A DNA stretch of 64,000 bases from Arcobacteraceae bacterium. GTDB lineage: Bacteria > Campylobacterota > Campylobacteria > Campylobacterales > Arcobacteraceae. Under the pieces are notes generated by a model. The model was given only the letters and a program-made list of their open reading frames with translations. It did not search any database and was not told the origin of the DNA. The stretch is taken from the NCBI GenBank assembly GCA_048268245.1, contig JBLWVX010000004.1, positions 64,001 through 128,000 on the forward strand. Reading direction: 5' to 3'. A program made the translations under genes and the position numbers. Positions 1-64,000 of this stretch are shown here, in pieces. Position 1 is the stretch's first letter. Every line of letters begins with the position of its first letter.

Positions 1-62
1 TAACTTTGAGTATTTCTACAATTATGCTCTATTTGAAGAAGATCAGCTACATTTAATTTCAA
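1..62 (-). CDS. 5' part of a gene that runs off the window, probably a further component of the adhesin secretion locus
   Basis: TTG at 62-60 with AAGGA just upstream, overlapping the adhesin stop; reads MKLNVADLLQIEHNCRNTQS... and stays open to the edge. Function inferred from context only. Confidence 0.5.
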   Translation of the reverse strand, partial: MKLNVADLLQIEHNCRNTQS

Positions 63-71
63 AGTTAATCC

Positions 72-3000
72 TTATGTATCTTTACTTGAAAATAATTGCG
101 CTAAATTTTTACCATAAGTCTGCATTTGATTACTTTGACTTGTAACTTGTGATGAGAAATCATTATTTATATGAGATGAAGTAATTTCTATAGCTTCTTC
201 TTTTAATGCTGATATATCTATTTTTATATTTAATATTCTAATTTTATTATCAAAATCATAGGCTTTTATACTAAACTCCATATTATCTTTCAATAAACCT
301 TTTAATAAACCTGTTTTTTCATCAAATACCATGGTGATAGGGAGTTTATCTCCATTTACCATTAAAACTTCATATGCTCTTGCTTGTTTTATATCTACAA
401 TTTTTAATTGCATATAATCACTTACATAAGAGAAATCTTCTATTGTAAGACCTAAAGTCTCATATGCTTCTTTTTGTTGAACTTGAAAGTCAACTTCTCC
501 TCTTGTTCCTAAAGTAATATCAATAGATTTTAAAATATTAAACTTATTGATATTTGTAAAGACCTGTGTTTCATCTACTGTTTTAAAATCAGTATATCCT
601 TTAGCTAAAGTATCTAACTTTTGAAAGTCTTGATTAAACTTACTATTTTCTTGTTCTTCAATTGTATTACTTTTTATAACTCCAATTTGTTCAACTTTTT
701 GTGAGTTGTCAGATATTTCAACCTTATCTACTTGTATAGGTGGTTCTACTTCTTTAGGAGGTTCAAATTCTGGAACTACTACCTTTGGAGGTCCTAAAAC
801 ATCAATTTGATAAGTTCTTGAAGCTAAAGCTTGCATAGAAGAGGAGTCATAAGTAGTGATTGTAACTTCAAATATTCCTATTTCAAGTGGTCTTCCACTT
901 ATCAAACCAGTAATTAGGTCATAATTTATTCCCGTGGGAAGTCCTGTTGCTTCATATACTAAATTATCACTCTTATCAACATCTGTAAATAAAAATGAAA
1001 TCTCTTGTGAATAATCTTGTCCATAAGTTATTATTGAGTCAATATTATCATTTGATACTATTGGTGCATCATTTTGCCCACCAATATCTATAGTAATAGT
1101 TTGCATGTCTTTTTGGTTTTGACTATCTGCTATTTCTATATTATATGTGATTTTTATTAACTCATTTTCAGCTAAAAAGTCAAGTTGGGCTTCACTTATA
1201 GTATAATCCCAAGTAATTGTTCCACTACTAGTTCCCTCACCTACACTTGAAATACTAAATGCATTTAATAAATCAATTTCTTGTTGAGTAGTTAAGTTAA
1301 ATATTGTAACACCATCCGCTCTATAGGCTGTAATTGAATCAAAATAGTCATTTATACTAATATTATCACTTAAATCTAAATCATTAAAATTAATTGTTCC
1401 AGTATCATTATAAGTTGAACTCTCTTGAATAGTTCCTGCAATATCTGAACCAGTTATAGTAGGAGTATCATTTGCTCCTTGTATTACTATTTTAACATCT
1501 TGTGTTGAAGTTTGTCCATCATTATCAGTTACAGTTATTGTAAATATTGCTGTTACTGTTTCACCTTGAGCTAAAAAATTTATATCCCCTTCACTTATAC
1601 TATAATCCCAGGTAATTGTTCCAGTGTTTGTATTTGAGGAGAGATTAGTTATTGAAAAAGCATTTTCTATTGCATCTCTTTGAGTAGTACTTAAAGTAAA
1701 ATCTTGGTTATTACTATCCTTAGCAATTACATCTTTTACATCAAAACTTCCAAAGGGTTTATCATCTTTATCTATATCAGAAAAATCAATAGAGCCACTA
1801 TCACTTAAAGTTGAGCCTTCTTGTATCTGACCTTCTACATCTACAGCAGTTATTAAAGGAACATCATTTTCACCTACTATTAATATAGTGATATCTTGAG
1901 TTGAAAACTCACCTTGGGCATCTTGTACTCTTATTTGAAAAGTTAAAGTAACCTCATCTCCTTGACTTAAAAAGTCCAATTGACTTTCTGTTAGAGAGTA
2001 GTCCCATTGAATCTCTGAACTGTTTGAATTAGGAGTTAATTGAGTAATAGAAAAAGCATTTTCTAAAATAGCTTGATTTGAACCACTTATGCTAATTGTA
2101 TTACCAGTTGAATCAACTGCTTGAATATTAGTTAGACTTTCACTTATACTTGGTTGGTCTGTTTTATCTATATCACTAAAGCTAATCTTTCCACTATCAC
2201 TTAATGTTGAGCCCTCAGATACTCTACCCTCATCATCTATAACCTGAATAGTTGGCTTATCATTTGTTCCTTTTATCTGTATTGTAATATCTTGTTGTCT
2301 TGTTCCACCATTATTATCATTTACTTCTATGGTAAAAACAGCTGTTATTACTTCTGCTGTTCCCAAAAATTCAATATCACTTTGAGAGATTGTAAAATCC
2401 CAATTTATAGAGCCAGTATTGCTATTTGGATTTGCATTTGTAAAAGAAAAGGCATCTAAAATAACTTGTTCTTCTTGTGAACTTAAGTTATAACCATTTA
2501 AACTTGTGCTTACTAAAGAAGCAGATATTTTATCTGTTGTATCTTCATCTACAAAAGTTATTACTCCATTTTGAGAAACTACACCTTTATCAACAATTTC
2601 ACCTGTACTAGTAGAACTATTTACACTAACAGTATCGTTTACACCTTGTATGTTGATAGTAATTACTTGATTAACACTTGCTCCACTATTATCAGTTATT
2701 TGGATTGTATACTTTACTATTACACTTTCATTATTGGCCAAGAAATCAAGCTTATTATTAGATATTGCATAACTCCAAGAAAAAGTTCCTGTATTTGAAT
2801 TTATACTACTGTTAGTAAAATCAAAACTGTTGATTATCTCATTTTGCTGAGTTTGAGTTAAAGAAAGAGGAGTTACTCCATCACTTTCATAAGCTTCAAA
2901 ACTATTTGATATATAACTTGCAGATAAAGTATCATTCAAGTCCTTATCGCTTACATCAATATCTCCAGAAGCACTAATTGTTCCATTTTCAACTAAATTT

Positions 3001-4487
3001 GAGTTATCATCTGCATTATCAATAATAGGAGTATCATTAACTCCAATTATTTCTAAAACTGTTTTAGAAATATTACTATCGTTTACGCCATCATTAACTT
3101 TCCAAGATAATGTCCTTTGATTAAAAGCTGTTTCAGGAGAATCATTTGTTGAGTAAAATCTTATTGCTTTTAAAGCATTTTTATACTGTTCAACAGTAGC
3201 AGTACCACTAAGATTTAGAACACCCGATGATGAATCATATGAAGATAATATATTTCCATAAAGTGTATTATCATCATTGTTAAACTCCAGCATATCACCA
3301 CTTGTAAAGCCACTTGTTATTGAGATTTGAGCACTTTGTAAATCTGCTCCATCGTCAGTTAAAATCACTAGATTTACTAATTCAGAAGATGGACCATCTT
3401 CTGTATATGTAAATGTAGTTATATCCATACCACCCAACTTAATCTCAGCAACTTCTCCTGCACCACCACCTCTAATTTTATTAAATTCAACTCGATAGTA
3501 TCTAAATACTTCCGTATTGGAGAACTCTACTTTAACTTCTTCCCCTCTATTTGTACTAGGGTTTATATCCATAGAAACAATTAAGTTACTACTAAAGTCT
3601 GACCTATCATTTGAACCATAAATAGCAAATTTAATTGGATCTAAATCATCAGAACCAGTTGATGTAGTAATAGCAAAAGAGTTTACTATATAAGGATTTA
3701 AAGCATCAAAATCAAAACTTGTTCCTGAGCCTAAAGGAAAAGAAAAAGAAGTATTTACATCATTGTCAAAAGCGAAAGATGCGCTATTGTCTGAAAAGTC
3801 ACTTGCTGGAATTGAATCATAATTTGTTGAAGTTGAGAGATATGGAGCATCATTTGCTAAAAGGGTTTCATAGTTATCAATACTAATAGCCTGACTCTCA
3901 ATAACTCCACTTTTATACTCTAAGTTCCAATCACCATTTAAAAGTTTATCACCTGTCAAGTCATCTGATGCTGCTACATCTGCACTTGTTAAAGATGAGA
4001 TTTTATCCACGAAATCTTTACCTTGATTGTTTTGACCAATAGAACATCCATAAAGTAAAATATCAGCTTCTTTACTTAAACTATTTGAAATATTTTTTAA
4101 AGTTTGTTCATAATCTTGAATATTTTGTGAGTTTATACTTCCACTTGAAAAAAGTAATTCTCCCTCTTTACCATGGGATATTATATGTAAAGTATCAATA
4201 TCATTTTTATCTTCTAAAATAGTCTCAATTTGCTCTAAGACATCACTTTTGTCATCTAATATATATACTTCCGTATTTTCATCAAGTTGCTTTAATATCT
4301 CTTCTTTATTTTCAACTTGACTATCTATAAATACTATTTCTTTACTTTTATTTTCTTGTGGGGTAGTATCAGGTGTGTCATTGTTTTCAAAGCTATTATT
4401 ATCTAAAACATCAACAGCAGTTGTAACTGCTGCTCCATCAAATAAAACTCTAGGTTCTAAGGCACTTATTAGTGGATTTCGTTTCAT
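72..4487 (-). CDS. Large secreted adhesin-like protein (LEPRxLL motif, DUF4347, discoidin-like domain, about 5 VCBS/cadherin-like repeats, Ig-like domain), 1471 aa
   Basis: N-terminal LEPRVLFDGA; DUF4347 motifs LHIISHG, ILLYGC, DVAASDDLTG, DWNLE; ~130-aa repeats bounded by GxNDxP (GVNDTP, GTNDKP, GENDVP, GANDTP, GQNDAP); ATGLPTGI Ig-like motif; adjacent to TolC and adaptor genes. Confidence 0.85.
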   Translation of the reverse strand: MKRNPLISALEPRVLFDGAAVTTAVDVLDNNSFENNDTPDTTPQENKSKEIVFIDSQVENKEEILKQLDENTEVYILDDKSDVLEQIETILEDKNDIDTLHIISHGKEGELLFSSGSINSQNIQDYEQTLKNISNSLSKEADILLYGCSIGQNNQGKDFVDKISSLTSADVAASDDLTGDKLLNGDWNLEYKSGVIESQAISIDNYETLLANDAPYLSTSTNYDSIPASDFSDNSASFAFDNDVNTSFSFPLGSGTSFDFDALNPYIVNSFAITTSTGSDDLDPIKFAIYGSNDRSDFSSNLIVSMDINPSTNRGEEVKVEFSNTEVFRYYRVEFNKIRGGGAGEVAEIKLGGMDITTFTYTEDGPSSELVNLVILTDDGADLQSAQISITSGFTSGDMLEFNNDDNTLYGNILSSYDSSSGVLNLSGTATVEQYKNALKAIRFYSTNDSPETAFNQRTLSWKVNDGVNDSNISKTVLEIIGVNDTPIIDNADDNSNLVENGTISASGDIDVSDKDLNDTLSASYISNSFEAYESDGVTPLSLTQTQQNEIINSFDFTNSSINSNTGTFSWSYAISNNKLDFLANNESVIVKYTIQITDNSGASVNQVITINIQGVNDTVSVNSSTSTGEIVDKGVVSQNGVITFVDEDTTDKISASLVSTSLNGYNLSSQEEQVILDAFSFTNANPNSNTGSINWDFTISQSDIEFLGTAEVITAVFTIEVNDNNGGTRQQDITIQIKGTNDKPTIQVIDDEGRVSEGSTLSDSGKISFSDIDKTDQPSISESLTNIQAVDSTGNTISISGSNQAILENAFSITQLTPNSNSSEIQWDYSLTESQLDFLSQGDEVTLTFQIRVQDAQGEFSTQDITILIVGENDVPLITAVDVEGQIQEGSTLSDSGSIDFSDIDKDDKPFGSFDVKDVIAKDSNNQDFTLSTTQRDAIENAFSITNLSSNTNTGTITWDYSISEGDINFLAQGETVTAIFTITVTDNDGQTSTQDVKIVIQGANDTPTITGSDIAGTIQESSTYNDTGTINFNDLDLSDNISINDYFDSITAYRADGVTIFNLTTQQEIDLLNAFSISSVGEGTSSGTITWDYTISEAQLDFLAENELIKITYNIEIADSQNQKDMQTITIDIGGQNDAPIVSNDNIDSIITYGQDYSQEISFLFTDVDKSDNLVYEATGLPTGINYDLITGLISGRPLEIGIFEVTITTYDSSSMQALASRTYQIDVLGPPKVVVPEFEPPKEVEPPIQVDKVEISDNSQKVEQIGVIKSNTIEEQENSKFNQDFQKLDTLAKGYTDFKTVDETQVFTNINKFNILKSIDITLGTRGEVDFQVQQKEAYETLGLTIEDFSYVSDYMQLKIVDIKQARAYEVLMVNGDKLPITMVFDEKTGLLKGLLKDNMEFSIKAYDFDNKIRILNIKIDISALKEEAIEITSSHINNDFSSQVTSQSNQMQTYGKNLAQLFSSKDT

Positions 4488-4496
4488 ATTAAGCCT

Positions 4497-5219
4497 TTAT
4501 TTTTGCTCATTAATCTGAAATATTGCTGTTGCACTCATTCCTGGTATTATTTTATCATAAGGTTTTTCTAATGATACTCTAACTAAAACAGTCTGACTAA
4601 TAGGGTCAACTACAGAACCTATTTCTTTTACTACTGCATTTATAGATGTTTGAGTTTCATCCACATTTAAAACAACTCTCATATCTTTTTTTAGAACTGA
4701 TAACCATGTTGAAGGAACAAAAGTTTTTGCTTCCAAACTCTCTGTTGAAATTATCTCTAATATCTGCTCATTTGGCTTTACACTTTGATGTTGAGAAACT
4801 TCTCTACTTACTACTCTTCCATTGTAAGGGGCATAAATATCACATCTTTTTACATTTATAGAAGCTATTTTATACTCTGCTTCTTGCTTTCTAAACTCTT
4901 CTCTTGCAATATCAACTTCAAACTTTCCAATTGATTTAAAGCTTTCTAGTTTTTTATTCTTTTTATATTTTAAATATGCAATATTTTTTTCAATAGCTGC
5001 TTTTGCTTTTTGAGCTTTATAAATATCACAATTTAGTTTTACTAAAAGGTCACCTTTTTTAAAAGAATCTCCTTCTATTTTTTTTAAATACGTAATATTT
5101 CCAGCTAATTCACTTGATAAAATAGTTTTATCATAAGAAGTAATAACAGCCCTTGAACTAATCTCATCTTGTGCAAAAATATATGTGATTAAAAATCCTA
5201 TTAAAAATATCTTTTTCAT
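4497..5219 (-). CDS. Periplasmic adaptor (HlyD/RND membrane fusion family)
   Basis: Signal peptide; lipoyl half-motifs EGDSFKKGDLL and IYAPYNGRV; VDPISQTV and PGMSATA. Confidence 0.85.
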   Translation of the reverse strand: MKKIFLIGFLITYIFAQDEISSRAVITSYDKTILSSELAGNITYLKKIEGDSFKKGDLLVKLNCDIYKAQKAKAAIEKNIAYLKYKKNKKLESFKSIGKFEVDIAREEFRKQEAEYKIASINVKRCDIYAPYNGRVVSREVSQHQSVKPNEQILEIISTESLEAKTFVPSTWLSVLKKDMRVVLNVDETQTSINAVVKEIGSVVDPISQTVLVRVSLEKPYDKIIPGMSATAIFQINEQK

Positions 5220-5222
5220 TCT

Positions 5223-7178
5223 CTACTCTTTTATATCCATCACTAAATTACTAATATATCCAAAAGATGTTTTATACCAAACATCTTTATTGTTGGATAT
5301 TATCTCTTCAATATTTATTTCTTGGTTTTTAGGAAGTAAGAAAAGAACAGGGCTTTGCCAGTTTGCTTGGGATCTAATATTTGCATTTTTAAAAGCTATT
5401 CCTTTAAAAATAGTTTTTTTTATCTCTTTTTTACTTGCTAGACTTAAGTTATCTTCTTTTTCATCTTTTATAAATACAGCACTTTTATAAATAAATCCAA
5501 GTGGTGTCTCTATCCATTTTCCATATTTATTTTCAAACTCTCTTAAAACTTTAACTTTTCTATTTTTTAGTAAAACAACACTGTACATACTATCTTTATG
5601 AGGTTCTTTTCTTAGATATACATTTTGTGTTGTTTGTGCAGTTTTTACTAACTTTTCAAGTTTAGCTTTTTTAATTTCTTCTTTTTTCTTTTGGATTTTT
5701 TTAGGCTCTTTTACTTTTATAACACTATTTTTTTCTAAAGTCTCTTTTCCTATATCCTCATAAGTTCCTATTGAAGCAAAAACTCTACCATAGCTATTTT
5801 GTACATTTGCATAAGATGAAGAGTGTCTAAGCAAAGCTAAGATATAGTTTAGTTTCTCTTTTATATAAATCAACCTACTGTTCATATTTAGTTTATTTGT
5901 AACTTCTGTTAATTTATAAATCTCTTGAGCTACATCTAAATACTTTTTTGAAAGTTTATACTCTTTTTTTGATTGTTCAAAATCTGCAAGGGATAAATGA
6001 ACCTGTGATAATACTGCCATTGAAATAGCAAGTTTTTGCTCTTTAGCAAGGGCTATTTTTGTTTTTGCTATTTTTTGACTTGTATTTGCTTTAAAGATAT
6101 TTAATAAATTCCAAGAGATAGTTGCACCATATGAGGTCCAATTGTTATTTAATAAATAGTCATTATTATCATAAGAAATACCACTGTTTAATTTAATTCC
6201 TGGAAGCATTTGCAAGATTGCTCTTGTAGTTTCTTTATGAGAAATTCTTTGTTTATATCTACTCTCTAAAATCTCTGGTCTATTCTCTAAAGCCATTATT
6301 TCCATTTGTTTTAAACCAAGATTTAATTTTGGAAGTTCATAATCAGTCTTTATTTCTTGGGCTAAAGTAAAATGTGTTCCAGCTTTTAAACCCATAAGTT
6401 CAGCTAACTCAACCTTAGCATTCATAAGATTTCTTTCTAAAGATTGAAGAGATCTTAATACTTCAAGTAAATCCCTTTGATATGCCAAAGACTCCATTGG
6501 TGAGTTGATTCTAAGTTTTTTAATCTTATTTGAGTCGTTTAAAGCTACTTGAACATCTTTCATCATAGGAACAATTTTTTTAAGTAAAGCTTGAGCTGAT
6601 GCAGCTTTATAGTAAGTTCTTCTTACTTCTTGTACTATATTGTGAATTACTTTTCTCTCATTTTGTTTTGCCATTAAGTATTTATCAGCTTGTTGTTGAG
6701 CTTTTACATAAGATAATCCAAAATCCAAAACATTCCAACTAAAAGAGATATCTGCATCAATTTTTTCTTTGTCTTGAGATACCGAGTATGATGGTTCACC
6801 AGTTATTGGCTCAGGGTTACCATTACTAAAAGAAGTACTAGCAGATGCAGCGTACTCATCTCTTTTTGAGTATCCTGCACTTGTAGTTAGATTTGGTAAC
6901 ATATCATAATATACTAAATCAATTTGTTGTTTTGCTAAGGCTGTTTGCATTAACTTGATTTTATTTCTTACATTATTTTTTAAGGCTTTATCTATTGCTT
7001 CATCTATGGTAATAGGTTTTGTAATAACAGGGGAAATTCTATTTATTAGTTTTAAATCTTGATTAGCTTTTAGGGATATTTCTTCTTTACTTAGAGGCTG
7101 GGGAGTTACTGTACATCCACTTATAAAAAAAGTAATTAATAGTAAAAGTAGTGTTGATTTTTTCTTTAAAAACCCCAT
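5223..7178 (-). CDS. TolC-family outer membrane lipoprotein with two C-terminal SH3b-like domains
   Basis: Lipobox ISGC; ITIDEAIDKALKNN, SWNVLDFGLSY and ALENRPEI motifs; C-terminal NVYLRKEP...WIETPLGFI and ANIRSQA...WYKTSFGYIS. Confidence 0.85.
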   Translation of the reverse strand: MGFLKKKSTLLLLLITFFISGCTVTPQPLSKEEISLKANQDLKLINRISPVITKPITIDEAIDKALKNNVRNKIKLMQTALAKQQIDLVYYDMLPNLTTSAGYSKRDEYAASASTSFSNGNPEPITGEPSYSVSQDKEKIDADISFSWNVLDFGLSYVKAQQQADKYLMAKQNERKVIHNIVQEVRRTYYKAASAQALLKKIVPMMKDVQVALNDSNKIKKLRINSPMESLAYQRDLLEVLRSLQSLERNLMNAKVELAELMGLKAGTHFTLAQEIKTDYELPKLNLGLKQMEIMALENRPEILESRYKQRISHKETTRAILQMLPGIKLNSGISYDNNDYLLNNNWTSYGATISWNLLNIFKANTSQKIAKTKIALAKEQKLAISMAVLSQVHLSLADFEQSKKEYKLSKKYLDVAQEIYKLTEVTNKLNMNSRLIYIKEKLNYILALLRHSSSYANVQNSYGRVFASIGTYEDIGKETLEKNSVIKVKEPKKIQKKKEEIKKAKLEKLVKTAQTTQNVYLRKEPHKDSMYSVVLLKNRKVKVLREFENKYGKWIETPLGFIYKSAVFIKDEKEDNLSLASKKEIKKTIFKGIAFKNANIRSQANWQSPVLFLLPKNQEINIEEIISNNKDVWYKTSFGYISNLVMDIKE

Positions 7179-7292
7179 TTAAAACCCCATGATGTAATTA
7201 TTTTATATATTTTGCCCTATATAAACTTAAATCCCTATCTAGTGGGGTTTTAGCAAGTTATTTTATACTTTAAAAAGTAGTAAAACTACTTT

Positions 7293-10200
7293 TTAAATAT
7301 TATAATATTTTGCGTCGTGGTGAGGAACTACTATTGCACAAGTAGTTTGTTCTGGATGCATTTGGAATGTCTCAGATAATTCAATCCCAAACTTTTCAGG
7401 ATCTAGTAAATCAAAGATATCTCTATTCATAGCTAAATCAGGACAAGCTGCATATCCAGGAGAATATCTACAACCTACATATTGCTTCATTTGAACATCA
7501 TTTAATGTTGGTCCTTCTTTTGGAACAATATCTAAATCAAGTCTAATTTGCTTATGTAAAACCTCAGCTAAAGCCTCAGCAAGCTCTACTCCAAGCCCAT
7601 GAATTTGATAATACTTATTAAATTCACCTTTGTTGTAATACTCTCTTTCATAATCAGCAACTTTAAGACCTGCACTTGCAAGGGTAAATCCAACTACATC
7701 TAATCTATCATTTGCAAAATAATCAGCAATACATCTAAAAGGTTTTCTTTTTTGTCTTGGGAACTCTAAAACTTTTATTGCTTCATCTAATGATGGCTTA
7801 TTATTTCTAGCTTCTTCTTCTGAGTTGAATAAGTACTTTTTATCAAAAATATAAAGCTTATTATCATGAGACATACAAGGGTAATACTCATAAATAGCGA
7901 TTGGATCAAAGATATTTTTATCAAGTAATTCTTCTTTTAACTCTTCATATAAAGGCTTAACAACTTCTTCTTCATGCTTAATAAAATCAGTACTTTTTTG
8001 TTTTCCTCTTTTATATCCCCATCTTTGTCTAAATAAAACTCTATGATTAATCCATTTAAATACTAACTCTTTATCTACTTCATCACCAGTTTTTGCAACT
8101 CTATCCCAAAGTGGAGGGAAAGTAAACTCTGTAGGTTCTGGAAGTTCTATCTCTTCATACGGAGGAATTTCAACTTCTTCTTTTGCAACCCTATCACTTG
8201 TATCAATTTCTTCAATTAAATCAGCTGCTAAAGCAGTATTATCTAAATCACCCTCTTCAATTCTTTGCATAGAAACAACTCCATCAAAGGCATCTCTACA
8301 ATAGAATATTGGACCATCATAAATAGGTCTACAATAATCATTTACAAAACCTTTTGTAAGTGCAGCTCCTCCTAAAAGGACAGGAATATCTATTCCTTCT
8401 TTTTGAAGTGTTTCTAGATTTTCTTTCATTACAGCAGTTGATTTTACAAGTAATCCACTCATTCCAATAGCTTGAGCTTTATTCTCTTTTACTGCAATAA
8501 TAAAGTCATTTAAATCAGCTTTAATACCAATATTGATTACTTTGAATCCATTGTTTGAAAGAATAATATCAACTAGGTTTTTACCAACATCATGAACATC
8601 ACCTTTTACAGTTCCAAGTACAAGTACAGTTTCACTAGCTTTTTCTTTTTTAGGTAAATATGGATTTAAGCTATCAACTGTAGCTTTCATAGTTTCAGCA
8701 CTTTGAAGTACAAATGGTAACTGCATTTGACCTGAACCAAATAACTCACCAATAATTTTCATACCATCAATAAGCCATTCATTTACTATAATCTCTGGAT
8801 TAACATCATGTCTTAGCTCTTCTACAAGTGGTAACATTCTATCTTTATCACCATCTAATAAAAGTTTTTTAACTTTCTCAACTGGCTCTAATTTTTGGTA
8901 CTCTTCATCACTTTGCTCTTCCATATCTCCCACATTTGCAAAGTGGTCTATAAAGGCAAATAATGGGTCACCATTTTCTTGATTATTAAAGATTAAATCA
9001 TCACAAGCTTTTCTATCTTCATCAGAAATTTTATTCAGAGGTAAAATATGTTTTACATTTACAATTGCTGTTGTAAGTCCTGCTTTTACACAATGGTCTA
9101 AATAAATTGAGTTTAAGTAAATTCTAGCTTTTTGATCCAGTCCAAAAGAGATATTTGAAAGTCCTAAAGTAGTTCCTACTTCTGGGTGTCTTATTTGGAA
9201 CTCTTTAATAGCTTCAAGTGTTTCAACACCAGCTGTTCTATACTCTTCATCCCCTGAACCAATAGTAAATGTAAGCATATCAAATACTAAATCTTCTGGA
9301 TTAAATCCATGTCTATTTACACATAAATCATAAATTCTCTCTGCTACTTCTAACTTTCGCTCTAATGTTTTAGCCATACCAATTTCATCAATAACTAAAC
9401 AAACAAGAGCTGCACCAAACTTTTTAGCTAATCTACAAATCTCATCAAATTTGTCTTCACCATCTTCAAGGTTAACTGAGTTGATAATAGGTCTTCCACC
9501 TATTTGTTTAAGTGCTGCTTCAAGTGCTGGAATTTGTGTTGAGTCAGGCATTAAAGGAAGTGACACTTTTTGAGAGTAAAGTCCCACAACTTTATCCATA
9601 TCTTCTCTTTCATCACGTCCTGCGAATCCAACTGATACATCAATTACATGTGCCCCTGCTCTTACTTGCTGTTGACCAACTGTTAAAGTTCCTTCATAAT
9701 TATTTGCTTTTAGTAATTCTCTAAAGGCTTTCGAACCTGTAGCATTTGATCGCTCACCTATTAAAAGTGGTGCTGGGTCTTGTTTTAGAGGAACTACATT
9801 AAATAAACTTGCTAATGAAGCTTTTAAAAATCCGCTAGGTTTCTTTGGTATTATACCTTCAATATCTGCAACTAATGCTTTGATATGTTCAGGAGTAGTA
9901 CCACAACAACCACCCAAGAATGAAACTCCATTAAACTCTAAGAACTCTTTTGTTAATTCTGTAAACTCTTTAGGTTGCATTGGATAGTAAGTTTTTCCAC
10001 CTTTATTTTGTGGAAGCCCAGCATTTGCATGAACAGAAATAGGGAACTTACAAATCTCACTTAATGTTTTTACATGTTTATGTACTTGTTTTGGTCCAGT
10101 ACCACAGTTAAATCCAAGTGATAATATATTAAATGGCTCTAAGATAGCTGCAATTGTCATAGCGTCTGTTCCTATAAGCATCGTACCACTAAGCTCAATA

Positions 10201-10772
10201 GTTACAGATACCATAATTGGAATATTTGGTGCCACATCATTTAAAGCATGTAAACCTGCTTTAATTTGTAAGGGATCTTGACAAGTTTCAAGTAAGAACA
10301 CATCAGTTCCACCATCAGCCAGTCCTTGTGCCATAACTTTATAACCTTCATACATTTCATCATAAGTTATATGTCCAAGTGATGGTAACTTTGTTCCAGG
10401 TCCAATTGATCCTAATACATATCTTGGTTTTTGAGGTGTACTAAACTTATCACAAGAATCTTTTACAAGTTTTGCTCCAAGTCTTGATAATTCATATGAT
10501 GTTTGAGGAATTTGATATTCATCCAATACCCATGGCATAGAACCAAAAGTATTTGTTGAAATCAAATCAGCCCCAGCTTCTAAATAATCATCATGAATCT
10601 TTTCTAAAACATGAGGAGCAGTCAAGTTTAAAAGTTCATTACAACCTTCTAGATTGATTCCCTCATATTCCCACTCTTTATCTTTAATCTCTGCTAATTG
10701 AAGCTGTGTTCCCATAGCTCCATCAATAACTAGCACTCTTTCATTTATTATACTTTTTATTTCTTCTATCAT
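7293..10772 (-). CDS. metH: B12-dependent methionine synthase
   Basis: DGAMGT, GGCCGTTPEHI, IGERSNATGS, cobalamin-binding GDVHDVGKN...MSGLL, RYSPGYAACPD. Confidence 0.97.
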   Translation of the reverse strand: MIEEIKSIINERVLVIDGAMGTQLQLAEIKDKEWEYEGINLEGCNELLNLTAPHVLEKIHDDYLEAGADLISTNTFGSMPWVLDEYQIPQTSYELSRLGAKLVKDSCDKFSTPQKPRYVLGSIGPGTKLPSLGHITYDEMYEGYKVMAQGLADGGTDVFLLETCQDPLQIKAGLHALNDVAPNIPIMVSVTIELSGTMLIGTDAMTIAAILEPFNILSLGFNCGTGPKQVHKHVKTLSEICKFPISVHANAGLPQNKGGKTYYPMQPKEFTELTKEFLEFNGVSFLGGCCGTTPEHIKALVADIEGIIPKKPSGFLKASLASLFNVVPLKQDPAPLLIGERSNATGSKAFRELLKANNYEGTLTVGQQQVRAGAHVIDVSVGFAGRDEREDMDKVVGLYSQKVSLPLMPDSTQIPALEAALKQIGGRPIINSVNLEDGEDKFDEICRLAKKFGAALVCLVIDEIGMAKTLERKLEVAERIYDLCVNRHGFNPEDLVFDMLTFTIGSGDEEYRTAGVETLEAIKEFQIRHPEVGTTLGLSNISFGLDQKARIYLNSIYLDHCVKAGLTTAIVNVKHILPLNKISDEDRKACDDLIFNNQENGDPLFAFIDHFANVGDMEEQSDEEYQKLEPVEKVKKLLLDGDKDRMLPLVEELRHDVNPEIIVNEWLIDGMKIIGELFGSGQMQLPFVLQSAETMKATVDSLNPYLPKKEKASETVLVLGTVKGDVHDVGKNLVDIILSNNGFKVINIGIKADLNDFIIAVKENKAQAIGMSGLLVKSTAVMKENLETLQKEGIDIPVLLGGAALTKGFVNDYCRPIYDGPIFYCRDAFDGVVSMQRIEEGDLDNTALAADLIEEIDTSDRVAKEEVEIPPYEEIELPEPTEFTFPPLWDRVAKTGDEVDKELVFKWINHRVLFRQRWGYKRGKQKSTDFIKHEEEVVKPLYEELKEELLDKNIFDPIAIYEYYPCMSHDNKLYIFDKKYLFNSEEEARNNKPSLDEAIKVLEFPRQKRKPFRCIADYFANDRLDVVGFTLASAGLKVADYEREYYNKGEFNKYYQIHGLGVELAEALAEVLHKQIRLDLDIVPKEGPTLNDVQMKQYVGCRYSPGYAACPDLAMNRDIFDLLDPEKFGIELSETFQMHPEQTTCAIVVPHHDAKYYNI

Positions 10773-10859
10773 ATTTTTTACTCTTATTTGAAAATCTTAT
10801 AATTATTATATATTTAAGTTATAATATACCAAGTTATAACTTAGGGAAAAATTTCTCTT

Positions 10860-11456
10860 TTAGTTTTCTACAACTACTCTAATTACTGAAGCTTCACCTT
10901 GATGACCTTTACCTTCATCTAAAATAGTAACCACTTCATTTATTTCACTTTGACATAAAGCAAAGCCTTTTTTAAAATCATCTACTGTGTAAAGTAAATC
11001 TTTATCTTTTGGTCCACCACTATTATAATTTAGCTGATTTACAGAAAAAAACTCCCCAACAAAAATTCCATCAGGTTTTAGTGAATCCTGTATTTTTTCA
11101 AAAAGCTTAGCTCTATCTTCTTTATACATATGTAAATAAGAAGCAACAATTACATCGTATTGTTCTTTTACTTCCCACTCATTTAAATCAGCACAAATAG
11201 TTTCTATATTTACACCCTCTTCTAAAGCTCTAAAATGAAGTTTTGATATTCCAATATCAGAAGCATCTATTGCTGTAACTTCCATACCTCTTTTTGCTAA
11301 AAAGATTGCATTTCTTCCTTCACCCTCACCTAAGCATAAAACTTTTCCATTCCTAGGAAAAGATTTTACTTTTGAAGCAATAAAACTATTTGGTTTTATA
11401 CCATAAAGGTAACCTTCTCTTGAAAATTTACCATTCCAAAACTCTTGTTGACTCAT
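10860..11456 (-). CDS. Class I SAM-dependent methyltransferase (TehB-like)
   Basis: VLCLGEGEGRNAIFLA motif I and VTAIDAS. Confidence 0.85.
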   Translation of the reverse strand: MSQQEFWNGKFSREGYLYGIKPNSFIASKVKSFPRNGKVLCLGEGEGRNAIFLAKRGMEVTAIDASDIGISKLHFRALEEGVNIETICADLNEWEVKEQYDVIVASYLHMYKEDRAKLFEKIQDSLKPDGIFVGEFFSVNQLNYNSGGPKDKDLLYTVDDFKKGFALCQSEINEVVTILDEGKGHQGEASVIRVVVEN

Positions 11457-12148
11457 TTTTTAGAATCCTTTTTTACACTACAATTTGTTGTTATTCTATC
11501 AATTAAAGTTATATACCATTTTCCATCATCTAATTTGTTTAAATAAAATACAATTTCAGGTGTTAAAATAACTTTGTATGACATAAGCTCAATCATTTTT
11601 GCTTTATGAAAATCCTCTTTTTTAAAAGAATCTTTTTTAATCATATTTTTCTCTTCCATAAACTTTTTTAATTTTGCATTTGTATTAGTACTTAAAAAAA
11701 GTCCATCATTTGTCCATCCATAATAAGCATCATTATAAGGACTACAATTAAAAGTAGAATCAGCTTCAATTATTGGTAAGTTTATAGCTTTTTTAGGAAC
11801 TCTTGATATAAGATGTGAAAATTCTTCAACCTTTATAGTATCTTCTTCAACTACATTATGAAACATTTTCTGAAAAGAAAAATTTTCAAATCCATCTACT
11901 TTATATAAATTATATAAACCGAATTTTTGGTTTATAAATTTACTATTTAAAAGCTGCAGATTATTTTGAGACATTGCTTTTACTATCTCATGAACTGTCT
12001 TTAAAAGTTCATCAGAAACTACAGGTCTTTCGTAAACAAACTCTTTTTCTTTTGGTTGAACCATTTTATTAAAGTCCTTAACTGAACAACCTGTAATAAC
12101 TAGTATAGTAAATGTACCTAAAACAATATTTTTTATAAATCTACTCAT
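11453..12148 (-). CDS. Hypothetical lipoprotein
   Basis: Lipobox ITGC after a hydrophobic stretch; 4-bp overlap with the downstream gene. Confidence 0.75.
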   Translation of the reverse strand: MSRFIKNIVLGTFTILVITGCSVKDFNKMVQPKEKEFVYERPVVSDELLKTVHEIVKAMSQNNLQLLNSKFINQKFGLYNLYKVDGFENFSFQKMFHNVVEEDTIKVEEFSHLISRVPKKAINLPIIEADSTFNCSPYNDAYYGWTNDGLFLSTNTNAKLKKFMEEKNMIKKDSFKKEDFHKAKMIELMSYKVILTPEIVFYLNKLDDGKWYITLIDRITTNCSVKKDSKK

Positions 12149-12299
12149 CTAAAAAACTAATCCTAAAATTTTTTTGATAATATACCATAAGTAACTATTC
12201 AAAGCCCTAAAAGGAATTTAACATCTAAACTATGACCTAAATTTAATAATATCTTAGCTAGAATATTCATTAAAAATTAAATCATTAGGAATTTATAAG

Positions 12300-13220
12300 A
12301 TGACTGAAGCAAAATATATATGGATGGATGGAGAATTTGTAAATTGGCATGATGCGAAAGTACATGTTCTTTCGCATACTCTTCACTATGGAAATGGTGC
12401 TATTGAAGGTACTAAAGCATATAAAACTCATGATGGAAGATGTGCTATTTTTAAACTTGAAGAGCACACAAAAAGACTTATAAACTCAGCTAAAATGACA
12501 CTAATTGATGTTCCATTTAGTGCTGAGGAATTAAATAAAGCACAAATTGAATTATTACAAAAAAATGAATTAACTGAAGGTGCTTATATTAGACCACTTG
12601 TTTACTTAGGATATGGAGTTATGGGTCTTTACCATAAACAAGCTCCTGTAAATGTTTCTATTTCTGCATGGGAATGGGGAGCATATTTAGGTGAAGAAGG
12701 TATGAAAAAAGGTGTAAGAGTAAAAATTGCATCTATGACTAGAAACTCAAATACATCAGGTATGGGTAAAGCAAAAGCAGTAGCAAACTACTTGAACTCT
12801 CAAATGGCAAAAGGTGAAGCTGTTGAGTGTGGTTATGATGAAGCTTTATTAAGAGATGACCAAGGTTATATCGCAGAAGCTTCTGGTGCTTGTTTCTTTA
12901 TTGTAAGAGATGGAGAAATTATCACTCCACCAAATGACAATTCACTAGAATCAATTACACAAGCTACAGTTATTGATTTAGCAAAAGACTTAGGATATAC
13001 AGTAACAAGAAGAAGATTAACAAGAGAAGAAGTATATATTGCTGATGAAGCATTCTTTACAGGAACTGCTGTTGAAGTTACTCCCATTAGAGATATTGAT
13101 GCAAGAATTATAGGTTCTGGTTCAAGAGGTCCAATTACTGAAGTATTACAAAAAGCATACTTTGATGTAGTTCAAGGTAGAAATGAAAAATATACTAAGT
13201 ATTTAACATACATTAACTAA
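12300..13220 (+). CDS. ilvE: Branched-chain amino acid aminotransferase
   Basis: HTLHYGNGAIEG, YIRPLV, KAVANY, ADEAFFTGTAVEV. Confidence 0.96.
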   Translation: MTEAKYIWMDGEFVNWHDAKVHVLSHTLHYGNGAIEGTKAYKTHDGRCAIFKLEEHTKRLINSAKMTLIDVPFSAEELNKAQIELLQKNELTEGAYIRPLVYLGYGVMGLYHKQAPVNVSISAWEWGAYLGEEGMKKGVRVKIASMTRNSNTSGMGKAKAVANYLNSQMAKGEAVECGYDEALLRDDQGYIAEASGACFFIVRDGEIITPPNDNSLESITQATVIDLAKDLGYTVTRRRLTREEVYIADEAFFTGTAVEVTPIRDIDARIIGSGSRGPITEVLQKAYFDVVQGRNEKYTKYLTYIN

Positions 13221-13257
13221 TCTTAGTTAATATTTTAAAAATAAAATAAGGGAAAAA

Positions 13258-14340
13258 ATGCCAATAGACAACGACTATTTTAAAAACAGACAACAGAATA
13301 ATGGTGGTGGTTCTAACAACAACGGTGGTGGAAACTATCAACCACCTTTTGAGCCACCAGAATTTTTCAAAAACTTTGGTAAAAAAGCAGGATTTATTTA
13401 TGTAATTATCATAATTATAGCTGCATTATTTATCTTTAAACCATTTGTGATTATTGAATCAGGTCAAGTAGGTATTAAAGTTACTACAGGTAAATATGAA
13501 GATAGACCATTAACTCCTGGTTTCCATTTATACATTCCAGTATTCCAAAAAGTTATTGTAGTTGATACAAAAGTAAGACTTATTAACTATAGAAGTGTTG
13601 AGCAAATGGGTGGTTTTGACCAAAGTATTAGATCAAACCCAGCAATTAATATCTTAGATGCTAGAGGTTTACCTGTTTCTATTGAATTAACTGTTCAATA
13701 TAGATTAACAGCAGATGGAGCTCCAACTACTATTGCTACATGGGGTCTTGGATGGGAAGACAAAATTGTTGATCCAGTTGTAAGAAATATTGTAAGAAAT
13801 ATTGTAGGTGGATTTAACGCAGAGGAATTACCAACAAGAAGAAATGAGATTGCTACATTAATTGAAAATGGTATTAGAACTCAAGTTGAAGCTTTAGAAG
13901 GTACACCTGTAAGTGTAGAATCTGTTCAATTAAGAGAAATCGTATTACCTGAAAAAATTAAAGAACAAATTGAAAGAGTTCAAATTGCGAACCAAGAATC
14001 TGAAAGAGTTAGATACGAAGTTTTAAGAGCAAAACAAGAAGCTGAGAAAAAAGCTGCACTTGCAAAAGGTGAGGCTGACAAAAACAGAATTGAAGCCCAA
14101 GGTAGAGCAGATGCTGTAACTATTGAAGCGAAAGCTCAATCAGAAGCAAATAAAGTTATTGCTAAATCATTAACTAATGAATTACTTCAAATGCAACAAA
14201 TTCAAGTTCAAGGAAAATTCAACGACGCACTTAGAGAAAATAAAGATGCTAAAATTTTCTTAACTCCTGGTGGTTCAACTCCAAATATCTGGGTTGATAC
14301 TAAAGACAAATCAAGAGATACTGCAATTAACGGTAAATAA
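13258..14340 (+). CDS. SPFH/prohibitin (band 7) family membrane protein
   Basis: N/G-rich N-terminus, single TM, VESVQLREIVLP, AE/AK-rich coiled coil. Confidence 0.9.
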   Translation: MPIDNDYFKNRQQNNGGGSNNNGGGNYQPPFEPPEFFKNFGKKAGFIYVIIIIIAALFIFKPFVIIESGQVGIKVTTGKYEDRPLTPGFHLYIPVFQKVIVVDTKVRLINYRSVEQMGGFDQSIRSNPAINILDARGLPVSIELTVQYRLTADGAPTTIATWGLGWEDKIVDPVVRNIVRNIVGGFNAEELPTRRNEIATLIENGIRTQVEALEGTPVSVESVQLREIVLPEKIKEQIERVQIANQESERVRYEVLRAKQEAEKKAALAKGEADKNRIEAQGRADAVTIEAKAQSEANKVIAKSLTNELLQMQQIQVQGKFNDALRENKDAKIFLTPGGSTPNIWVDTKDKSRDTAINGK

Positions 14341-14364
14341 TAAAGTAGGGTTTCCCCTACTTTA
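14341..14364 (+). terminator. Intrinsic terminator
   Basis: TAAAGTAGGG-tttc-CCCTACTTTA directly after the stop codon. Confidence 0.75.
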
Positions 14365-14384
14365 TATTTAGATAAAGTAATCAT

Positions 14385-14675
14385 ATGAAAAAAACTAACT
14401 TACTTTTAATACTATCTTTTTTACTTATTTCAATTAGTTATGCACAAGAAAAACAAGAAGAGAGTGTTAAGAATAAAAATGAAATTAACTTAGATATACC
14501 ACTTGAAGAAGATAGATATTCAAAATATAAAGAAGAAAAATACTCAGAACCTCCATCAGTAGAAGAAGTAGAAAAACTTAAAGAAAAAGATATTGAAATT
14601 GGTGGAGATATTGAAGTTGATAAAGTTACAAAAGAAGTAGAAAAACTAAAACTTGATATCAGTAAAAAATTTTAA
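14385..14675 (+). CDS. Small exported hypothetical protein
   Basis: Sec signal ending SYA|Q; acidic body; ends LKLDISKKF. Confidence 0.7.
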   Translation: MKKTNLLLILSFLLISISYAQEKQEESVKNKNEINLDIPLEEDRYSKYKEEKYSEPPSVEEVEKLKEKDIEIGGDIEVDKVTKEVEKLKLDISKKF

Positions 14676-14683
14676 GGGCAAAA

Positions 14684-15364
14684 ATGGAAGCAATAGAAAA
14701 AATTGATTGGGAAAAAACTAATGGTTTAATTCCTGTAGTTACACAAGATGCAACAACAAATGAAGTGTTGATGCTAGCTTATATGGATAAAGAAGCATTA
14801 AAATTAACTATCAGCACAAACTACGCTCACTACTTTAGTAGAACAAAACAAAGAATTTGGAAAAAAGGTGAAAGCTCAAATCACACACAAGAAATAGTGA
14901 ATATTATGCTTGACTGTGATAATGACACTCTTTTATTAAAAGTAAATCAAGAAGGTGTAGCTTGTCACACAGGAAGAAAATCTTGTTTCTTCACTGATTT
15001 ACAAACAAACGAAGAAGTGTCAAAAGTAGAAGTTGATACAACTGCTGCTTATGGTGTAATAGATACTTTATATCATACAATACTTGATAGAAAAAATGAT
15101 GACCCAAGTAAATCATACACTTCAAAACTTTTAAATGGTGAGCAAAACTCTATGCTTAAAAAAATCGTAGAAGAATCAGGTGAATTTACATTTGCAATAA
15201 AAGATGATGATGAAGAAGAAATTATCTACGAAGCAGCAGATATTACATATCATGTTTTAGTTGCCCTTGCTTCAAAAAATATAAGCCCTGATAGAGTTAA
15301 ACAAGAGTTAGCTAGAAGATTTGGAATGTCAGGAATCGAAGAAAAAAACTCAAGAACTAAATAA
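14684..15364 (+). CDS. hisIE: Bifunctional PR-AMP cyclohydrolase / PR-ATP pyrophosphatase
   Basis: WKKGESS, DCDNDTLL, ACHTGRKSCF, YEAADITYH. Confidence 0.97.
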   Translation: MEAIEKIDWEKTNGLIPVVTQDATTNEVLMLAYMDKEALKLTISTNYAHYFSRTKQRIWKKGESSNHTQEIVNIMLDCDNDTLLLKVNQEGVACHTGRKSCFFTDLQTNEEVSKVEVDTTAAYGVIDTLYHTILDRKNDDPSKSYTSKLLNGEQNSMLKKIVEESGEFTFAIKDDDEEEIIYEAADITYHVLVALASKNISPDRVKQELARRFGMSGIEEKNSRTK

Positions 15365-15441
15365 TTTTAAGTTTCAAGTGCAATTAATGCAACTAAGTTG
15401 CACTTAAACTTTAAAAGCTATAATTTCCAAAAGGAGTTATT

Positions 15442-15699
15442 ATGGCTAATCACTGTCAATACTGCTCTAAAAAAATACCTATTTCAAAGGTTTTTTGCTC
15501 AAAAGAGTGTAAAGAAAACTATTTTGAAAAAGCAATTATTAATATTCCTAAACCTTTTGTAAAAAAACTATATTTTTTTTGTAATGAAGAAGAAAAAGAA
15601 GCAGAAATCTTAAAGTTTTGCGAAAGACATAACTGGAAAGAACAGCTAGTAAAACAGAAAATTGAAGAAATTTATTTAGAGTATTTTAAATGTGGATAA
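15442..15699 (+). CDS. Small Zn-ribbon protein (DUF2116-like)
   Basis: HCQYC...FCSKEC; AAGGAG RBS. Confidence 0.75.
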   Translation: MANHCQYCSKKIPISKVFCSKECKENYFEKAIINIPKPFVKKLYFFCNEEEKEAEILKFCERHNWKEQLVKQKIEEIYLEYFKCG

Positions 15700-15723
15700 A
15701 AAGTAGCAATGCTACTTTTTATC
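15695..15723. terminator. Bidirectional intrinsic terminator
   Basis: GATAAAAAGTAGCA-A-TGCTACTTTTTATC between convergent genes. Confidence 0.8.
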
Positions 15724-15731
15724 TTTTTGTC

Positions 15732-16916
15732 TTAGTGACAACCACATCCTGTACCACAACTACCACCAGATGATTGTTGAGTTTGTTGTGCAGAACTAGC
15801 ACTTGCAGCTGTTGTTGAACAAGCACTTACACCTGGAGGTGTAGTTGGTTGAATATCTGCATTTGATCTATCATCATCTACGCTATCTAAGAAAGCAATT
15901 ACTTTTGATGCTGCTTCCATATATCTTTTTGCAGATATTGATTCAGGGTTAAAGTAAGTAATTGGTTTACCACCATCTCCACCTTCTCTAATTGCTGGTT
16001 CAATTGGTAAGTTACCTAATACTTGAGTATTGTATTGATCAGCTAAATCTTCACAAGTTCCCATTCCAAAAATATCTGATTCTGTTTCACATGATGGACA
16101 AATAAATCCACTCATATTTTCAACAATACCAGCTACAGGAATATGTAACTTTTGGAACATATCTAAAGATCTTCTTGAATCATCAAGTGCAACATGCTGT
16201 GGAGTTGTTACATTAATACCAGCTGCAACTGGAACACTTTGAGCAAGTGTTAATTGAGCATCACCAGTACCAGGAGGCATATCAATGAAAAGAATATCTA
16301 ACTCTTCCCATAAAATATCTCTTAACAGTTGTTGGATAGCTTTCATAATCATAGCCCCTCTCCAAATAACTGCTTGACCTTCATCCATTAATACACCCAT
16401 TGACATTACATCAACACCATATGCATTAAGTGGTCTTGCTTTTTCACCGATAACTTCTACTTCTTTTCCTTGTAATCCCATCATTCTTGGAATATTTGGA
16501 CCATAAATATCAGCATCAAGAATACCTACTTTTTTACCTTGCATAGAAGCTGCAACAGCTAAGTTTACTGTAGTAGTTGATTTACCAACTCCACCTTTAC
16601 CAGAACTTACCATTACAATTTTTTTAATCTGTGGAGCGATGTTTTTACCACTTACAGAGTTAGAGTTTTGTTTTGGAACTTGTGGCTTATTGAACCCAAG
16701 TCTTACTTCAAGTCCAATAGCATTGATACAGGCATGAATATCTTTTCTTAATTGATCTTCAACCTCTTGAGCACTAGATGTAATATCTAATACAATTGAA
16801 GCAGTGTTTCCTTCTAATTGAACATCTTTTACGAACCCAAAGTCCATAATAGATTTTTCAAATCCAGGATACTTAACCTTTTCAAGTTCTTTTTTAATAT
16901 CTTCTATATTTGCCAT
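15732..16916 (-). CDS. mrp: Mrp/ApbC/NBP35 Fe-S cluster carrier ATPase
   Basis: SGKGGVGKST, DADIYGPN, DMPPGTGDAQL, ENMSGFICPSC. Confidence 0.93.
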   Translation of the reverse strand: MANIEDIKKELEKVKYPGFEKSIMDFGFVKDVQLEGNTASIVLDITSSAQEVEDQLRKDIHACINAIGLEVRLGFNKPQVPKQNSNSVSGKNIAPQIKKIVMVSSGKGGVGKSTTTVNLAVAASMQGKKVGILDADIYGPNIPRMMGLQGKEVEVIGEKARPLNAYGVDVMSMGVLMDEGQAVIWRGAMIMKAIQQLLRDILWEELDILFIDMPPGTGDAQLTLAQSVPVAAGINVTTPQHVALDDSRRSLDMFQKLHIPVAGIVENMSGFICPSCETESDIFGMGTCEDLADQYNTQVLGNLPIEPAIREGGDGGKPITYFNPESISAKRYMEAASKVIAFLDSVDDDRSNADIQPTTPPGVSACSTTAASASSAQQTQQSSGGSCGTGCGCH

Positions 16917-17154
16917 AGAAAAATCCTTTTTATAAAGTTTTATATTTAAATTTTTTGTATTATAATTGAAATAGGATAATTTTTGTCTTAATTAAACTAA
17001 ATTTTCTATTTTTTTGTAAAAAGTAAAGGTTTATTTACTTTTTTAAACAGTGATATTTTATCAAAAGTTTATGAAATACATAGAATTTTAAAGGCTTTAG
17101 ATTTATTGTTTTTTATAATTTTGATTTTTGGAAATAGTTTTGAAAGTTTAAAAT

Positions 17155-17198
17155 AAAAAAAGCACCCTTCAAATTATTTTGAAAGATGCTTTTTTATT
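17155..17198 (-). terminator. Probable terminator downstream of thiC and its repeat array
   Basis: AAAAAAGCAcccTTCAAA...TTTGAAagaTGCTTTTTT imperfect stem with A/T tails on both sides. Confidence 0.55.
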
Positions 17199-17207
17199 AG
17201 GTGATTT

Positions 17208-18848
<1,641 letters not shown>

Positions 18849-18942
18849 TTATAAAACCTTAATCCAAGCAATTAATTTCCATTTATTATTTGTATAAGTT
18901 TCTTTTCTATATAATAATCAAAGAAAAAATAATGGGATAATT

Positions 18943-19764
18943 ATGAAAAATAAAGTAAAAAAGCAAATTGATTCATTACCACCATTACCCAATAGTATTA
19001 TAGAACTAGAAGAGTTTAAAAAAGTAAAAAACTCTTCTCCTGATGAATTGATAAAAATAATTGAGAAAGATCCCCTGTTAGTAGCAAATATACTAAAAGT
19101 AGCAAACTCTTCAATGTTTGGTTTTAGAAGTAGTGTAGATACTTTAAGTAGAGCTATAAACTTACTTGGCATAAACTTTACTATTTCATTAGCAATGGGC
19201 TCAATTGTTCAAAATACAGTAAAATGTAACCTTTTGGCCTATAGCATTTCAACGGATGAATTTATAAACTTAAGTGCTTTATCTACAAAAATTATAAATG
19301 AATGGATTTCAAAAATAGACAATGACTTAAAAGATAATTTATTAATGCCTGCGTTTTTACAAGAAACAGGTAAATTTATCATTGCTAAAATAATTGAACA
19401 AGAAAATAAAATTGATGACTTCAAAGAAGCTTTAAATAAAGAGAATGATATTTCAACAGTTGAGATAAACTTTACAGGCTTTACGACAGCTAAAATTACT
19501 GCTAACTTATTTAAACATTGGGGGCTAACTCACAATATCATATATTCAATAGGGTTTGTTGATGATATAAATAATGCTTCTAGTGAATATAAGAAAAAAG
19601 CACAAATTCTAAAAATCACAAAAGAGCTTGCTAACTTCAAAGCTCCTTTGAGTGATTCATCTATTGAAATGGCAAATAAATTGTCAAAATCTTATGGATT
19701 TGATGAAAAACAACTAAATAATTCAATTCAATCAATAAAAGATCAAATTCTAAATAATTCTTAA
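18943..19764 (+). CDS. HDOD domain protein
   Basis: LPPLP, IEKDPLLVANILKVANS, SRAINLLG, HWGL. Confidence 0.9.
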   Translation: MKNKVKKQIDSLPPLPNSIIELEEFKKVKNSSPDELIKIIEKDPLLVANILKVANSSMFGFRSSVDTLSRAINLLGINFTISLAMGSIVQNTVKCNLLAYSISTDEFINLSALSTKIINEWISKIDNDLKDNLLMPAFLQETGKFIIAKIIEQENKIDDFKEALNKENDISTVEINFTGFTTAKITANLFKHWGLTHNIIYSIGFVDDINNASSEYKKKAQILKITKELANFKAPLSDSSIEMANKLSKSYGFDEKQLNNSIQSIKDQILNNS

Positions 19765-19822
19765 CTTTTCATAAGTAACATTAGATTATAATATGTAACT
19801 TTTTTACACAAAGGGGATATTA

Positions 19823-20941
19823 GTGTCTGACGTTGCTTTAATTGTACTATGCGCTGGTAATTCTACTAGATTTCAACATAAAGCAAAAAAACAGTGGCTT
19901 AGAATTGAAAATGAACCACTATGGCTAAATGTGACTAAACGATTATCAGGTTTTGCTCAATTTGAGAAGATTATTGTTACTGCCCACAAAAATGAAATCG
20001 GGTATATGCAAAACTTTAATGATGACTACACGTACGTAACAGGCGGCGACACAAGACAAGAATCTATGGCAAACTCTCTAAAAGAAGTTACCTCTAAATA
20101 TGTAATGGTGACTGACGTTGCAAGAGCTTGCGTTCCTAAGAGTGTAATTGATAATCTACTCAACGAAAAAGGTGTAAAAGATTGTATAGTTCCTGTTCTA
20201 GATGTTTCTGATACAGTAATATACAATGAAGATACAATAAATAGAGATAATGTAAAACTTATCCAAACTCCTCAACTCTCAAAAACTGACATCTTAAAAA
20301 AAGCCTTAGATACAATAACTGAATTTACTGATGATAGCTCTGCTATAAAAGCAATAAATGGTTCTATTAAATATGTAAAGGGAAGTATTGAAAGCAAAAA
20401 ACTAACTCATGGTGATGAAATAAATGACTTACCAGCTTTAAAAGCAGCATCAAATAACTTCTTTACAGGAACTGGTATAGATATTCATCAATTTGAAGAT
20501 GGTAAAAAGATGTATTTAGGTGGTGTTGAGATCCCTTGTGAATATGGTTTTAAAGCTCATAGTGATGGAGATGTATTAATTCATTCAGTAATAGATGCAC
20601 TATTAGGTGCAGCTGGTGCTGGAGATATAGGAGAATTTTTTCCTGATACTGACCCAAAATATAAAGGTGCTGATTCAAAACTATTACTTCAAGAGATTGT
20701 AGAGTTTATTTATAATGTTGGCTATGAAATAGTAAATATAGACCTTACTATATTAGCTCAACAACCTAAAATTAATCCTTTCAAAAAAGATATTAAAAAA
20801 CAATTATCAAAAATTTTAGCCCTTGAAAAGCAATTTATCAATATAAAAGCAACTACTGGGGAGAAAATGGGATTTGTTGGTAGAAAAGAAGGTGTGGCAG
20901 TTCAAAGTATTGCTACATTAAAATACTATAAATGGAAGTAA
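19823..20941 (+). CDS. ispDF: Bifunctional IspD/IspF
   Basis: GTG start; CAGNSTRF, GGDTRQES, QTPQ; GIDIH, HSDGDV, KATTGEKMGFVGR. Confidence 0.96.
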   Translation: MSDVALIVLCAGNSTRFQHKAKKQWLRIENEPLWLNVTKRLSGFAQFEKIIVTAHKNEIGYMQNFNDDYTYVTGGDTRQESMANSLKEVTSKYVMVTDVARACVPKSVIDNLLNEKGVKDCIVPVLDVSDTVIYNEDTINRDNVKLIQTPQLSKTDILKKALDTITEFTDDSSAIKAINGSIKYVKGSIESKKLTHGDEINDLPALKAASNNFFTGTGIDIHQFEDGKKMYLGGVEIPCEYGFKAHSDGDVLIHSVIDALLGAAGAGDIGEFFPDTDPKYKGADSKLLLQEIVEFIYNVGYEIVNIDLTILAQQPKINPFKKDIKKQLSKILALEKQFINIKATTGEKMGFVGRKEGVAVQSIATLKYYKWK

Positions 20942-20944
20942 AAT

Positions 20945-21835
20945 ATGAATATTTTAATTATTGAAAATGAGATTTATTTAGCACAAAAAGTAGTTTCTAG
21001 ACTACTTGATGATGGACACAGTTGTGATTATATTGAATCACCAAATATTGATAACTTATCAAAAGATTATGACATAGTACTTTTATCAACTTCACTTCCA
21101 TCAAGTTTATGTAAAAATATAATCAAAAAATATAAAGAAAACTCTATTATTCTTCTTTTAGTTTCATATATTTCAGATGAAACAGTTACAAACCCTATAA
21201 AAGATGGTGCAAAAGATTATATTATGAAACCATTTTTAATGGATGAACTTGTAAGAAAAATTTATCACTATAAAGAGTGTAGAAGTTTAAAAAGAGAACT
21301 ACAGACACTAAGAGAATACGTTGATTTTATTATGGACGAAGTTGATACAACTGATACGTTCTTGCCTCCATCATTCCCTACTTTAGTTGAATCAAACTCA
21401 CAAAAATGTGCAGATAAACTTGTATTTAAATTATCAAGAAGACTTGATATGCCAATCTCATTTATCTCACTAAATTGTGCAAATTGGCAAAAGAAACTAA
21501 ATGCATTAGATGATAAAGGTATTATATATCTTACTGAGTACCACAGTTTAAAAAGAACTGCAAAAGATAATCTTATTAAATTGATAGAGCATAAAAACTG
21601 TGTGATTTCATCACTTGAAAGTGAAGAAGACTTCCCATACAGAAAAATAGAGTTTAACAATGAGAATTTACTTATGAGTACTACAAATATCATGACTATA
21701 AATGACTATGTAAAACTTATGGTTCTATCATACCAATCAAAATACCCAGATACAGAACTATCTAAAAAACTTGGTATTTCAAGAAAATCTCTTTGGGAAA
21801 AGAGAAAAAAACTTGGTATAGAAAAAAAGAAATAA
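20945..21835 (+). CDS. Atypical orphan response regulator with C-terminal Fis-type HTH (HP1021/Cj1608-like)
   Basis: Receiver IIENE...VLLS (no phosphoacceptor Asp), GAKDYIMKPF; KKLGISRKSLWEKRKK; directly after ispDF. Confidence 0.8.
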   Translation: MNILIIENEIYLAQKVVSRLLDDGHSCDYIESPNIDNLSKDYDIVLLSTSLPSSLCKNIIKKYKENSIILLLVSYISDETVTNPIKDGAKDYIMKPFLMDELVRKIYHYKECRSLKRELQTLREYVDFIMDEVDTTDTFLPPSFPTLVESNSQKCADKLVFKLSRRLDMPISFISLNCANWQKKLNALDDKGIIYLTEYHSLKRTAKDNLIKLIEHKNCVISSLESEEDFPYRKIEFNNENLLMSTTNIMTINDYVKLMVLSYQSKYPDTELSKKLGISRKSLWEKRKKLGIEKKK

Positions 21836-21843
21836 GGTAAATT

Positions 21844-22317
21844 ATGAATTTAAGAAAGTTTTTCCTAACAGTTGGATATTCAGGTTTATCTCCAAAAGCT
21901 CCTGGAACAGTAGGTTCATTTGTAGCTTTAATCTTAGCAATTGGTATACTACAAGTATTTGATGTTTCAACTCTATTTTTATTAGGCTTATTTGTTACTG
22001 TGATTGCAGTAAAACAAATAGATATATATGAAAAAGAAGTAGGTGAGCATGATAGTAAAGAAATAGTAATTGATGAGCTTGCAGGAATGTGGATAGCACT
22101 ATCAATTTGTAAACCAACAGAATCAAACCTTCTTATTATGGCAGCCTTAGCCTTTATATTCTTTAGAATATTTGATATATGGAAACCTTCAATTATTGGA
22201 AGAATCGATGAAAAAGTAAAAGGTGGATGGGGAGTTATGGGTGATGATGTAATCGCCGGAATTGCAGGTGGTATCTCAGCCTCAGCAGTTTACTACTTAG
22301 TTACACAATTTATTTAA
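21844..22317 (+). CDS. pgpA: Phosphatidylglycerophosphatase A
   Basis: PKAPGTVGS, EIVIDE, FRIFDIWKP, GVMGDD. Confidence 0.93.
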   Translation: MNLRKFFLTVGYSGLSPKAPGTVGSFVALILAIGILQVFDVSTLFLLGLFVTVIAVKQIDIYEKEVGEHDSKEIVIDELAGMWIALSICKPTESNLLIMAALAFIFFRIFDIWKPSIIGRIDEKVKGGWGVMGDDVIAGIAGGISASAVYYLVTQFI

Positions 22318-22412
22318 ATAAAAGCTCGTTAGTCTAAATTAGACTAACAATGCTTTATTACTACATATATTTTCTATTTATTAACAGATTTAAAAAGTTT
22401 TTATTCGTGATT

Positions 22413-22600
22413 AAAATAGTGAAAAAGTTCACTGTTTTGTTGAAGTTCAAGGCAAAATTTGGAATTTATGAGGAGCGTACATATAGTATGGAAGTAGGGG
22501 AAAACTTGTGCCCATAAGGCACAAGGCAAACTTCACGCGTAACTTGAAGTTTTCAACGCAGAAATTGCGTAAAATAGGTAAACTATTTTACGATTTTTGC
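22413..22600. repeat. Composite palindromic extragenic element (REP/MITE-like) overlapping the carA stop
   Basis: Hairpins at 22413-22438, 22476-22490, 22505-22525 and 22558-22600; higher GC than the other intergenic regions. Confidence 0.6.
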
Positions 22601-23707
22601 GAATTCGTCAAAGATATATTTCGACTCATGTGGCCCTGGAGATGCCTCTGGGTGATGTTGTACTGAGAAGATATCTTTATTTTTATATTTTACACCTTCT
22701 ATAGTTCCATCAAATAAGTTTTTATGAGTAATCTCAGCAATTTGCTCAATTGAATCTGGAACATTATAGTTATGGTTTTGTGCAGTAATTTCTACAACCA
22801 TTGTTTTAGGGTTTGCAACTGGATGATTTCCACCGTGTTGTCCAAATGGTAATTTATATGTATCATGCCCATGAGCAATTGATAACATTTGGTGTCCTAA
22901 ACAAATAGCAAACATCGGAATACCTGCTCCAATTAGTTTTTGTACTTCTTTTTTCTCTTCTGTTAAAGTAAGTGGATCACCTGGTCCATTTGATAAGAAA
23001 ATACCACCGATTTCTTTAGCTTCAAATCTAGCTATTAAATCATCAGCTTTAAACGTTGATGGAACAACTTCAACTTCTAATCCTGATTGAACTAATTCAT
23101 TTAAGATATTTCTTTTTACACCAAAGTCAACAACAACGATTTTTTTATCACTCATTACAGCTTTATTGTAAGCTTTTGATTCATGATTCCAAGCTCCACT
23201 TTTGTGAATATAAGGCTCTTTTGTAGATACTTGTTCTATATAGTTAATATCTTCAATTCTTGGACTTTCACTTAGTTTTTTAGCTAATTCATCTTTATCA
23301 GAAATTTCAGTTGAAGCAATCATCATCATTGCACCTTCATCTCTAATCATTTTAGTTAAGTATCTTGTATCAATTGCTGTAATACCTAAAACATTATGCT
23401 CTTTTAAAAGTGAATCTAAATCACCTTGCGCTCTATAGTTTGAGTATTTATGATGATAGTTTCTAACTAATACACCTTTACAGTATGCTGTTTTACTTTC
23501 CATATCATCTTCATTTACACCAACATTTCCAATTTCTGGCATTGTAAATGTTACAAACTGTCCTGCGTATGATGGATCAGTAATGATTTCTTGGTAACCT
23601 GTTAATGACGTATTAAATACTACTTCTCCAACAGATGTACCAGTTGCACCAAAAGATTTTGCTTCTAAAAATGTTCCGTTTTCTAAGTAAATCCAAACTT
23701 TTTGCAT
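22583..23707 (-). CDS. carA: Carbamoyl-phosphate synthase small subunit
   Basis: GEVVFNT...YQEIITDPSY, LSNGPGDP, ICLGHQ, QHHPEASPGPH. Confidence 0.98.
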   Translation of the reverse strand: MQKVWIYLENGTFLEAKSFGATGTSVGEVVFNTSLTGYQEIITDPSYAGQFVTFTMPEIGNVGVNEDDMESKTAYCKGVLVRNYHHKYSNYRAQGDLDSLLKEHNVLGITAIDTRYLTKMIRDEGAMMMIASTEISDKDELAKKLSESPRIEDINYIEQVSTKEPYIHKSGAWNHESKAYNKAVMSDKKIVVVDFGVKRNILNELVQSGLEVEVVPSTFKADDLIARFEAKEIGGIFLSNGPGDPLTLTEEKKEVQKLIGAGIPMFAICLGHQMLSIAHGHDTYKLPFGQHGGNHPVANPKTMVVEITAQNHNYNVPDSIEQIAEITHKNLFDGTIEGVKYKNKDIFSVQHHPEASPGPHESKYIFDEFAKIVK

Positions 23708-23708
23708 C

Positions 23709-24260
23709 TTATATTAACCCTCTTTTAATTAATTCTTCTTCATATAGTCTATGATAAACTAAATCATAATCCTCAGTCCCTGGTATTAACTTTCTTTTAT
23801 AGTTTTTAAGCTTAGCTAATACCATTGAGTCTGCTTCTTCAAAACCTTTCATAAACTCATCGATTGATGAGAAAATGATATTTTTAACTTGATTGTCAGA
23901 GCAAGTATAATGAATATAATCCTCTTCCCATAAAAAGTCTAAAACTTGATGGGCAATATCAGAGAATCTATCTTCATTATTTAAAATAACACCAAAATCA
24001 TTTGCTAATCTTTTTTTAGTCATCCAAAAAAGTTGCCTTCTATCAGCATTTAACATTTCAATTTCTTCATCTTGTCCATCAAGAATATCATCAACTTTTT
24101 CGTCTAATTCAAACTCTTTTTCTATATCAGCATCCATGATTCTTTCTATTTGTGCTTCTATAGCATTTTTATCTTTTCTTACCTCTACGAAATCACAATT
24201 AATGATGTCTCTTGTAATTCTTCTAGAGATATATGGTGTATGATGTAATTTGATTCTCAT
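23709..24260 (-). CDS. DUF507-family protein
   Basis: Ends KRKLIPGTEDYDLVYHRLYEEEL; lies between purA and carA. Confidence 0.75.
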   Translation of the reverse strand: MRIKLHHTPYISRRITRDIINCDFVEVRKDKNAIEAQIERIMDADIEKEFELDEKVDDILDGQDEEIEMLNADRRQLFWMTKKRLANDFGVILNNEDRFSDIAHQVLDFLWEEDYIHYTCSDNQVKNIIFSSIDEFMKGFEEADSMVLAKLKNYKRKLIPGTEDYDLVYHRLYEEELIKRGLI

Positions 24261-24264
24261 CGTA

Positions 24265-25518
<1,254 letters not shown>

Positions 25519-25524
25519 TTAATC

Positions 25525-26370
25525 CTAATCCTCTAAAATTTTTAATAAACTATCTGTGTATAGGGCAAAACCTAATGAACAAGTACCTTCACTTGAATAC
25601 ATACCACCCTTACATACTGTTAAATTATCGCTAATTACTCTATAATAAACACCATTGTAATACTTTAATGAACCATAATATAATGGAGCAATTACTGTAT
25701 TGTTGTAGTTAACTTCACTTGCTTTTTCAAGTAGTTTTTCTAACTCTGCTTTTATTGATATTGGAACTATTGAAATTACATTTTTTAAATCTTCAATATT
25801 TTTCACTTTAATAAGTTCATTTAGCCATTTACAATCTAATTTAAACAGTGATGCTATTTCACCATTTTTAAATAAATCAATATCAATATTTAATTCACTT
25901 GCTACAAGTTTTGGAATATTGATATTTGATATTTGGAAAACTGGTTCTAAATCTAATGCTTTTAAAATGTCTGCTGTTAAGTTCATAACATCAGAAATAT
26001 TATCATGACCTATCCATTCACAACCTATTTGATACTCTTCATTTGATGGATAAGTAAACACTGGCTGAACATAAAACCATTTTTTATGATCTGTTGTTCT
26101 TCCTAATCTTTTTGAGATAATTCTTACTACATCTAAAGTAGAATCAGCTCTTAAAGATACTTGTTCATTATCCTCATCCGAAAACTTAATAAGCTTTTTT
26201 TCATCAGCAATTGACTGATGTTGTGAGTATGAAAAGTTAGGTGTTAGAATCTCTTCAAAACCATTTTTGTCCAATATTTCACAAACTTTATTTTCTAAAG
26301 TTCTTTTAGCTTTAGCAGCCTTTGCAAAATATAATCTACTTCCCTTTGGTATTTCGTGTTCAAAAACCAT
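25525..26370 (-). CDS. hisZ: ATP phosphoribosyltransferase regulatory subunit
   Basis: HEIPKG, LRADSTLDVVR, YQIGCE, LKYYNG; directly upstream of purA. Confidence 0.85.
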   Translation of the reverse strand: MVFEHEIPKGSRLYFAKAAKAKRTLENKVCEILDKNGFEEILTPNFSYSQHQSIADEKKLIKFSDEDNEQVSLRADSTLDVVRIISKRLGRTTDHKKWFYVQPVFTYPSNEEYQIGCEWIGHDNISDVMNLTADILKALDLEPVFQISNINIPKLVASELNIDIDLFKNGEIASLFKLDCKWLNELIKVKNIEDLKNVISIVPISIKAELEKLLEKASEVNYNNTVIAPLYYGSLKYYNGVYYRVISDNLTVCKGGMYSSEGTCSLGFALYTDSLLKILED

Positions 26371-26375
26371 AACTG

Positions 26376-27485
26376 CTAGTTTCCTTTAAACATTTGTTCA
26401 AGGAAAACTCTATTTGCAGTTCCATCAAATGTTCTTAAATTTAGTTCATCCATAGCAAGTTCAATTGCATTTACAGCCCAAGCTGCCTCGTAATCTTCAA
26501 CTAATCCCATATGATTAACTCTAAAGATTAATTTTTTGATATGGTCTTGTCCACCTGCGATATTTACATTATATTTAGTTTTTAAAACTTTTCTTATTTC
26601 TGGTGCATGCTCTGTATAAACAGTTGTCATAGCATTAGCAGGACTTTGAGGGAATATCTCACATCCAATTGCTTTTAAAGCTTCTCTTGAAGCCTTTGCT
26701 CTTAATGCTGTTTTTTCATATAAAGCATCATATCCACCATTTTCTTTTATATGTGATAAAATCTCTTTTAATCCAATGATTAAAGTCGTAGCTGCTGTCC
26801 ATGCTGTAGTATTTGTTCTTTGTTTTTTAATCTCAGTTGCTAAATTAAAGTAAAAGCCTCTTGCTTTACTTTCTACTTTTTCAACTGCTGCATTTGATAA
26901 ACCAATTACTGCTAAACCTGGTGGTAACATTAAAGCTTTTTGACTTCCTGTAATAACTGCATCTAAATTTGAAGTATCAATTTTTTCAACACCAATTGCA
27001 GTAATTCCATCAGCTACAACTGTGATATCTTTATTTATTTTTTTAACTTCTTGTGCAATTTGCTCAACAGGGTGTCTTAATCCCCCTGCACTTTCACATA
27101 GTTGAATAAAAACGGCATCTATTTCACTGTCATTTTTAACAGCTTCAACTACTGCTTCAACACTTACAGGTACATTCCATTCATTTTTAATTTCAGTATA
27201 ATCAATATCAAAAGCTTTACAGATTTTTCCGAATCTCTCACCAAACTTCCCTGAGTTTACAGTAAGAGCTTTTTTATGAGTTAAGTTTGTAACACAAGCT
27301 TCCATAGCTCCTGAACCACTTGATGCAAGCATTACAACCTCATCCATTCCATATAATTCAAATAGTAATTCTCTAGTTTCAGCAAATATTGCTTCAAACT
27401 CTGGCGTTCTATGGTGAATAGTTACATCAGCCATCGCCTTTCTTACAAATTCTGGTACTGGAGTAGGACCTGGAGTTAATAGCAT
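26376..27485 (-). CDS. Class V PLP aminotransferase (serine-pyruvate/alanine-glyoxylate type)
   Basis: LLTPGPTPVP, GKFGERF, GSQKALMLPPGL, RVNHMG. Confidence 0.9.
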   Translation of the reverse strand: MLLTPGPTPVPEFVRKAMADVTIHHRTPEFEAIFAETRELLFELYGMDEVVMLASSGSGAMEACVTNLTHKKALTVNSGKFGERFGKICKAFDIDYTEIKNEWNVPVSVEAVVEAVKNDSEIDAVFIQLCESAGGLRHPVEQIAQEVKKINKDITVVADGITAIGVEKIDTSNLDAVITGSQKALMLPPGLAVIGLSNAAVEKVESKARGFYFNLATEIKKQRTNTTAWTAATTLIIGLKEILSHIKENGGYDALYEKTALRAKASREALKAIGCEIFPQSPANAMTTVYTEHAPEIRKVLKTKYNVNIAGGQDHIKKLIFRVNHMGLVEDYEAAWAVNAIELAMDELNLRTFDGTANRVFLEQMFKGN

Positions 27486-27602
27486 TTCATATTCCTTAAT
27501 TTTCTTTCTTTATAGCAAAACATGATATTTTAGCTAATAATTTATTATTAAACGGTTAAGCAAATAAAATAACAAATTTTATTGAAAAACTGTTATTTTC
27601 TC

Positions 27603-27631
27603 TTGACAAATAAATTTTTTTCTTGTAGAAT
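27603..27631 (+). promoter_or_regulatory. Sigma70-type promoter of the histone-H1-like gene
   Basis: TTGACA (27603-27608), 17 bp, TAGAAT (27626-27631). Confidence 0.7.
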
Positions 27632-27700
27632 CTCTATAATTTATTACTTTTATACAGAAGTAATAGTAAAAAACCATAATAATAACAAAGGAAATAACAA

Positions 27701-27889
27701 ATGGCAAAAGAATTAAAAGAAAAAAAAGTTGCAAAAATAGCTAAGAAAGCTACTAAAAAAGTTGTATCTAAGAAAAAAGACGTAAAAGCAGTTGCTAAAA
27801 AAGTTACTAAAAAAGTTTTAAAATTAAAACCTACTAAAGTAAAACAAGCTAAAAAAGCTGCTAAAAAAGTTGCTAAAAAAGCTGCATAA
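27701..27889 (+). CDS. Lys/Ala-rich histone-H1-like basic protein, 62 aa
   Basis: 27 of 62 residues are Lys, VAKK/AAKK repeats; has its own promoter, AAGGA RBS and terminator. Confidence 0.75.
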   Translation: MAKELKEKKVAKIAKKATKKVVSKKKDVKAVAKKVTKKVLKLKPTKVKQAKKAAKKVAKKAA

Positions 27890-27915
27890 TTAAGCACTTT
27901 TTTAATACCCTTCTT

Positions 27916-27947
27916 AAAAAGGTAGTACATTTGTACTACCTTTTTTT
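27916..27947 (+). terminator. Intrinsic terminator
   Basis: AAAAAGGTAGTACA-tt-TGTACTACCTTTTTTT. Confidence 0.85.
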
Positions 27948-28009
27948 ATACCCTTTTAACACTAAATAAACTAAAATATTCAATTAAATTTAATACAAAG
28001 ACATACATC

Positions 28010-28633
28010 ATGGAACTAAATGTTTGGATTACATTACTTCTTGCTTCAATTGCTATTTCTATATCACCAGGAGCAGGTGCTGTTGTATCAATGAATCATG
28101 GGATTAAATACGGATTAAAAAAGTCATATCCTGCTATTTTTGGATTACAAGCTGGATTATTAGCTCAAACTTTCATAGTTGTTATTGGTCTTGGTGCTCT
28201 TATTGCAAAATCTGTAATGCTTTTTAATATAATCAAATGGATTGGTGTTGCTTACTTAGTCTATTTAGGTCTTTCAAAATTTTTGGAAAAAGTTGAAGTA
28301 ATTGATCATGAAAATCATCTAAATAACTACAATGCAAAGAAATCTTTTATTAGTGCCACATTAATAAATCTTACAAATGCAAAAGCTACAGTTTTTTTAG
28401 TAGCATTTATTCCCCAGTTTTTAAATCCAAATGAGTCTTTATGGCTTCAATTTGCAATAATCGGTCTTACTTTATGTATAATTGATATTTTTGTAATGAC
28501 AGGATATTCAGGGCTTGCTTCTAAATTGAAATTTTTAATAAAAGATGTAAAAGCTATGAAAATTCAAAATAGAATTACAGGAAGTTTTCTAATTTTAGCT
28601 GCTATTTTTATGTCAACAGCAAAAAAATCTTAA
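28010..28633 (+). CDS. LysE/RhtB-family amino acid exporter
   Basis: ISPGAG, IKWIGVAYLVYLG, NLTNAKA, FIPQF. Confidence 0.9.
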   Translation: MELNVWITLLLASIAISISPGAGAVVSMNHGIKYGLKKSYPAIFGLQAGLLAQTFIVVIGLGALIAKSVMLFNIIKWIGVAYLVYLGLSKFLEKVEVIDHENHLNNYNAKKSFISATLINLTNAKATVFLVAFIPQFLNPNESLWLQFAIIGLTLCIIDIFVMTGYSGLASKLKFLIKDVKAMKIQNRITGSFLILAAIFMSTAKKS

Positions 28634-28718
28634 ATTTTCAAAATTTATCTAAAGGGCTTAAAATAGTACTTTAGATAAAAACAAACTATTAGTTGATACT
28701 TACTTTTTATAAATACTC

Positions 28719-28748
28719 TTGACAAATAGTACTAATTAGTACTATAAT
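28719..28748 (+). promoter_or_regulatory. Promoter with embedded 20-bp palindromic operator (probable MarR site)
   Basis: TTGACA, 18 bp, TATAAT; ATAGTACTAATTAGTACTAT at 28726-28745. Confidence 0.8.
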
Positions 28749-28767
28749 TTCAAAAGGAGTTAAAAAC

Positions 28768-29220
28768 ATGAATACGCAATCAATTAAAAGTTATGGAAAA
28801 AGAACAGATAAATCTATGAAAACTATTGTTAGAATAGAGAAATTTAGAACCAAATTTCATAATAAACTAATTGACTACTTGAATGGTTTTGACTTGACGT
28901 TTAATCAGTTTAAAGTACTAGAAGTGCTTTATCATAGAGGTGATTTAAATATTAGTTCAATTACAAAACTTACTATGAGTACACCTGGTAATATTACAGT
29001 TGTTGTAAAAAACCTAAAAAGAGATGGATGGATTACAGCGATAAAAGACCCAGAAGATAGTAGAGCTTCAATTTTAACTATCACTCAAAAAGGGATTAAA
29101 ATAATTGAAGAGTTATTTCCAGATCACGCAAGAAATGTGTATAAACTATTAGAAGTTTTAAGTGATGATGAATTAGATACTTTATATGAACTTCTAAATA
29201 AAGTTTATAAAGCAAATTAA
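28768..29220 (+). CDS. MarR-family transcriptional regulator
   Basis: LTFNQFKVLEVL, GNITVVVKNLKRDGWI, DPEDSR...LTITQKG. Confidence 0.92.
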   Translation: MNTQSIKSYGKRTDKSMKTIVRIEKFRTKFHNKLIDYLNGFDLTFNQFKVLEVLYHRGDLNISSITKLTMSTPGNITVVVKNLKRDGWITAIKDPEDSRASILTITQKGIKIIEELFPDHARNVYKLLEVLSDDELDTLYELLNKVYKAN

Positions 29221-29235
29221 AAAATTTTAAACTAT

Positions 29236-29250
29236 TAGTACTAACTAGTA
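29236..29250 (+). promoter_or_regulatory. Second copy of the putative MarR operator, upstream of the yceI-like gene
   Basis: TAGTACTAACTAGTA, 14/15 identical to the core of the 28726 palindrome. Confidence 0.65.
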
Positions 29251-29293
29251 GCAAAAAATATCTATAAAATTATATAAAAAAAGGACAAATAAA

Positions 29294-29863
29294 ATGACAA
29301 AATTAGTAAAATTAGGATTAGCTTCAATTTTAAGTGCAGGAGCATTATACGCAGGAACATACAATGTAGATACAAGCCACTCAAATGTAGGATTTAAAGT
29401 AAAACATATGATGATTTCAAACGTAACTGGGAAATTTGATACATTTAATGGTTCATTTGATTATGATGAAAAAACAAATACATTAAAATCATTAAGTGGT
29501 GTAGTTGAAGTAAAATCAATCAATACTGCAAACGAAAAAAGAGATAAACACTTAAAAGATAGTGATTTCTTTGCAGCTGATAAATACCCTCAAATTAAAT
29601 TTGATTTAAATAAAGTAGAAGATGATAAAGCTTATGGAAAATTAACAATGAGAGGTGTTACTAAAGATGTTGTTTTAGATGTTGAAACAAATGGAACAAT
29701 TAAAGATCCTTGGGGAAATACTAGAGCTGGTTTAGTCCTTGAAGGAAAAGTTAATAGAATGGATTATGGAATTAAATATAACTCTGTTTTAGAAGCAGGT
29801 GGTGTTGCAGTTGGTGAAAAAGTAAAGCTAATTGTTGAACTAGAAGGTATCTTAAAAAAATAA
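29294..29863 (+). CDS. YceI-family periplasmic lipid/isoprenoid-binding protein
   Basis: Signal peptide; DTSHSNVGFKVKH, RDKHLKDSDFF, DPWGNTR. Confidence 0.93.
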   Translation: MTKLVKLGLASILSAGALYAGTYNVDTSHSNVGFKVKHMMISNVTGKFDTFNGSFDYDEKTNTLKSLSGVVEVKSINTANEKRDKHLKDSDFFAADKYPQIKFDLNKVEDDKAYGKLTMRGVTKDVVLDVETNGTIKDPWGNTRAGLVLEGKVNRMDYGIKYNSVLEAGGVAVGEKVKLIVELEGILKK

Positions 29864-29872
29864 GGATATATT

Positions 29873-30652
29873 ATGTACCCATCACTATTTATTTCACATG
29901 GAGCACCAAATATAATATTAGGTAATTCCTTTTCAAAAAAAAATATAAAAAAGTTTACAAAAACTCTTAAGAAACCAAAATATATTATTATCTTTTCAGC
30001 TCATTATATAACCAATGACTTAAAGATTTTGGATTATGAAAAACCTGAACTATTGTATGATTTTTATGGATTTGAAAAAGAGTTATATTCGTATAAATAC
30101 GAAATAAATAGTGATAAACTTTGTTCTCTTAAAGTTTTGAAGCATTTAAATTCCCATAATTTAAATGCTTCCATACACAAAGGTAAAAATAGTTTTGATC
30201 ATGGAGTATGGACAACCTTATCTATGATGTATGAAAAATTAGATATTCCTGTTATTCAAATAAGTCTACCTAGAAGTTTTAGTGATGAACAACTAATAAA
30301 CTTAGGAGAAATACTAAAAGAGTTAAAAGATGAAGCCATGATAATTACTAGTGGAGGATTAACTCACAACTTAGCGAATATGAGTGCAAATCCTGCTGTA
30401 AAAAAATATGCAAAAGATTTTAATGATTATATATATGATGCTATAACTAATGGTAAAAAACAAGAGTTATTAAAAAGTAGAAATGAACCTACTTTTTATA
30501 TGAATCATCCTACTGATGAACACTTTTTACCACTATTTATTGCATTTGGTAGTGCTAATAATAAAAAAGGAACTTCATTTAATAGTGAGATTGTTTATTC
30601 AAATATCTCAATGGAATGTTTTGCTTTTGATATAAAGGATTTGAAATGTTAA
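29873..30652 (+). CDS. LigB/DODA-type extradiol dioxygenase (YgiD-like)
   Basis: LFISHGAP, SAH, DHGVW, SGGLTHNL, HPTDEHFLPL. Confidence 0.9.
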   Translation: MYPSLFISHGAPNIILGNSFSKKNIKKFTKTLKKPKYIIIFSAHYITNDLKILDYEKPELLYDFYGFEKELYSYKYEINSDKLCSLKVLKHLNSHNLNASIHKGKNSFDHGVWTTLSMMYEKLDIPVIQISLPRSFSDEQLINLGEILKELKDEAMIITSGGLTHNLANMSANPAVKKYAKDFNDYIYDAITNGKKQELLKSRNEPTFYMNHPTDEHFLPLFIAFGSANNKKGTSFNSEIVYSNISMECFAFDIKDLKC

Positions 30653-31350
30653 AAAAATTACCAAAAGAAAATATGGGAACTTCAAACCTTGGATGGCTAG
30701 AGAGTAGATTTCACTTCTCTTTTGCTGAATATAGAAATCCTGAAAATATAAACTTTGGCGTTTTAAGAGTATTAAATGATGATATTGTTCATCCACAAAG
30801 TGGCTTTGATATGCACCCACATGAAAACATGGAAATCATCTCTTATGTAGTTGATGGAGAGATTACACATAAAGACTCTATGGGTAATCAAGAGACTCTA
30901 AAAAAAGGAGAAGTTCAATATCTAAGTGCAGGTGATGGTATTTTTCATAGTGAGCACAATCTTCATAGAAGTAAAGATTTAAGACTCTTACAAATATGGG
31001 TTTATCCTCCAAAAAGAGGACTTCCTAGACTTTATGGTTCTCATAAATTTACAAAAGAAGAAAGAGAAAACAAACTTTTAAATATAGTATCTTCACAAGA
31101 TGGAAATGCAAAAATAAAAATCTATCAAGATGTACAGTTTTATGTAAGTGAACTTGAAAAAAATAAAAGCATAAAGTTTGATATAACCGAGAATAAACAA
31201 GTTTATTTTGTTTTGATTGAAGGAATAGCTTTAATAAATGGTATTGAATTAAACCATGGAGATGCTATGGAAATTACAAAAGAGAGCAATCTTGAAATCA
31301 AGGCTACTGAGAACTCACACTTTCTTTTTATTGAAATGAAAGAAGAGTAA
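30646..31350 (+). CDS. Pirin-family protein (YhhW-like)
   Basis: FGVLRVLNDD, HPHENMEI, HKDSMG, GIFHSE, LQIW. Confidence 0.93.
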   Translation: MLKKLPKENMGTSNLGWLESRFHFSFAEYRNPENINFGVLRVLNDDIVHPQSGFDMHPHENMEIISYVVDGEITHKDSMGNQETLKKGEVQYLSAGDGIFHSEHNLHRSKDLRLLQIWVYPPKRGLPRLYGSHKFTKEERENKLLNIVSSQDGNAKIKIYQDVQFYVSELEKNKSIKFDITENKQVYFVLIEGIALINGIELNHGDAMEITKESNLEIKATENSHFLFIEMKEE

Positions 31351-31365
31351 AACTCCTCTTTTCTA

Positions 31366-32076
31366 TTAAGATAAAATCTCTTCTACAGTGATATAATCAC
31401 CTACTCTACCTGTCATTTTCTCTACATCAGTATTTACTGGTAGTGTTTTTTTACCAGGAACCCATCCAGCAGGACAAACTTCTCCAGTTTTTTCTGCATA
31501 TTGCCATGCTTTCACTTGTCTCAAAAACTCATTTACATTTCTTCCAACCATCGGAGCTTGAACTTCTTGAGCAACTACTGTTCCTTCTGGATTAATTAAA
31601 AATCTTCCTCTAAGAGCAATACCCTCTTCTTCAATCATAACACCAAATGCTCTACTAACAGTACCTGTTGGGTCAGCTCCTATTGTTAATTTTAATCCTT
31701 CTAATAAAGGTTCTGTTTCAACAAACCTTTTATGTGAAAACTTTGTATCTGTAGAAACAGCTAAAATTTCAACACCTAACTCTTGAAACTCATCATATTT
31801 TGCATTCATTGCAGCAATTTCAGTTGGACACACAAATGTAAAGTCAGCTGGATAGAAACAAACTACATGCCATTTACCTTTATAATCATCACTTTTTACT
31901 TCTACATAATGTCCTGATTTTGAATCATATGCATCCATCTTAAACTCTGGGGCTTTTCTTAAAACTAAACTTGAACTCATTTTATTTTCCTTTTTATTGT
32001 TTTCTTGTATTTCATTTTCATTGTTAATAACTGTTTTATTTTTTTCAATTGGTTTTGAACCTGTATCACAAGCCAT
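31366..32076 (-). CDS. 2-Cys peroxiredoxin (AhpC/PrxU-like) with N-terminal extension
   Basis: FYPADFTFVCPTE and GEVCPAGW; second in-frame ATG at 31980. Confidence 0.9.
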   Translation of the reverse strand: MACDTGSKPIEKNKTVINNENEIQENNKKENKMSSSLVLRKAPEFKMDAYDSKSGHYVEVKSDDYKGKWHVVCFYPADFTFVCPTEIAAMNAKYDEFQELGVEILAVSTDTKFSHKRFVETEPLLEGLKLTIGADPTGTVSRAFGVMIEEEGIALRGRFLINPEGTVVAQEVQAPMVGRNVNEFLRQVKAWQYAEKTGEVCPAGWVPGKKTLPVNTDVEKMTGRVGDYITVEEILS

Positions 32077-32277
32077 CTTATTTCCTTAACTTGATTTATA
32101 AAGGATAATATTTATCCTTTGATAAAAGTATTCTATATGAAACTGTTTTAAATTTTGCTTAAAATTATAATTATATTTTATTTAATAAATATAATTTATA
32201 CTTATATTTTTACTAATTATAAATCAACTAATCTAAGATATGATAAAATAAAAGCATATAAAATACAGGTAATAAAA

Positions 32278-33312
32278 ATGAAACACAAAATACTACTAAA
32301 TGGGGTAGGAAGAATTGGAAAAGCTATTTTAAAACAATTACTTGATAATTCTGACTTTGAAATAGTTGCAATAAATGAAATAAACCCCTATATCAAAAAT
32401 ATAGTTTATTCCATAAATCATGACTCTACTTATGGAAATTTAGAAGATAAATTTAAAGTTCTAAATGAACATACAATAAGTAATTCACAAAATAAAATTA
32501 AAATATTAAACTATAAAAATTTAAATGAAATAGATTTAAAAAATATAGACTTTATTATAGATGCAAGTGGTGTAAAACATGATATAAAAGAACTTGAAAA
32601 ACTTGATGTAAAAGCTATATTTTTAACTCACGCGAATCAAAATGCTCATAAAAACATCATTTTAGGAGTAAATGAAAAAGAACTAGATACAAATATACAC
32701 AAAGTAATATCAACAAGTTCATGTAATGCTACAGCTTTACTTCCAGCCCTTAAAATAGTAGATGATTTAAAACAGATAGTTTGCGGAGATATTGCAACTA
32801 TTCATCCTTTGTTAAATCATCAAAGGGTTTTAGATGGAAACTTTGTAGGAAGTGCTACAAGAGATGTGGATTATAACTTTGAGTTTGGTAGGTCATCAAC
32901 TCAAAATATCATACCAAATAATACTACAACTATTAAAGCCTGTTCTTTTGCCATGCCATCAATCAACCATGATTTAATTTCATCAAACTCGCTTAGAGTT
33001 CCAACTGATACAGTAGGAGCTATAAATGTGTGTTTATTCACACAAAAAGATACCTCAAAAGAAGAGATTATTAAAGTATTTGAAAATTATGAGAAAAATC
33101 AAAACTACCCAATAGTTTTAAACAACTATGAACCACTTGTATCAAGTGATTTTAAAAAAGAGAATTTTACAACTATAATTGACCATAGATACACAGATGT
33201 AAAAAACAAAAAAATGATAAAACTTTTAGTTTGGTATGATAATGAATGGGGTTATGCTTCAAAAACAATAGAGATTTTAAAATACTATACACATAAAAAA
33301 AGGGCAAGCTAA
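32278..33312 (+). CDS. Divergent GAPDH/erythrose-4-phosphate dehydrogenase-family protein
   Basis: Start moved to the ATG at 32278 (MKHKILLNGVGRIG); HDSTYG, SSCNAT, RVPT, WYDNEWGY. Confidence 0.8.
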   Translation: MKHKILLNGVGRIGKAILKQLLDNSDFEIVAINEINPYIKNIVYSINHDSTYGNLEDKFKVLNEHTISNSQNKIKILNYKNLNEIDLKNIDFIIDASGVKHDIKELEKLDVKAIFLTHANQNAHKNIILGVNEKELDTNIHKVISTSSCNATALLPALKIVDDLKQIVCGDIATIHPLLNHQRVLDGNFVGSATRDVDYNFEFGRSSTQNIIPNNTTTIKACSFAMPSINHDLISSNSLRVPTDTVGAINVCLFTQKDTSKEEIIKVFENYEKNQNYPIVLNNYEPLVSSDFKKENFTTIIDHRYTDVKNKKMIKLLVWYDNEWGYASKTIEILKYYTHKKRAS

Positions 33313-33329
33313 AAGCTTACCCTTTTTTA
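33295..33329. terminator. Bidirectional terminator
   Basis: AAAAAAAGGGcAAGCT-aaa-AGCTTaCCCTTTTTT between convergent genes. Confidence 0.7.
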
Positions 33330-33349
33330 TATCTTGGCAAAAGTTTATA

Positions 33350-34345
33350 CTAGATAAACTCTACACCTTTTTCACCCTCTGCTATTTCACCAATTACATA
33401 ACCATCAGTGTTTGCTAAAACAGCATCTACATTTGCAGGATTTACTACAAGAACCATACCAACACCCATGTTGAATGTTCTGTACATTTCTTCTAACTCT
33501 ACATGCTCACTCATAAATTCAAAGATTGGCAATACTTTGATTGAGTCTCTTTTTACAACAGCTTTTAAGTTATCAGGTAAAACTCTTGGTAAATTTTCAG
33601 TAATACCACCACCTGTGATATGTGCTAAAGCATTGATATTTTCTTTGTTTGCTTTAAACTCTTTTACATAAATTCTAGTTGGCTCTAATAAAACATCTTT
33701 TAAAGGCTTTCCTTGGAAGTCATCATCTAAAGTCATTCCTAATTTTTCTAATAATAGTTTTCTAACTAGAGAGAAACCATTTGAATGAACACCTGAAGAT
33801 GGTAATGCGATTAATGTATCTCCAACAGCAATTTTTTCAATTCTATTTAACTCTTCTTTTTCTGCAATACCTACACAAAAACCAGCTAAATCAAAATCAC
33901 CTTCTTTGTACATACCTGGCATTTCAGCAGTCTCACCACCAACTAGGGCACACTCAGATCTAATACAACCCTCTGCAATACCTTTTACAACATCAGTAGC
34001 TTCTTCAACTTCTAATTTTGCAGTTGCATAGTAGTCTAAGAAGAATAATGGCTCTCCAAAGTTACAAAGTAAATCGTTTGTACACATTGCAACTAAGTCA
34101 ATTCCAACTGTATCAAATTTCTTTGCATCAATTGCTAACTTTAATTTTGTTCCAACACCATCTGTTCCTGATAGAATTACTGGTTGTTTATATCCAGTTG
34201 GAAGCTCAAAAGCTCCTGCGAATGATCCAATACCACCTAATACACCTGGAATCATAGTTGATTTAACATGTGGTTTAATGTTTTCTACAAACTGATTTCC
34301 AGCATCAATATCTACACCAGCATCTTTGTAACTAACTGTTGCCAT
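33350..34345 (-). CDS. purM: Phosphoribosylformylglycinamidine cyclo-ligase
   Basis: [42 protein letters not shown]. Confidence 0.98.
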
Positions 34346-34443
34346 TTTTCACCTTTTTTTTACGAGTTTTCTAATATCTAACTTAGTTTAAAATTTTTTT
34401 GGTATTATAACGAAATGTTTATAAATATTAAGGATTATATACA

Positions 34444-34989
34444 ATGAATAATAACGCATTTAATGAAATGATGGTGCACGTGCCATTATGTACGCATAAA
34501 GAAGCTTCAAATGTATTAATTATCGGTAGTGCAGATGAAGAATTAAAAGAACAGGCAGCTAAACATAATAAAGTTTCAAACATTGAGTTTGGAGATAAAT
34601 CACTTTTAACATCTAAAAATGAAAAAGATATTGATGTAATTATTTTAACAGATGTTGAAATTGATGAATTATTATTAGCAAATATTGAAAGAGTTTTAAA
34701 AGATGATGGTTTAATCACTTTTGCAACTGAATCTTTCTCTAAAAATGAAGAAAAATTAAAAGCTGATTTAACATTAGTAGGTGAGAAATTCTGGATTGCT
34801 ATGCCATTTAGATTTGGACACCAAACATCTATTTTAGCTTCTAAAAGATACCACCCAACAGCTGACGTTGTATTACAAAGATCTGATTTATTAGATGATT
34901 TACAATACTACTCAACAGAAATTCACAGTGCAGTTTTTGTATTCCCAAAAGCCGAACATGTGGCACTTACAGGTATCGCTAAAAGATAA
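34444..34989 (+). CDS. Short, degenerate spermidine-synthase-like protein
   Basis: EMMVHVPLCTH...VLIIG and LQYYSTEIHSAVFVFP; upstream of coaE. Confidence 0.75.
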   Translation: MNNNAFNEMMVHVPLCTHKEASNVLIIGSADEELKEQAAKHNKVSNIEFGDKSLLTSKNEKDIDVIILTDVEIDELLLANIERVLKDDGLITFATESFSKNEEKLKADLTLVGEKFWIAMPFRFGHQTSILASKRYHPTADVVLQRSDLLDDLQYYSTEIHSAVFVFPKAEHVALTGIAKR

Positions 34990-35039
34990 AATCTTACATT
35001 AAATTTTAAATAAATCATTATTATTGTAGAATCTTTTCT

Positions 35040-35633
35040 ATGAATAGTGATTTATTTAAAAATGCAATAGCCTTAACAGGCGGAATTTCCACAGGAAAAA
35101 GTACAGTTTGTAACCTTTTTAAACTACATGGTTTCTTAATTATTGATGCAGATAAAATAGCTCATAAACTCTTAGATGAGAATAGTGCTAAAATTGCAGA
35201 GATGTTTGGTGCTCAATATGTAGATACTAATGGTAAAGTAATTAGAAAAGAGTTAGGTAAAATCATCTTCTCCAATGAAGAGAATAAACTAAGACTTGAA
35301 GCCTTACTACATCCACTTATAAAAGAAGAAATTATAAAACAATCGAGACTTTTTGAGAGTCAAAATAAACCATACTTTATTGATATCCCCCTATTTTTTG
35401 AAAAAATGCATTATCCAATCCCCAGATCTTTAGTTGTTTATACTCCAAGAGATATTCAAATTCAAAGATTAATGAAAAGAGATAATATCAATGAAGAAGA
35501 AGCTATATTAAAAATCTCAAACCAATGGGATATAGAAAAGAAAAAAGATTTAGCCCATATGGTAATAGATAACTCAAAAGATTTAAAAAACCTTCAAAGT
35601 GAGGTTGAAAGAATAATGGAGGAGATAATATGA
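35040..35633 (+). CDS. coaE: Dephospho-CoA kinase
   Basis: LTGGISTGKST, IDADKIAH, LLHPLI, DIPLFFE. Confidence 0.95.
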   Translation: MNSDLFKNAIALTGGISTGKSTVCNLFKLHGFLIIDADKIAHKLLDENSAKIAEMFGAQYVDTNGKVIRKELGKIIFSNEENKLRLEALLHPLIKEEIIKQSRLFESQNKPYFIDIPLFFEKMHYPIPRSLVVYTPRDIQIQRLMKRDNINEEEAILKISNQWDIEKKKDLAHMVIDNSKDLKNLQSEVERIMEEII

Positions 35634-36370
35634 CATATGCAAAATATAGTGCAAGTGGAAATGACTTTGTAATTTTTCACACTTTTGTAGAAAAAGATTA
35701 CTCACAAGAAGCTATAAAATACTGTAATAGAAATGAAGGAATTGGAGCAGATGGTTTTGTGGCACTTGTTCCAAGTAATGAGGCTGATTTCAAATGGCTT
35801 TTTTACAATAGTGATGGAAGTGAAGCTAGCATGTGTGGAAATGCCACAAGAGCAGTTGCACACTATGCTTATAATAATGGTTTAGCTAACTCAGCAATGA
35901 AGTTTTTAACTCAAGCTGGATTAATAGAGTCAAGTGTTGAAGATAATATTGTTGAAACACAAATGACAAAACCTATTGTTATAAAAGAGCCATTTGAACA
36001 AGAAGGTCTTACATGGTACCTAATTGATACAGGGGTTCCTCATCTAGTAACGTTAACTGATAACTTAGAAAATTATGACCATGATTTATGTGCAAAAATG
36101 AGATATGAACATAATGCAAATGTTAATTTTGCAAAAGTTGAAGAAAATGGAACTTTAAAAGTTAGAACCTATGAAAGAGGTGTTGAAGGTGAAACACTTG
36201 CCTGTGGGACTGGTATGGTAGCGTGTTTTTTAAGAGCTAATGACTTAGGGTTAGTAAAAGAAAAAGCTTTTGTTTATCCAAAAAGTAATGAAGAACTTAC
36301 AATATCTAAAATAGATGATAAAATCTATTTTAAAGGTACTGTAAAAAAAGTATTCACAACTACAATTTAA
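35630..36370 (+). CDS. dapF: Diaminopimelate epimerase
   Basis: GNDF, NSDGSEASMCGNATR, YERGVEGETLACGTG. Confidence 0.96.
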   Translation: MTYAKYSASGNDFVIFHTFVEKDYSQEAIKYCNRNEGIGADGFVALVPSNEADFKWLFYNSDGSEASMCGNATRAVAHYAYNNGLANSAMKFLTQAGLIESSVEDNIVETQMTKPIVIKEPFEQEGLTWYLIDTGVPHLVTLTDNLENYDHDLCAKMRYEHNANVNFAKVEENGTLKVRTYERGVEGETLACGTGMVACFLRANDLGLVKEKAFVYPKSNEELTISKIDDKIYFKGTVKKVFTTTI

Positions 36371-36373
36371 TAT

Positions 36374-37123
36374 ATGAAAAAAACTAATATAAAAAAGCTA
36401 CTACTAACTTTTAGTCTGGTAACCACTACTATTTTAAGTGGTGCCTTGCCAGAAGAGTACTATAAGATAAATGCTACAAAAGAATCAAAGAAATACTTTT
36501 TTGAATACTTTTATAAACTAATTGAGAATGAAAATATTAAAATTCTTAGTGAACGAAAGTTTGTAAAAAGCTATTTAAACTCAAATATTTTAGCTATAAA
36601 CCCAACATCAGCGTCATTTAAAAAACTTCTTCAAATAAAAAGAAAATATAGAATTAAAAAGATTTATTCTCTTGATAAATATCTTAGAAAGATTGATATT
36701 GTACCTCCATCAATGGCCTTAGCACAAGCTGCTGTTGAGAGTGGTTGGGGAAGAAGTAGGTTTATAAAAGAAGCAAATAATGTTTTTGGACATTGGACAT
36801 ATAATCCAAAAATTGGAATGATGCCACTTCATAGAGATGAAGGAGCTAAGCACTTTATTAGAATTTTTAATACAGTTCAAGACTCAATTAGTGCCTATAT
36901 GTTAAATCTAAACAGAAACAGAGCTTATAAAGAGTTTCAAAATAAAAGATATGAGCAAAGACAACAAGGATTGATTCCTCAAGGAGAAGAATTATCACAA
37001 ACTATGCTTAATTACTCTGGTATTGGACATAACTATTTAGAGATTTTAAATAGTGTCATTAGTAAAAATAACTTAATTAAATTTGATGAAAAATTTTACA
37101 ATAAAATAAAGGAAGAAAAATGA
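36374..37123 (+). CDS. Bax-like glucosaminidase (GH73) domain protein
   Basis: [26 protein letters not shown]. Confidence 0.85.
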
Positions 37124-38289
37124 TATTTACAGCACCTCTTAAATCGGATTCTATAAAAATGATGCTACTTGGTAGTGGAGAATTAGGTAAAGAAGTAGTA
37201 ATTGAAGCACAAAGATTAGGAATTGAAACAATTGCAGTTGACTCATACAATAACGCTCCAGCTCAACTTGTTGCAAATAAAGCATATACAATAAATATGA
37301 AAAACAAAAGTGAAGTATTAGATGTTATCAGAAGAGAAAAACCTGATTATATTTTACCTGAGGTTGAAGCTTTAAATATTGAAGCACTTTTTGAAGCTGA
37401 AAAAGAAGGATTTAATGTAATTCCAAATGCAGATGCAGTAAATAAAACTATGAACAGAAAAAACATTAGAGAGTTCGCTGCGGTTGATTTAGAGTTACCA
37501 ACTTCTAAATATGAATTTGTTACAACTTTTGAAGCATTAAAACAAGCAGCTAATAATATTGGGTTCCCTTGTGTTATTAAACCTGTAATGTCTTCATCTG
37601 GTCATGGTCAAAGTATCGCAAAGTCTTCTGATGATTTAGAGAACTCATGGGAATTAGCAAAAGAAGCTAGAGGTGATGCTAGTGAATTAATTGTTGAAGA
37701 GTTTATTACATTTGATTATGAAATTACTTTACTTACAGCAAGAAATGAAAACCAAACTGTATTTTGTGAGCCAATAGGTCATATCCAACAAGATGGTGAC
37801 TATATCTTCTCATGGCAACCAATGAACATGAGTGAAACTGCAAAAGAAAAATCAAAAGAAATTGCTAAAAAAATCACTAATGGTTTAGGTGGTAGAGGTA
37901 TTTTTGGTGTTGAGCTTTTTGTAAAAGGTGACGAAGTTTACTTCTCAGAAGTAAGTCCTAGACCACATGATACAGGTATGGTTACTATGATTACTCAAAG
38001 TGCTAGTGAATTTGCACTTCATGTAAGAGCTGTTTTAGGTCTTCCTTTAGATTATATTGATTATGGTTGTGGAGCTAGTGCTGCTTATAAAGCAAAAGGT
38101 GATAGCTTTAATCCAAAAGTTGATATTTTTGATTCATCATTTACAAAAGAATCAATTATTAGAGTATTTGGGAAACCTCAATCACATGAGGGAAGAAGAA
38201 TGGCAGTTGCACTTACATTTGATAAAGACTCTTCAGATAAAGCTTTACAAAAATCAAAAGAGATTATTGGAAACTTCCACGATAACTAG
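37120..38289 (+). CDS. purT: Formate-dependent GAR transformylase
   Basis: [32 protein letters not shown]. Confidence 0.97.
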
Positions 38290-38308
38290 AGGCGAAAGCT
38301 TTTAGTTA

Positions 38309-39415
38309 TTAGATTCTTAAATCAAAAATATACTGCATTCCACCTTTTTCATCTAATGTAGCAATATCAACAGTTCCACCTATCATCCTAGCTAGGTTTC
38401 TTGCTTCTACAATATAACTATTTGTAGAACCAGCTGTCCCTAAATACATCATGTGAATATTTTTTTCCTCAAAACCATTGTTTTTTACTATTAATTGAAT
38501 ACTATTTTTTGTCTGAATAATCTTTAATTCGATGAGTTTAGAAATTTTTCCTCTTTTTAACTCTTTTTTTATTAAGTCTAGACATGACTGCTCTATAAAA
38601 TTTACTATTATATTTTCTAAGTATGCAATACTTAAATCAACACTCTTTTTTAAAGTTTTTACTTGATTTTCATACTCTAAAGAGATTTTATATCTTACAT
38701 TATCATAAATATAGTTATCAATTCTTCTTTTTATAATCTCAACTGGACCATCAAATTTACTTAAAGACTTTGTCTCTTTATCAAAACTATCAAAGTTATC
38801 TAAAGTCTCTTCAAATCGTTTTAGTTCTTCATATTCTAGACTATAACTATCTATTAATTCAAATATAAATCTACTATTAATTAAATCATCCATTCCGAGT
38901 TTATTTAGATGTTTATTTAACGGTGTTGTATCAAACATAGAAATAAAGTATTTTAGAGTATAAATTTTATTTTTATAAACTGTTAAAGTATCTAAACTCT
39001 CAATTAACTCTTTTTTTTGAAGTCTTGGTAAATCCATTAAGTCTAAATCCATCATAAAAAGCTCATGGAAACTAGCATCATCATATATAAGATTTTTATC
39101 TAATTGTATATCTTTAAAACCATTTTGATCTAAAATACTTACAGTAGTATCTCTTATATCTTCTAAAACATCTGATAGATAATCTTTAATTCTATGTATA
39201 TGATTTAGAATTATTGTATGAACTTCATTATAATAATCCCTGTTTAACTTAGTCTTACCACTACTTTCAGTAGTAAACATATTATCAAATACAAAAAGGG
39301 ATGTGTATTCAGGCTTTATTTTTTCAAGTTCTTCTTTTATATTAACAATAGATGTCTTAATTGCCAGTTCAATTTCTTTTACTTGATTATTCAAAATATC
39401 AACCTTTATAAACAC
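38309..39415 (-). CDS. Hypothetical protein with a degenerate C-terminal HATPase (GHKL)-like domain
   Basis: GTG start overlapping the upstream gene; LENIIVNFIEQS...LIVKNNGF...ARNLARMIGGTVDI...GMQYIF. Confidence 0.6.
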   Translation of the reverse strand: MFIKVDILNNQVKEIELAIKTSIVNIKEELEKIKPEYTSLFVFDNMFTTESSGKTKLNRDYYNEVHTIILNHIHRIKDYLSDVLEDIRDTTVSILDQNGFKDIQLDKNLIYDDASFHELFMMDLDLMDLPRLQKKELIESLDTLTVYKNKIYTLKYFISMFDTTPLNKHLNKLGMDDLINSRFIFELIDSYSLEYEELKRFEETLDNFDSFDKETKSLSKFDGPVEIIKRRIDNYIYDNVRYKISLEYENQVKTLKKSVDLSIAYLENIIVNFIEQSCLDLIKKELKRGKISKLIELKIIQTKNSIQLIVKNNGFEEKNIHMMYLGTAGSTNSYIVEARNLARMIGGTVDIATLDEKGGMQYIFDLRI

Positions 39416-40395
39416 TCAGGACTTGAAGAGACAAACTTGTTTAATAAAATAATCCAATTATTTTTATCATCAACAGGCATAACATCTCCTGATTTCTTTT
39501 TATAAATCGTAGCTATTTGTGCCCATTCGCCTTGTTTTGATTTAATAGTAAATTCATCACCTTTTCTTAATACTCTTAAGATAGTAGCTTCTTCAAAAGT
39601 ATCATTTCTTACATTTAAACTACTAACTTCTACTTTATATAAACATTGATCTATATTTTTGATACTTTTTTTAACTACTGAAGCTTTTTGAAATATCTCT
39701 TTTATACTTTTGTCTTCACTATTAGCTACTTTTTTAATAGTCTGTTTTTCTTCTTTCTTTTTAATTTCTTTAGTTTTTTCTTCTTTTTTAAGATCACTTA
39801 CAGAAATACCATAGTTACTTAATACAATATAGTATCCAAATTCATCATCAAGTTTTTTATATAATTTTACAGTTTTTGTTTGAGTATTAATAGCTACTAT
39901 TTTATGAGTTAATATATCATCACCTACTTTATATCGACCCTCAATATTTAAACTTTGTTCACTGTTATCACTACTAGTTTGTTTATCAAGTTTTAGCACA
40001 ACAAAATTTCTACCATTAAAAGAGTACATACTTTTAATTCTAATATCTTTTAAGTTCTTTGTTCTTGTAAAGTCTGTAGTAAGTCTAGCAATTTCATTTT
40101 CATGTTTAAATACATTTTTAGCATAATCTTCGTTTGATTGAATCACTTGATTAGAAATTGTCCCTCTAGATACTGTTCCTGGAACTTGCGTAACTATTCT
40201 TTGTTTTTGTTTTTGCTGTATGTTTGATATTTGCTCTTCTAAATAGTCTTTTTCTAATCCTGTAATAGCATTAAAAAACTCTTTTGATTGTTTATCTAAA
40301 ACATCAAGTTTATCGATATCATCCATACTTTTTTCTTGTGCATTAAGACTTATAAATCCTATAAATACTAAAGCAAATAATATACTTTTTTTCAT
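39406..40395 (-). CDS. Exported protein with C-terminal SH3b domain (possible PilP-like component)
   Basis: Start moved to MKKS at 40395 (AAGGGA RBS; signal ending LNA|Q); VEVSSLNVR...LRKGDEF...GEW. Confidence 0.65.
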   Translation of the reverse strand: MKKSILFALVFIGFISLNAQEKSMDDIDKLDVLDKQSKEFFNAITGLEKDYLEEQISNIQQKQKQRIVTQVPGTVSRGTISNQVIQSNEDYAKNVFKHENEIARLTTDFTRTKNLKDIRIKSMYSFNGRNFVVLKLDKQTSSDNSEQSLNIEGRYKVGDDILTHKIVAINTQTKTVKLYKKLDDEFGYYIVLSNYGISVSDLKKEEKTKEIKKKEEKQTIKKVANSEDKSIKEIFQKASVVKKSIKNIDQCLYKVEVSSLNVRNDTFEEATILRVLRKGDEFTIKSKQGEWAQIATIYKKKSGDVMPVDDKNNWIILLNKFVSSSPECL

Positions 40396-40414
40396 TTTTT
40401 CCCTTTTCAAACTC

Positions 40415-42622
40415 TTACTTAAACTCAAACTCATAATTAAATCCACCTATGTATGTGGGATATTTCATAAAAAATGCCCCTGATTTACCATCACTATTAG
40501 TAGTACTCCAATCATCTCCTGAAGTCATATTTGTTAAATAGCCAGCATATCCACCCTCAGCTACTATATAGTCTTTATCTAAATCATATAAATTTGTATT
40601 AAATACTGGTAACATATAAGTATTTCCTGCATATGATGTATTATTATTACCATTTCTATAATAAGACATTATACCCCAACAATACATTTGATTATAAATA
40701 TCTATCCCACACATACCATTATCATCTTCAATAACTTTTATTTTCTTCCATTTTATTTTAGCAATTGAGGCTTTAAAAAAATCATCATTTACATTTGATG
40801 CTGTAAAATAGTCACCTTTTAATTCATTTTTTGAATTTACCCAAACCACTCCACTATTTTCTTGTAATGAGTCTGAAACTAGTTTACTTGATATATCTAC
40901 ATCTAAAATTTCAGCATCATTATTTGAATCATAATTAGAATAAGTATTTATTATACTATTTATTGCTACTACATTTGGAGTATACCCCCATGTTTGAGAT
41001 ATTTTATAATATTGGCCATTTTCACCTAATGCGATAATAGATTGTAACCCACCTTTAATTTTTTTAAAAGATACTGGTGAATTTACTTTTGTTGGGATAC
41101 ATAAATTTACTGTTACATATGAACTACCATTATAAAGACTTTGATTACATGAACTATTATAATAAGTATCTAAACCCCAAAGATATAACTCACCTTGATT
41201 TGACAAAGCTGCAGTTTTTCTATATCCAATAGTCAATGTATATGTAATATCTTTAAAGTACTCTTTTATCCCATTATCATTTACTACTAATTCTGTTGGA
41301 TTACCTTTATTTGTATATTTCCAAAAGCTATTAGAACTATTACCTGAAAAACCTGCATAATCATCACCCCAACGAAAGAGTTCACCGTTTTTTAGATTTC
41401 CTTCACTATCTCTTGTAGCATTTGCTAAAATTAACCAAATTTGATTATTTGCAAATATTTTATTTGCTTTTTTACCACTAGAGCCATCAAAATACTTCCC
41501 TCTATAAAGTCTTTCACCTTCATTTGAACTATCAACATTAGTATATATACTAGTTGTGTCAAGTGCTTCTTTCCCTCCACAATATATCTCACCTTTATTG
41601 CTAATCCCACATGTACCATGATATACTGTGCTAAAAAAATCTATAAAATAAGGTCTTAAAGGAGAAGAATAGTATCTTTTGCCATCAATAAAAGAATTTT
41701 CATAATTCTTAGCTTTTAAACGAACTAATGTATTTACTACAGGATACCTATAATAATTACTGCTATTTCTATCAGTTGAATAATAAGTGCTTTCATTTAT
41801 TCCTGTAATATTATTTATATTATTTCCCCAAGTATAAATATCACCATTTATAAGAACACCACCTGCTCTTCTTGTGAACTGAATAACAGCCTTTCCTATA
41901 TCACTTTCTGCTTCTCCAACTTTTGCATAACCTATTTCTTCGCCTAAATTTACATATTCACCAACTGTTGTTGCACCTAAAGACAAAGTTTTTTGTCCTG
42001 CATGTAGTACATCTTTATTTAAGTTATTAAAAAAGTTTATATACGTGCTACCTCCTGGTTCACCAAGACTAATATCAACTAAAAGTTTATCTCCTGAAAG
42101 AGAAAATTTATAATTTGAACTTGAATCAAACCAATGAAGAACACCTTGTGTGTCTAAATAATATTTATCTGATGGTGTAGAGTTTGTTGTAGTAATATCA
42201 GCTTGATATTTTATCTTATACTTTTCATCAGCATTAAGAATAATAGTTACTTTATCATTTTCATAACTTATAGGTGCTTTTGTATATTCTCTATTTATAT
42301 TTGAATAGTAATAGTCATATAGATTCGTTTTATCTTTTATGTCAATTGGTATTTTTGTATTGATATTATGATTAGTTGTGTCAATAACTATAGAAATATT
42401 AAATAAATTATAAATATTAAACCCAGCAGGTAAATAACTGTTATTAATTAGATCTGTAAGAGAAGGAGCTTTTGCATACCTTGATATATACTCTTTATAT
42501 GCTTTTGCTATTTGCTCTTCTTTTTGAACTAATCTTTTCACTTTTTCAAAAGTAATAGTATCAATGTAAGTTGAAGCATTTAAAAAAACAATTGTAAAAA
42601 AGATTATAAATATTTTTTTCAC
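40415..42622 (-). CDS. Secreted protein: pilin/PilV-like N-domain plus RCC1-like repeats (putative adhesin), 735 aa
   Basis: Signal ending LNA|S; QKEEQIAKAY...LTDLINNSYLPAGF; NGDIYTWG, KGEIYCGG, GELFRWG, GELYLWG, NQMYCWG. Confidence 0.65.
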   Translation of the reverse strand: MKKIFIIFFTIVFLNASTYIDTITFEKVKRLVQKEEQIAKAYKEYISRYAKAPSLTDLINNSYLPAGFNIYNLFNISIVIDTTNHNINTKIPIDIKDKTNLYDYYYSNINREYTKAPISYENDKVTIILNADEKYKIKYQADITTTNSTPSDKYYLDTQGVLHWFDSSSNYKFSLSGDKLLVDISLGEPGGSTYINFFNNLNKDVLHAGQKTLSLGATTVGEYVNLGEEIGYAKVGEAESDIGKAVIQFTRRAGGVLINGDIYTWGNNINNITGINESTYYSTDRNSSNYYRYPVVNTLVRLKAKNYENSFIDGKRYYSSPLRPYFIDFFSTVYHGTCGISNKGEIYCGGKEALDTTSIYTNVDSSNEGERLYRGKYFDGSSGKKANKIFANNQIWLILANATRDSEGNLKNGELFRWGDDYAGFSGNSSNSFWKYTNKGNPTELVVNDNGIKEYFKDITYTLTIGYRKTAALSNQGELYLWGLDTYYNSSCNQSLYNGSSYVTVNLCIPTKVNSPVSFKKIKGGLQSIIALGENGQYYKISQTWGYTPNVVAINSIINTYSNYDSNNDAEILDVDISSKLVSDSLQENSGVVWVNSKNELKGDYFTASNVNDDFFKASIAKIKWKKIKVIEDDNGMCGIDIYNQMYCWGIMSYYRNGNNNTSYAGNTYMLPVFNTNLYDLDKDYIVAEGGYAGYLTNMTSGDDWSTTNSDGKSGAFFMKYPTYIGGFNYEFEFK

Positions 42623-43113
42623 TTTTTCATATCCCTTGGTTTAGAAATATAATCTACAAAATATAGAGTTTCATTTGTATCACTTTTTCTAATTTCACCT
42701 AAATAAGAAAGTATACCTTCTCCTGCAAGAACTCCTTTTTCGGTACTTGCTGTAAGTTGTGCAATTATAATATGTCTATCTACACACATCTCTTTAGCAT
42801 CTAGATATTTTAAATTATAATCAAAAACAGACATTCTTTTAAAAATCTCACTTACTTTATCTTTAATTTCATCTTTTTTTATATAACTATCTTTTACTTC
42901 TTGGCTCTTTTGTTTTACTTTATTTACTTCTAACTTAAGTTTTGAGTATTCTATTTTTTTATTTTTTAACTCTTGAGCTAAAAACTCTTTTTCCTTTTGT
43001 GTTTGATAGTATGTAGCTGCTTTTAAAACTGTAAAACCTATTACATAAAACACTAATAATAAAATAGAAACCTTAGAAAATTTTTTTAACTTATTTGCAT
43101 TAATACTAATCAT
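42619..43113 (-). CDS. Bitopic membrane protein, possible PilO/GspM-like alignment subunit
   Basis: N-terminal TM, coiled coil and small globular domain; position in the locus. Confidence 0.5.
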   Translation of the reverse strand: MISINANKLKKFSKVSILLLVFYVIGFTVLKAATYYQTQKEKEFLAQELKNKKIEYSKLKLEVNKVKQKSQEVKDSYIKKDEIKDKVSEIFKRMSVFDYNLKYLDAKEMCVDRHIIIAQLTASTEKGVLAGEGILSYLGEIRKSDTNETLYFVDYISKPRDMKK

Positions 43114-43859
43114 TTTACAGCTCCATTACTAATACATTGAGTAAGCTCTTTATGTTTTCTTCTTGCTGTACGAAGCAATATTTTTTCACGAACAACTAAT
43201 CTTTTTTGTATTCTTATTTCATTTTTAATTTTCTTTAAAGAACTTGTTTCAATATATTTTTTCTCAATACTAGGTAATATATAAAAGATAATTACAGCAA
43301 TCATAGATATAAGTCCTATAATATATGCACTTTTCAAACTATATGTGTTTATTGTATCTAAAGGATTTAATTTTTCAACAAGAGTATTCACATCACCTAA
43401 ACTCTCTGCAATTACTTCACCCTTTTCATTTTTAGTATTTTGTTTTAAAATATTCTCAATAGCTGCATTATATTTAGTATTTGTCACATAATAAATATGT
43501 TCAATTTCCCCACCACTTGAAAGCATTGCAATATGCTTTGTAATTAAAACTGACTTCATAATATCATCAGAAATAAAGTTTGGATTTACCTTTGCAGTAT
43601 AAACAGTTTTATGATTAAATAAAATATAATACTCTTCATCTGCAATATGAACCAATAATTGATTATTATCTAAATGCTTTTTTGACAGTAAATTTAATGA
43701 ATAAACTTCATCATGAATATCATATTTTGATAAAATAACGCTATGTTTTTTTAAAGAGTCATATGTAAACATCGTTTGATTATCACCAAACTCATCATTT
43801 ACATATAAGTCATAGTTCTCTTCTTTTAAAGAAAAGTCAGTTATTACTAATCGAACCAT
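43110..43859 (-). CDS. Membrane protein, possible GspL/BfpC-like alignment subunit
   Basis: About 170-aa soluble domain, then TM, then coiled coil; overlaps the ATPase stop. Confidence 0.5.
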   Translation of the reverse strand: MVRLVITDFSLKEENYDLYVNDEFGDNQTMFTYDSLKKHSVILSKYDIHDEVYSLNLLSKKHLDNNQLLVHIADEEYYILFNHKTVYTAKVNPNFISDDIMKSVLITKHIAMLSSGGEIEHIYYVTNTKYNAAIENILKQNTKNEKGEVIAESLGDVNTLVEKLNPLDTINTYSLKSAYIIGLISMIAVIIFYILPSIEKKYIETSSLKKIKNEIRIQKRLVVREKILLRTARRKHKELTQCISNGAVK

Positions 43860-45568
43860 AACTCTTCCCCTTTTATAATAGCATTCGCATCTTCTTTTGT
43901 AATAAGCCCTTCATGGTATTGAGCCATACAAGCTTTTTCAACCGTCATATATTCAGCAGCATCCTCAAAATTTCCACCTTCACCTAGTTTAAATCTTACA
44001 ACCTCAGCAATTGGAACCCTGTCTTTAAATCCTGTTTTATTACACTCATCACAACCAACATTTGTAAATCCACCTTCACCATCAGGCTCTTTACAATACT
44101 CACATAACTTTCTAACTAATCTTTGAGATACAATACCTCTTAAGTTATCAGTAATATCCCCTTCATTAATACCAAGTGAATTTATCATTCTTGACACAGT
44201 TGCTGGAGCTGAGTTTGTATGCATAGTAGAGAATACTAACTGTCCTAAGTTTGAAGCATTTACTAACTGGTATGCTGTTTCTGGTTCTCTTGTTTCACCA
44301 ATAAGAATAATATTTGAATCCTGTCTTAAAATATCTACAACAGCTTCAGGATAACCATACTTAAACTCTTCACTAGCACTTGCATACTCAGATAAGTCAA
44401 TTTGGAAGAAAGAGTCATCAACATACTCAACAGGATCTTCAATAGTTACAATATATTGTTGTTGACGTGCTAATTTTTGTAAAAGAGCATACATCAAGTG
44501 TGTTTTACCAGAACCAACCTGCCCCGTGATTAGAATCATACCATTTGCATATTTTGTAAGGTTATGTAAAATATCTACTGTTTCTTGAGGGTAATTAAGT
44601 CCTCTTAAATCATGAGATACAACACCTTTACCACCAATCATTCTCATTACTAGTGAAAAGTTCATTTTTGAGTTTATAAGACCTAATCTAAATTTTATAG
44701 ATTTTTTTCCATATTCATAGTTTATCATACCATTAATAGATTCATAATCTGAATCCTCTTGATCAGCCATAGTTACAAGTCTTCTTTTAAGTGTTTTTGC
44801 AAGAGTAATTGGCATAGTACCCATATCTTGTTTCACCCCATCAATTCTAAACCATAGTGAAGCCGCTCTAGTACTTTTTTGAATATGAATATCAGAAGCT
44901 CCTAATAAAATAGCTTGCCCCATCATCTTTTCAAAGTATTTATTAATCTCATTATCATCTTCTACATCATCTTGAGATGTAAATACAATCTCTCTATCTT
45001 CCCCAAAAACAGAAGATAAAACCCCTTCTCCTAAAATAACAATCTTTGTAAAATAAAACTTACTTAAAATATCAAAATCAAGATTTACAATATCCCTAAT
45101 TCCTAATACTTTATTTTTACTATTTTTATCTTCTAATGTAATAATATACATACTAGTACAAAGTTCTAATTTTTCTTCATTTAATAAATAAGAAGTATCT
45201 TGATATTTTACAGATAACTGTGAATATGAAGGATAATATTCATAACCTAAACTTTTTACAAACACAGAGTATTTTGACTCATCAGCAATTAAATCGCCAT
45301 AACCTCCAATAAGTTTATACTTAGTTTTGATCATATTCTCAATAACTTCTGCTAAGTTTTTATCATCTTTATTTTTTTGTTTAAAAGCATTATTTAGTTT
45401 ATTTTTTTGCTTTTCTAAAACTTTTTTTATATCAAATTTCTTTTTTTTCTGATCTTTTGGAAGTAAGCTCTCACTTATTTTTTGGTCTTTACTTAAAAAT
45501 AAAGGTAGATTCTTTCGTACACTACTTTTTATTGTTCGCTTCCAAGCTTTTTTTAGAATATCTTTCAT
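43847..45568 (-). CDS. PilB/GspE-family secretion ATPase
   Basis: ASDIHI, FRIDG, Walker A GQVGSGKT, TIEDPVE, LRQDSNIILIGETR, STMHTNSA, SQRLVRKLCEYC...CDEC. Confidence 0.93.
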   Translation of the reverse strand: MKDILKKAWKRTIKSSVRKNLPLFLSKDQKISESLLPKDQKKKKFDIKKVLEKQKNKLNNAFKQKNKDDKNLAEVIENMIKTKYKLIGGYGDLIADESKYSVFVKSLGYEYYPSYSQLSVKYQDTSYLLNEEKLELCTSMYIITLEDKNSKNKVLGIRDIVNLDFDILSKFYFTKIVILGEGVLSSVFGEDREIVFTSQDDVEDDNEINKYFEKMMGQAILLGASDIHIQKSTRAASLWFRIDGVKQDMGTMPITLAKTLKRRLVTMADQEDSDYESINGMINYEYGKKSIKFRLGLINSKMNFSLVMRMIGGKGVVSHDLRGLNYPQETVDILHNLTKYANGMILITGQVGSGKTHLMYALLQKLARQQQYIVTIEDPVEYVDDSFFQIDLSEYASASEEFKYGYPEAVVDILRQDSNIILIGETREPETAYQLVNASNLGQLVFSTMHTNSAPATVSRMINSLGINEGDITDNLRGIVSQRLVRKLCEYCKEPDGEGGFTNVGCDECNKTGFKDRVPIAEVVRFKLGEGGNFEDAAEYMTVEKACMAQYHEGLITKEDANAIIKGEELWFD

Positions 45569-45577
45569 TTTTGTCTC

Positions 45578-46594
45578 TTATTGATATAAAGTTTTAAATG
45601 TAAACGTACTAATTACAAGATTTATAATATCAGAACCAATTATAACTGTAATCAACATTGCAATTAACCAAAAGAAAAATTTCCATTGTAAAACTATATA
45701 GTTAATATTTTTTTCATACATAGTATCACTAGTCTGGTATAAAGCTTTTGTAACTTCTGAATAACTCGTTTGACTTAATTCTGATAGTTTAATATCCGCT
45801 GTAATAATTGGAGGATAATTGTACTTTTCAAAAACCGTATATAGTTTTTTATTTTTATGAATTACATCTGCTAACTCTTTAAAAAATGGTCTAAGCCCTA
45901 CTTTAAAATAATCCTTTGATAAAATTAGGGATGTCTTATGAAAAGAGATACCCGCACTTAACATACCATTTAAAATTCTAAACATAAATCTTCCATCTGA
46001 GAAAGCTTGTGTTTTAAAAACTCTATATAACCATGCTGGTCTATATTTCTCAGTATAAATATAACCAAAAAAAATAGCCGCTGTAATCAATATGGAAATT
46101 ACTAATCCTATATATGCAAACTCATAAGTAAAATAGTTTGGGATTCCTAAAAACTGTTCCACATCTGCATTTAATTTTTTTAATTGACTTAAGTCTTTTT
46201 GCAAAATATCCAAATAAAGTAACATCCCATAAAAAGTTCCTATGATAATAATCATTGGAAATAAAATAGGATTTATCATCTTTGATAAAAGGTTTGAATT
46301 TGCTTTTTCAAAGGATAATACTAATTTTAAACCATCTATAGAGTTTGTACTATTTACTACCAAACTATATTGAAAAGAGTTTAAAAACTTATTTTTATAT
46401 AGTATAGCTTCAATTTTGTGTTTACCCACTTCTAAATCCCTAATTGCAGCTTCTAATCTTTTTTTAAAATTTGTTTCTCTTGTTATTTGCTCTTTATATA
46501 AAACTAAAGCTTTTCTAGTATTTGAACCATTTTCAAGCTTTGTTACTAAATAGTCAAGCAAAAACTGCTCATAAGGATCTTTAAATAAACTCAT
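45578..46594 (-). CDS. PilC/GspF-like inner membrane platform protein
   Basis: Three TM segments and two cytoplasmic lobes (LENGS..., MLSAGIS...); lies between the secretin and ATPase. Confidence 0.7.
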   Translation of the reverse strand: MSLFKDPYEQFLLDYLVTKLENGSNTRKALVLYKEQITRETNFKKRLEAAIRDLEVGKHKIEAILYKNKFLNSFQYSLVVNSTNSIDGLKLVLSFEKANSNLLSKMINPILFPMIIIIGTFYGMLLYLDILQKDLSQLKKLNADVEQFLGIPNYFTYEFAYIGLVISILITAAIFFGYIYTEKYRPAWLYRVFKTQAFSDGRFMFRILNGMLSAGISFHKTSLILSKDYFKVGLRPFFKELADVIHKNKKLYTVFEKYNYPPIITADIKLSELSQTSYSEVTKALYQTSDTMYEKNINYIVLQWKFFFWLIAMLITVIIGSDIINLVISTFTFKTLYQ

Positions 46595-46596
46595 TA

Positions 46597-48255
46597 CTAA
46601 AAGCCTTTTATATCTCTTACTGTAACTACATAAACAATTTCTCTTCTTACATAAGATTTTGAATCAGTTCCACCAATAGCAAAACCTTCTAAAGGTAATA
46701 CTCCTTGATACTCTTTTGCATCATCATGAACAATAATTGAGCCTACAATAGCAGTTTCACCTAAAGCTATTTGTCTTGAGATATTATAACTTTGATCTTT
46801 ATATTGTGGAAGTTTTATATTAGTTCCCTCTACTGTAACATCTTCAAAATTAATCAGTTTTTTAATACTAGGACTTATATTTAAAAAGATTTTATCCCTT
46901 GATACTTTTGCCATAGCAGTAATTGAAGTACCATCTTTTAAAGTATTAATAGTAATATCAGTAGTTGTTGAGTTTGTATCTTCATCCTTAGTTGTTTCAA
47001 TTTTTTCTATATAGTCTGTATTTTGACTAATTGATTGAACTGAAGGAATATTGTTTTTTAAGACAATTACATTTTTACTATAGTTTAAAATTTTTCCAAT
47101 ATTATTGTTTGCTTTTGCTGTGATTTTTAAAAGTCTTGTTGCATTATTACTTTCAAAAGCTATTTCACCTTTATCTTTTATAGATTTTAAAATACCTGTA
47201 TCTGTATTTGTTTGTCTATCTGAACTAATAGTTCCTATTCCATACTCTCTTTCTTTATTTAATACAAGTTCAATTCTTTCAAATTCAATAGTTGTTTCTT
47301 TTGCAAAACTATCTTCATATGCTTTTACTATTGTTCTTACAGCATTTTCAACGCTTTTTGTAGATTTTAAAAATATTAACCCACTTGCTTTATCAATATG
47401 ATAAGTTGATACATCATCACTAGCAATGATATTTTTAAGCATACTATCTAACTCATCATATAAAACTATTTGTGAACTATTTTGTACTGTACTTTCTGCA
47501 CTTGTTTCTTGAGTTGCTGTTTGACTACTTGATTTTAAATCAAGTACAGGAATATTTAACTCAATTACTAAATCTTTATATCTTTTTATATAAATAGTTT
47601 CTTTATCATAATCAACATCAACATAAACATTCTTCGAATGTGCTATTGAGTTTAAAGCATCCATTAAATTTCTAGTTTTAACAGATATTATACTATCTTG
47701 AAAACCATTAATATCTTTTATATATGAACCAATTGATACCTCATATCCAGATTCTGAAGTAATTAGTTTTATTAACTCTTCAACAGATATTTCACCATCT
47801 AGTTTAAAAGACAATCTATTTATATTTTGTTTTTTAGATTCACTTTTACTTAAAAGTTTAACTAAATATATAGAGCCACTTTTTTTAATAAAAAGCTCTT
47901 TATCTAAAACAGCATTTAAATACTGATTTAATTCAGTCATATTATGAATTTTTATTCTACTTTTAGGGATTAAGGTATCACTACTTTTTAGAAAGTAAAA
48001 GTTTCCATCAATTAATTCTAACTCTTTTAAAACATCAGAAAGAGATTTGTCATTTAATACACTAATAAACTCTTTTTTAGCTCTTTTTTCATTTACAAGT
48101 GTTTTAGAATAAGACTCTTTTATATTTCCATAGCTTTTTTTATTTACACCTTTTTTTACATCACTCATCATATCATTATGAAAGTTTTTCATACCACAAG
48201 CTGTAAATACAAACGGTATAAATAATAAAATAGAATATTTAAGTACTTTAATCAT
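46597..48255 (-). CDS. Lipoprotein secretin (PilN/BfpB/MshL-like)
   Basis: Lipobox FTAC; IDKASGLI N3-like motif; NNIP...TDYI, IKLPQ, LGETAIVG, RREIVYVVT. Confidence 0.8.
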   Translation of the reverse strand: MIKVLKYSILLFIPFVFTACGMKNFHNDMMSDVKKGVNKKSYGNIKESYSKTLVNEKRAKKEFISVLNDKSLSDVLKELELIDGNFYFLKSSDTLIPKSRIKIHNMTELNQYLNAVLDKELFIKKSGSIYLVKLLSKSESKKQNINRLSFKLDGEISVEELIKLITSESGYEVSIGSYIKDINGFQDSIISVKTRNLMDALNSIAHSKNVYVDVDYDKETIYIKRYKDLVIELNIPVLDLKSSSQTATQETSAESTVQNSSQIVLYDELDSMLKNIIASDDVSTYHIDKASGLIFLKSTKSVENAVRTIVKAYEDSFAKETTIEFERIELVLNKEREYGIGTISSDRQTNTDTGILKSIKDKGEIAFESNNATRLLKITAKANNNIGKILNYSKNVIVLKNNIPSVQSISQNTDYIEKIETTKDEDTNSTTTDITINTLKDGTSITAMAKVSRDKIFLNISPSIKKLINFEDVTVEGTNIKLPQYKDQSYNISRQIALGETAIVGSIIVHDDAKEYQGVLPLEGFAIGGTDSKSYVRREIVYVVTVRDIKGF

Positions 48256-48263
48256 TTTTTTCC

Positions 48264-51134
48264 TTATTTAAAATAAAACTCATAGTCAAAACCACCTAGA
48301 TATGTAGGAAATTTTAAAAATGGTTTATTTACATTTTCAAACTCATCGTATGTCATACTACTATTTAATTCACTATTTTGTGTAATAAATAATTTATTGA
48401 TACTACTTATTTTACCAACATCATACAAAGAAGTACTTAAAAGAGGCAATGCTCTTCCTGAATTTCCCCAGCAATACATCTTCGATGCACTTCCTAAACC
48501 TGTCATAGCACAGACAAAATATCTTTGTGAGTCTTTTACTTCAATTTTTATGTTATCAATTCCAAAAGATTCATTTGAGACATCTTCTCCTAATAAAGCA
48601 CCAAACCCTAATCTTAAATTACCCCTTGAATTAAGTCTTGCTTCGAGTTCATAATAGTGTGCTTCATCTAAAGCACTAGATGAGCCTGAAACTGTTATAG
48701 CATAACCATGTCTAGCATCTTTATCTTCTCCAGAACCATCAACTTTATATGTATCTTGTATTACTTTATTATTGTTAACATATACAGTTAAAGCTTCTGT
48801 TATTCCTCCATCATCACTGTAATCACCTGCATCCCATGAATCTATTTCATACATTACAAAAGATATTTTAACATCTTTATTTGCATTATTACTACCAAAA
48901 TTATATGTTTTATAAACTTGTTGTGAACCATCAGAAGAAAAAGTGCTCCAACCTAAATATCTTCCTTTACCAAATCTTCCTAAAAATTTTGTAGCTTCAT
49001 TGCCATCATGTACTAAATTTGTGTTCCATCCACTTGCTCCATCTTCAAAATCTTCAAAAGATACAGCAGATATATTATTTGTTTTAAAGATGGATACATT
49101 TGAAAACTCACCCTCTTCATCTTCAGCTTTATTAAACTTATCAATCATACTTTTAAATAAGTCTCTATTAGTTTGTCGTCCACAATACTGATCTGCTTTA
49201 AATCTACATGTTAAAAGTTTATCATCCCTACTAGAACCTATGTTTTTAGCATAAATTTTTCTGTCTTCATCTACATATATATAGTTTCGCTCCATTACTC
49301 CAGTTGAATGATTTGGAATAAGCATAGTTGATACACTTAATGCACTTGTAGGTACATATGAAGTAGAAATGCTTTGAGTTGAAATACCATTTTCTATATT
49401 TTCAAATCTATAAAAGATCTTATTATCACTTCTTAAAATTAAAGTATCACTATTTACAAAAACACGACTTGGATCAAACCTTCTATCACTGTTATCTTTG
49501 GTAGGCTTTAAAAGTATTGTTCCATCAGACTTTTCTCCCCAAACCCAAAGTCTATTATCTTCATCTAATGCAGCAAAAGTTTTTGTATCTCTTAAGGCAT
49601 ACAAGTATTTAAATACTTGTCCACTTGTATTTACCTTTGTTGGAGTATTATTAATATATGTTTCATCACTATTATTGATTCCTAAAACACCTTTGTCATT
49701 TATGCCAAAAGTATATATATCTCCTGCTTGGGATAAAACTGCTATTGCATTATCAACCATAACTAAATCAATTAAATAAATTTCATTTTCATCATTATCT
49801 TTTTTATCACTTTTTCCAGTTGCAAAAAATCTATTTCTTTTAAGTATTGAAGTAGTTACTTCTTTAAGGTTTTGAGTTGTATCAATATCTTCAAAATGTA
49901 AAGAGTTAACTCTTCCATTACAGTATAAATCTCCTCCAAATTTTACGTAAGGTCCTAGTTCCATATCACTTTCTGATTCTACGTCAGTTCCTGATTGAAA
50001 ATAGTCAAATATAGGCGATATCCCACACACATTTTTACTGTTTAATGCCATTTTTTCAAACTTTACTCTATATGGATTGTTATACCATCTTTTATCTCTT
50101 CTAGTATATGATCTACCTGTATCATCCGTAATAGATACTTCGTTATCTATCTGAACTTTTAACATCACAGGGGTATTTATAAAATCAGGTGAAAAGTTTG
50201 GATTTAATTGACCATGTGTTTCAATACCTGCTTTTTTGTTGTGGTTACTTCCCCAGCAAAAAATGTCTCCATTTGCTAGCATACAACCACCATCATTTCT
50301 TAAAACTAAATCCTTAGCATTTGGAATATATGAAATAATTCTGTCTTCTACATCAGCTTCTTCATCTTGACTATTTAAAATACTTCCTGATTCAACAGGT
50401 ATCCAACTTGTACCACTTGTATCACCTTGATAGTAATATTCATACCAGTTATTATTTTTTTGACCAAAAACTCTATCTCCAACCTTAGCTTTTATATATT
50501 GTAAATCATCTAAATTTTCTAAAACTATTGGAGGTCTTTGATAAACTTCAATTGAAGTCTGGTCAGCTTTACAAAATTTATATATTAATTTTTCTCCTTT
50601 TAATTCATAATAATAATTTTGTTTGGGACAAGCTTTCGTATCTAAAGATATAAGTTCATTTTCATTTTTTAATTTAACTATCTCTTTTACTACTTTATTA
50701 TATTTTATCTGTGAGCCTTTTAGAAGCTCTACTTGTGTTGTGTCTTTTGGAGGGGCAGTATTAACTCTGAAAAGTGCTGATTGATAGAAGTTATATAAAA
50801 ACATATCTTTAGTATTATAATCATCTTCTTTTTCAATTGCTCCTAAAATAAAAAGGTTATTGTTAGCATCAAATCTTGTAACTAAAGTATTTAAAGTAAA
50901 ATCATTTTTATTATTAAAAGTATTTAAGTAATCTATATCATTTAAAAGAGTCCAATTTAAAGTACCAGTTGTTGTTTTGGGTATTTTTCCTGTTTGTTGT
51001 ATATATTTATTTACAGCAAGAGCAATAAACTCTTCTTTTTTTATAACTTTTTTTATTGCATTCATGTCAGTTTTATTTTCAAAACTTGAATAAAGTGATG
51101 TAATAAAAATCAATATAAAAAATAAAGCTTTCAT
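48264..51134 (-). CDS. Secreted protein: pilin/PilV-like N-domain, RCC1-like repeats and an inserted beta-sandwich (putative adhesin), 956 aa
   Basis: Signal peptide; KKEEFIALA; NGDIFCWGSN, GGDLYCNG, GDIYTFG, NRLWVWG, KMYCWGN. Confidence 0.65.
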   Translation of the reverse strand: MKALFFILIFITSLYSSFENKTDMNAIKKVIKKEEFIALAVNKYIQQTGKIPKTTTGTLNWTLLNDIDYLNTFNNKNDFTLNTLVTRFDANNNLFILGAIEKEDDYNTKDMFLYNFYQSALFRVNTAPPKDTTQVELLKGSQIKYNKVVKEIVKLKNENELISLDTKACPKQNYYYELKGEKLIYKFCKADQTSIEVYQRPPIVLENLDDLQYIKAKVGDRVFGQKNNNWYEYYYQGDTSGTSWIPVESGSILNSQDEEADVEDRIISYIPNAKDLVLRNDGGCMLANGDIFCWGSNHNKKAGIETHGQLNPNFSPDFINTPVMLKVQIDNEVSITDDTGRSYTRRDKRWYNNPYRVKFEKMALNSKNVCGISPIFDYFQSGTDVESESDMELGPYVKFGGDLYCNGRVNSLHFEDIDTTQNLKEVTTSILKRNRFFATGKSDKKDNDENEIYLIDLVMVDNAIAVLSQAGDIYTFGINDKGVLGINNSDETYINNTPTKVNTSGQVFKYLYALRDTKTFAALDEDNRLWVWGEKSDGTILLKPTKDNSDRRFDPSRVFVNSDTLILRSDNKIFYRFENIENGISTQSISTSYVPTSALSVSTMLIPNHSTGVMERNYIYVDEDRKIYAKNIGSSRDDKLLTCRFKADQYCGRQTNRDLFKSMIDKFNKAEDEEGEFSNVSIFKTNNISAVSFEDFEDGASGWNTNLVHDGNEATKFLGRFGKGRYLGWSTFSSDGSQQVYKTYNFGSNNANKDVKISFVMYEIDSWDAGDYSDDGGITEALTVYVNNNKVIQDTYKVDGSGEDKDARHGYAITVSGSSSALDEAHYYELEARLNSRGNLRLGFGALLGEDVSNESFGIDNIKIEVKDSQRYFVCAMTGLGSASKMYCWGNSGRALPLLSTSLYDVGKISSINKLFITQNSELNSSMTYDEFENVNKPFLKFPTYLGGFDYEFYFK

Positions 51135-51135
51135 T

Positions 51136-51840
51136 CTAGTCCACTTCTTTTATTTCATTATTAATAAGTTTTATATATTTAACAGAATTTTGTACGTAAA
51201 TATATCTTCCAACTGCTAAACTATTTAGTTTTGTATCAGATAGCATTGTTTTACTGCTTACTGTTACATTTCCTAAATTAAACTCTTCTTTATCATACTC
51301 TATCCAATCAGCAGAACTTGCACCTATCCATCTTAGAGTAGTGTCATTTTTATTACAATATGTATTAGTTTCACTTTCACAAGTTTTAGATATTGAGTTT
51401 CCACTATTTAAAAGATTAAAAATAGTTTTAGCTTTTTTATCTTGAAGTGAAATTGCTATATATGAATCAGCATAATCTGAAAGTTCTTTAACACTTGTCC
51501 TTTGTCTATATAAATCCCTTAGATATAAAGCTCTTAAGTAAGGTGCTATTTTTTCTTTTATAAGTGCATATTTCAAAGTATTATTTGTTTTAAATTCTAT
51601 GTCATCACCAAATTTGTTTTTTATATCAAAATTTTCACCTAAATATTTTGATGTCATTAAATCACTTATACTTGAGGGTATTGAAAATTCATTTAATAAA
51701 TAGTTTTCATACTCTAAAGCAATTTTTTCTTCATTTTTGATTAGATTTTGAACATATAAAACATTTTTTTGTTTTAAAATAGTTGGATTAGCACATAGAG
51801 TTGTCAATGTAAAAACAAATATAAAAATAGCTTTAATCAT
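51136..51840 (-). CDS. Secreted protein with pilin/PilV-like N-domain
   Basis: Signal ending LCA|N; KNEEKIALEY...PSSISDLMTSKYLGENF..KNKFG; Cys pair. Confidence 0.6.
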   Translation of the reverse strand: MIKAIFIFVFTLTTLCANPTILKQKNVLYVQNLIKNEEKIALEYENYLLNEFSIPSSISDLMTSKYLGENFDIKNKFGDDIEFKTNNTLKYALIKEKIAPYLRALYLRDLYRQRTSVKELSDYADSYIAISLQDKKAKTIFNLLNSGNSISKTCESETNTYCNKNDTTLRWIGASSADWIEYDKEEFNLGNVTVSSKTMLSDTKLNSLAVGRYIYVQNSVKYIKLINNEIKEVD

Positions 51841-52586
51841 TGTAATCTCCTGATATCATTATAAGTTTTTAAATATTTTTCATTTTTAAAATCAATAAGT
51901 TTTGTTCCAGGAACAAGATTCAAAAACTCTTCTGAGTCATGTAATGTTCTATCATCAGTTATTATAATAGGACCTGTTTTAAAGTTCTCCATATAAAAGA
52001 ACATCAGTAAGTTATCTAGTTTTATATCACCACCCGTTTCTAATTTATCTGTTGTGTTAAAAATATAAATATGATTATCTTTAATACAATATTTCACAGT
52101 TGTATCACTACAAATATTTATAGCTTTGTTTTGCATTTGCATTAAAGTATGCAGAGTTTTTGCAAAACTATCATTTAAACGTATAATAACCTTACCATCA
52201 TAAATAAAAGTATTTTCTCTATAGTTTGCACTTTTATATAAAGCAATGATTGAACTATCAATACTAGAATTTGTTGTAATCAATCTATCGTTGAAATTTA
52301 GTTTTCCTGTAGAATCTAAAACAAAATCTTTAAAAAAAAGTTCATCTCCTGAATTAAAACTGCTTTTGAAAGTTGTACCTAAGTATTCATTTGTTTTAAG
52401 CTGTGATATATTTGTAGGATATGATAACTCATTTATAATATATCTTTCATAGGCTCTTGCAATAGCTTCTTCTTGTTGGATAATCTTTTTTACTTTATCA
52501 ACTAAAATTTTTCTTTGTTCAAAAAAATCACTATTTGCTTGTAAAAAGTTTGTTATAAAAAATAAAACTAGTATATATTTCATCAT
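51837..52586 (-). CDS. Secreted protein with pilin/PilV-like N-domain
   Basis: Signal ending LQA|N; QQEEAIARAY...PTNISQLKTNEYLGTTF; Cys pair. Confidence 0.6.
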   Translation of the reverse strand: MMKYILVLFFITNFLQANSDFFEQRKILVDKVKKIIQQEEAIARAYERYIINELSYPTNISQLKTNEYLGTTFKSSFNSGDELFFKDFVLDSTGKLNFNDRLITTNSSIDSSIIALYKSANYRENTFIYDGKVIIRLNDSFAKTLHTLMQMQNKAINICSDTTVKYCIKDNHIYIFNTTDKLETGGDIKLDNLLMFFYMENFKTGPIIITDDRTLHDSEEFLNLVPGTKLIDFKNEKYLKTYNDIRRLQ

Positions 52587-53320
52587 AAAAAACTCTTTAA
52601 TTTGTTGTATAATTTTACATCTCTTGGACTTTGTGATTTTAAAAGTACTTCTAAAACTCTTTGTTTAAAATACTCTTCTTGTCTTTGCTTTAAAACATCA
52701 GTATCTAAAGGTAGAGTCTCACCATCTTTTGAAAAGTCTTGATACATAAGATTATATGGAATATTATCTTCAACTAATGTATCATAAGCTGTTTTAGTAA
52801 TAGTTTCTATATTATATAAAGAAGCATGTATAACTTTTTGCAAAGCTTTTTGTATAGCTTCATCTTTGTATGATAAGTTTTTTTCTTCTATTCCTACATC
52901 TAATATAAGATTTTTCTTACCTGAAATTTCAACTTCACTAACACTATTGTCATTGCCAGACTCTTTAAGTTTAGCTCTTAGAGCAAAAAGTTTTAGTTTA
53001 TCTTCTTCACTTATTTGTAAAGTACCATCTTCTTGAAGTAAAGCATCATTTTGTAAATCAGCACTTGAAGTTCTATCAAGTAAAAGTAACCATTCCCAGT
53101 TACCATTTTGAGGTAATAAAGCTATAATTTCATCCCTTGAAATATTTTGTGGGTCTATGGAGTACTTGTAAGCTAAGAGTGTTTTTATATCTCTTATAAT
53201 CTCATAGCTTTCTTGCATATGTTTTACATCTTGCAAGTCACTATAAGATCTATAAGCAACAGATGCAGAAAATATGGCTACTACTGCAATAGCCGAACTT
53301 AGCCATATATTTCTTAGCAT
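52583..53320 (-). CDS. Pilin-like protein with N-terminal hydrophobic helix
   Basis: MLRNIWLSSAIAVVAIFSASVAY followed by an amphipathic helix. Confidence 0.5.
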   Translation of the reverse strand: MLRNIWLSSAIAVVAIFSASVAYRSYSDLQDVKHMQESYEIIRDIKTLLAYKYSIDPQNISRDEIIALLPQNGNWEWLLLLDRTSSADLQNDALLQEDGTLQISEEDKLKLFALRAKLKESGNDNSVSEVEISGKKNLILDVGIEEKNLSYKDEAIQKALQKVIHASLYNIETITKTAYDTLVEDNIPYNLMYQDFSKDGETLPLDTDVLKQRQEEYFKQRVLEVLLKSQSPRDVKLYNKLKSFL

Positions 53321-53344
53321 GTTTTTTTCTTTCTGTAAAACAGA

Positions 53345-53995
53345 TTATGGTCTTACAACTTCATTAGCTAAAAGATCATTAAAATAAATTATAAACATCC
53401 CATCAGTATCATTCCCACCATCACCATTTTCTGTAGGTATTCTTGATGCAATTCCTAAAGCTGCCGCATCTAAAGCTCCAGCTGTTGCACTTGTTGCTTG
53501 TCTATCAAAAGTTGCAATACCTCTTAAATCAAATGCTATTTGAGTTTCCAAAAATCCTGCATTTGCAGCTAGCGTACCTTGAGATAAATCAACAAACAAT
53601 CCTGGAGAAGCTCCTGCAATATTATTAACTAATGTAATTTCCATAGAATTATCAGCTCCAAAAGATATTGCTTGATACGTATTATTTGTATCTGCTTGTA
53701 CTACATTTAAAGGATCTAGTTGCTCATTAACTTGCTCTGGAAAGTAGTCTCCTAATTCAATAATACCTTCTAATGTAGCTGCTGCAGTACCAGCTGTTAC
53801 ATCAGCACCACCTGGTACCCCAATTTGTCTTGTCGCTGCTGCTCTTTGAACACCATCTTTAATCATTCTTATTTCAGATATGGCACTTGTTTTTTGGGCC
53901 ATTCCTTCAATCTTGTCACCAGTTCCTCCAAATGTTTGGAACATATAAATCATAGCTCCAACTACTACTATTACCATTGCTATCAGTTGTGGCAT
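53345..53995 (-). CDS. Candidate major pilin, leaderless
   Basis: MPQLIAMVIVVVGAMIYMF, then long helix ISEIRMIKDGVQRA; Ala/Gly/Thr-rich; GAAAGGA RBS. Confidence 0.55.
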   Translation of the reverse strand: MPQLIAMVIVVVGAMIYMFQTFGGTGDKIEGMAQKTSAISEIRMIKDGVQRAAATRQIGVPGGADVTAGTAAATLEGIIELGDYFPEQVNEQLDPLNVVQADTNNTYQAISFGADNSMEITLVNNIAGASPGLFVDLSQGTLAANAGFLETQIAFDLRGIATFDRQATSATAGALDAAALGIASRIPTENGDGGNDTDGMFIIYFNDLLANEVVRP

Positions 53996-54059
53996 TTCAA
54001 TCCTTTCTGTTTATTAATTAAATTTGACATACTACCTACCTACCACCCGTTACTTAAAA

Positions 54060-54599
54060 CTATTTATGTACTTTACACACCAAAAATCCATCACTTTTTG
54101 AACCTGAACCTGTAAATACAGCATTTGTTGTATCATAAGCATTTAAAACATAATTAACTTCCCCAAACAAAGCTTTTTCACAGAATTCTCTCCCTACAAA
54201 GCTTTCTGAGAATCTAGCTTTACTCATCAAAGCACTATTTTTACTCATGTTTACCATAAGTGAATATGAATTATTTTTATCATCAGAGGTAGGAATTATT
54301 TGCCATTCTACGTCATCTTTATTTGGATGAGTTACAACTGTAGCCATTCCTCCTGAGTCATCAGGAATTATCTCACTTCCCTCTAGTAAAAAACCATCAT
54401 CATTTAAAACTTCAAAGTTCAAAGTTGATAGACTTTCGCCTGCTTGAATATATGTATTCACATAACCATCTACTAACTCAAACATCACTTTCATCTCTTC
54501 AAGTTCTGCTTTTATAGTAGAGTCATCAGCTTCATATCTAGTAAGAATAATAATCATAGCAGATGTTACAGCGATTATTGATGCGACAAAGTAAGCCAT
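54060..54599 (-). CDS. Pilin-like protein, leaderless, with C-terminal Cys pair
   Basis: MAYFVASIIAVTSAMIIIL; amphipathic helix; LNDDGFL; FC...VC near the C-terminus; AAGGGA RBS. Confidence 0.55.
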   Translation of the reverse strand: MAYFVASIIAVTSAMIIILTRYEADDSTIKAELEEMKVMFELVDGYVNTYIQAGESLSTLNFEVLNDDGFLLEGSEIIPDDSGGMATVVTHPNKDDVEWQIIPTSDDKNNSYSLMVNMSKNSALMSKARFSESFVGREFCEKALFGEVNYVLNAYDTTNAVFTGSGSKSDGFLVCKVHK

Positions 54600-54884
54600 G
54601 TATTTCCCTTACATATTTATGTTATAATTCAATTATACTATATTTTTTTTTAAAATAACACTTAAAGTTTCCAAAAGTCATATTTTTTAGACCACTAAAA
54701 AGTTATTTATTGTTTCAATGCCACTCTAAGATTTTATATTACGTAAATTATCCATAATTATTAGATTATTTGACAAATCTTAAATTTTGTTTAAAGTACT
54801 ATTTATGAAGACAATTACGTTATACTTAGTTATTAATTATTATTTTTATGATACAATTAATAAAATTCATTAAAAGACTTAAGA

Positions 54885-56135
54885 ATGATTATTGAAGAAA
54901 ATATTGAGAACTTTAAAATATTATTTATTGGATATGAATATACTTATAAAAATGAACTTAATAAATTTTTAAAAACTTCTATCTCAAATATGATATTTAT
55001 AAATGATGAAACTTTCGATTTTAATTCTCATATAATTCTTATAGACAAAGATAGTTTAAAGTCAGACTTATTTTCACTAATACATAAAATCAAACAAAAT
55101 GACCCATACAAATGTATTATACTTTTAACAAAAGAAATAAATGAAAGCTTGATGTATAAAGCATTTGAATATGATGTAGACTCAATAATAAAAAAAGATG
55201 ACAAAAAGGCTTTAATCAAAAAGCTAGAGTATTTTAAAAATAAATTATCTTTAAGAAACAAAAATATCCAAAAAAGAAATATATTAGAGAATATTTTAAA
55301 AAAACAATCTGCCTTAGTTTTTCTTACAGATTTTAAAAACATAACATTTACATCACAATCTTTTTTAGATTTTTTTAATATATCAAATAAAGATGAACTT
55401 TTTGAAAGATATGAAAATATAAGTGATATTTTTATACCCCATGATGACTATTTATATGGTTCAAGTGGTGAAATTTTATCTAAATACAAAAACTCAAAAG
55501 CATCACAAAAAGTTGTGCTTTTACTTTCAAAAGAGTTTAATCCCAAAGCTTTTCATATAACTATTGATAAAATAGATGAAAACAATGATTTTTACATAAT
55601 AACACTCTCAAATATAAGTATCATGCAAGAAAGAAGTATTGAAACAACATACAAAGCTTATGTGGACTCTTTAACAGGTGTCTATAATAGAAATAAATTT
55701 GAAGAACTATTTAAATATGAATACAAACAGTTTGTTAGATATAAAGAGAGTTTTTCTATTTGTATTTTAGATATTGACCACTTCAAAAAGTTTAATGACA
55801 CACATGGGCATCTAATAGGAGATGAAGTACTAAAAATTTTAGCTCAAACTATTAACTCAAACATAAGAAAGGCCGATACTTTTGCTAGATGGGGAGGAGA
55901 AGAGTTTGTACTTCTTATGCCAAAAACAAAAGTTGATGAAGCTTTCATTTTATGTGATAAATTAAGAGAAATTGTTTCAAATATATGCCATGTAACTGCT
56001 GGTAAAATAACTTCAAGTTTTGGTGTAACTCAAATAAAAGACAATGATACTTTAAACCAAGCTCTAAAAAGATGTGACATAGCTCTTTACAATGCCAAAG
56101 CTGCAGGTAGAAATAAAGTATTTAAAGAGACTTAG
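54885..56135 (+). CDS. Diguanylate cyclase (degenerate receiver-like N-terminus)
   Basis: DSLTGVYNR, DIDHFKKFND..GH..GD, I-site RKAD, RWGGEEF. Confidence 0.93.
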   Translation: MIIEENIENFKILFIGYEYTYKNELNKFLKTSISNMIFINDETFDFNSHIILIDKDSLKSDLFSLIHKIKQNDPYKCIILLTKEINESLMYKAFEYDVDSIIKKDDKKALIKKLEYFKNKLSLRNKNIQKRNILENILKKQSALVFLTDFKNITFTSQSFLDFFNISNKDELFERYENISDIFIPHDDYLYGSSGEILSKYKNSKASQKVVLLLSKEFNPKAFHITIDKIDENNDFYIITLSNISIMQERSIETTYKAYVDSLTGVYNRNKFEELFKYEYKQFVRYKESFSICILDIDHFKKFNDTHGHLIGDEVLKILAQTINSNIRKADTFARWGGEEFVLLMPKTKVDEAFILCDKLREIVSNICHVTAGKITSSFGVTQIKDNDTLNQALKRCDIALYNAKAAGRNKVFKET

Positions 56136-56233
56136 CTATTTTTGTAACATTTATAATAACATTTGTGCTTTCTCATACTATTTTGATACTTTTTAACTAT
56201 ATAATATTATAAAATAAAGATTAAGGTATAAAA

Positions 56234-58462
56234 ATGAATAAAATAAGTTATAAATTCTCTTTTATTTTTATATATTTTTCAGTAGTTATATTGTCTTTTT
56301 TTATACTTTTTTTTATTATAGACAATAATAAAATTACAAATATAAATGAAGTATCTTCAAATAAATTTTATGAAGAGTATGAAGAAAAGAACTCTAAAAT
56401 ACAAACATTTTTAAAAATATATAAAGACTCTTTAAGCTCACTGTCAGAAAACAAACTATTTAAAGAGTACTTAGAAAATAAACAAAATAAAGATTATGTT
56501 CATGATCTTTTTTCATCATATATAAAGTTTTTACCAAATGTATTCCAAATAAGATATATTAGTGAAACGGGTTTAGAAAAAATTAGAGTAGAGAAAAACC
56601 TTTCAAAAAATTCAAATGATATTTTAATAATTTCAGAAGAAAAACTACAAAATAAAGCTTCAAGTGCTTATTTCAAAGATTTTATAAAACTAGAAAAAGA
56701 CAAGCTAGGTCTATCAATTATTAATCTAAATGTAGAATATGGAAAAGTAGATAAAACCAAAACTATCACAGTTAGAGTTGCAACTTCTGTATTCACAAAA
56801 ACAAATGCTAGAAAAGGCTTTTTAGTTTTAAATATCGACCTAAAAAACTTTTTTGAGCTTTTAAAAAACTCATCTTTTTATAATGTGATGTTAATAGATG
56901 ATAAGGGAAGGTTTTTATTGCACTATGACAAAAAAAGAGGGATAAGAAGTGCAAGTTTTGATAGCTTTGATTTAACTAATGAGTTGGGGAAAGATGCTGC
57001 TTCAAAAATTCTTGAAAATTCTTCTTTTATAAATAAAAATATTTTTAGTAAAACAATTGAGTTGTCAAATGAAAAACAAAATATAAAAATTATATTTAGA
57101 ACAAAATTTAATGAACTTATAGAAAAACAGAAAAACAATGAACTTTTAATATATGTATTTATTGTATTCTTAGCATTGTTATTTTTGCCTATTACTATGT
57201 ACTTTTCAAAAAAACCAGAGAGTCTAAGAAATCAAATAAACCTACAAAATGTTACTGATCCTACTACTAAACTTCCAAATAGAGAACATCTTATGAATGA
57301 TCTTAAAAGTTCATACTATAATGATTCTATTTTAGTTTTAATAAGTATTGATAACTATCAAAAAATACAAAATATTTATGGGTATAAAATAGCAGATAAA
57401 ATAATAATGAAATGTTCTATTTTCTTAAAAAACTATGCTAAAAAAACAAACACTTTTAAATTATATAAAATTTCAAAGAACCATTTTGCTTTAATGTATA
57501 AAACAATTGACATAAATAGCTTAAAAAGAAAACTAAAAAAATTACAAAACCAAATAGAAAACAATTATCAAGACTTTGAATTACTAATTTCTATTGGAAC
57601 AAGTTCAAATAAAAAGACGAACAGAAGGCTAGAAAAATTACAAGAAGCAAGTATTGCTCTTGAAGTTTGTAATGAGAAAAAACTTGATGTTTGTATCTAT
57701 GAAGAAGAGTTGGCACATGATATAACACTTAGCAAAAAAAATCTAAGCACAGTAAAAACAATAAGAGATGCTATAAAAAATGATGATGTAGTTATACAAT
57801 TTCAAGCTATATACAACAACTTTACAAATAAAATTGACAAATATGAAACTCTTGTTAGAATCAAAAAAGATGGTGGGCTTATCTACCCAGGAGACTTTAT
57901 AGACATTGCAAAAGATATTAAGAAATATAAAGCTCTAACTAAAATAATAATAGATAAATCTTTTAAATATTTTGAAAATAAAGATTATGAATTCTCAATA
58001 AATCTTACACTTGAAGATATAAATGATAAAGAAATAAAATCACATCTTTTTAAGCAAATAAAAAACTATAAAGTAAAAGACAAATTAGTGATTGAAATAG
58101 TTGAGTCTGAAGCTATTGAGGATATAGAAGAGTTTAAAGGGTTTTTAAAAGATATAAAATCTTATGGCTGTAAAGTAGCCATTGATGATTTTGGAAGTGG
58201 CTACTCAAATTATGAATATATAGTAAAACTTAGCGAATATATAGACTATGTGAAACTTGATGGTTCACTAATCAAAACTGTACATAAAGACCCTAAAGTT
58301 CATGTACTTGTAGGAAGTATTAAATTTATCTGTGACACTTTACAAATAAAACTAATAGCTGAATATGTGGAAGATTTAGAGCTTTTTGAATATGTAAAAT
58401 CAATGGGTATTGATTATTCACAAGGTTACTATATTGGTAAATCTCAAGATGAAGTAGATTAA
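56234..58462 (+). CDS. Cache-type sensor / degenerate GGDEF / EAL phosphodiesterase
   Basis: Two TMs, QIRYI..G.EKIRV, SKNHF in place of GGDEF, YETLVR, IDDFGSGYSN, AEYVE, SQGYY. Confidence 0.88.
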   Translation: MNKISYKFSFIFIYFSVVILSFFILFFIIDNNKITNINEVSSNKFYEEYEEKNSKIQTFLKIYKDSLSSLSENKLFKEYLENKQNKDYVHDLFSSYIKFLPNVFQIRYISETGLEKIRVEKNLSKNSNDILIISEEKLQNKASSAYFKDFIKLEKDKLGLSIINLNVEYGKVDKTKTITVRVATSVFTKTNARKGFLVLNIDLKNFFELLKNSSFYNVMLIDDKGRFLLHYDKKRGIRSASFDSFDLTNELGKDAASKILENSSFINKNIFSKTIELSNEKQNIKIIFRTKFNELIEKQKNNELLIYVFIVFLALLFLPITMYFSKKPESLRNQINLQNVTDPTTKLPNREHLMNDLKSSYYNDSILVLISIDNYQKIQNIYGYKIADKIIMKCSIFLKNYAKKTNTFKLYKISKNHFALMYKTIDINSLKRKLKKLQNQIENNYQDFELLISIGTSSNKKTNRRLEKLQEASIALEVCNEKKLDVCIYEEELAHDITLSKKNLSTVKTIRDAIKNDDVVIQFQAIYNNFTNKIDKYETLVRIKKDGGLIYPGDFIDIAKDIKKYKALTKIIIDKSFKYFENKDYEFSINLTLEDINDKEIKSHLFKQIKNYKVKDKLVIEIVESEAIEDIEEFKGFLKDIKSYGCKVAIDDFGSGYSNYEYIVKLSEYIDYVKLDGSLIKTVHKDPKVHVLVGSIKFICDTLQIKLIAEYVEDLELFEYVKSMGIDYSQGYYIGKSQDEVD

Positions 58463-58519
58463 ATATTAACTTTTTATTAAATAATATATACTATTATAGA
58501 GTAAATAAAAGGATAAGTC

Positions 58520-59161
58520 ATGTTTGCAATTTATAATAGTGGAAGTGTAGGCTTTAGAAGTACAGTTGACAATCTATATGAGCTTAAAAATACAGATGCT
58601 CCAGCAGAGGCTAGACTAAAACCTGATGATGATACTTTATTTCAAGAGTATATGGACTCAAAAAATAAAAAGAACACAAATCAAGGTGCTAATACCCATG
58701 CTTTAAATAGCTACAAAAAAATGGCAAATATTGATACTAGTGAGCCTATTTATCATGTAGGTGATATTATGACTGAAAACTGTACTTTTGTAGAAAGTAC
58801 AGCAACTTTAAAAGAAGCCTATGAAATTTTAAAAGATAAAAAAGTTAGTCAAATTCCTGTAGTTCGTGATGATAAAAAAATTTATGGATTAATTAATAAA
58901 AAGATAATTCTGAACCAAATAATGAATGATATTGATAACTCAAGGCTTATTATTCAAAAAAGGATTGAAGATATTCAAACAAATGAACTAATCACAACTG
59001 ATCCGATTTCAGATATAAGAAGAGTAGCAAAAGTAATGATTGATTTTAAACTTGATGCAATTCCTGTTGTAAATGAAAAGGATGTATTAGTAGGTATTGT
59101 TTCTAAAACAGATATTATAAAAGCTGTTTCAAATATTCCTTCTCTTCAACTTTGGGGTTAA
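58520..59161 (+). CDS. CBS-domain pair protein
   Basis: VGDIMT, SQIPVV, DAIPVV...VGIVSKTDII. Confidence 0.88.
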   Translation: MFAIYNSGSVGFRSTVDNLYELKNTDAPAEARLKPDDDTLFQEYMDSKNKKNTNQGANTHALNSYKKMANIDTSEPIYHVGDIMTENCTFVESTATLKEAYEILKDKKVSQIPVVRDDKKIYGLINKKIILNQIMNDIDNSRLIIQKRIEDIQTNELITTDPISDIRRVAKVMIDFKLDAIPVVNEKDVLVGIVSKTDIIKAVSNIPSLQLWG

Positions 59162-59234
59162 ATAAGTTTATAAATCTTTTTTTTGATACACTTATAATAC
59201 ATTTTTATAATATAATAAATAAAAAAGGTCTCCA

Positions 59235-60017
59235 ATGAAAAAATTACTTTTACTAACTGCCTGTGCATCTTTTGCAATAGCTCAACAACTAACACTAGGT
59301 GTAGTTCCACAGCAAAGCCCTTTAAAGCTTTTTAATAAATGGGTTAAAGTTACAAAATATCTTGAAGAAACTACAGGTATAAAAGTTATTTTTAAAACTG
59401 AAAGATCAATTCCTCAATTTGAAAAAGAGCTGTATGCTGGGAAATATGATATTTCATATATGAACCCTTATCATTTTACAGTTGCTAAAAAAAAGCAAAA
59501 CTATGAAGCCTTTACAAGAGCAAATAAAAATATCGTAGGTATACTACTTGCAAAAGATAAAGAGATTGACTTTACAAAAGAAAATCTAAAAGGTAAAACT
59601 TTTTTATTTCCTGCTCCAAATGCCTTTGCTGCAACACTTCTTACAAAATATGAGCTAAAAGAGAAGTTTGGCTTTAACATAGATAAAGAAGGGAAGGTTT
59701 TATATGTAAACTCTCATGATTCAGTTTACAAAGGTATTTCAAGAGATATTGGATATATAGGTGGAGGGATTATAAGAACTTATAATAACTTTCAAGCAAA
59801 ACAAGATAAACAGAATTTACATATAGTTTATAAAACAAATGCTTATCCAAGTCACCCAATAGCAGCACATCCAAGAGTAGATGAACAAATAGTAAAAAAA
59901 CTTCAAGATGCCTTTATAAATATGCCAGAAGATATTAAAAAAACTCTTAGTATCAAAAAGTTCAAAGTTACAAATAGTGATGAGTTTAAAGTAATTGAAA
60001 ATATCGGTGTAAAATAA
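59235..60017 (+). CDS. Phosphate/phosphonate-binding-type periplasmic protein (PhnD-like fold)
   Basis: LGVVPQQSP, YMNPYH, FPAPNAFAAT, VNSHDSVY, YPSHPIAAHPRV. Confidence 0.85.
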   Translation: MKKLLLLTACASFAIAQQLTLGVVPQQSPLKLFNKWVKVTKYLEETTGIKVIFKTERSIPQFEKELYAGKYDISYMNPYHFTVAKKKQNYEAFTRANKNIVGILLAKDKEIDFTKENLKGKTFLFPAPNAFAATLLTKYELKEKFGFNIDKEGKVLYVNSHDSVYKGISRDIGYIGGGIIRTYNNFQAKQDKQNLHIVYKTNAYPSHPIAAHPRVDEQIVKKLQDAFINMPEDIKKTLSIKKFKVTNSDEFKVIENIGVK

Positions 60018-60020
60018 TAG

Positions 60021-61835
60021 ATGTCATTTAAATATAGATTTATTCTTTCTTTTGTTTTACTAGAAATATTTTTTATTATTTTAATAGTTTCAGTAAATTT
60101 TGTAGCAATAAGTAGCTCTTCTAAAACTCTAACTGAAGAAAAAATATCTTCAAATGAGAAATTTTTAAAAGAACTACTTAGTGTACCTATTGCAATTTAT
60201 GATTTAGCTACTCTTGATAATCTAGTACAAAAAACCTATGAAATAGACTATATTAACTCTATCGTTGTTCTTGATGCACACGACAAATTGATATCAAATA
60301 AATATGACTTTGAGTACGAAACAATAGATGAATTTTTAAAAAAGAAAACAAATAGAACTATTAACTACAAAGAAAATAGTTTTGAGACTAGGTATATAAA
60401 ACTGCATGAAGATGAACAATACCTAGGAGCTATTTATCTAGTTTTCGATAATACTGCAAATACAAACTTTATAGAAGAAAACAAAGAAAAGACTATAATA
60501 ATAGTCTTACTAGAGATTTTAATCTCAACGATATTATCTTATCTAATTGGTTCTAGGCTTACTAAAATGCTTACAAACTTATCAAGTGTAGCAAAAGATA
60601 TAGGAGAAGAAAAAGCTGTATCGATACCATATCAAGACAACAAAGATGAAATTGGAATACTAAGTAAGTCTTTAAATAAAATGAAAAGTGACCTTCAAAA
60701 AAGAAATAATGAATTAGTAAAAGCAAATAAAACTAAAGATACATTCTTAGCAAATATGTCCCATGAAATTAGAACACCATTAAATGCAATCATTGGTTTT
60801 TCAAATATTTTAAAAGACTCAAATTTACAAGAAGAACAAAAAAAACAAGCAAATATTATCTCAAAAAGTGCGAACTCTTTACTTCATATAATAAATGAAA
60901 TTTTAGATTTCTCAAAAATAGAGAGTGGAAAACTTGAATTTTACCCTCAATCAAATAATCTTTTTGAGCTATGTAACGAAATGCAAACTTTGTTTAAAGG
61001 ACAAGCCTCTCAAAAAAATATAACTATTAATTTTGAGTATGACAAAAATATTCCAGACTATTTAATCTTTGATAATACAAGACTACAACAAGTAGTTTCA
61101 AATCTACTAACAAATGCTATAAAATTCTCAAAAGAAGAATCAAATGTATATTTCAATGTAAGTCTAATAAAAAAAGATGATGACTATGCAAAAATAAATA
61201 TATCTATAAAAGACAATGGTATTGGTATACCAAAAGAAAAGCAAAAAGATATCTTCAAACCCTTTTCTCAAGCAGACCAAAGTGTTTCTAAAGAGTATGG
61301 AGGAACTGGTTTAGGATTAGCAATTATTACTAAAATACTAGAGCATATGAACTCTACAATACATCTTGAAAGTAAAGAAAACAAAGGTAGTACCTTTAGT
61401 TTTAAATTAAAACTAAAAATTTGTGAAAAGAAAAAAGAAAATAAAGAAGATAAAAAATATCACATAAATACAAAAAATAAAAAAGTTTTAATAGCAGAAG
61501 ATAATGAGATAAACCAAGAACTTATGAAAGCAATATTTTTAGAACTTAAATTAGATATGGACTTCGCAAATAATGGATTAGAAGCAATTGAGCTTTTCAA
61601 TAAAAATAGTTATAACCTAATTCTTATGGATATAAATATGCCTCTTTGTGGAGGTGTTGAAGCTTGTGAGAAAATAAGAAAACTTGATAAAAATATCCCA
61701 ATAGTTGCCCTTACTGCAAATGCAATAAAAGGAGATAAAGAAAAGTTTTTAAATGCAGGTATGAATGAACATCTAACAAAACCTATAAACTTTCATAAAT
61801 TAAAAGAAGTACTTGAGAAGTATTTAAAAAGGTAA
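60021..61835 (+). CDS. Hybrid sensor histidine kinase (HAMP-HisKA-HATPase-REC)
   Basis: FLANMSHEIRTPLN, NLLTNAIKF, DNGIG, GGTGLGL, ILMDINMP. Confidence 0.95.
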   Translation: MSFKYRFILSFVLLEIFFIILIVSVNFVAISSSSKTLTEEKISSNEKFLKELLSVPIAIYDLATLDNLVQKTYEIDYINSIVVLDAHDKLISNKYDFEYETIDEFLKKKTNRTINYKENSFETRYIKLHEDEQYLGAIYLVFDNTANTNFIEENKEKTIIIVLLEILISTILSYLIGSRLTKMLTNLSSVAKDIGEEKAVSIPYQDNKDEIGILSKSLNKMKSDLQKRNNELVKANKTKDTFLANMSHEIRTPLNAIIGFSNILKDSNLQEEQKKQANIISKSANSLLHIINEILDFSKIESGKLEFYPQSNNLFELCNEMQTLFKGQASQKNITINFEYDKNIPDYLIFDNTRLQQVVSNLLTNAIKFSKEESNVYFNVSLIKKDDDYAKINISIKDNGIGIPKEKQKDIFKPFSQADQSVSKEYGGTGLGLAIITKILEHMNSTIHLESKENKGSTFSFKLKLKICEKKKENKEDKKYHINTKNKKVLIAEDNEINQELMKAIFLELKLDMDFANNGLEAIELFNKNSYNLILMDINMPLCGGVEACEKIRKLDKNIPIVALTANAIKGDKEKFLNAGMNEHLTKPINFHKLKEVLEKYLKR

Positions 61836-61843
61836 GTATAAAA

Positions 61844-61886
61844 AAAGCCAGATACAAAAACTCAAAAAGTTTTTATATCTGGCTTT
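61844..61886. terminator. Long hairpin; terminator of the kinase and probably the original terminator of the interrupted tRNA locus
   Basis: AAAGCCAGATAcAAAAACT-caaaa-AGTTTTTaTATCTGGCTTT, directly 3' of the CCA fragment on the minus strand. Confidence 0.75.
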
Positions 61887-61887
61887 A

Positions 61888-61910
61888 TGGCACGCCTGGT
61901 AGGAATAGAA
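61888..61910 (-). mobile_element. att site: displaced tRNA 3'-end fragment (possibly tRNA-Arg)
   Basis: Minus strand reads TTCTATTCCTACCAGGCGTGCCA (T-loop-like, T-stem, acceptor strand, G discriminator, CCA); no 5' half upstream. Confidence 0.8.
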
Positions 61911-61963
61911 TTATAGTCTTTAGCCACTATATAATAGGAGCTTACTTAAATATAAATATTTAA

Positions 61964-61984
61964 TACCCCACATTTTACCCCACA
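61964..61984. repeat. Integrase arm-type direct repeats
   Basis: TACCCCACA at 61964 and 61976 (12-bp period), 53 bp from the att core. Confidence 0.65.
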
Positions 61985-62761
61985 AAACTAACTTTCATAC
62001 AATAAAAATATTAATTTTTCTAAGTAGATTTATATTCTATCAATAGTTTTTATCAAATTTACTTAATGTTTCATAAACTATTTTTTCATCATGTCAATAT
62101 AATTTTTTGTTAGTTTCTTTTATATTACAAATAAGATGAAGTATCAAAATAGTTAATTGTTAGCTTTTTATTTCATTAATTTTTGAAATATAATCTCTTT
62201 TATAATTGCTACAAATAAAGATGAGGTCATAGAATTACATTAGAAATATAATCCCTTTTATAATTACTATACTCTTTCATATCTTCAAAATATAATTAAA
62301 TCAATAGAAACTATGAATAAATCTTTTTTTTGCTTTCTGCTTCAATTATGAGTGATTAAATTACATTTCCCTATAAGGAATACTTTAGTTTATTACTCAT
62401 TATTGAGTATTTATTTTTTGAAGTAGTTATTTTGTACATCTCAATTTATAATATGATTTTTTCATATAATACACCTGTAAACGACAATATAATACTATGC
62501 TTTTATAGTATTGAGTTTACAGGTTATTTTACAGGTATTGGAAGCTATTTATGAGTTATTAAAGCGACGATTTTTTAAGTTGATAATCTCTATCTTTTTA
62601 ATTATCCCCCTCTAAATATTCAACTTTACTTTGTGTTTTTTTGTCTAACTAGACTAAGTCTTTAGTGAGTTATTAATGCACCGATTTTCTATAATTAAAA
62701 TACAAGTTAAAAATTATCCTCTTTTAGATTAGCAAACTATTGTTTTAAATTTGTAATTAAA

Positions 62762-63613
62762 TCACTTATCATATAAAATTCTAATTGATGTTGAATAAAC
62801 AAATAAAGTTGCTTTTGCATCTTCTAAAGCTCTATGATTATCATTTACTTTAATTCCTAAAAAATCAATTAATGTAGTAAGTTTATGATTTTCAAGATTT
62901 TTAAATGCTTTTCTTGATAAAGGTAAAGTATCAATTAACTTTTTATTTTCAAATTTAATATTTGACTTTTTCATTTTGCTGTTTAAAAATTTAATATCAA
63001 AATCTATGTTATGACCTATTAGAGGATAATCTTCAATAAATTCATTAAAAGCTTTTAGGACATCATCAACTTTATCTGCATTTGCTACCATTGAATTTGT
63101 AATTCCTGTAAGCTCTGTAATCTTATATGGAATATCTTTTTTTATTTTGATAAATGATTGAAAAGTTTTATGCTCAATTGAATTTATATTTTCAACTTTT
63201 ATTGCTCCTATTTCAATTATCTCGTCTCTTATAGAATGTAAACCTGTCGTTTCAATATCAATAATAACAAATGATGAATTAATTACTTTTTTACCTGTTA
63301 AAACTTTATGATTTCCAACAATACTTTTTTTTACTTGTTTATCTGCAGGTTTTATTTTCTTATGAATTTTATGCTCTTTCTTTTGTTCATTTATAATATT
63401 ATCTGAGTATTTAAGTTTATAGGTTCTTAACATTTCTTTTTGTGTAAAGTTTAAATGCTGTTTTTGTTGTTCTTTTTTGTTTTCTTTTGAAATAAAACTA
63501 TCTATTTTTTTATTCTTTTGATTATTACTTATTGTTTCAAGCGATAGTTGTATTTTCTTGATTATAAAAAATAAACCAATAGTTCCGATAAAAGATATGA
63601 TAAGAATATCCAT
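62762..63613 (-). CDS. DEDDh 3'-5' exonuclease (DnaQ-like) with N-terminal membrane anchor
   Basis: IDIETTG, GHNIDFD, IDTL, HRALEDA; hydrophobic first ~18 aa. Confidence 0.88.
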   Translation of the reverse strand: MDILIISFIGTIGLFFIIKKIQLSLETISNNQKNKKIDSFISKENKKEQQKQHLNFTQKEMLRTYKLKYSDNIINEQKKEHKIHKKIKPADKQVKKSIVGNHKVLTGKKVINSSFVIIDIETTGLHSIRDEIIEIGAIKVENINSIEHKTFQSFIKIKKDIPYKITELTGITNSMVANADKVDDVLKAFNEFIEDYPLIGHNIDFDIKFLNSKMKKSNIKFENKKLIDTLPLSRKAFKNLENHKLTTLIDFLGIKVNDNHRALEDAKATLFVYSTSIRILYDK

Positions 63614-63691
63614 AAAAGCCTTACCTAATTATTTAATTAATTATCAAATGGAGTTCCAAACTAGTCAATTTGAAAATCAAAAAATTTATAT

Positions 63692-63988
63692 TTAAAATTT
63701 ACACTTGTAAACTTCAATATTTGTCATCATAACAGTAGTACCACCTATAACTTGTGTATTTGTGCTAAGTATTTTATATGCATTTCCACCTTTTTTAGTA
63801 GTATTTATCTTAGCATATTGAGACATTGTAAATGTACTTGATTCAAAATAAACAGTGTCTATAAACTGACAATTAGTTGTGTCAGAAATTGTTCTTACCA
63901 TACTTTGTTTGGGTGTTAAGTTAGGTTGCATACATCCAATAAAAAACATAGGTGTAATAATAAATTGAAGATATAATAATTTCTTCAT
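63692..63988 (-). CDS. Small lipoprotein
   Basis: Lipobox FIGC; CQFI...GGNAY...VYKC; AAGGGAG RBS. Confidence 0.75.
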   Translation of the reverse strand: MKKLLYLQFIITPMFFIGCMQPNLTPKQSMVRTISDTTNCQFIDTVYFESSTFTMSQYAKINTTKKGGNAYKILSTNTQVIGGTTVMMTNIEVYKCKF

Positions 63989-64000
63989 AAACTCTCCCTT

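What the first reader, a model, noticed from the sequence alone, without database searches (positions are those of the whole stretch)
52583..54599. Three pilin-like genes with no class III leader peptide, possibly peptidase-independent pilins
Seen: the first three genes start almost directly with a ~20-aa hydrophobic helix (MAYFVASIIAVTSAMIIIL; MPQLIAMVIVVVGAMIYMF; MLRNIWLSSAIAVVAIF), followed by an amphipathic helix and a globular part. None has a basic leader, a Gly|Phe cleavage site or Glu5. The starts at 53995 and 54599 have good RBSs, and an in-frame TGA/TAA closes each frame upstream, so a leader was not missed. 54060-54599 has a C-terminal Cys pair like a pilin D-region. 53345-53995 is Ala/Gly/Thr-rich, unlike its Lys/Ile-rich neighbours. 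Established: type IV pilins normally need prepilin-peptidase cleavage before assembly. Inference: these subunits are made in an already mature form.
Basis: partly seen in the sequence, partly recalled or inferred. Interest (0 to 1): 0.8.

Follow-up and report, generated by a model that had tools for sequence, protein, structure and literature searches.

The report
Pilin-fold genes without leader peptides
Two, possibly three, genes at the head of a conserved 14-gene pilus-machine operon in Arcobacter relatives encode proteins predicted to have the type IV pilin shape but lacking the cleavable leader that defines such pilins, so this filament system may work without the usual processing enzyme.

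Summary
Genes A (54060-54599), B (53345-53995) and C (52583-53320), all on the minus strand, begin directly with a hydrophobic helix. They have no basic leader, no Gly|Phe site and no Glu5. In-frame stops lie 3-8 codons upstream.

They head a 14-gene operon (54599 to 38309) with a PilB/GspE-type ATPase, a divergent platform protein, an MshL-like lipoprotein secretin and two RCC1 propeller proteins. All 14 genes keep their order in 9 of 10 related Arcobacteraceae loci.

AlphaFold gives A and B a roughly 52-residue N-terminal helix plus an alpha/beta head. For both, the best structural matches are the full-length type IVb pilins CofA and TcpA (Z 7.2-8.3), and 26 and 21 of the top 50 rows are pilins.

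B behaves like a major pilin. Residues 2-22 are 93% identical across genera against 46% for the head, and 118 of 120 homologues start with MP. The C fold was not tested.

An exhaustive profile search found no B relative with a leader. The operon has no A24 peptidase, although a housekeeping one occurs in 119 of 121 family genomes.

Best reading, at about 0.6: leaderless, peptidase-independent type IV pilin-like subunits of a new, family-restricted filament system. Polymerisation and the true N-terminus remain unshown.

The parts
54060..54599 (-). Gene A, 179 aa: leaderless pilin-fold protein, probably a minor or second pilin, with an invariant Cys140/Cys175 pair.
   Evidence: AF2 on 57 sequences gives pLDDT 73.8, helix 2-52 and a beta-sheet head. 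VIA wide search: CofA pilus 9iuf_A Z 8.3 (149 aligned, 1..178), TcpA 8uhf_A Z 7.7, and 21 of 50 rows are pilins. 44 of 56 homologues start MP and 12 of 56 start MA. hhalign against the B family: 77.4%, E 2e-5, colinear from residue 1.
53345..53995 (-). Gene B, 216 aa: leaderless pilin-fold protein and candidate major subunit.
   Evidence: AF2 on 91 sequences gives pLDDT 91.2, pTM 0.83, helix 2-54 and an alpha/beta head. VIA wide search: CofA Z 7.2 (157 aligned, 3..206), TcpA Z 6.6, and 26 of 50 rows are pilins. In the second look the 7 top rows are all pilins. Residues 2-22 are 93% identical across 10 genomes against 46% for the rest. 118 of 120 homologues start MP. B is the only Ala/Gly/Thr-rich protein in the operon, at 33.3%.
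52583..53320 (-). Gene C, 245 aa: bitopic protein with a conserved N-terminal TM helix followed by a long helix. Its fold is untested.
   Evidence: TM segment at 5-23. 96 homologues share a conserved N-terminus, M(L/F)GNIWLSSAL. There is no Pfam, NCBIfam, PDB-profile or atlas match and no profile similarity to A or B. It is syntenic in 9 of 10 loci.
51837..52586 (-). Gene D, 249 aa: Sec-signal-peptide protein carrying the domain shared by D, E, F and L.
   Evidence: hhalign D~E 99.9%, D~F(1-160) 97.2%, D~L(1-160) 97.9%. The N-terminal hydrophobic part is variable (33% identity), followed by a conserved helix KEE.IA.AYE.YI.
51136..51840 (-). Gene E, 234 aa: paralogue of D.
   Evidence: hhalign E~L(1-160) 99.1% and E~F(1-160) 98.1%. 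The nearest named atlas clusters are PilV shufflon tip-adhesin families, at score 0.85, which is a lead only.
48264..51134 (-). Gene F, 956 aa: exported RCC1 beta-propeller protein with the D/E-type N-terminal domain and a conserved C-terminal motif.
   Evidence: Pfam hits RCC1_2 at 1.2e-7 and RCC1 at 8.5e-7. The C-terminal motif F(L/M)K(Y/F)PTYIGGF(D/N)YEF.FK is present in all 10 copies.
46597..48255 (-). Gene G, 552 aa: lipoprotein secretin, MshL-like and divergent.
   Evidence: NCBIfam TIGR02519 MshL at E 4.5e-13, below its cut-off. Cys20 after a signal-peptide-like segment is invariant in 10 sequences.
45578..46594 (-). Gene H, 338 aa: divergent GspF/PilC-type platform protein.
   Evidence: Weak T2SSF hit at E 0.017 (residues 13-79) and weak HofC hit at E 0.0042 (residues 204-319). 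Three hydrophobic segments. 70-96% identity across genera. Strong hits occur in 20 of 121 family genomes, all of which also carry B.
43847..45568 (-). Gene I, 573 aa: PilB/GspE-type assembly ATPase.
   Evidence: Pfam T2SSE at 3.4e-67. NCBIfam GspE 4.2e-61 and PilB 1.4e-58, both below the equivalog cut-offs. Best PDB matches are EpsE at 3.6e-47 and PilB at 1.5e-41.
43110..43859 (-). Gene J, 249 aa: bitopic protein with a cytoplasmic N-domain and a TM at 180-198. A GspL/PilM-N-like role is inferred.
   Evidence: TM position. No family match. Syntenic.
42619..43113 (-). Gene K, 164 aa: N-terminal TM at 15-33 plus a coiled coil. A GspM/PilO-like role is inferred.
   Evidence: FtsL-like hits only. 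Syntenic.
40415..42622 (-). Gene L, 735 aa: second exported RCC1 propeller protein, with the same N-terminal domain and C-terminal motif as F.
39406..40446 (-). Gene M, 346 aa: exported protein with a weak SH3_3 match.
   Evidence: Pfam SH3_3 at 5.1e-4, below cut-off. Syntenic.
38309..39415 (-). Gene N, 368 aa: last gene of the conserved block, with no hydrophobic segment and no family match.
   Evidence: Present in all 9 syntenic loci by tblastn.

Best explanation
A and B (and possibly C) are type IV pilin-like subunits translated without a class III leader. They belong to a divergent type IV filament (TFF) system restricted to Arcobacteraceae, encoded by the 14-gene operon 54599 to 38309.

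Inferred mechanism:
- The N-terminal hydrophobic helix acts as an uncleaved signal anchor. It places the acidic head domain in the periplasm, with the N-terminus at the cytoplasmic face.
- No prepilin peptidase step is needed, because there is nothing to remove.
- At most the initiator Met is excised, since residue 2 is Pro in B and Pro, Ala or Gly in A. This would leave an N-terminal Pro, a secondary amine like the N-methyl-Phe of canonical pilins.
- The PilB/GspE-type ATPase I, working through platform H and the bitopic proteins J and K, extracts subunits from the membrane and polymerises them through their invariant alpha1N helices. B is the major subunit.
- The fibre passes the lipoprotein secretin G.
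- The Sec-exported proteins D, E, F and L share one N-terminal domain, and F and L also share a C-terminal motif and RCC1 propellers. They are either tip-associated adhesins (PilY1-like) or cargo secreted by the fibre (TcpF/CofJ-like).

Shown here: gene content, synteny, absence of a leader, predicted fold and the conservation pattern. Inferred: topology, Met excision, polymerisation, and the roles of C-F, J-N and L.
For: 1. Fold. B has a high-confidence model (pLDDT 91.2, pTM 0.83) with a continuous helix 2-54 and an alpha/beta head. A has helix 2-52 and a beta-sheet head (pLDDT 73.8). A Foldseek-independent search of 48,161 chains ranks the same two full-length type IVb pilins first for both. 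For B: 9iuf_A CofA pilus Z 7.2, rmsd 4.5, 157 aligned over 3..206, and 8uhf_A TcpA Z 6.6. For A: Z 8.3 (149 aligned, 1..178) and Z 7.7. By my count of entry titles, 26 of 50 (B) and 21 of 50 (A) listed rows are pilins or pseudopilins. Truncated head-only pilin structures also match: PilA1, CofB, TcpB and PilS, and C. difficile PilW Z 6.8 and PilA1 Z 5.9-6.1, where the 7 top rows are all pilins. The match is therefore not only the long helix.

2. Pilin-type conservation. In B, residues 2-22 are 93% identical across 10 genomes of several genera against 46% for the head. The figures are 58 against 43 for A and 46 against 37 for C. The Sec signal peptides of D, E, F and L in the same genomes are less conserved (28-33%) than their mature parts (39-50%).

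3. No leader anywhere. Upstream stops lie 1-12 codons before the start with no alternative start, in 11 of 11 B loci and 10 of 10 A loci. 118 of 120 B homologues start MP. A profile search of 1.84 billion representatives found 41 hits, and every listed hit whose match includes profile position 1 starts at its own residue 1. No canonical prepilin was hit.

4. Machine context. The operon has a T2SSE ATPase (3.4e-67), a weak T2SSF platform and an MshL-like secretin, and no Peptidase_A24 among its 14 proteins. All 14 genes keep their order in 9 of 10 fetched loci. B and the platform H co-occur: 20 genomes have both, 1 has B only (85% complete, 380 contigs), and no B-less genome has a strong H hit, only two hits at 21-22% identity, out of 121.

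5. A and B are distant paralogues (hhalign 77.4%, E 2e-5, 139 columns from residue 1).

6. Periplasmic head. A has an invariant Cys pair. The C-terminal flanks of the TM carry net charge -4 (A), 0 (B) and -1 (C), and all three proteins are acidic overall.

7. Motor genes are far more conserved than the putative filament and exported genes. H and I are 70-96% identical, while A-F and L are 25-54% identical in other genera.
Against: - Structural Z-scores are middling at 6.6-8.3. The tool notes that models with no clear Foldseek match typically reach a best Z of 7-8 anyway. Foldseek itself gave no match at E<=0.001, with the best rows, including PilA1, at E about 0.8.
- There is no sequence-level link to any pilin family.
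- Glu5, thought to drive subunit docking, is absent, and so is any acidic residue in the helix.
- B has a conserved GGTG at 23-26 where the model's confidence dips to 75.
- A PilD-type peptidase with its methylase domain is present in this genome and in 119 of 121 family genomes, so independence from it cannot be read from gene content.
- 12 of 56 A homologues start MA, and 88 of 96 C homologues have Gly at position 3. These could be minimal peptidase sites.
- The C fold is untested.
- Nothing shows a filament.
Confidence: 0.6

Rival explanations
1. A, B and C have a pilin-like fold but do not polymerise. They stay as bitopic inner-membrane proteins that form part of the assembly or stator complex. 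This would resemble the archaellum proteins FlaF/FlaG, which are archaellin-like but uncleaved (recalled from memory, no call). The machine's real output would then be secretion of the Sec-exported proteins D, E, F and L through the secretin.
For: The class III cleavage site and Glu5, both linked to polymerisation, are missing. Four operon proteins have ordinary Sec signal peptides and would sit in the periplasm as potential cargo. The ATPase is slightly closer to GspE than to PilB.
Against: The near-invariance of B's first 37 residues across genera, next to a variable head, is the pattern of a polymerising major pilin. The best structural matches are filament subunits over their full length, including alpha1N. 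The operon already has two other bitopic proteins, J and K, in the positions of GspL/M- or PilN/O-like parts. B's composition stands out from the rest of the operon.
Confidence: 0.2
2. The N-termini are processed after all. Either the housekeeping PilD-type peptidase clips a minimal 1-3-residue leader (MA|Y or MG|Y in some A proteins, M(L/F)G|N in C), or signal peptidase I removes the hydrophobic segment and releases soluble periplasmic proteins.
For: A PilD-like peptidase (A24_N_bact plus Peptidase_A24) is encoded on contig 16 and is near-universal in the family. Residue 2 of A is Ala in 12 of 56 homologues. Residue 3 of C is Gly in 88 of 96. B has small residues at 23-26 (TFGGTG) that fit a -3/-1 rule loosely.
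Against: B has Pro at position 2 in 118 of 120 homologues, and A has Pro in 44 of 56. The window's own C has Arg where the others have Gly. There is no basic n-region in any A or B homologue. The hydrophobic stretch is TM-length (19-20 residues) and far more conserved than the true signal peptides of D, E, F and L in the same genomes. AF2 models it as one helix continuous with alpha1C.
Confidence: 0.1
3. The fibre of this machine is built from canonical prepilins encoded elsewhere in the genome. A, B and C would be accessory proteins.
For: The genome has about 9 N_methyl-type genes on other contigs (6 above the Pfam cut-off) and two A24 peptidases.
Against: Those pilin genes cluster with other motors. 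Four of the ten N_methyl places lie on contig 24 beside another T2SSE ATPase, and a Tad-like ATPase sits beside the short peptidase on contig 3. None lies on the window's contig. A, B and C are strictly syntenic with this machine, and B co-occurs with its platform protein.
Confidence: 0.07

Closest known systems
Type IVb pili (CFA/III CofA, toxin-coregulated pilus TcpA, bundle-forming pilus)
   Same: All parts sit in one operon. The pilins are large (179-216 aa), and their models match CofA and TcpA best. The secretin is a lipoprotein. There is a single PilB-type ATPase with no PilT-type gene among the 14 operon proteins. Sec-exported proteins are encoded alongside. In CFA/III, CofJ binds the minor pilin CofB, as shown in the title of PDB entry 5ypz listed. 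Secretion of TcpF and CofJ by these pili is recalled from memory.
   Different: There is no leader peptide at all, whereas T4b leaders are the longest known (review passages). There is no Glu5. The operon has no dedicated prepilin peptidase gene. The platform and secretin are too divergent to reach any family cut-off. There is no sequence similarity to T4b pilins.
MSHA pilus and type II secretion system
   Same: The secretin's only family match is MshL (E 4.5e-13). The ATPase's best family and PDB matches are GspE/EpsE.
   Different: All scores are far below the equivalog cut-offs (48.9 against 250.2 bits, and 207 against 630 bits). There are no GspG-K or MshA-D type prepilins and no GspC/D N-domain matches.
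PilY1-type tip adhesins of type IVa pili (recalled from memory)
   Same: F and L are large, Sec-exported, beta-propeller-containing proteins encoded with the pilins.
   Different: The propeller is RCC1-type, with no match to PilY1 families. F and L share an N-terminal domain with two small paralogues, D and E, and carry a family-specific C-terminal motif.
Archaellum FlaF/FlaG (recalled from memory)
   Same: Filament-subunit-like fold with an uncleaved N-terminal TM helix and no class III site.
   Different: Those are beta-sandwich archaellin-like stator proteins, not T4b-like alpha/beta heads, and the system is archaeal. No comparison was run here.

Membership tests
Type IV pilins (class III signal peptide proteins, Pfam N_methyl PF07963 / IPR012902) | Hydrophilic leader peptide ending in Gly or Ala and cleaved by an A24 prepilin peptidase | tested here: not met
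   A, B and C start directly with the hydrophobic helix. Upstream stops lie 3-8 codons away in the window and 0-17 codons away across the 11 loci. No alternative start is present for A or B. 0 of 120 B and 0 of 56 A homologues have K/R in the first 8 residues, and B has Pro at position 2 in 118 of 120. There is no N_methyl hit. The feature definition comes from passages of PMC10191384.
Type IV pilins (class III signal peptide proteins, Pfam N_methyl PF07963 / IPR012902) | About 20-25 hydrophobic residues forming alpha1N, continuous with an amphipathic alpha1C (a helix of about 53 residues in all) | tested here: met
   Hydrophobic segments lie at 1-19, 4-22 and 5-23. AF2 predicts helices 2-54 (B) and 2-52 (A). 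C was not modelled.
Type IV pilins (class III signal peptide proteins, Pfam N_methyl PF07963 / IPR012902) | Glu at mature position 5 (frequent, not universal) | tested here: not met
   There is no D/E in the first 20 residues of any of 120 B or 56 A homologues, and in only 1 of 96 C homologues.
Type IV pilins (class III signal peptide proteins, Pfam N_methyl PF07963 / IPR012902) | Lollipop fold: alpha1 packed on an antiparallel beta-sheet head | tested here: met
   This holds for A and B only. The top VIA matches are CofA and TcpA (Z 7.2/6.6 and 8.3/7.7), and 26 of 50 and 21 of 50 rows are pilins. The Z values are middling, so the case rests on the consistency of the hits. C was not tested.
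Type IV pilins (class III signal peptide proteins, Pfam N_methyl PF07963 / IPR012902) | Polymerisation into a helical filament by a TFF machine | not testable with these tools
   This needs fibre purification or imaging. The genes are co-encoded and co-occur with an ATPase, platform and secretin.
Type IVb pilus systems | Clustered genes including a dedicated prepilin peptidase (TcpJ/BfpP/CofP type) | tested here: not met
   There is no Peptidase_A24 hit among the 14 operon proteins. The genome's two A24 genes lie on contigs 16 and 3. In the complete genome G002 they lie 2.7-2.8 Mb from the operon.
Type IVb pilus systems | Assembly ATPase, polytopic platform protein and outer-membrane secretin in the cluster | tested here: inconclusive
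   The ATPase is clear (T2SSE 3.4e-67). The platform has only E 0.017 and 0.0042 hits plus three hydrophobic segments. The secretin has only MshL at 4.5e-13, below cut-off. PDB sequence and profile searches were empty.
Type II secretion system | GspG-K pseudopilins with class III signal peptides, plus GspC/D/L/M | tested here: not met
   No T2SSG or N_methyl hits in the operon. Only the ATPase resembles GspE, below the equivalog cut-off.

The most novel reading that the evidence does not exclude
This is the first type IV filament class whose subunits are translated in mature form and assembled without any prepilin peptidase. Ribosomal Met excision would expose an N-terminal Pro, a natural secondary amine standing in for N-methyl-Phe. 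Subunit docking would work without the Glu5-to-N-terminus salt bridge. The fibre would carry or secrete RCC1-propeller proteins that dock through a family-specific N-domain and a conserved C-terminal FxKYPTYIGGFxYEFxFK motif. That would make the class III signal peptide a dispensable rather than defining feature of type IV filaments.
Probability: 0.4. Interest if true: 0.85.

Novelty: new variant of a known kind. Interest (0 to 1): 0.74.

Why it matters
- **Challenge to the definition.** Type IV pilins are defined by their class III signal peptide, and every described type IV filament system is said to need a prepilin peptidase (review passages). A conserved system whose pilin-fold subunits have no leader, no Gly-1 and no Glu5 would show that leader cleavage, N-methylation and the Glu5 salt bridge are not mechanistically essential for filament assembly.
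- **A natural test case.** It would help address the long-open question of what N-terminal processing and methylation are for.
- **Blind spot in detection tools.** Pilin finders based on the signal peptide, and family models, miss these subunits entirely. Similar systems may therefore be overlooked elsewhere.
- **Possible ecological role.** The system is an accessory trait of marine and animal-associated Arcobacteraceae. It may matter for surface or host attachment.

Tried and rejected
- **Homo-oligomer prediction.** Four copies of B with the 91-row alignment scored 0.00 against a mark of 0.42. That is no verdict either way, and the controls were not run.
- **Foldseek against PDB for B.** No match at E<=0.001. 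The best rows were at E about 0.8.
- **Family scans of all 14 proteins.** Pfam and NCBIfam gave nothing for A, B, C, D, E, J or N.
- **PDB sequence and profile searches.** Those for B, C, the shared D/E/F/L domain, G and H returned no meaningful hit.
- **Pfam scan of the shared-domain alignment.** Across the 39 members only scattered chance hits appeared.
- **ESM Atlas.** For C there was no usable hit. For E only its own cluster passed 0.9, and the PilV-type clusters at 0.85 are a lead, not evidence.
- **Profile comparison of C.** C against A or B gave probability <=0.5%.
- **A24 peptidase co-occurrence.** I asked whether operon-bearing genomes lack an A24 peptidase. The test is uninformative, because 119 of 121 family genomes have one.
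- **Promoter and terminator scan of 53200-54900.** There were fewer promoter-like sites than in shuffles, and one terminator-like site inside gene C.
- **RNA evidence.** Only assembled contigs were available for the four metatranscriptome libraries laid (3 studies). They cover parts of A, B and C at 85-99% likeness, but contigs cannot show level, strand or transcription. Four contigs end at 54595-54605 near A's start, which is at most a weak hint of a nearby 5' end. Parts without cover mean nothing.
- **Earlier findings of this scan.** Three look-ups returned nothing.
- **Literature.** 'leaderless pilin' occurs in 0 papers. Searches combining Arcobacter or Aliarcobacter with type IV pili, secretin, GspE or pilin found nothing on this system in their listings. 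PMC11870540 (passages read) concerns flagellar PilMNO homologues, not this operon.

Full report
**1. The observation**

The three minus-strand ORFs are as described. A is 54060-54599 (179 aa), B is 53345-53995 (216 aa) and C is 52583-53320 (245 aa). Each starts with one TM-length hydrophobic segment, at residues 1-19, 4-22 and 5-23.

In-frame stops lie 3, 5 and 8 codons upstream of the three ATGs, with no ATG/GTG/TTG between. A and B are preceded by AAGGG/AAAGGA motifs. Pfam and NCBIfam find no family for any of the three at E<=0.1. A whole-genome search with the N_methyl model finds 10 places, none on the window's contig.

B is 33.3% Ala+Gly+Thr against 10.9-19.9% for the other 13 operon proteins. 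The two cysteines of A (C140, C175) are invariant in 57 sequences.

**2. The surroundings**

The three genes head a minus-strand block of 14 genes, 54599 to 38309.

| Gene | Size | What it looks like |
|---|---|---|
| D, E | 249, 234 aa | Sec-type signal peptides |
| F | 956 aa | RCC1 repeats |
| G | 552 aa | Cys20 invariant after a signal-peptide-like segment; only family match is MshL secretin, E 4.5e-13, below cut-off |
| H | 338 aa | Three hydrophobic segments; weak hits to both halves of GspF/HofC (E 0.017, 0.0042) |
| I | 573 aa | T2SSE 3.4e-67; GspE 4.2e-61 and PilB 1.4e-58, both below equivalog cut-offs; best PDB EpsE 3.6e-47 |
| J | 249 aa | TM at 180-198 |
| K | 164 aa | TM at 15-33 |
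| L | 735 aa | RCC1 |
| M | 346 aa | Weak SH3_3 |
| N | 368 aa | No match |

None of the 14 proteins matches Peptidase_A24. This is a divergent type IV filament machine.

The genome also holds three other T2SSE ATPases, on contigs 24, 11 and 3. Canonical N_methyl genes lie mostly beside the contig-24 ATPase. There are two A24 peptidases. One is a 265-aa PilD type with the A24_N_bact domain, sitting between lptG and uppS. The other is a 155-aa ORF 2 kb from the contig-3 ATPase.

**3. Relatives and distribution**

B has 480 database relatives, A has 56 and C has 96. Those with names are all 'hypothetical protein' from Arcobacter, Aliarcobacter and Poseidonibacter. The closest named one is from Arcobacter roscoffensis, at 90% identity for B.

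In 121 Arcobacteraceae genomes, own genome included, B is found in 21, spread over 9 of 22 genera. Strong matches to platform H are found in 20 genomes, and all of these also have B. The one genome with B but no H is 85% complete in 380 contigs. The only H matches in B-less genomes are two hits at 21-22% identity. In 401 genomes of the phylum, H was found in 6, all in this family, and in 0 of 377 genomes from 13 other families.

I fetched ten loci of about 20 kb. Nine carry all 14 genes in the same order. H, I and G are 58-96% identical to the window's copies. A-F and L are 25-54% identical in other genera. The tenth locus (L020) is a divergent version. It has an A-like gene (starts MPLLIAM), a B-like gene (starts MPLLIAA), a 188-aa protein that also starts with a hydrophobic helix, and two RCC1 proteins. 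Its H homologue (31% identity) lies 4.4 kb away on the same contig.

**4. Is there really no leader?**

- In 11 of 11 loci for B and 10 of 10 for A, the frame is closed 1-12 codons upstream with no alternative start.
- 118 of 120 listed B homologues start MP, 117 of them MPQLI. The other two start at what is Met7 elsewhere.
- 44 of 56 A homologues start MP and 12 start MA. One fetched locus has MG.
- No A or B homologue has an acidic residue in the first 20 positions or a basic one in the first 8.
- A loose class III pattern occurs in 23 of 120 B sequences, but at position 36 or 30, beyond the membrane segment.
- An exhaustive profile search with the 91-sequence B alignment against 1.84 billion representatives gave only 41 hits at E<=0.001. 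Every listed hit whose match includes profile position 1 begins at its own residue 1. No canonical prepilin was hit.

C differs. 88 of 96 homologues have Gly at position 3 (M-L/F-G-N-I-W-L-S), while the window's own copy has Arg.

**5. Fold**

AlphaFold2 with the 91-sequence alignment gives B a confident model (pLDDT 91.2, pTM 0.83). It has a continuous helix 2-54, with a dip to 75 around the conserved GGTG at 23-26, followed by an alpha/beta head. A, with 57 sequences, gives pLDDT 73.8, pTM 0.65, helix 2-52 and a beta-sheet head.

Foldseek found nothing at E<=0.001 for B. Its best rows, at E about 0.8, already included C. difficile PilA1.

The Foldseek-independent search of 48,161 chains ranks the same two full-length type IVb pilins first for both models:

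| Model | CofA pilus 9iuf_A | TcpA 8uhf_A |
|---|---|---|
| B | Z 7.2, rmsd 4.5, 157 aligned, 3..206 | Z 6.6, 151 aligned |
| A | Z 8.3, rmsd 3.7, 149 aligned, 1..178 | Z 7.7, 144 aligned |

PilA1, PilS, CofB, TcpB and many type IVa pilins and pseudopilins follow in both lists. By my count of entry titles, 26 of 50 rows for B and 21 of 50 for A are pilins or pseudopilins.

In the second look at Foldseek's list for B, the seven top rows are all pilin head domains: PilW Z 6.8, four PilA1 entries Z 5.9-6.1, and two CofB entries Z 4.8. The next row is at 3.9.

The tool warns that Z of 7-8 is common for models without a clear match. The case therefore rests on the consistency and full-length coverage of the matches, not on the scores alone.

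A and B are themselves distant paralogues (hhalign 77.4%, E 2e-5, 139 columns starting at residue 1).

**6. An internal control for 'signal peptide or pilin helix'**

Across the same ten genomes, mean pairwise identity is as follows.

| Family | Residues 2-22 | Residues 56 to end |
|---|---|---|
| B | 93% | 46% |
| A | 58% | 43% |
| C | 46% | 37% |
| D | 33% | 39% |
| E | 28% | 44% |
| F | 31% | 47% |
| L | 31% | 50% |

The hydrophobic N-termini of D, E, F and L behave like disposable Sec signal peptides. They have a short, variable h-region with small residues at -3/-1. Those of A, C and above all B behave like functional, packed helices. An invariant N-terminal helix on a variable head is the hallmark of a major pilin.

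**7. The other exported proteins**

D, E and the first 130 or so residues of F and L share one domain (hhalign 97.2-99.9% in all six pairs). It begins, after the signal peptide, with a conserved helix KEE.IA.AYE.YI. It has no Pfam or PDB match. The nearest named atlas clusters for E are PilV shufflon tip-adhesin families, at 0.85, which is a lead only.

F and L also end in a shared motif, F(L/M)K(Y/F)PTYIGGF(D/N)YEF.FK, in all 10 copies of each.

By analogy, recalled from memory and not tested here, they could be PilY1-like tip proteins or cargo secreted by the fibre, like TcpF and CofJ. CofJ's binding to the minor pilin CofB is documented in the title of PDB entry 5ypz.

**8. Most likely mechanism**

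Shown here:
- Pilin-fold proteins without a leader.
- Co-encoding and co-inheritance with a PilB/GspE motor, a platform and a secretin.
- No peptidase gene in the operon.

Inferred:
- The helix is an uncleaved signal anchor with the head outside. A's invariant Cys pair supports this, as do the net charges of the 15 residues after the helix (-4, 0, -1) and the acidity of all three proteins.
- No peptidase step is needed.
- Residue 2 of A and B (Pro, Ala or Gly) is compatible with Met excision (specificity recalled from memory). This would leave Pro1, a secondary amine like N-methyl-Phe.
- The motor polymerises B through its invariant helix, with A, and perhaps C, as low-abundance subunits.

According to passages of the Pelicic 2023 review (PMC10191384):
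- Prepilins are defined by the class III signal peptide.
- The leader invariably ends in Gly or Ala.
- Glu5 is frequent but not universal and is absent from the tip subunit.
- The purpose of N-methylation is unknown.

This system would be an exception to the first two points.

**9. Rivals**

- **Non-polymerising role.** Pilin-fold but non-polymerising membrane components of a secretion machine (0.2).
- **Residual processing.** Processing by PilD at minimal sites, or by signal peptidase I (0.1). Pro2 in B argues against this, as do the lack of an n-region, the TM-length segment and the conservation contrast. For C, and for the MA-type A proteins, it stays open.
- **Canonical pilins from elsewhere.** Canonical pilins encoded elsewhere build the fibre (0.07).

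The housekeeping peptidase is in 119 of 121 family genomes, so gene content cannot separate these readings.

**10. Expression**

Contigs from four metatranscriptome libraries of three studies cover parts of A, B and C at 85-99% likeness. Contigs cannot show transcription level or strand, and DNA can be present in such libraries.

**11. Novelty**

No Pfam or NCBIfam model covers A, B, C, D, E, J or N. Every database name seen is 'hypothetical protein'. 'leaderless pilin' occurs in 0 papers of the library. Three searches on Arcobacter or Aliarcobacter pili gave nothing on this system in their listings. Papers outside the library were not searched.

I rate it a new variant of a known kind: a type IV filament system lacking the feature that defines its subunits.

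**12. Limits**

- All structural evidence is predicted.
- The homo-oligomer prediction gave no verdict.
- The C fold, the roles of D-F and J-N, the true N-termini and the existence of a fibre are open.

Noticed in passing
L017 9166-10368 (genome G065); counterpart of window 45578-46594: In one complete genome the platform gene H is split. Residues 61-338 and 1-71 are separated by about 1.3 kb holding a 400-aa Mutator/IS256-family transposase (Pfam 2.6e-102). The system is probably inactivated there.
   Followed up: yes
window 48264-48330 and 40415-40480 (C-termini of F and L): The two RCC1 propeller proteins end in the same strongly conserved 18-residue motif, F(L/M)K(Y/F)PTYIGGF(D/N)YEF.FK, in all 10 copies of each. 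Its function is unknown. It could be a docking strand or a sorting signal.
   Followed up: partly
window 51136-52586, 50655-51134, 42143-42622: D, E and the N-terminal 130 or so residues of F and L form one uncharacterised domain family (hhalign 97-99.9%). It has a conserved post-signal-peptide helix, KEE.IA.AYE.YI, and no Pfam or PDB match. An atlas lead points to PilV shufflon tip adhesins, at score 0.85 only.
   Followed up: partly
L020 12564-19953 (genome G014): A divergent, rearranged version of the system. The A-like and B-like genes both start MPLLIA. They are followed by a 188-aa protein with an N-terminal helix and two RCC1 proteins lacking the F/L C-terminal motif, next to rplM and rpsI. 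The platform homologue lies 4.4 kb upstream.
   Followed up: partly
window 54885-58462 (+ strand): A GGDEF protein (416 aa) is transcribed divergently from the operon, followed by a GGDEF-EAL protein (742 aa). Only the same-genus locus L022 has a clear orthologue of the first (70% identity), so a c-di-GMP link to the operon is not established.
   Followed up: partly
window 52583-53320, residue 3 of C: 88 of 96 C homologues have Gly at position 3 (M-L/F-G-N-I-W), resembling a vestigial class III cleavage site with a 3-residue leader. The window's copy alone has Arg.
   Followed up: partly
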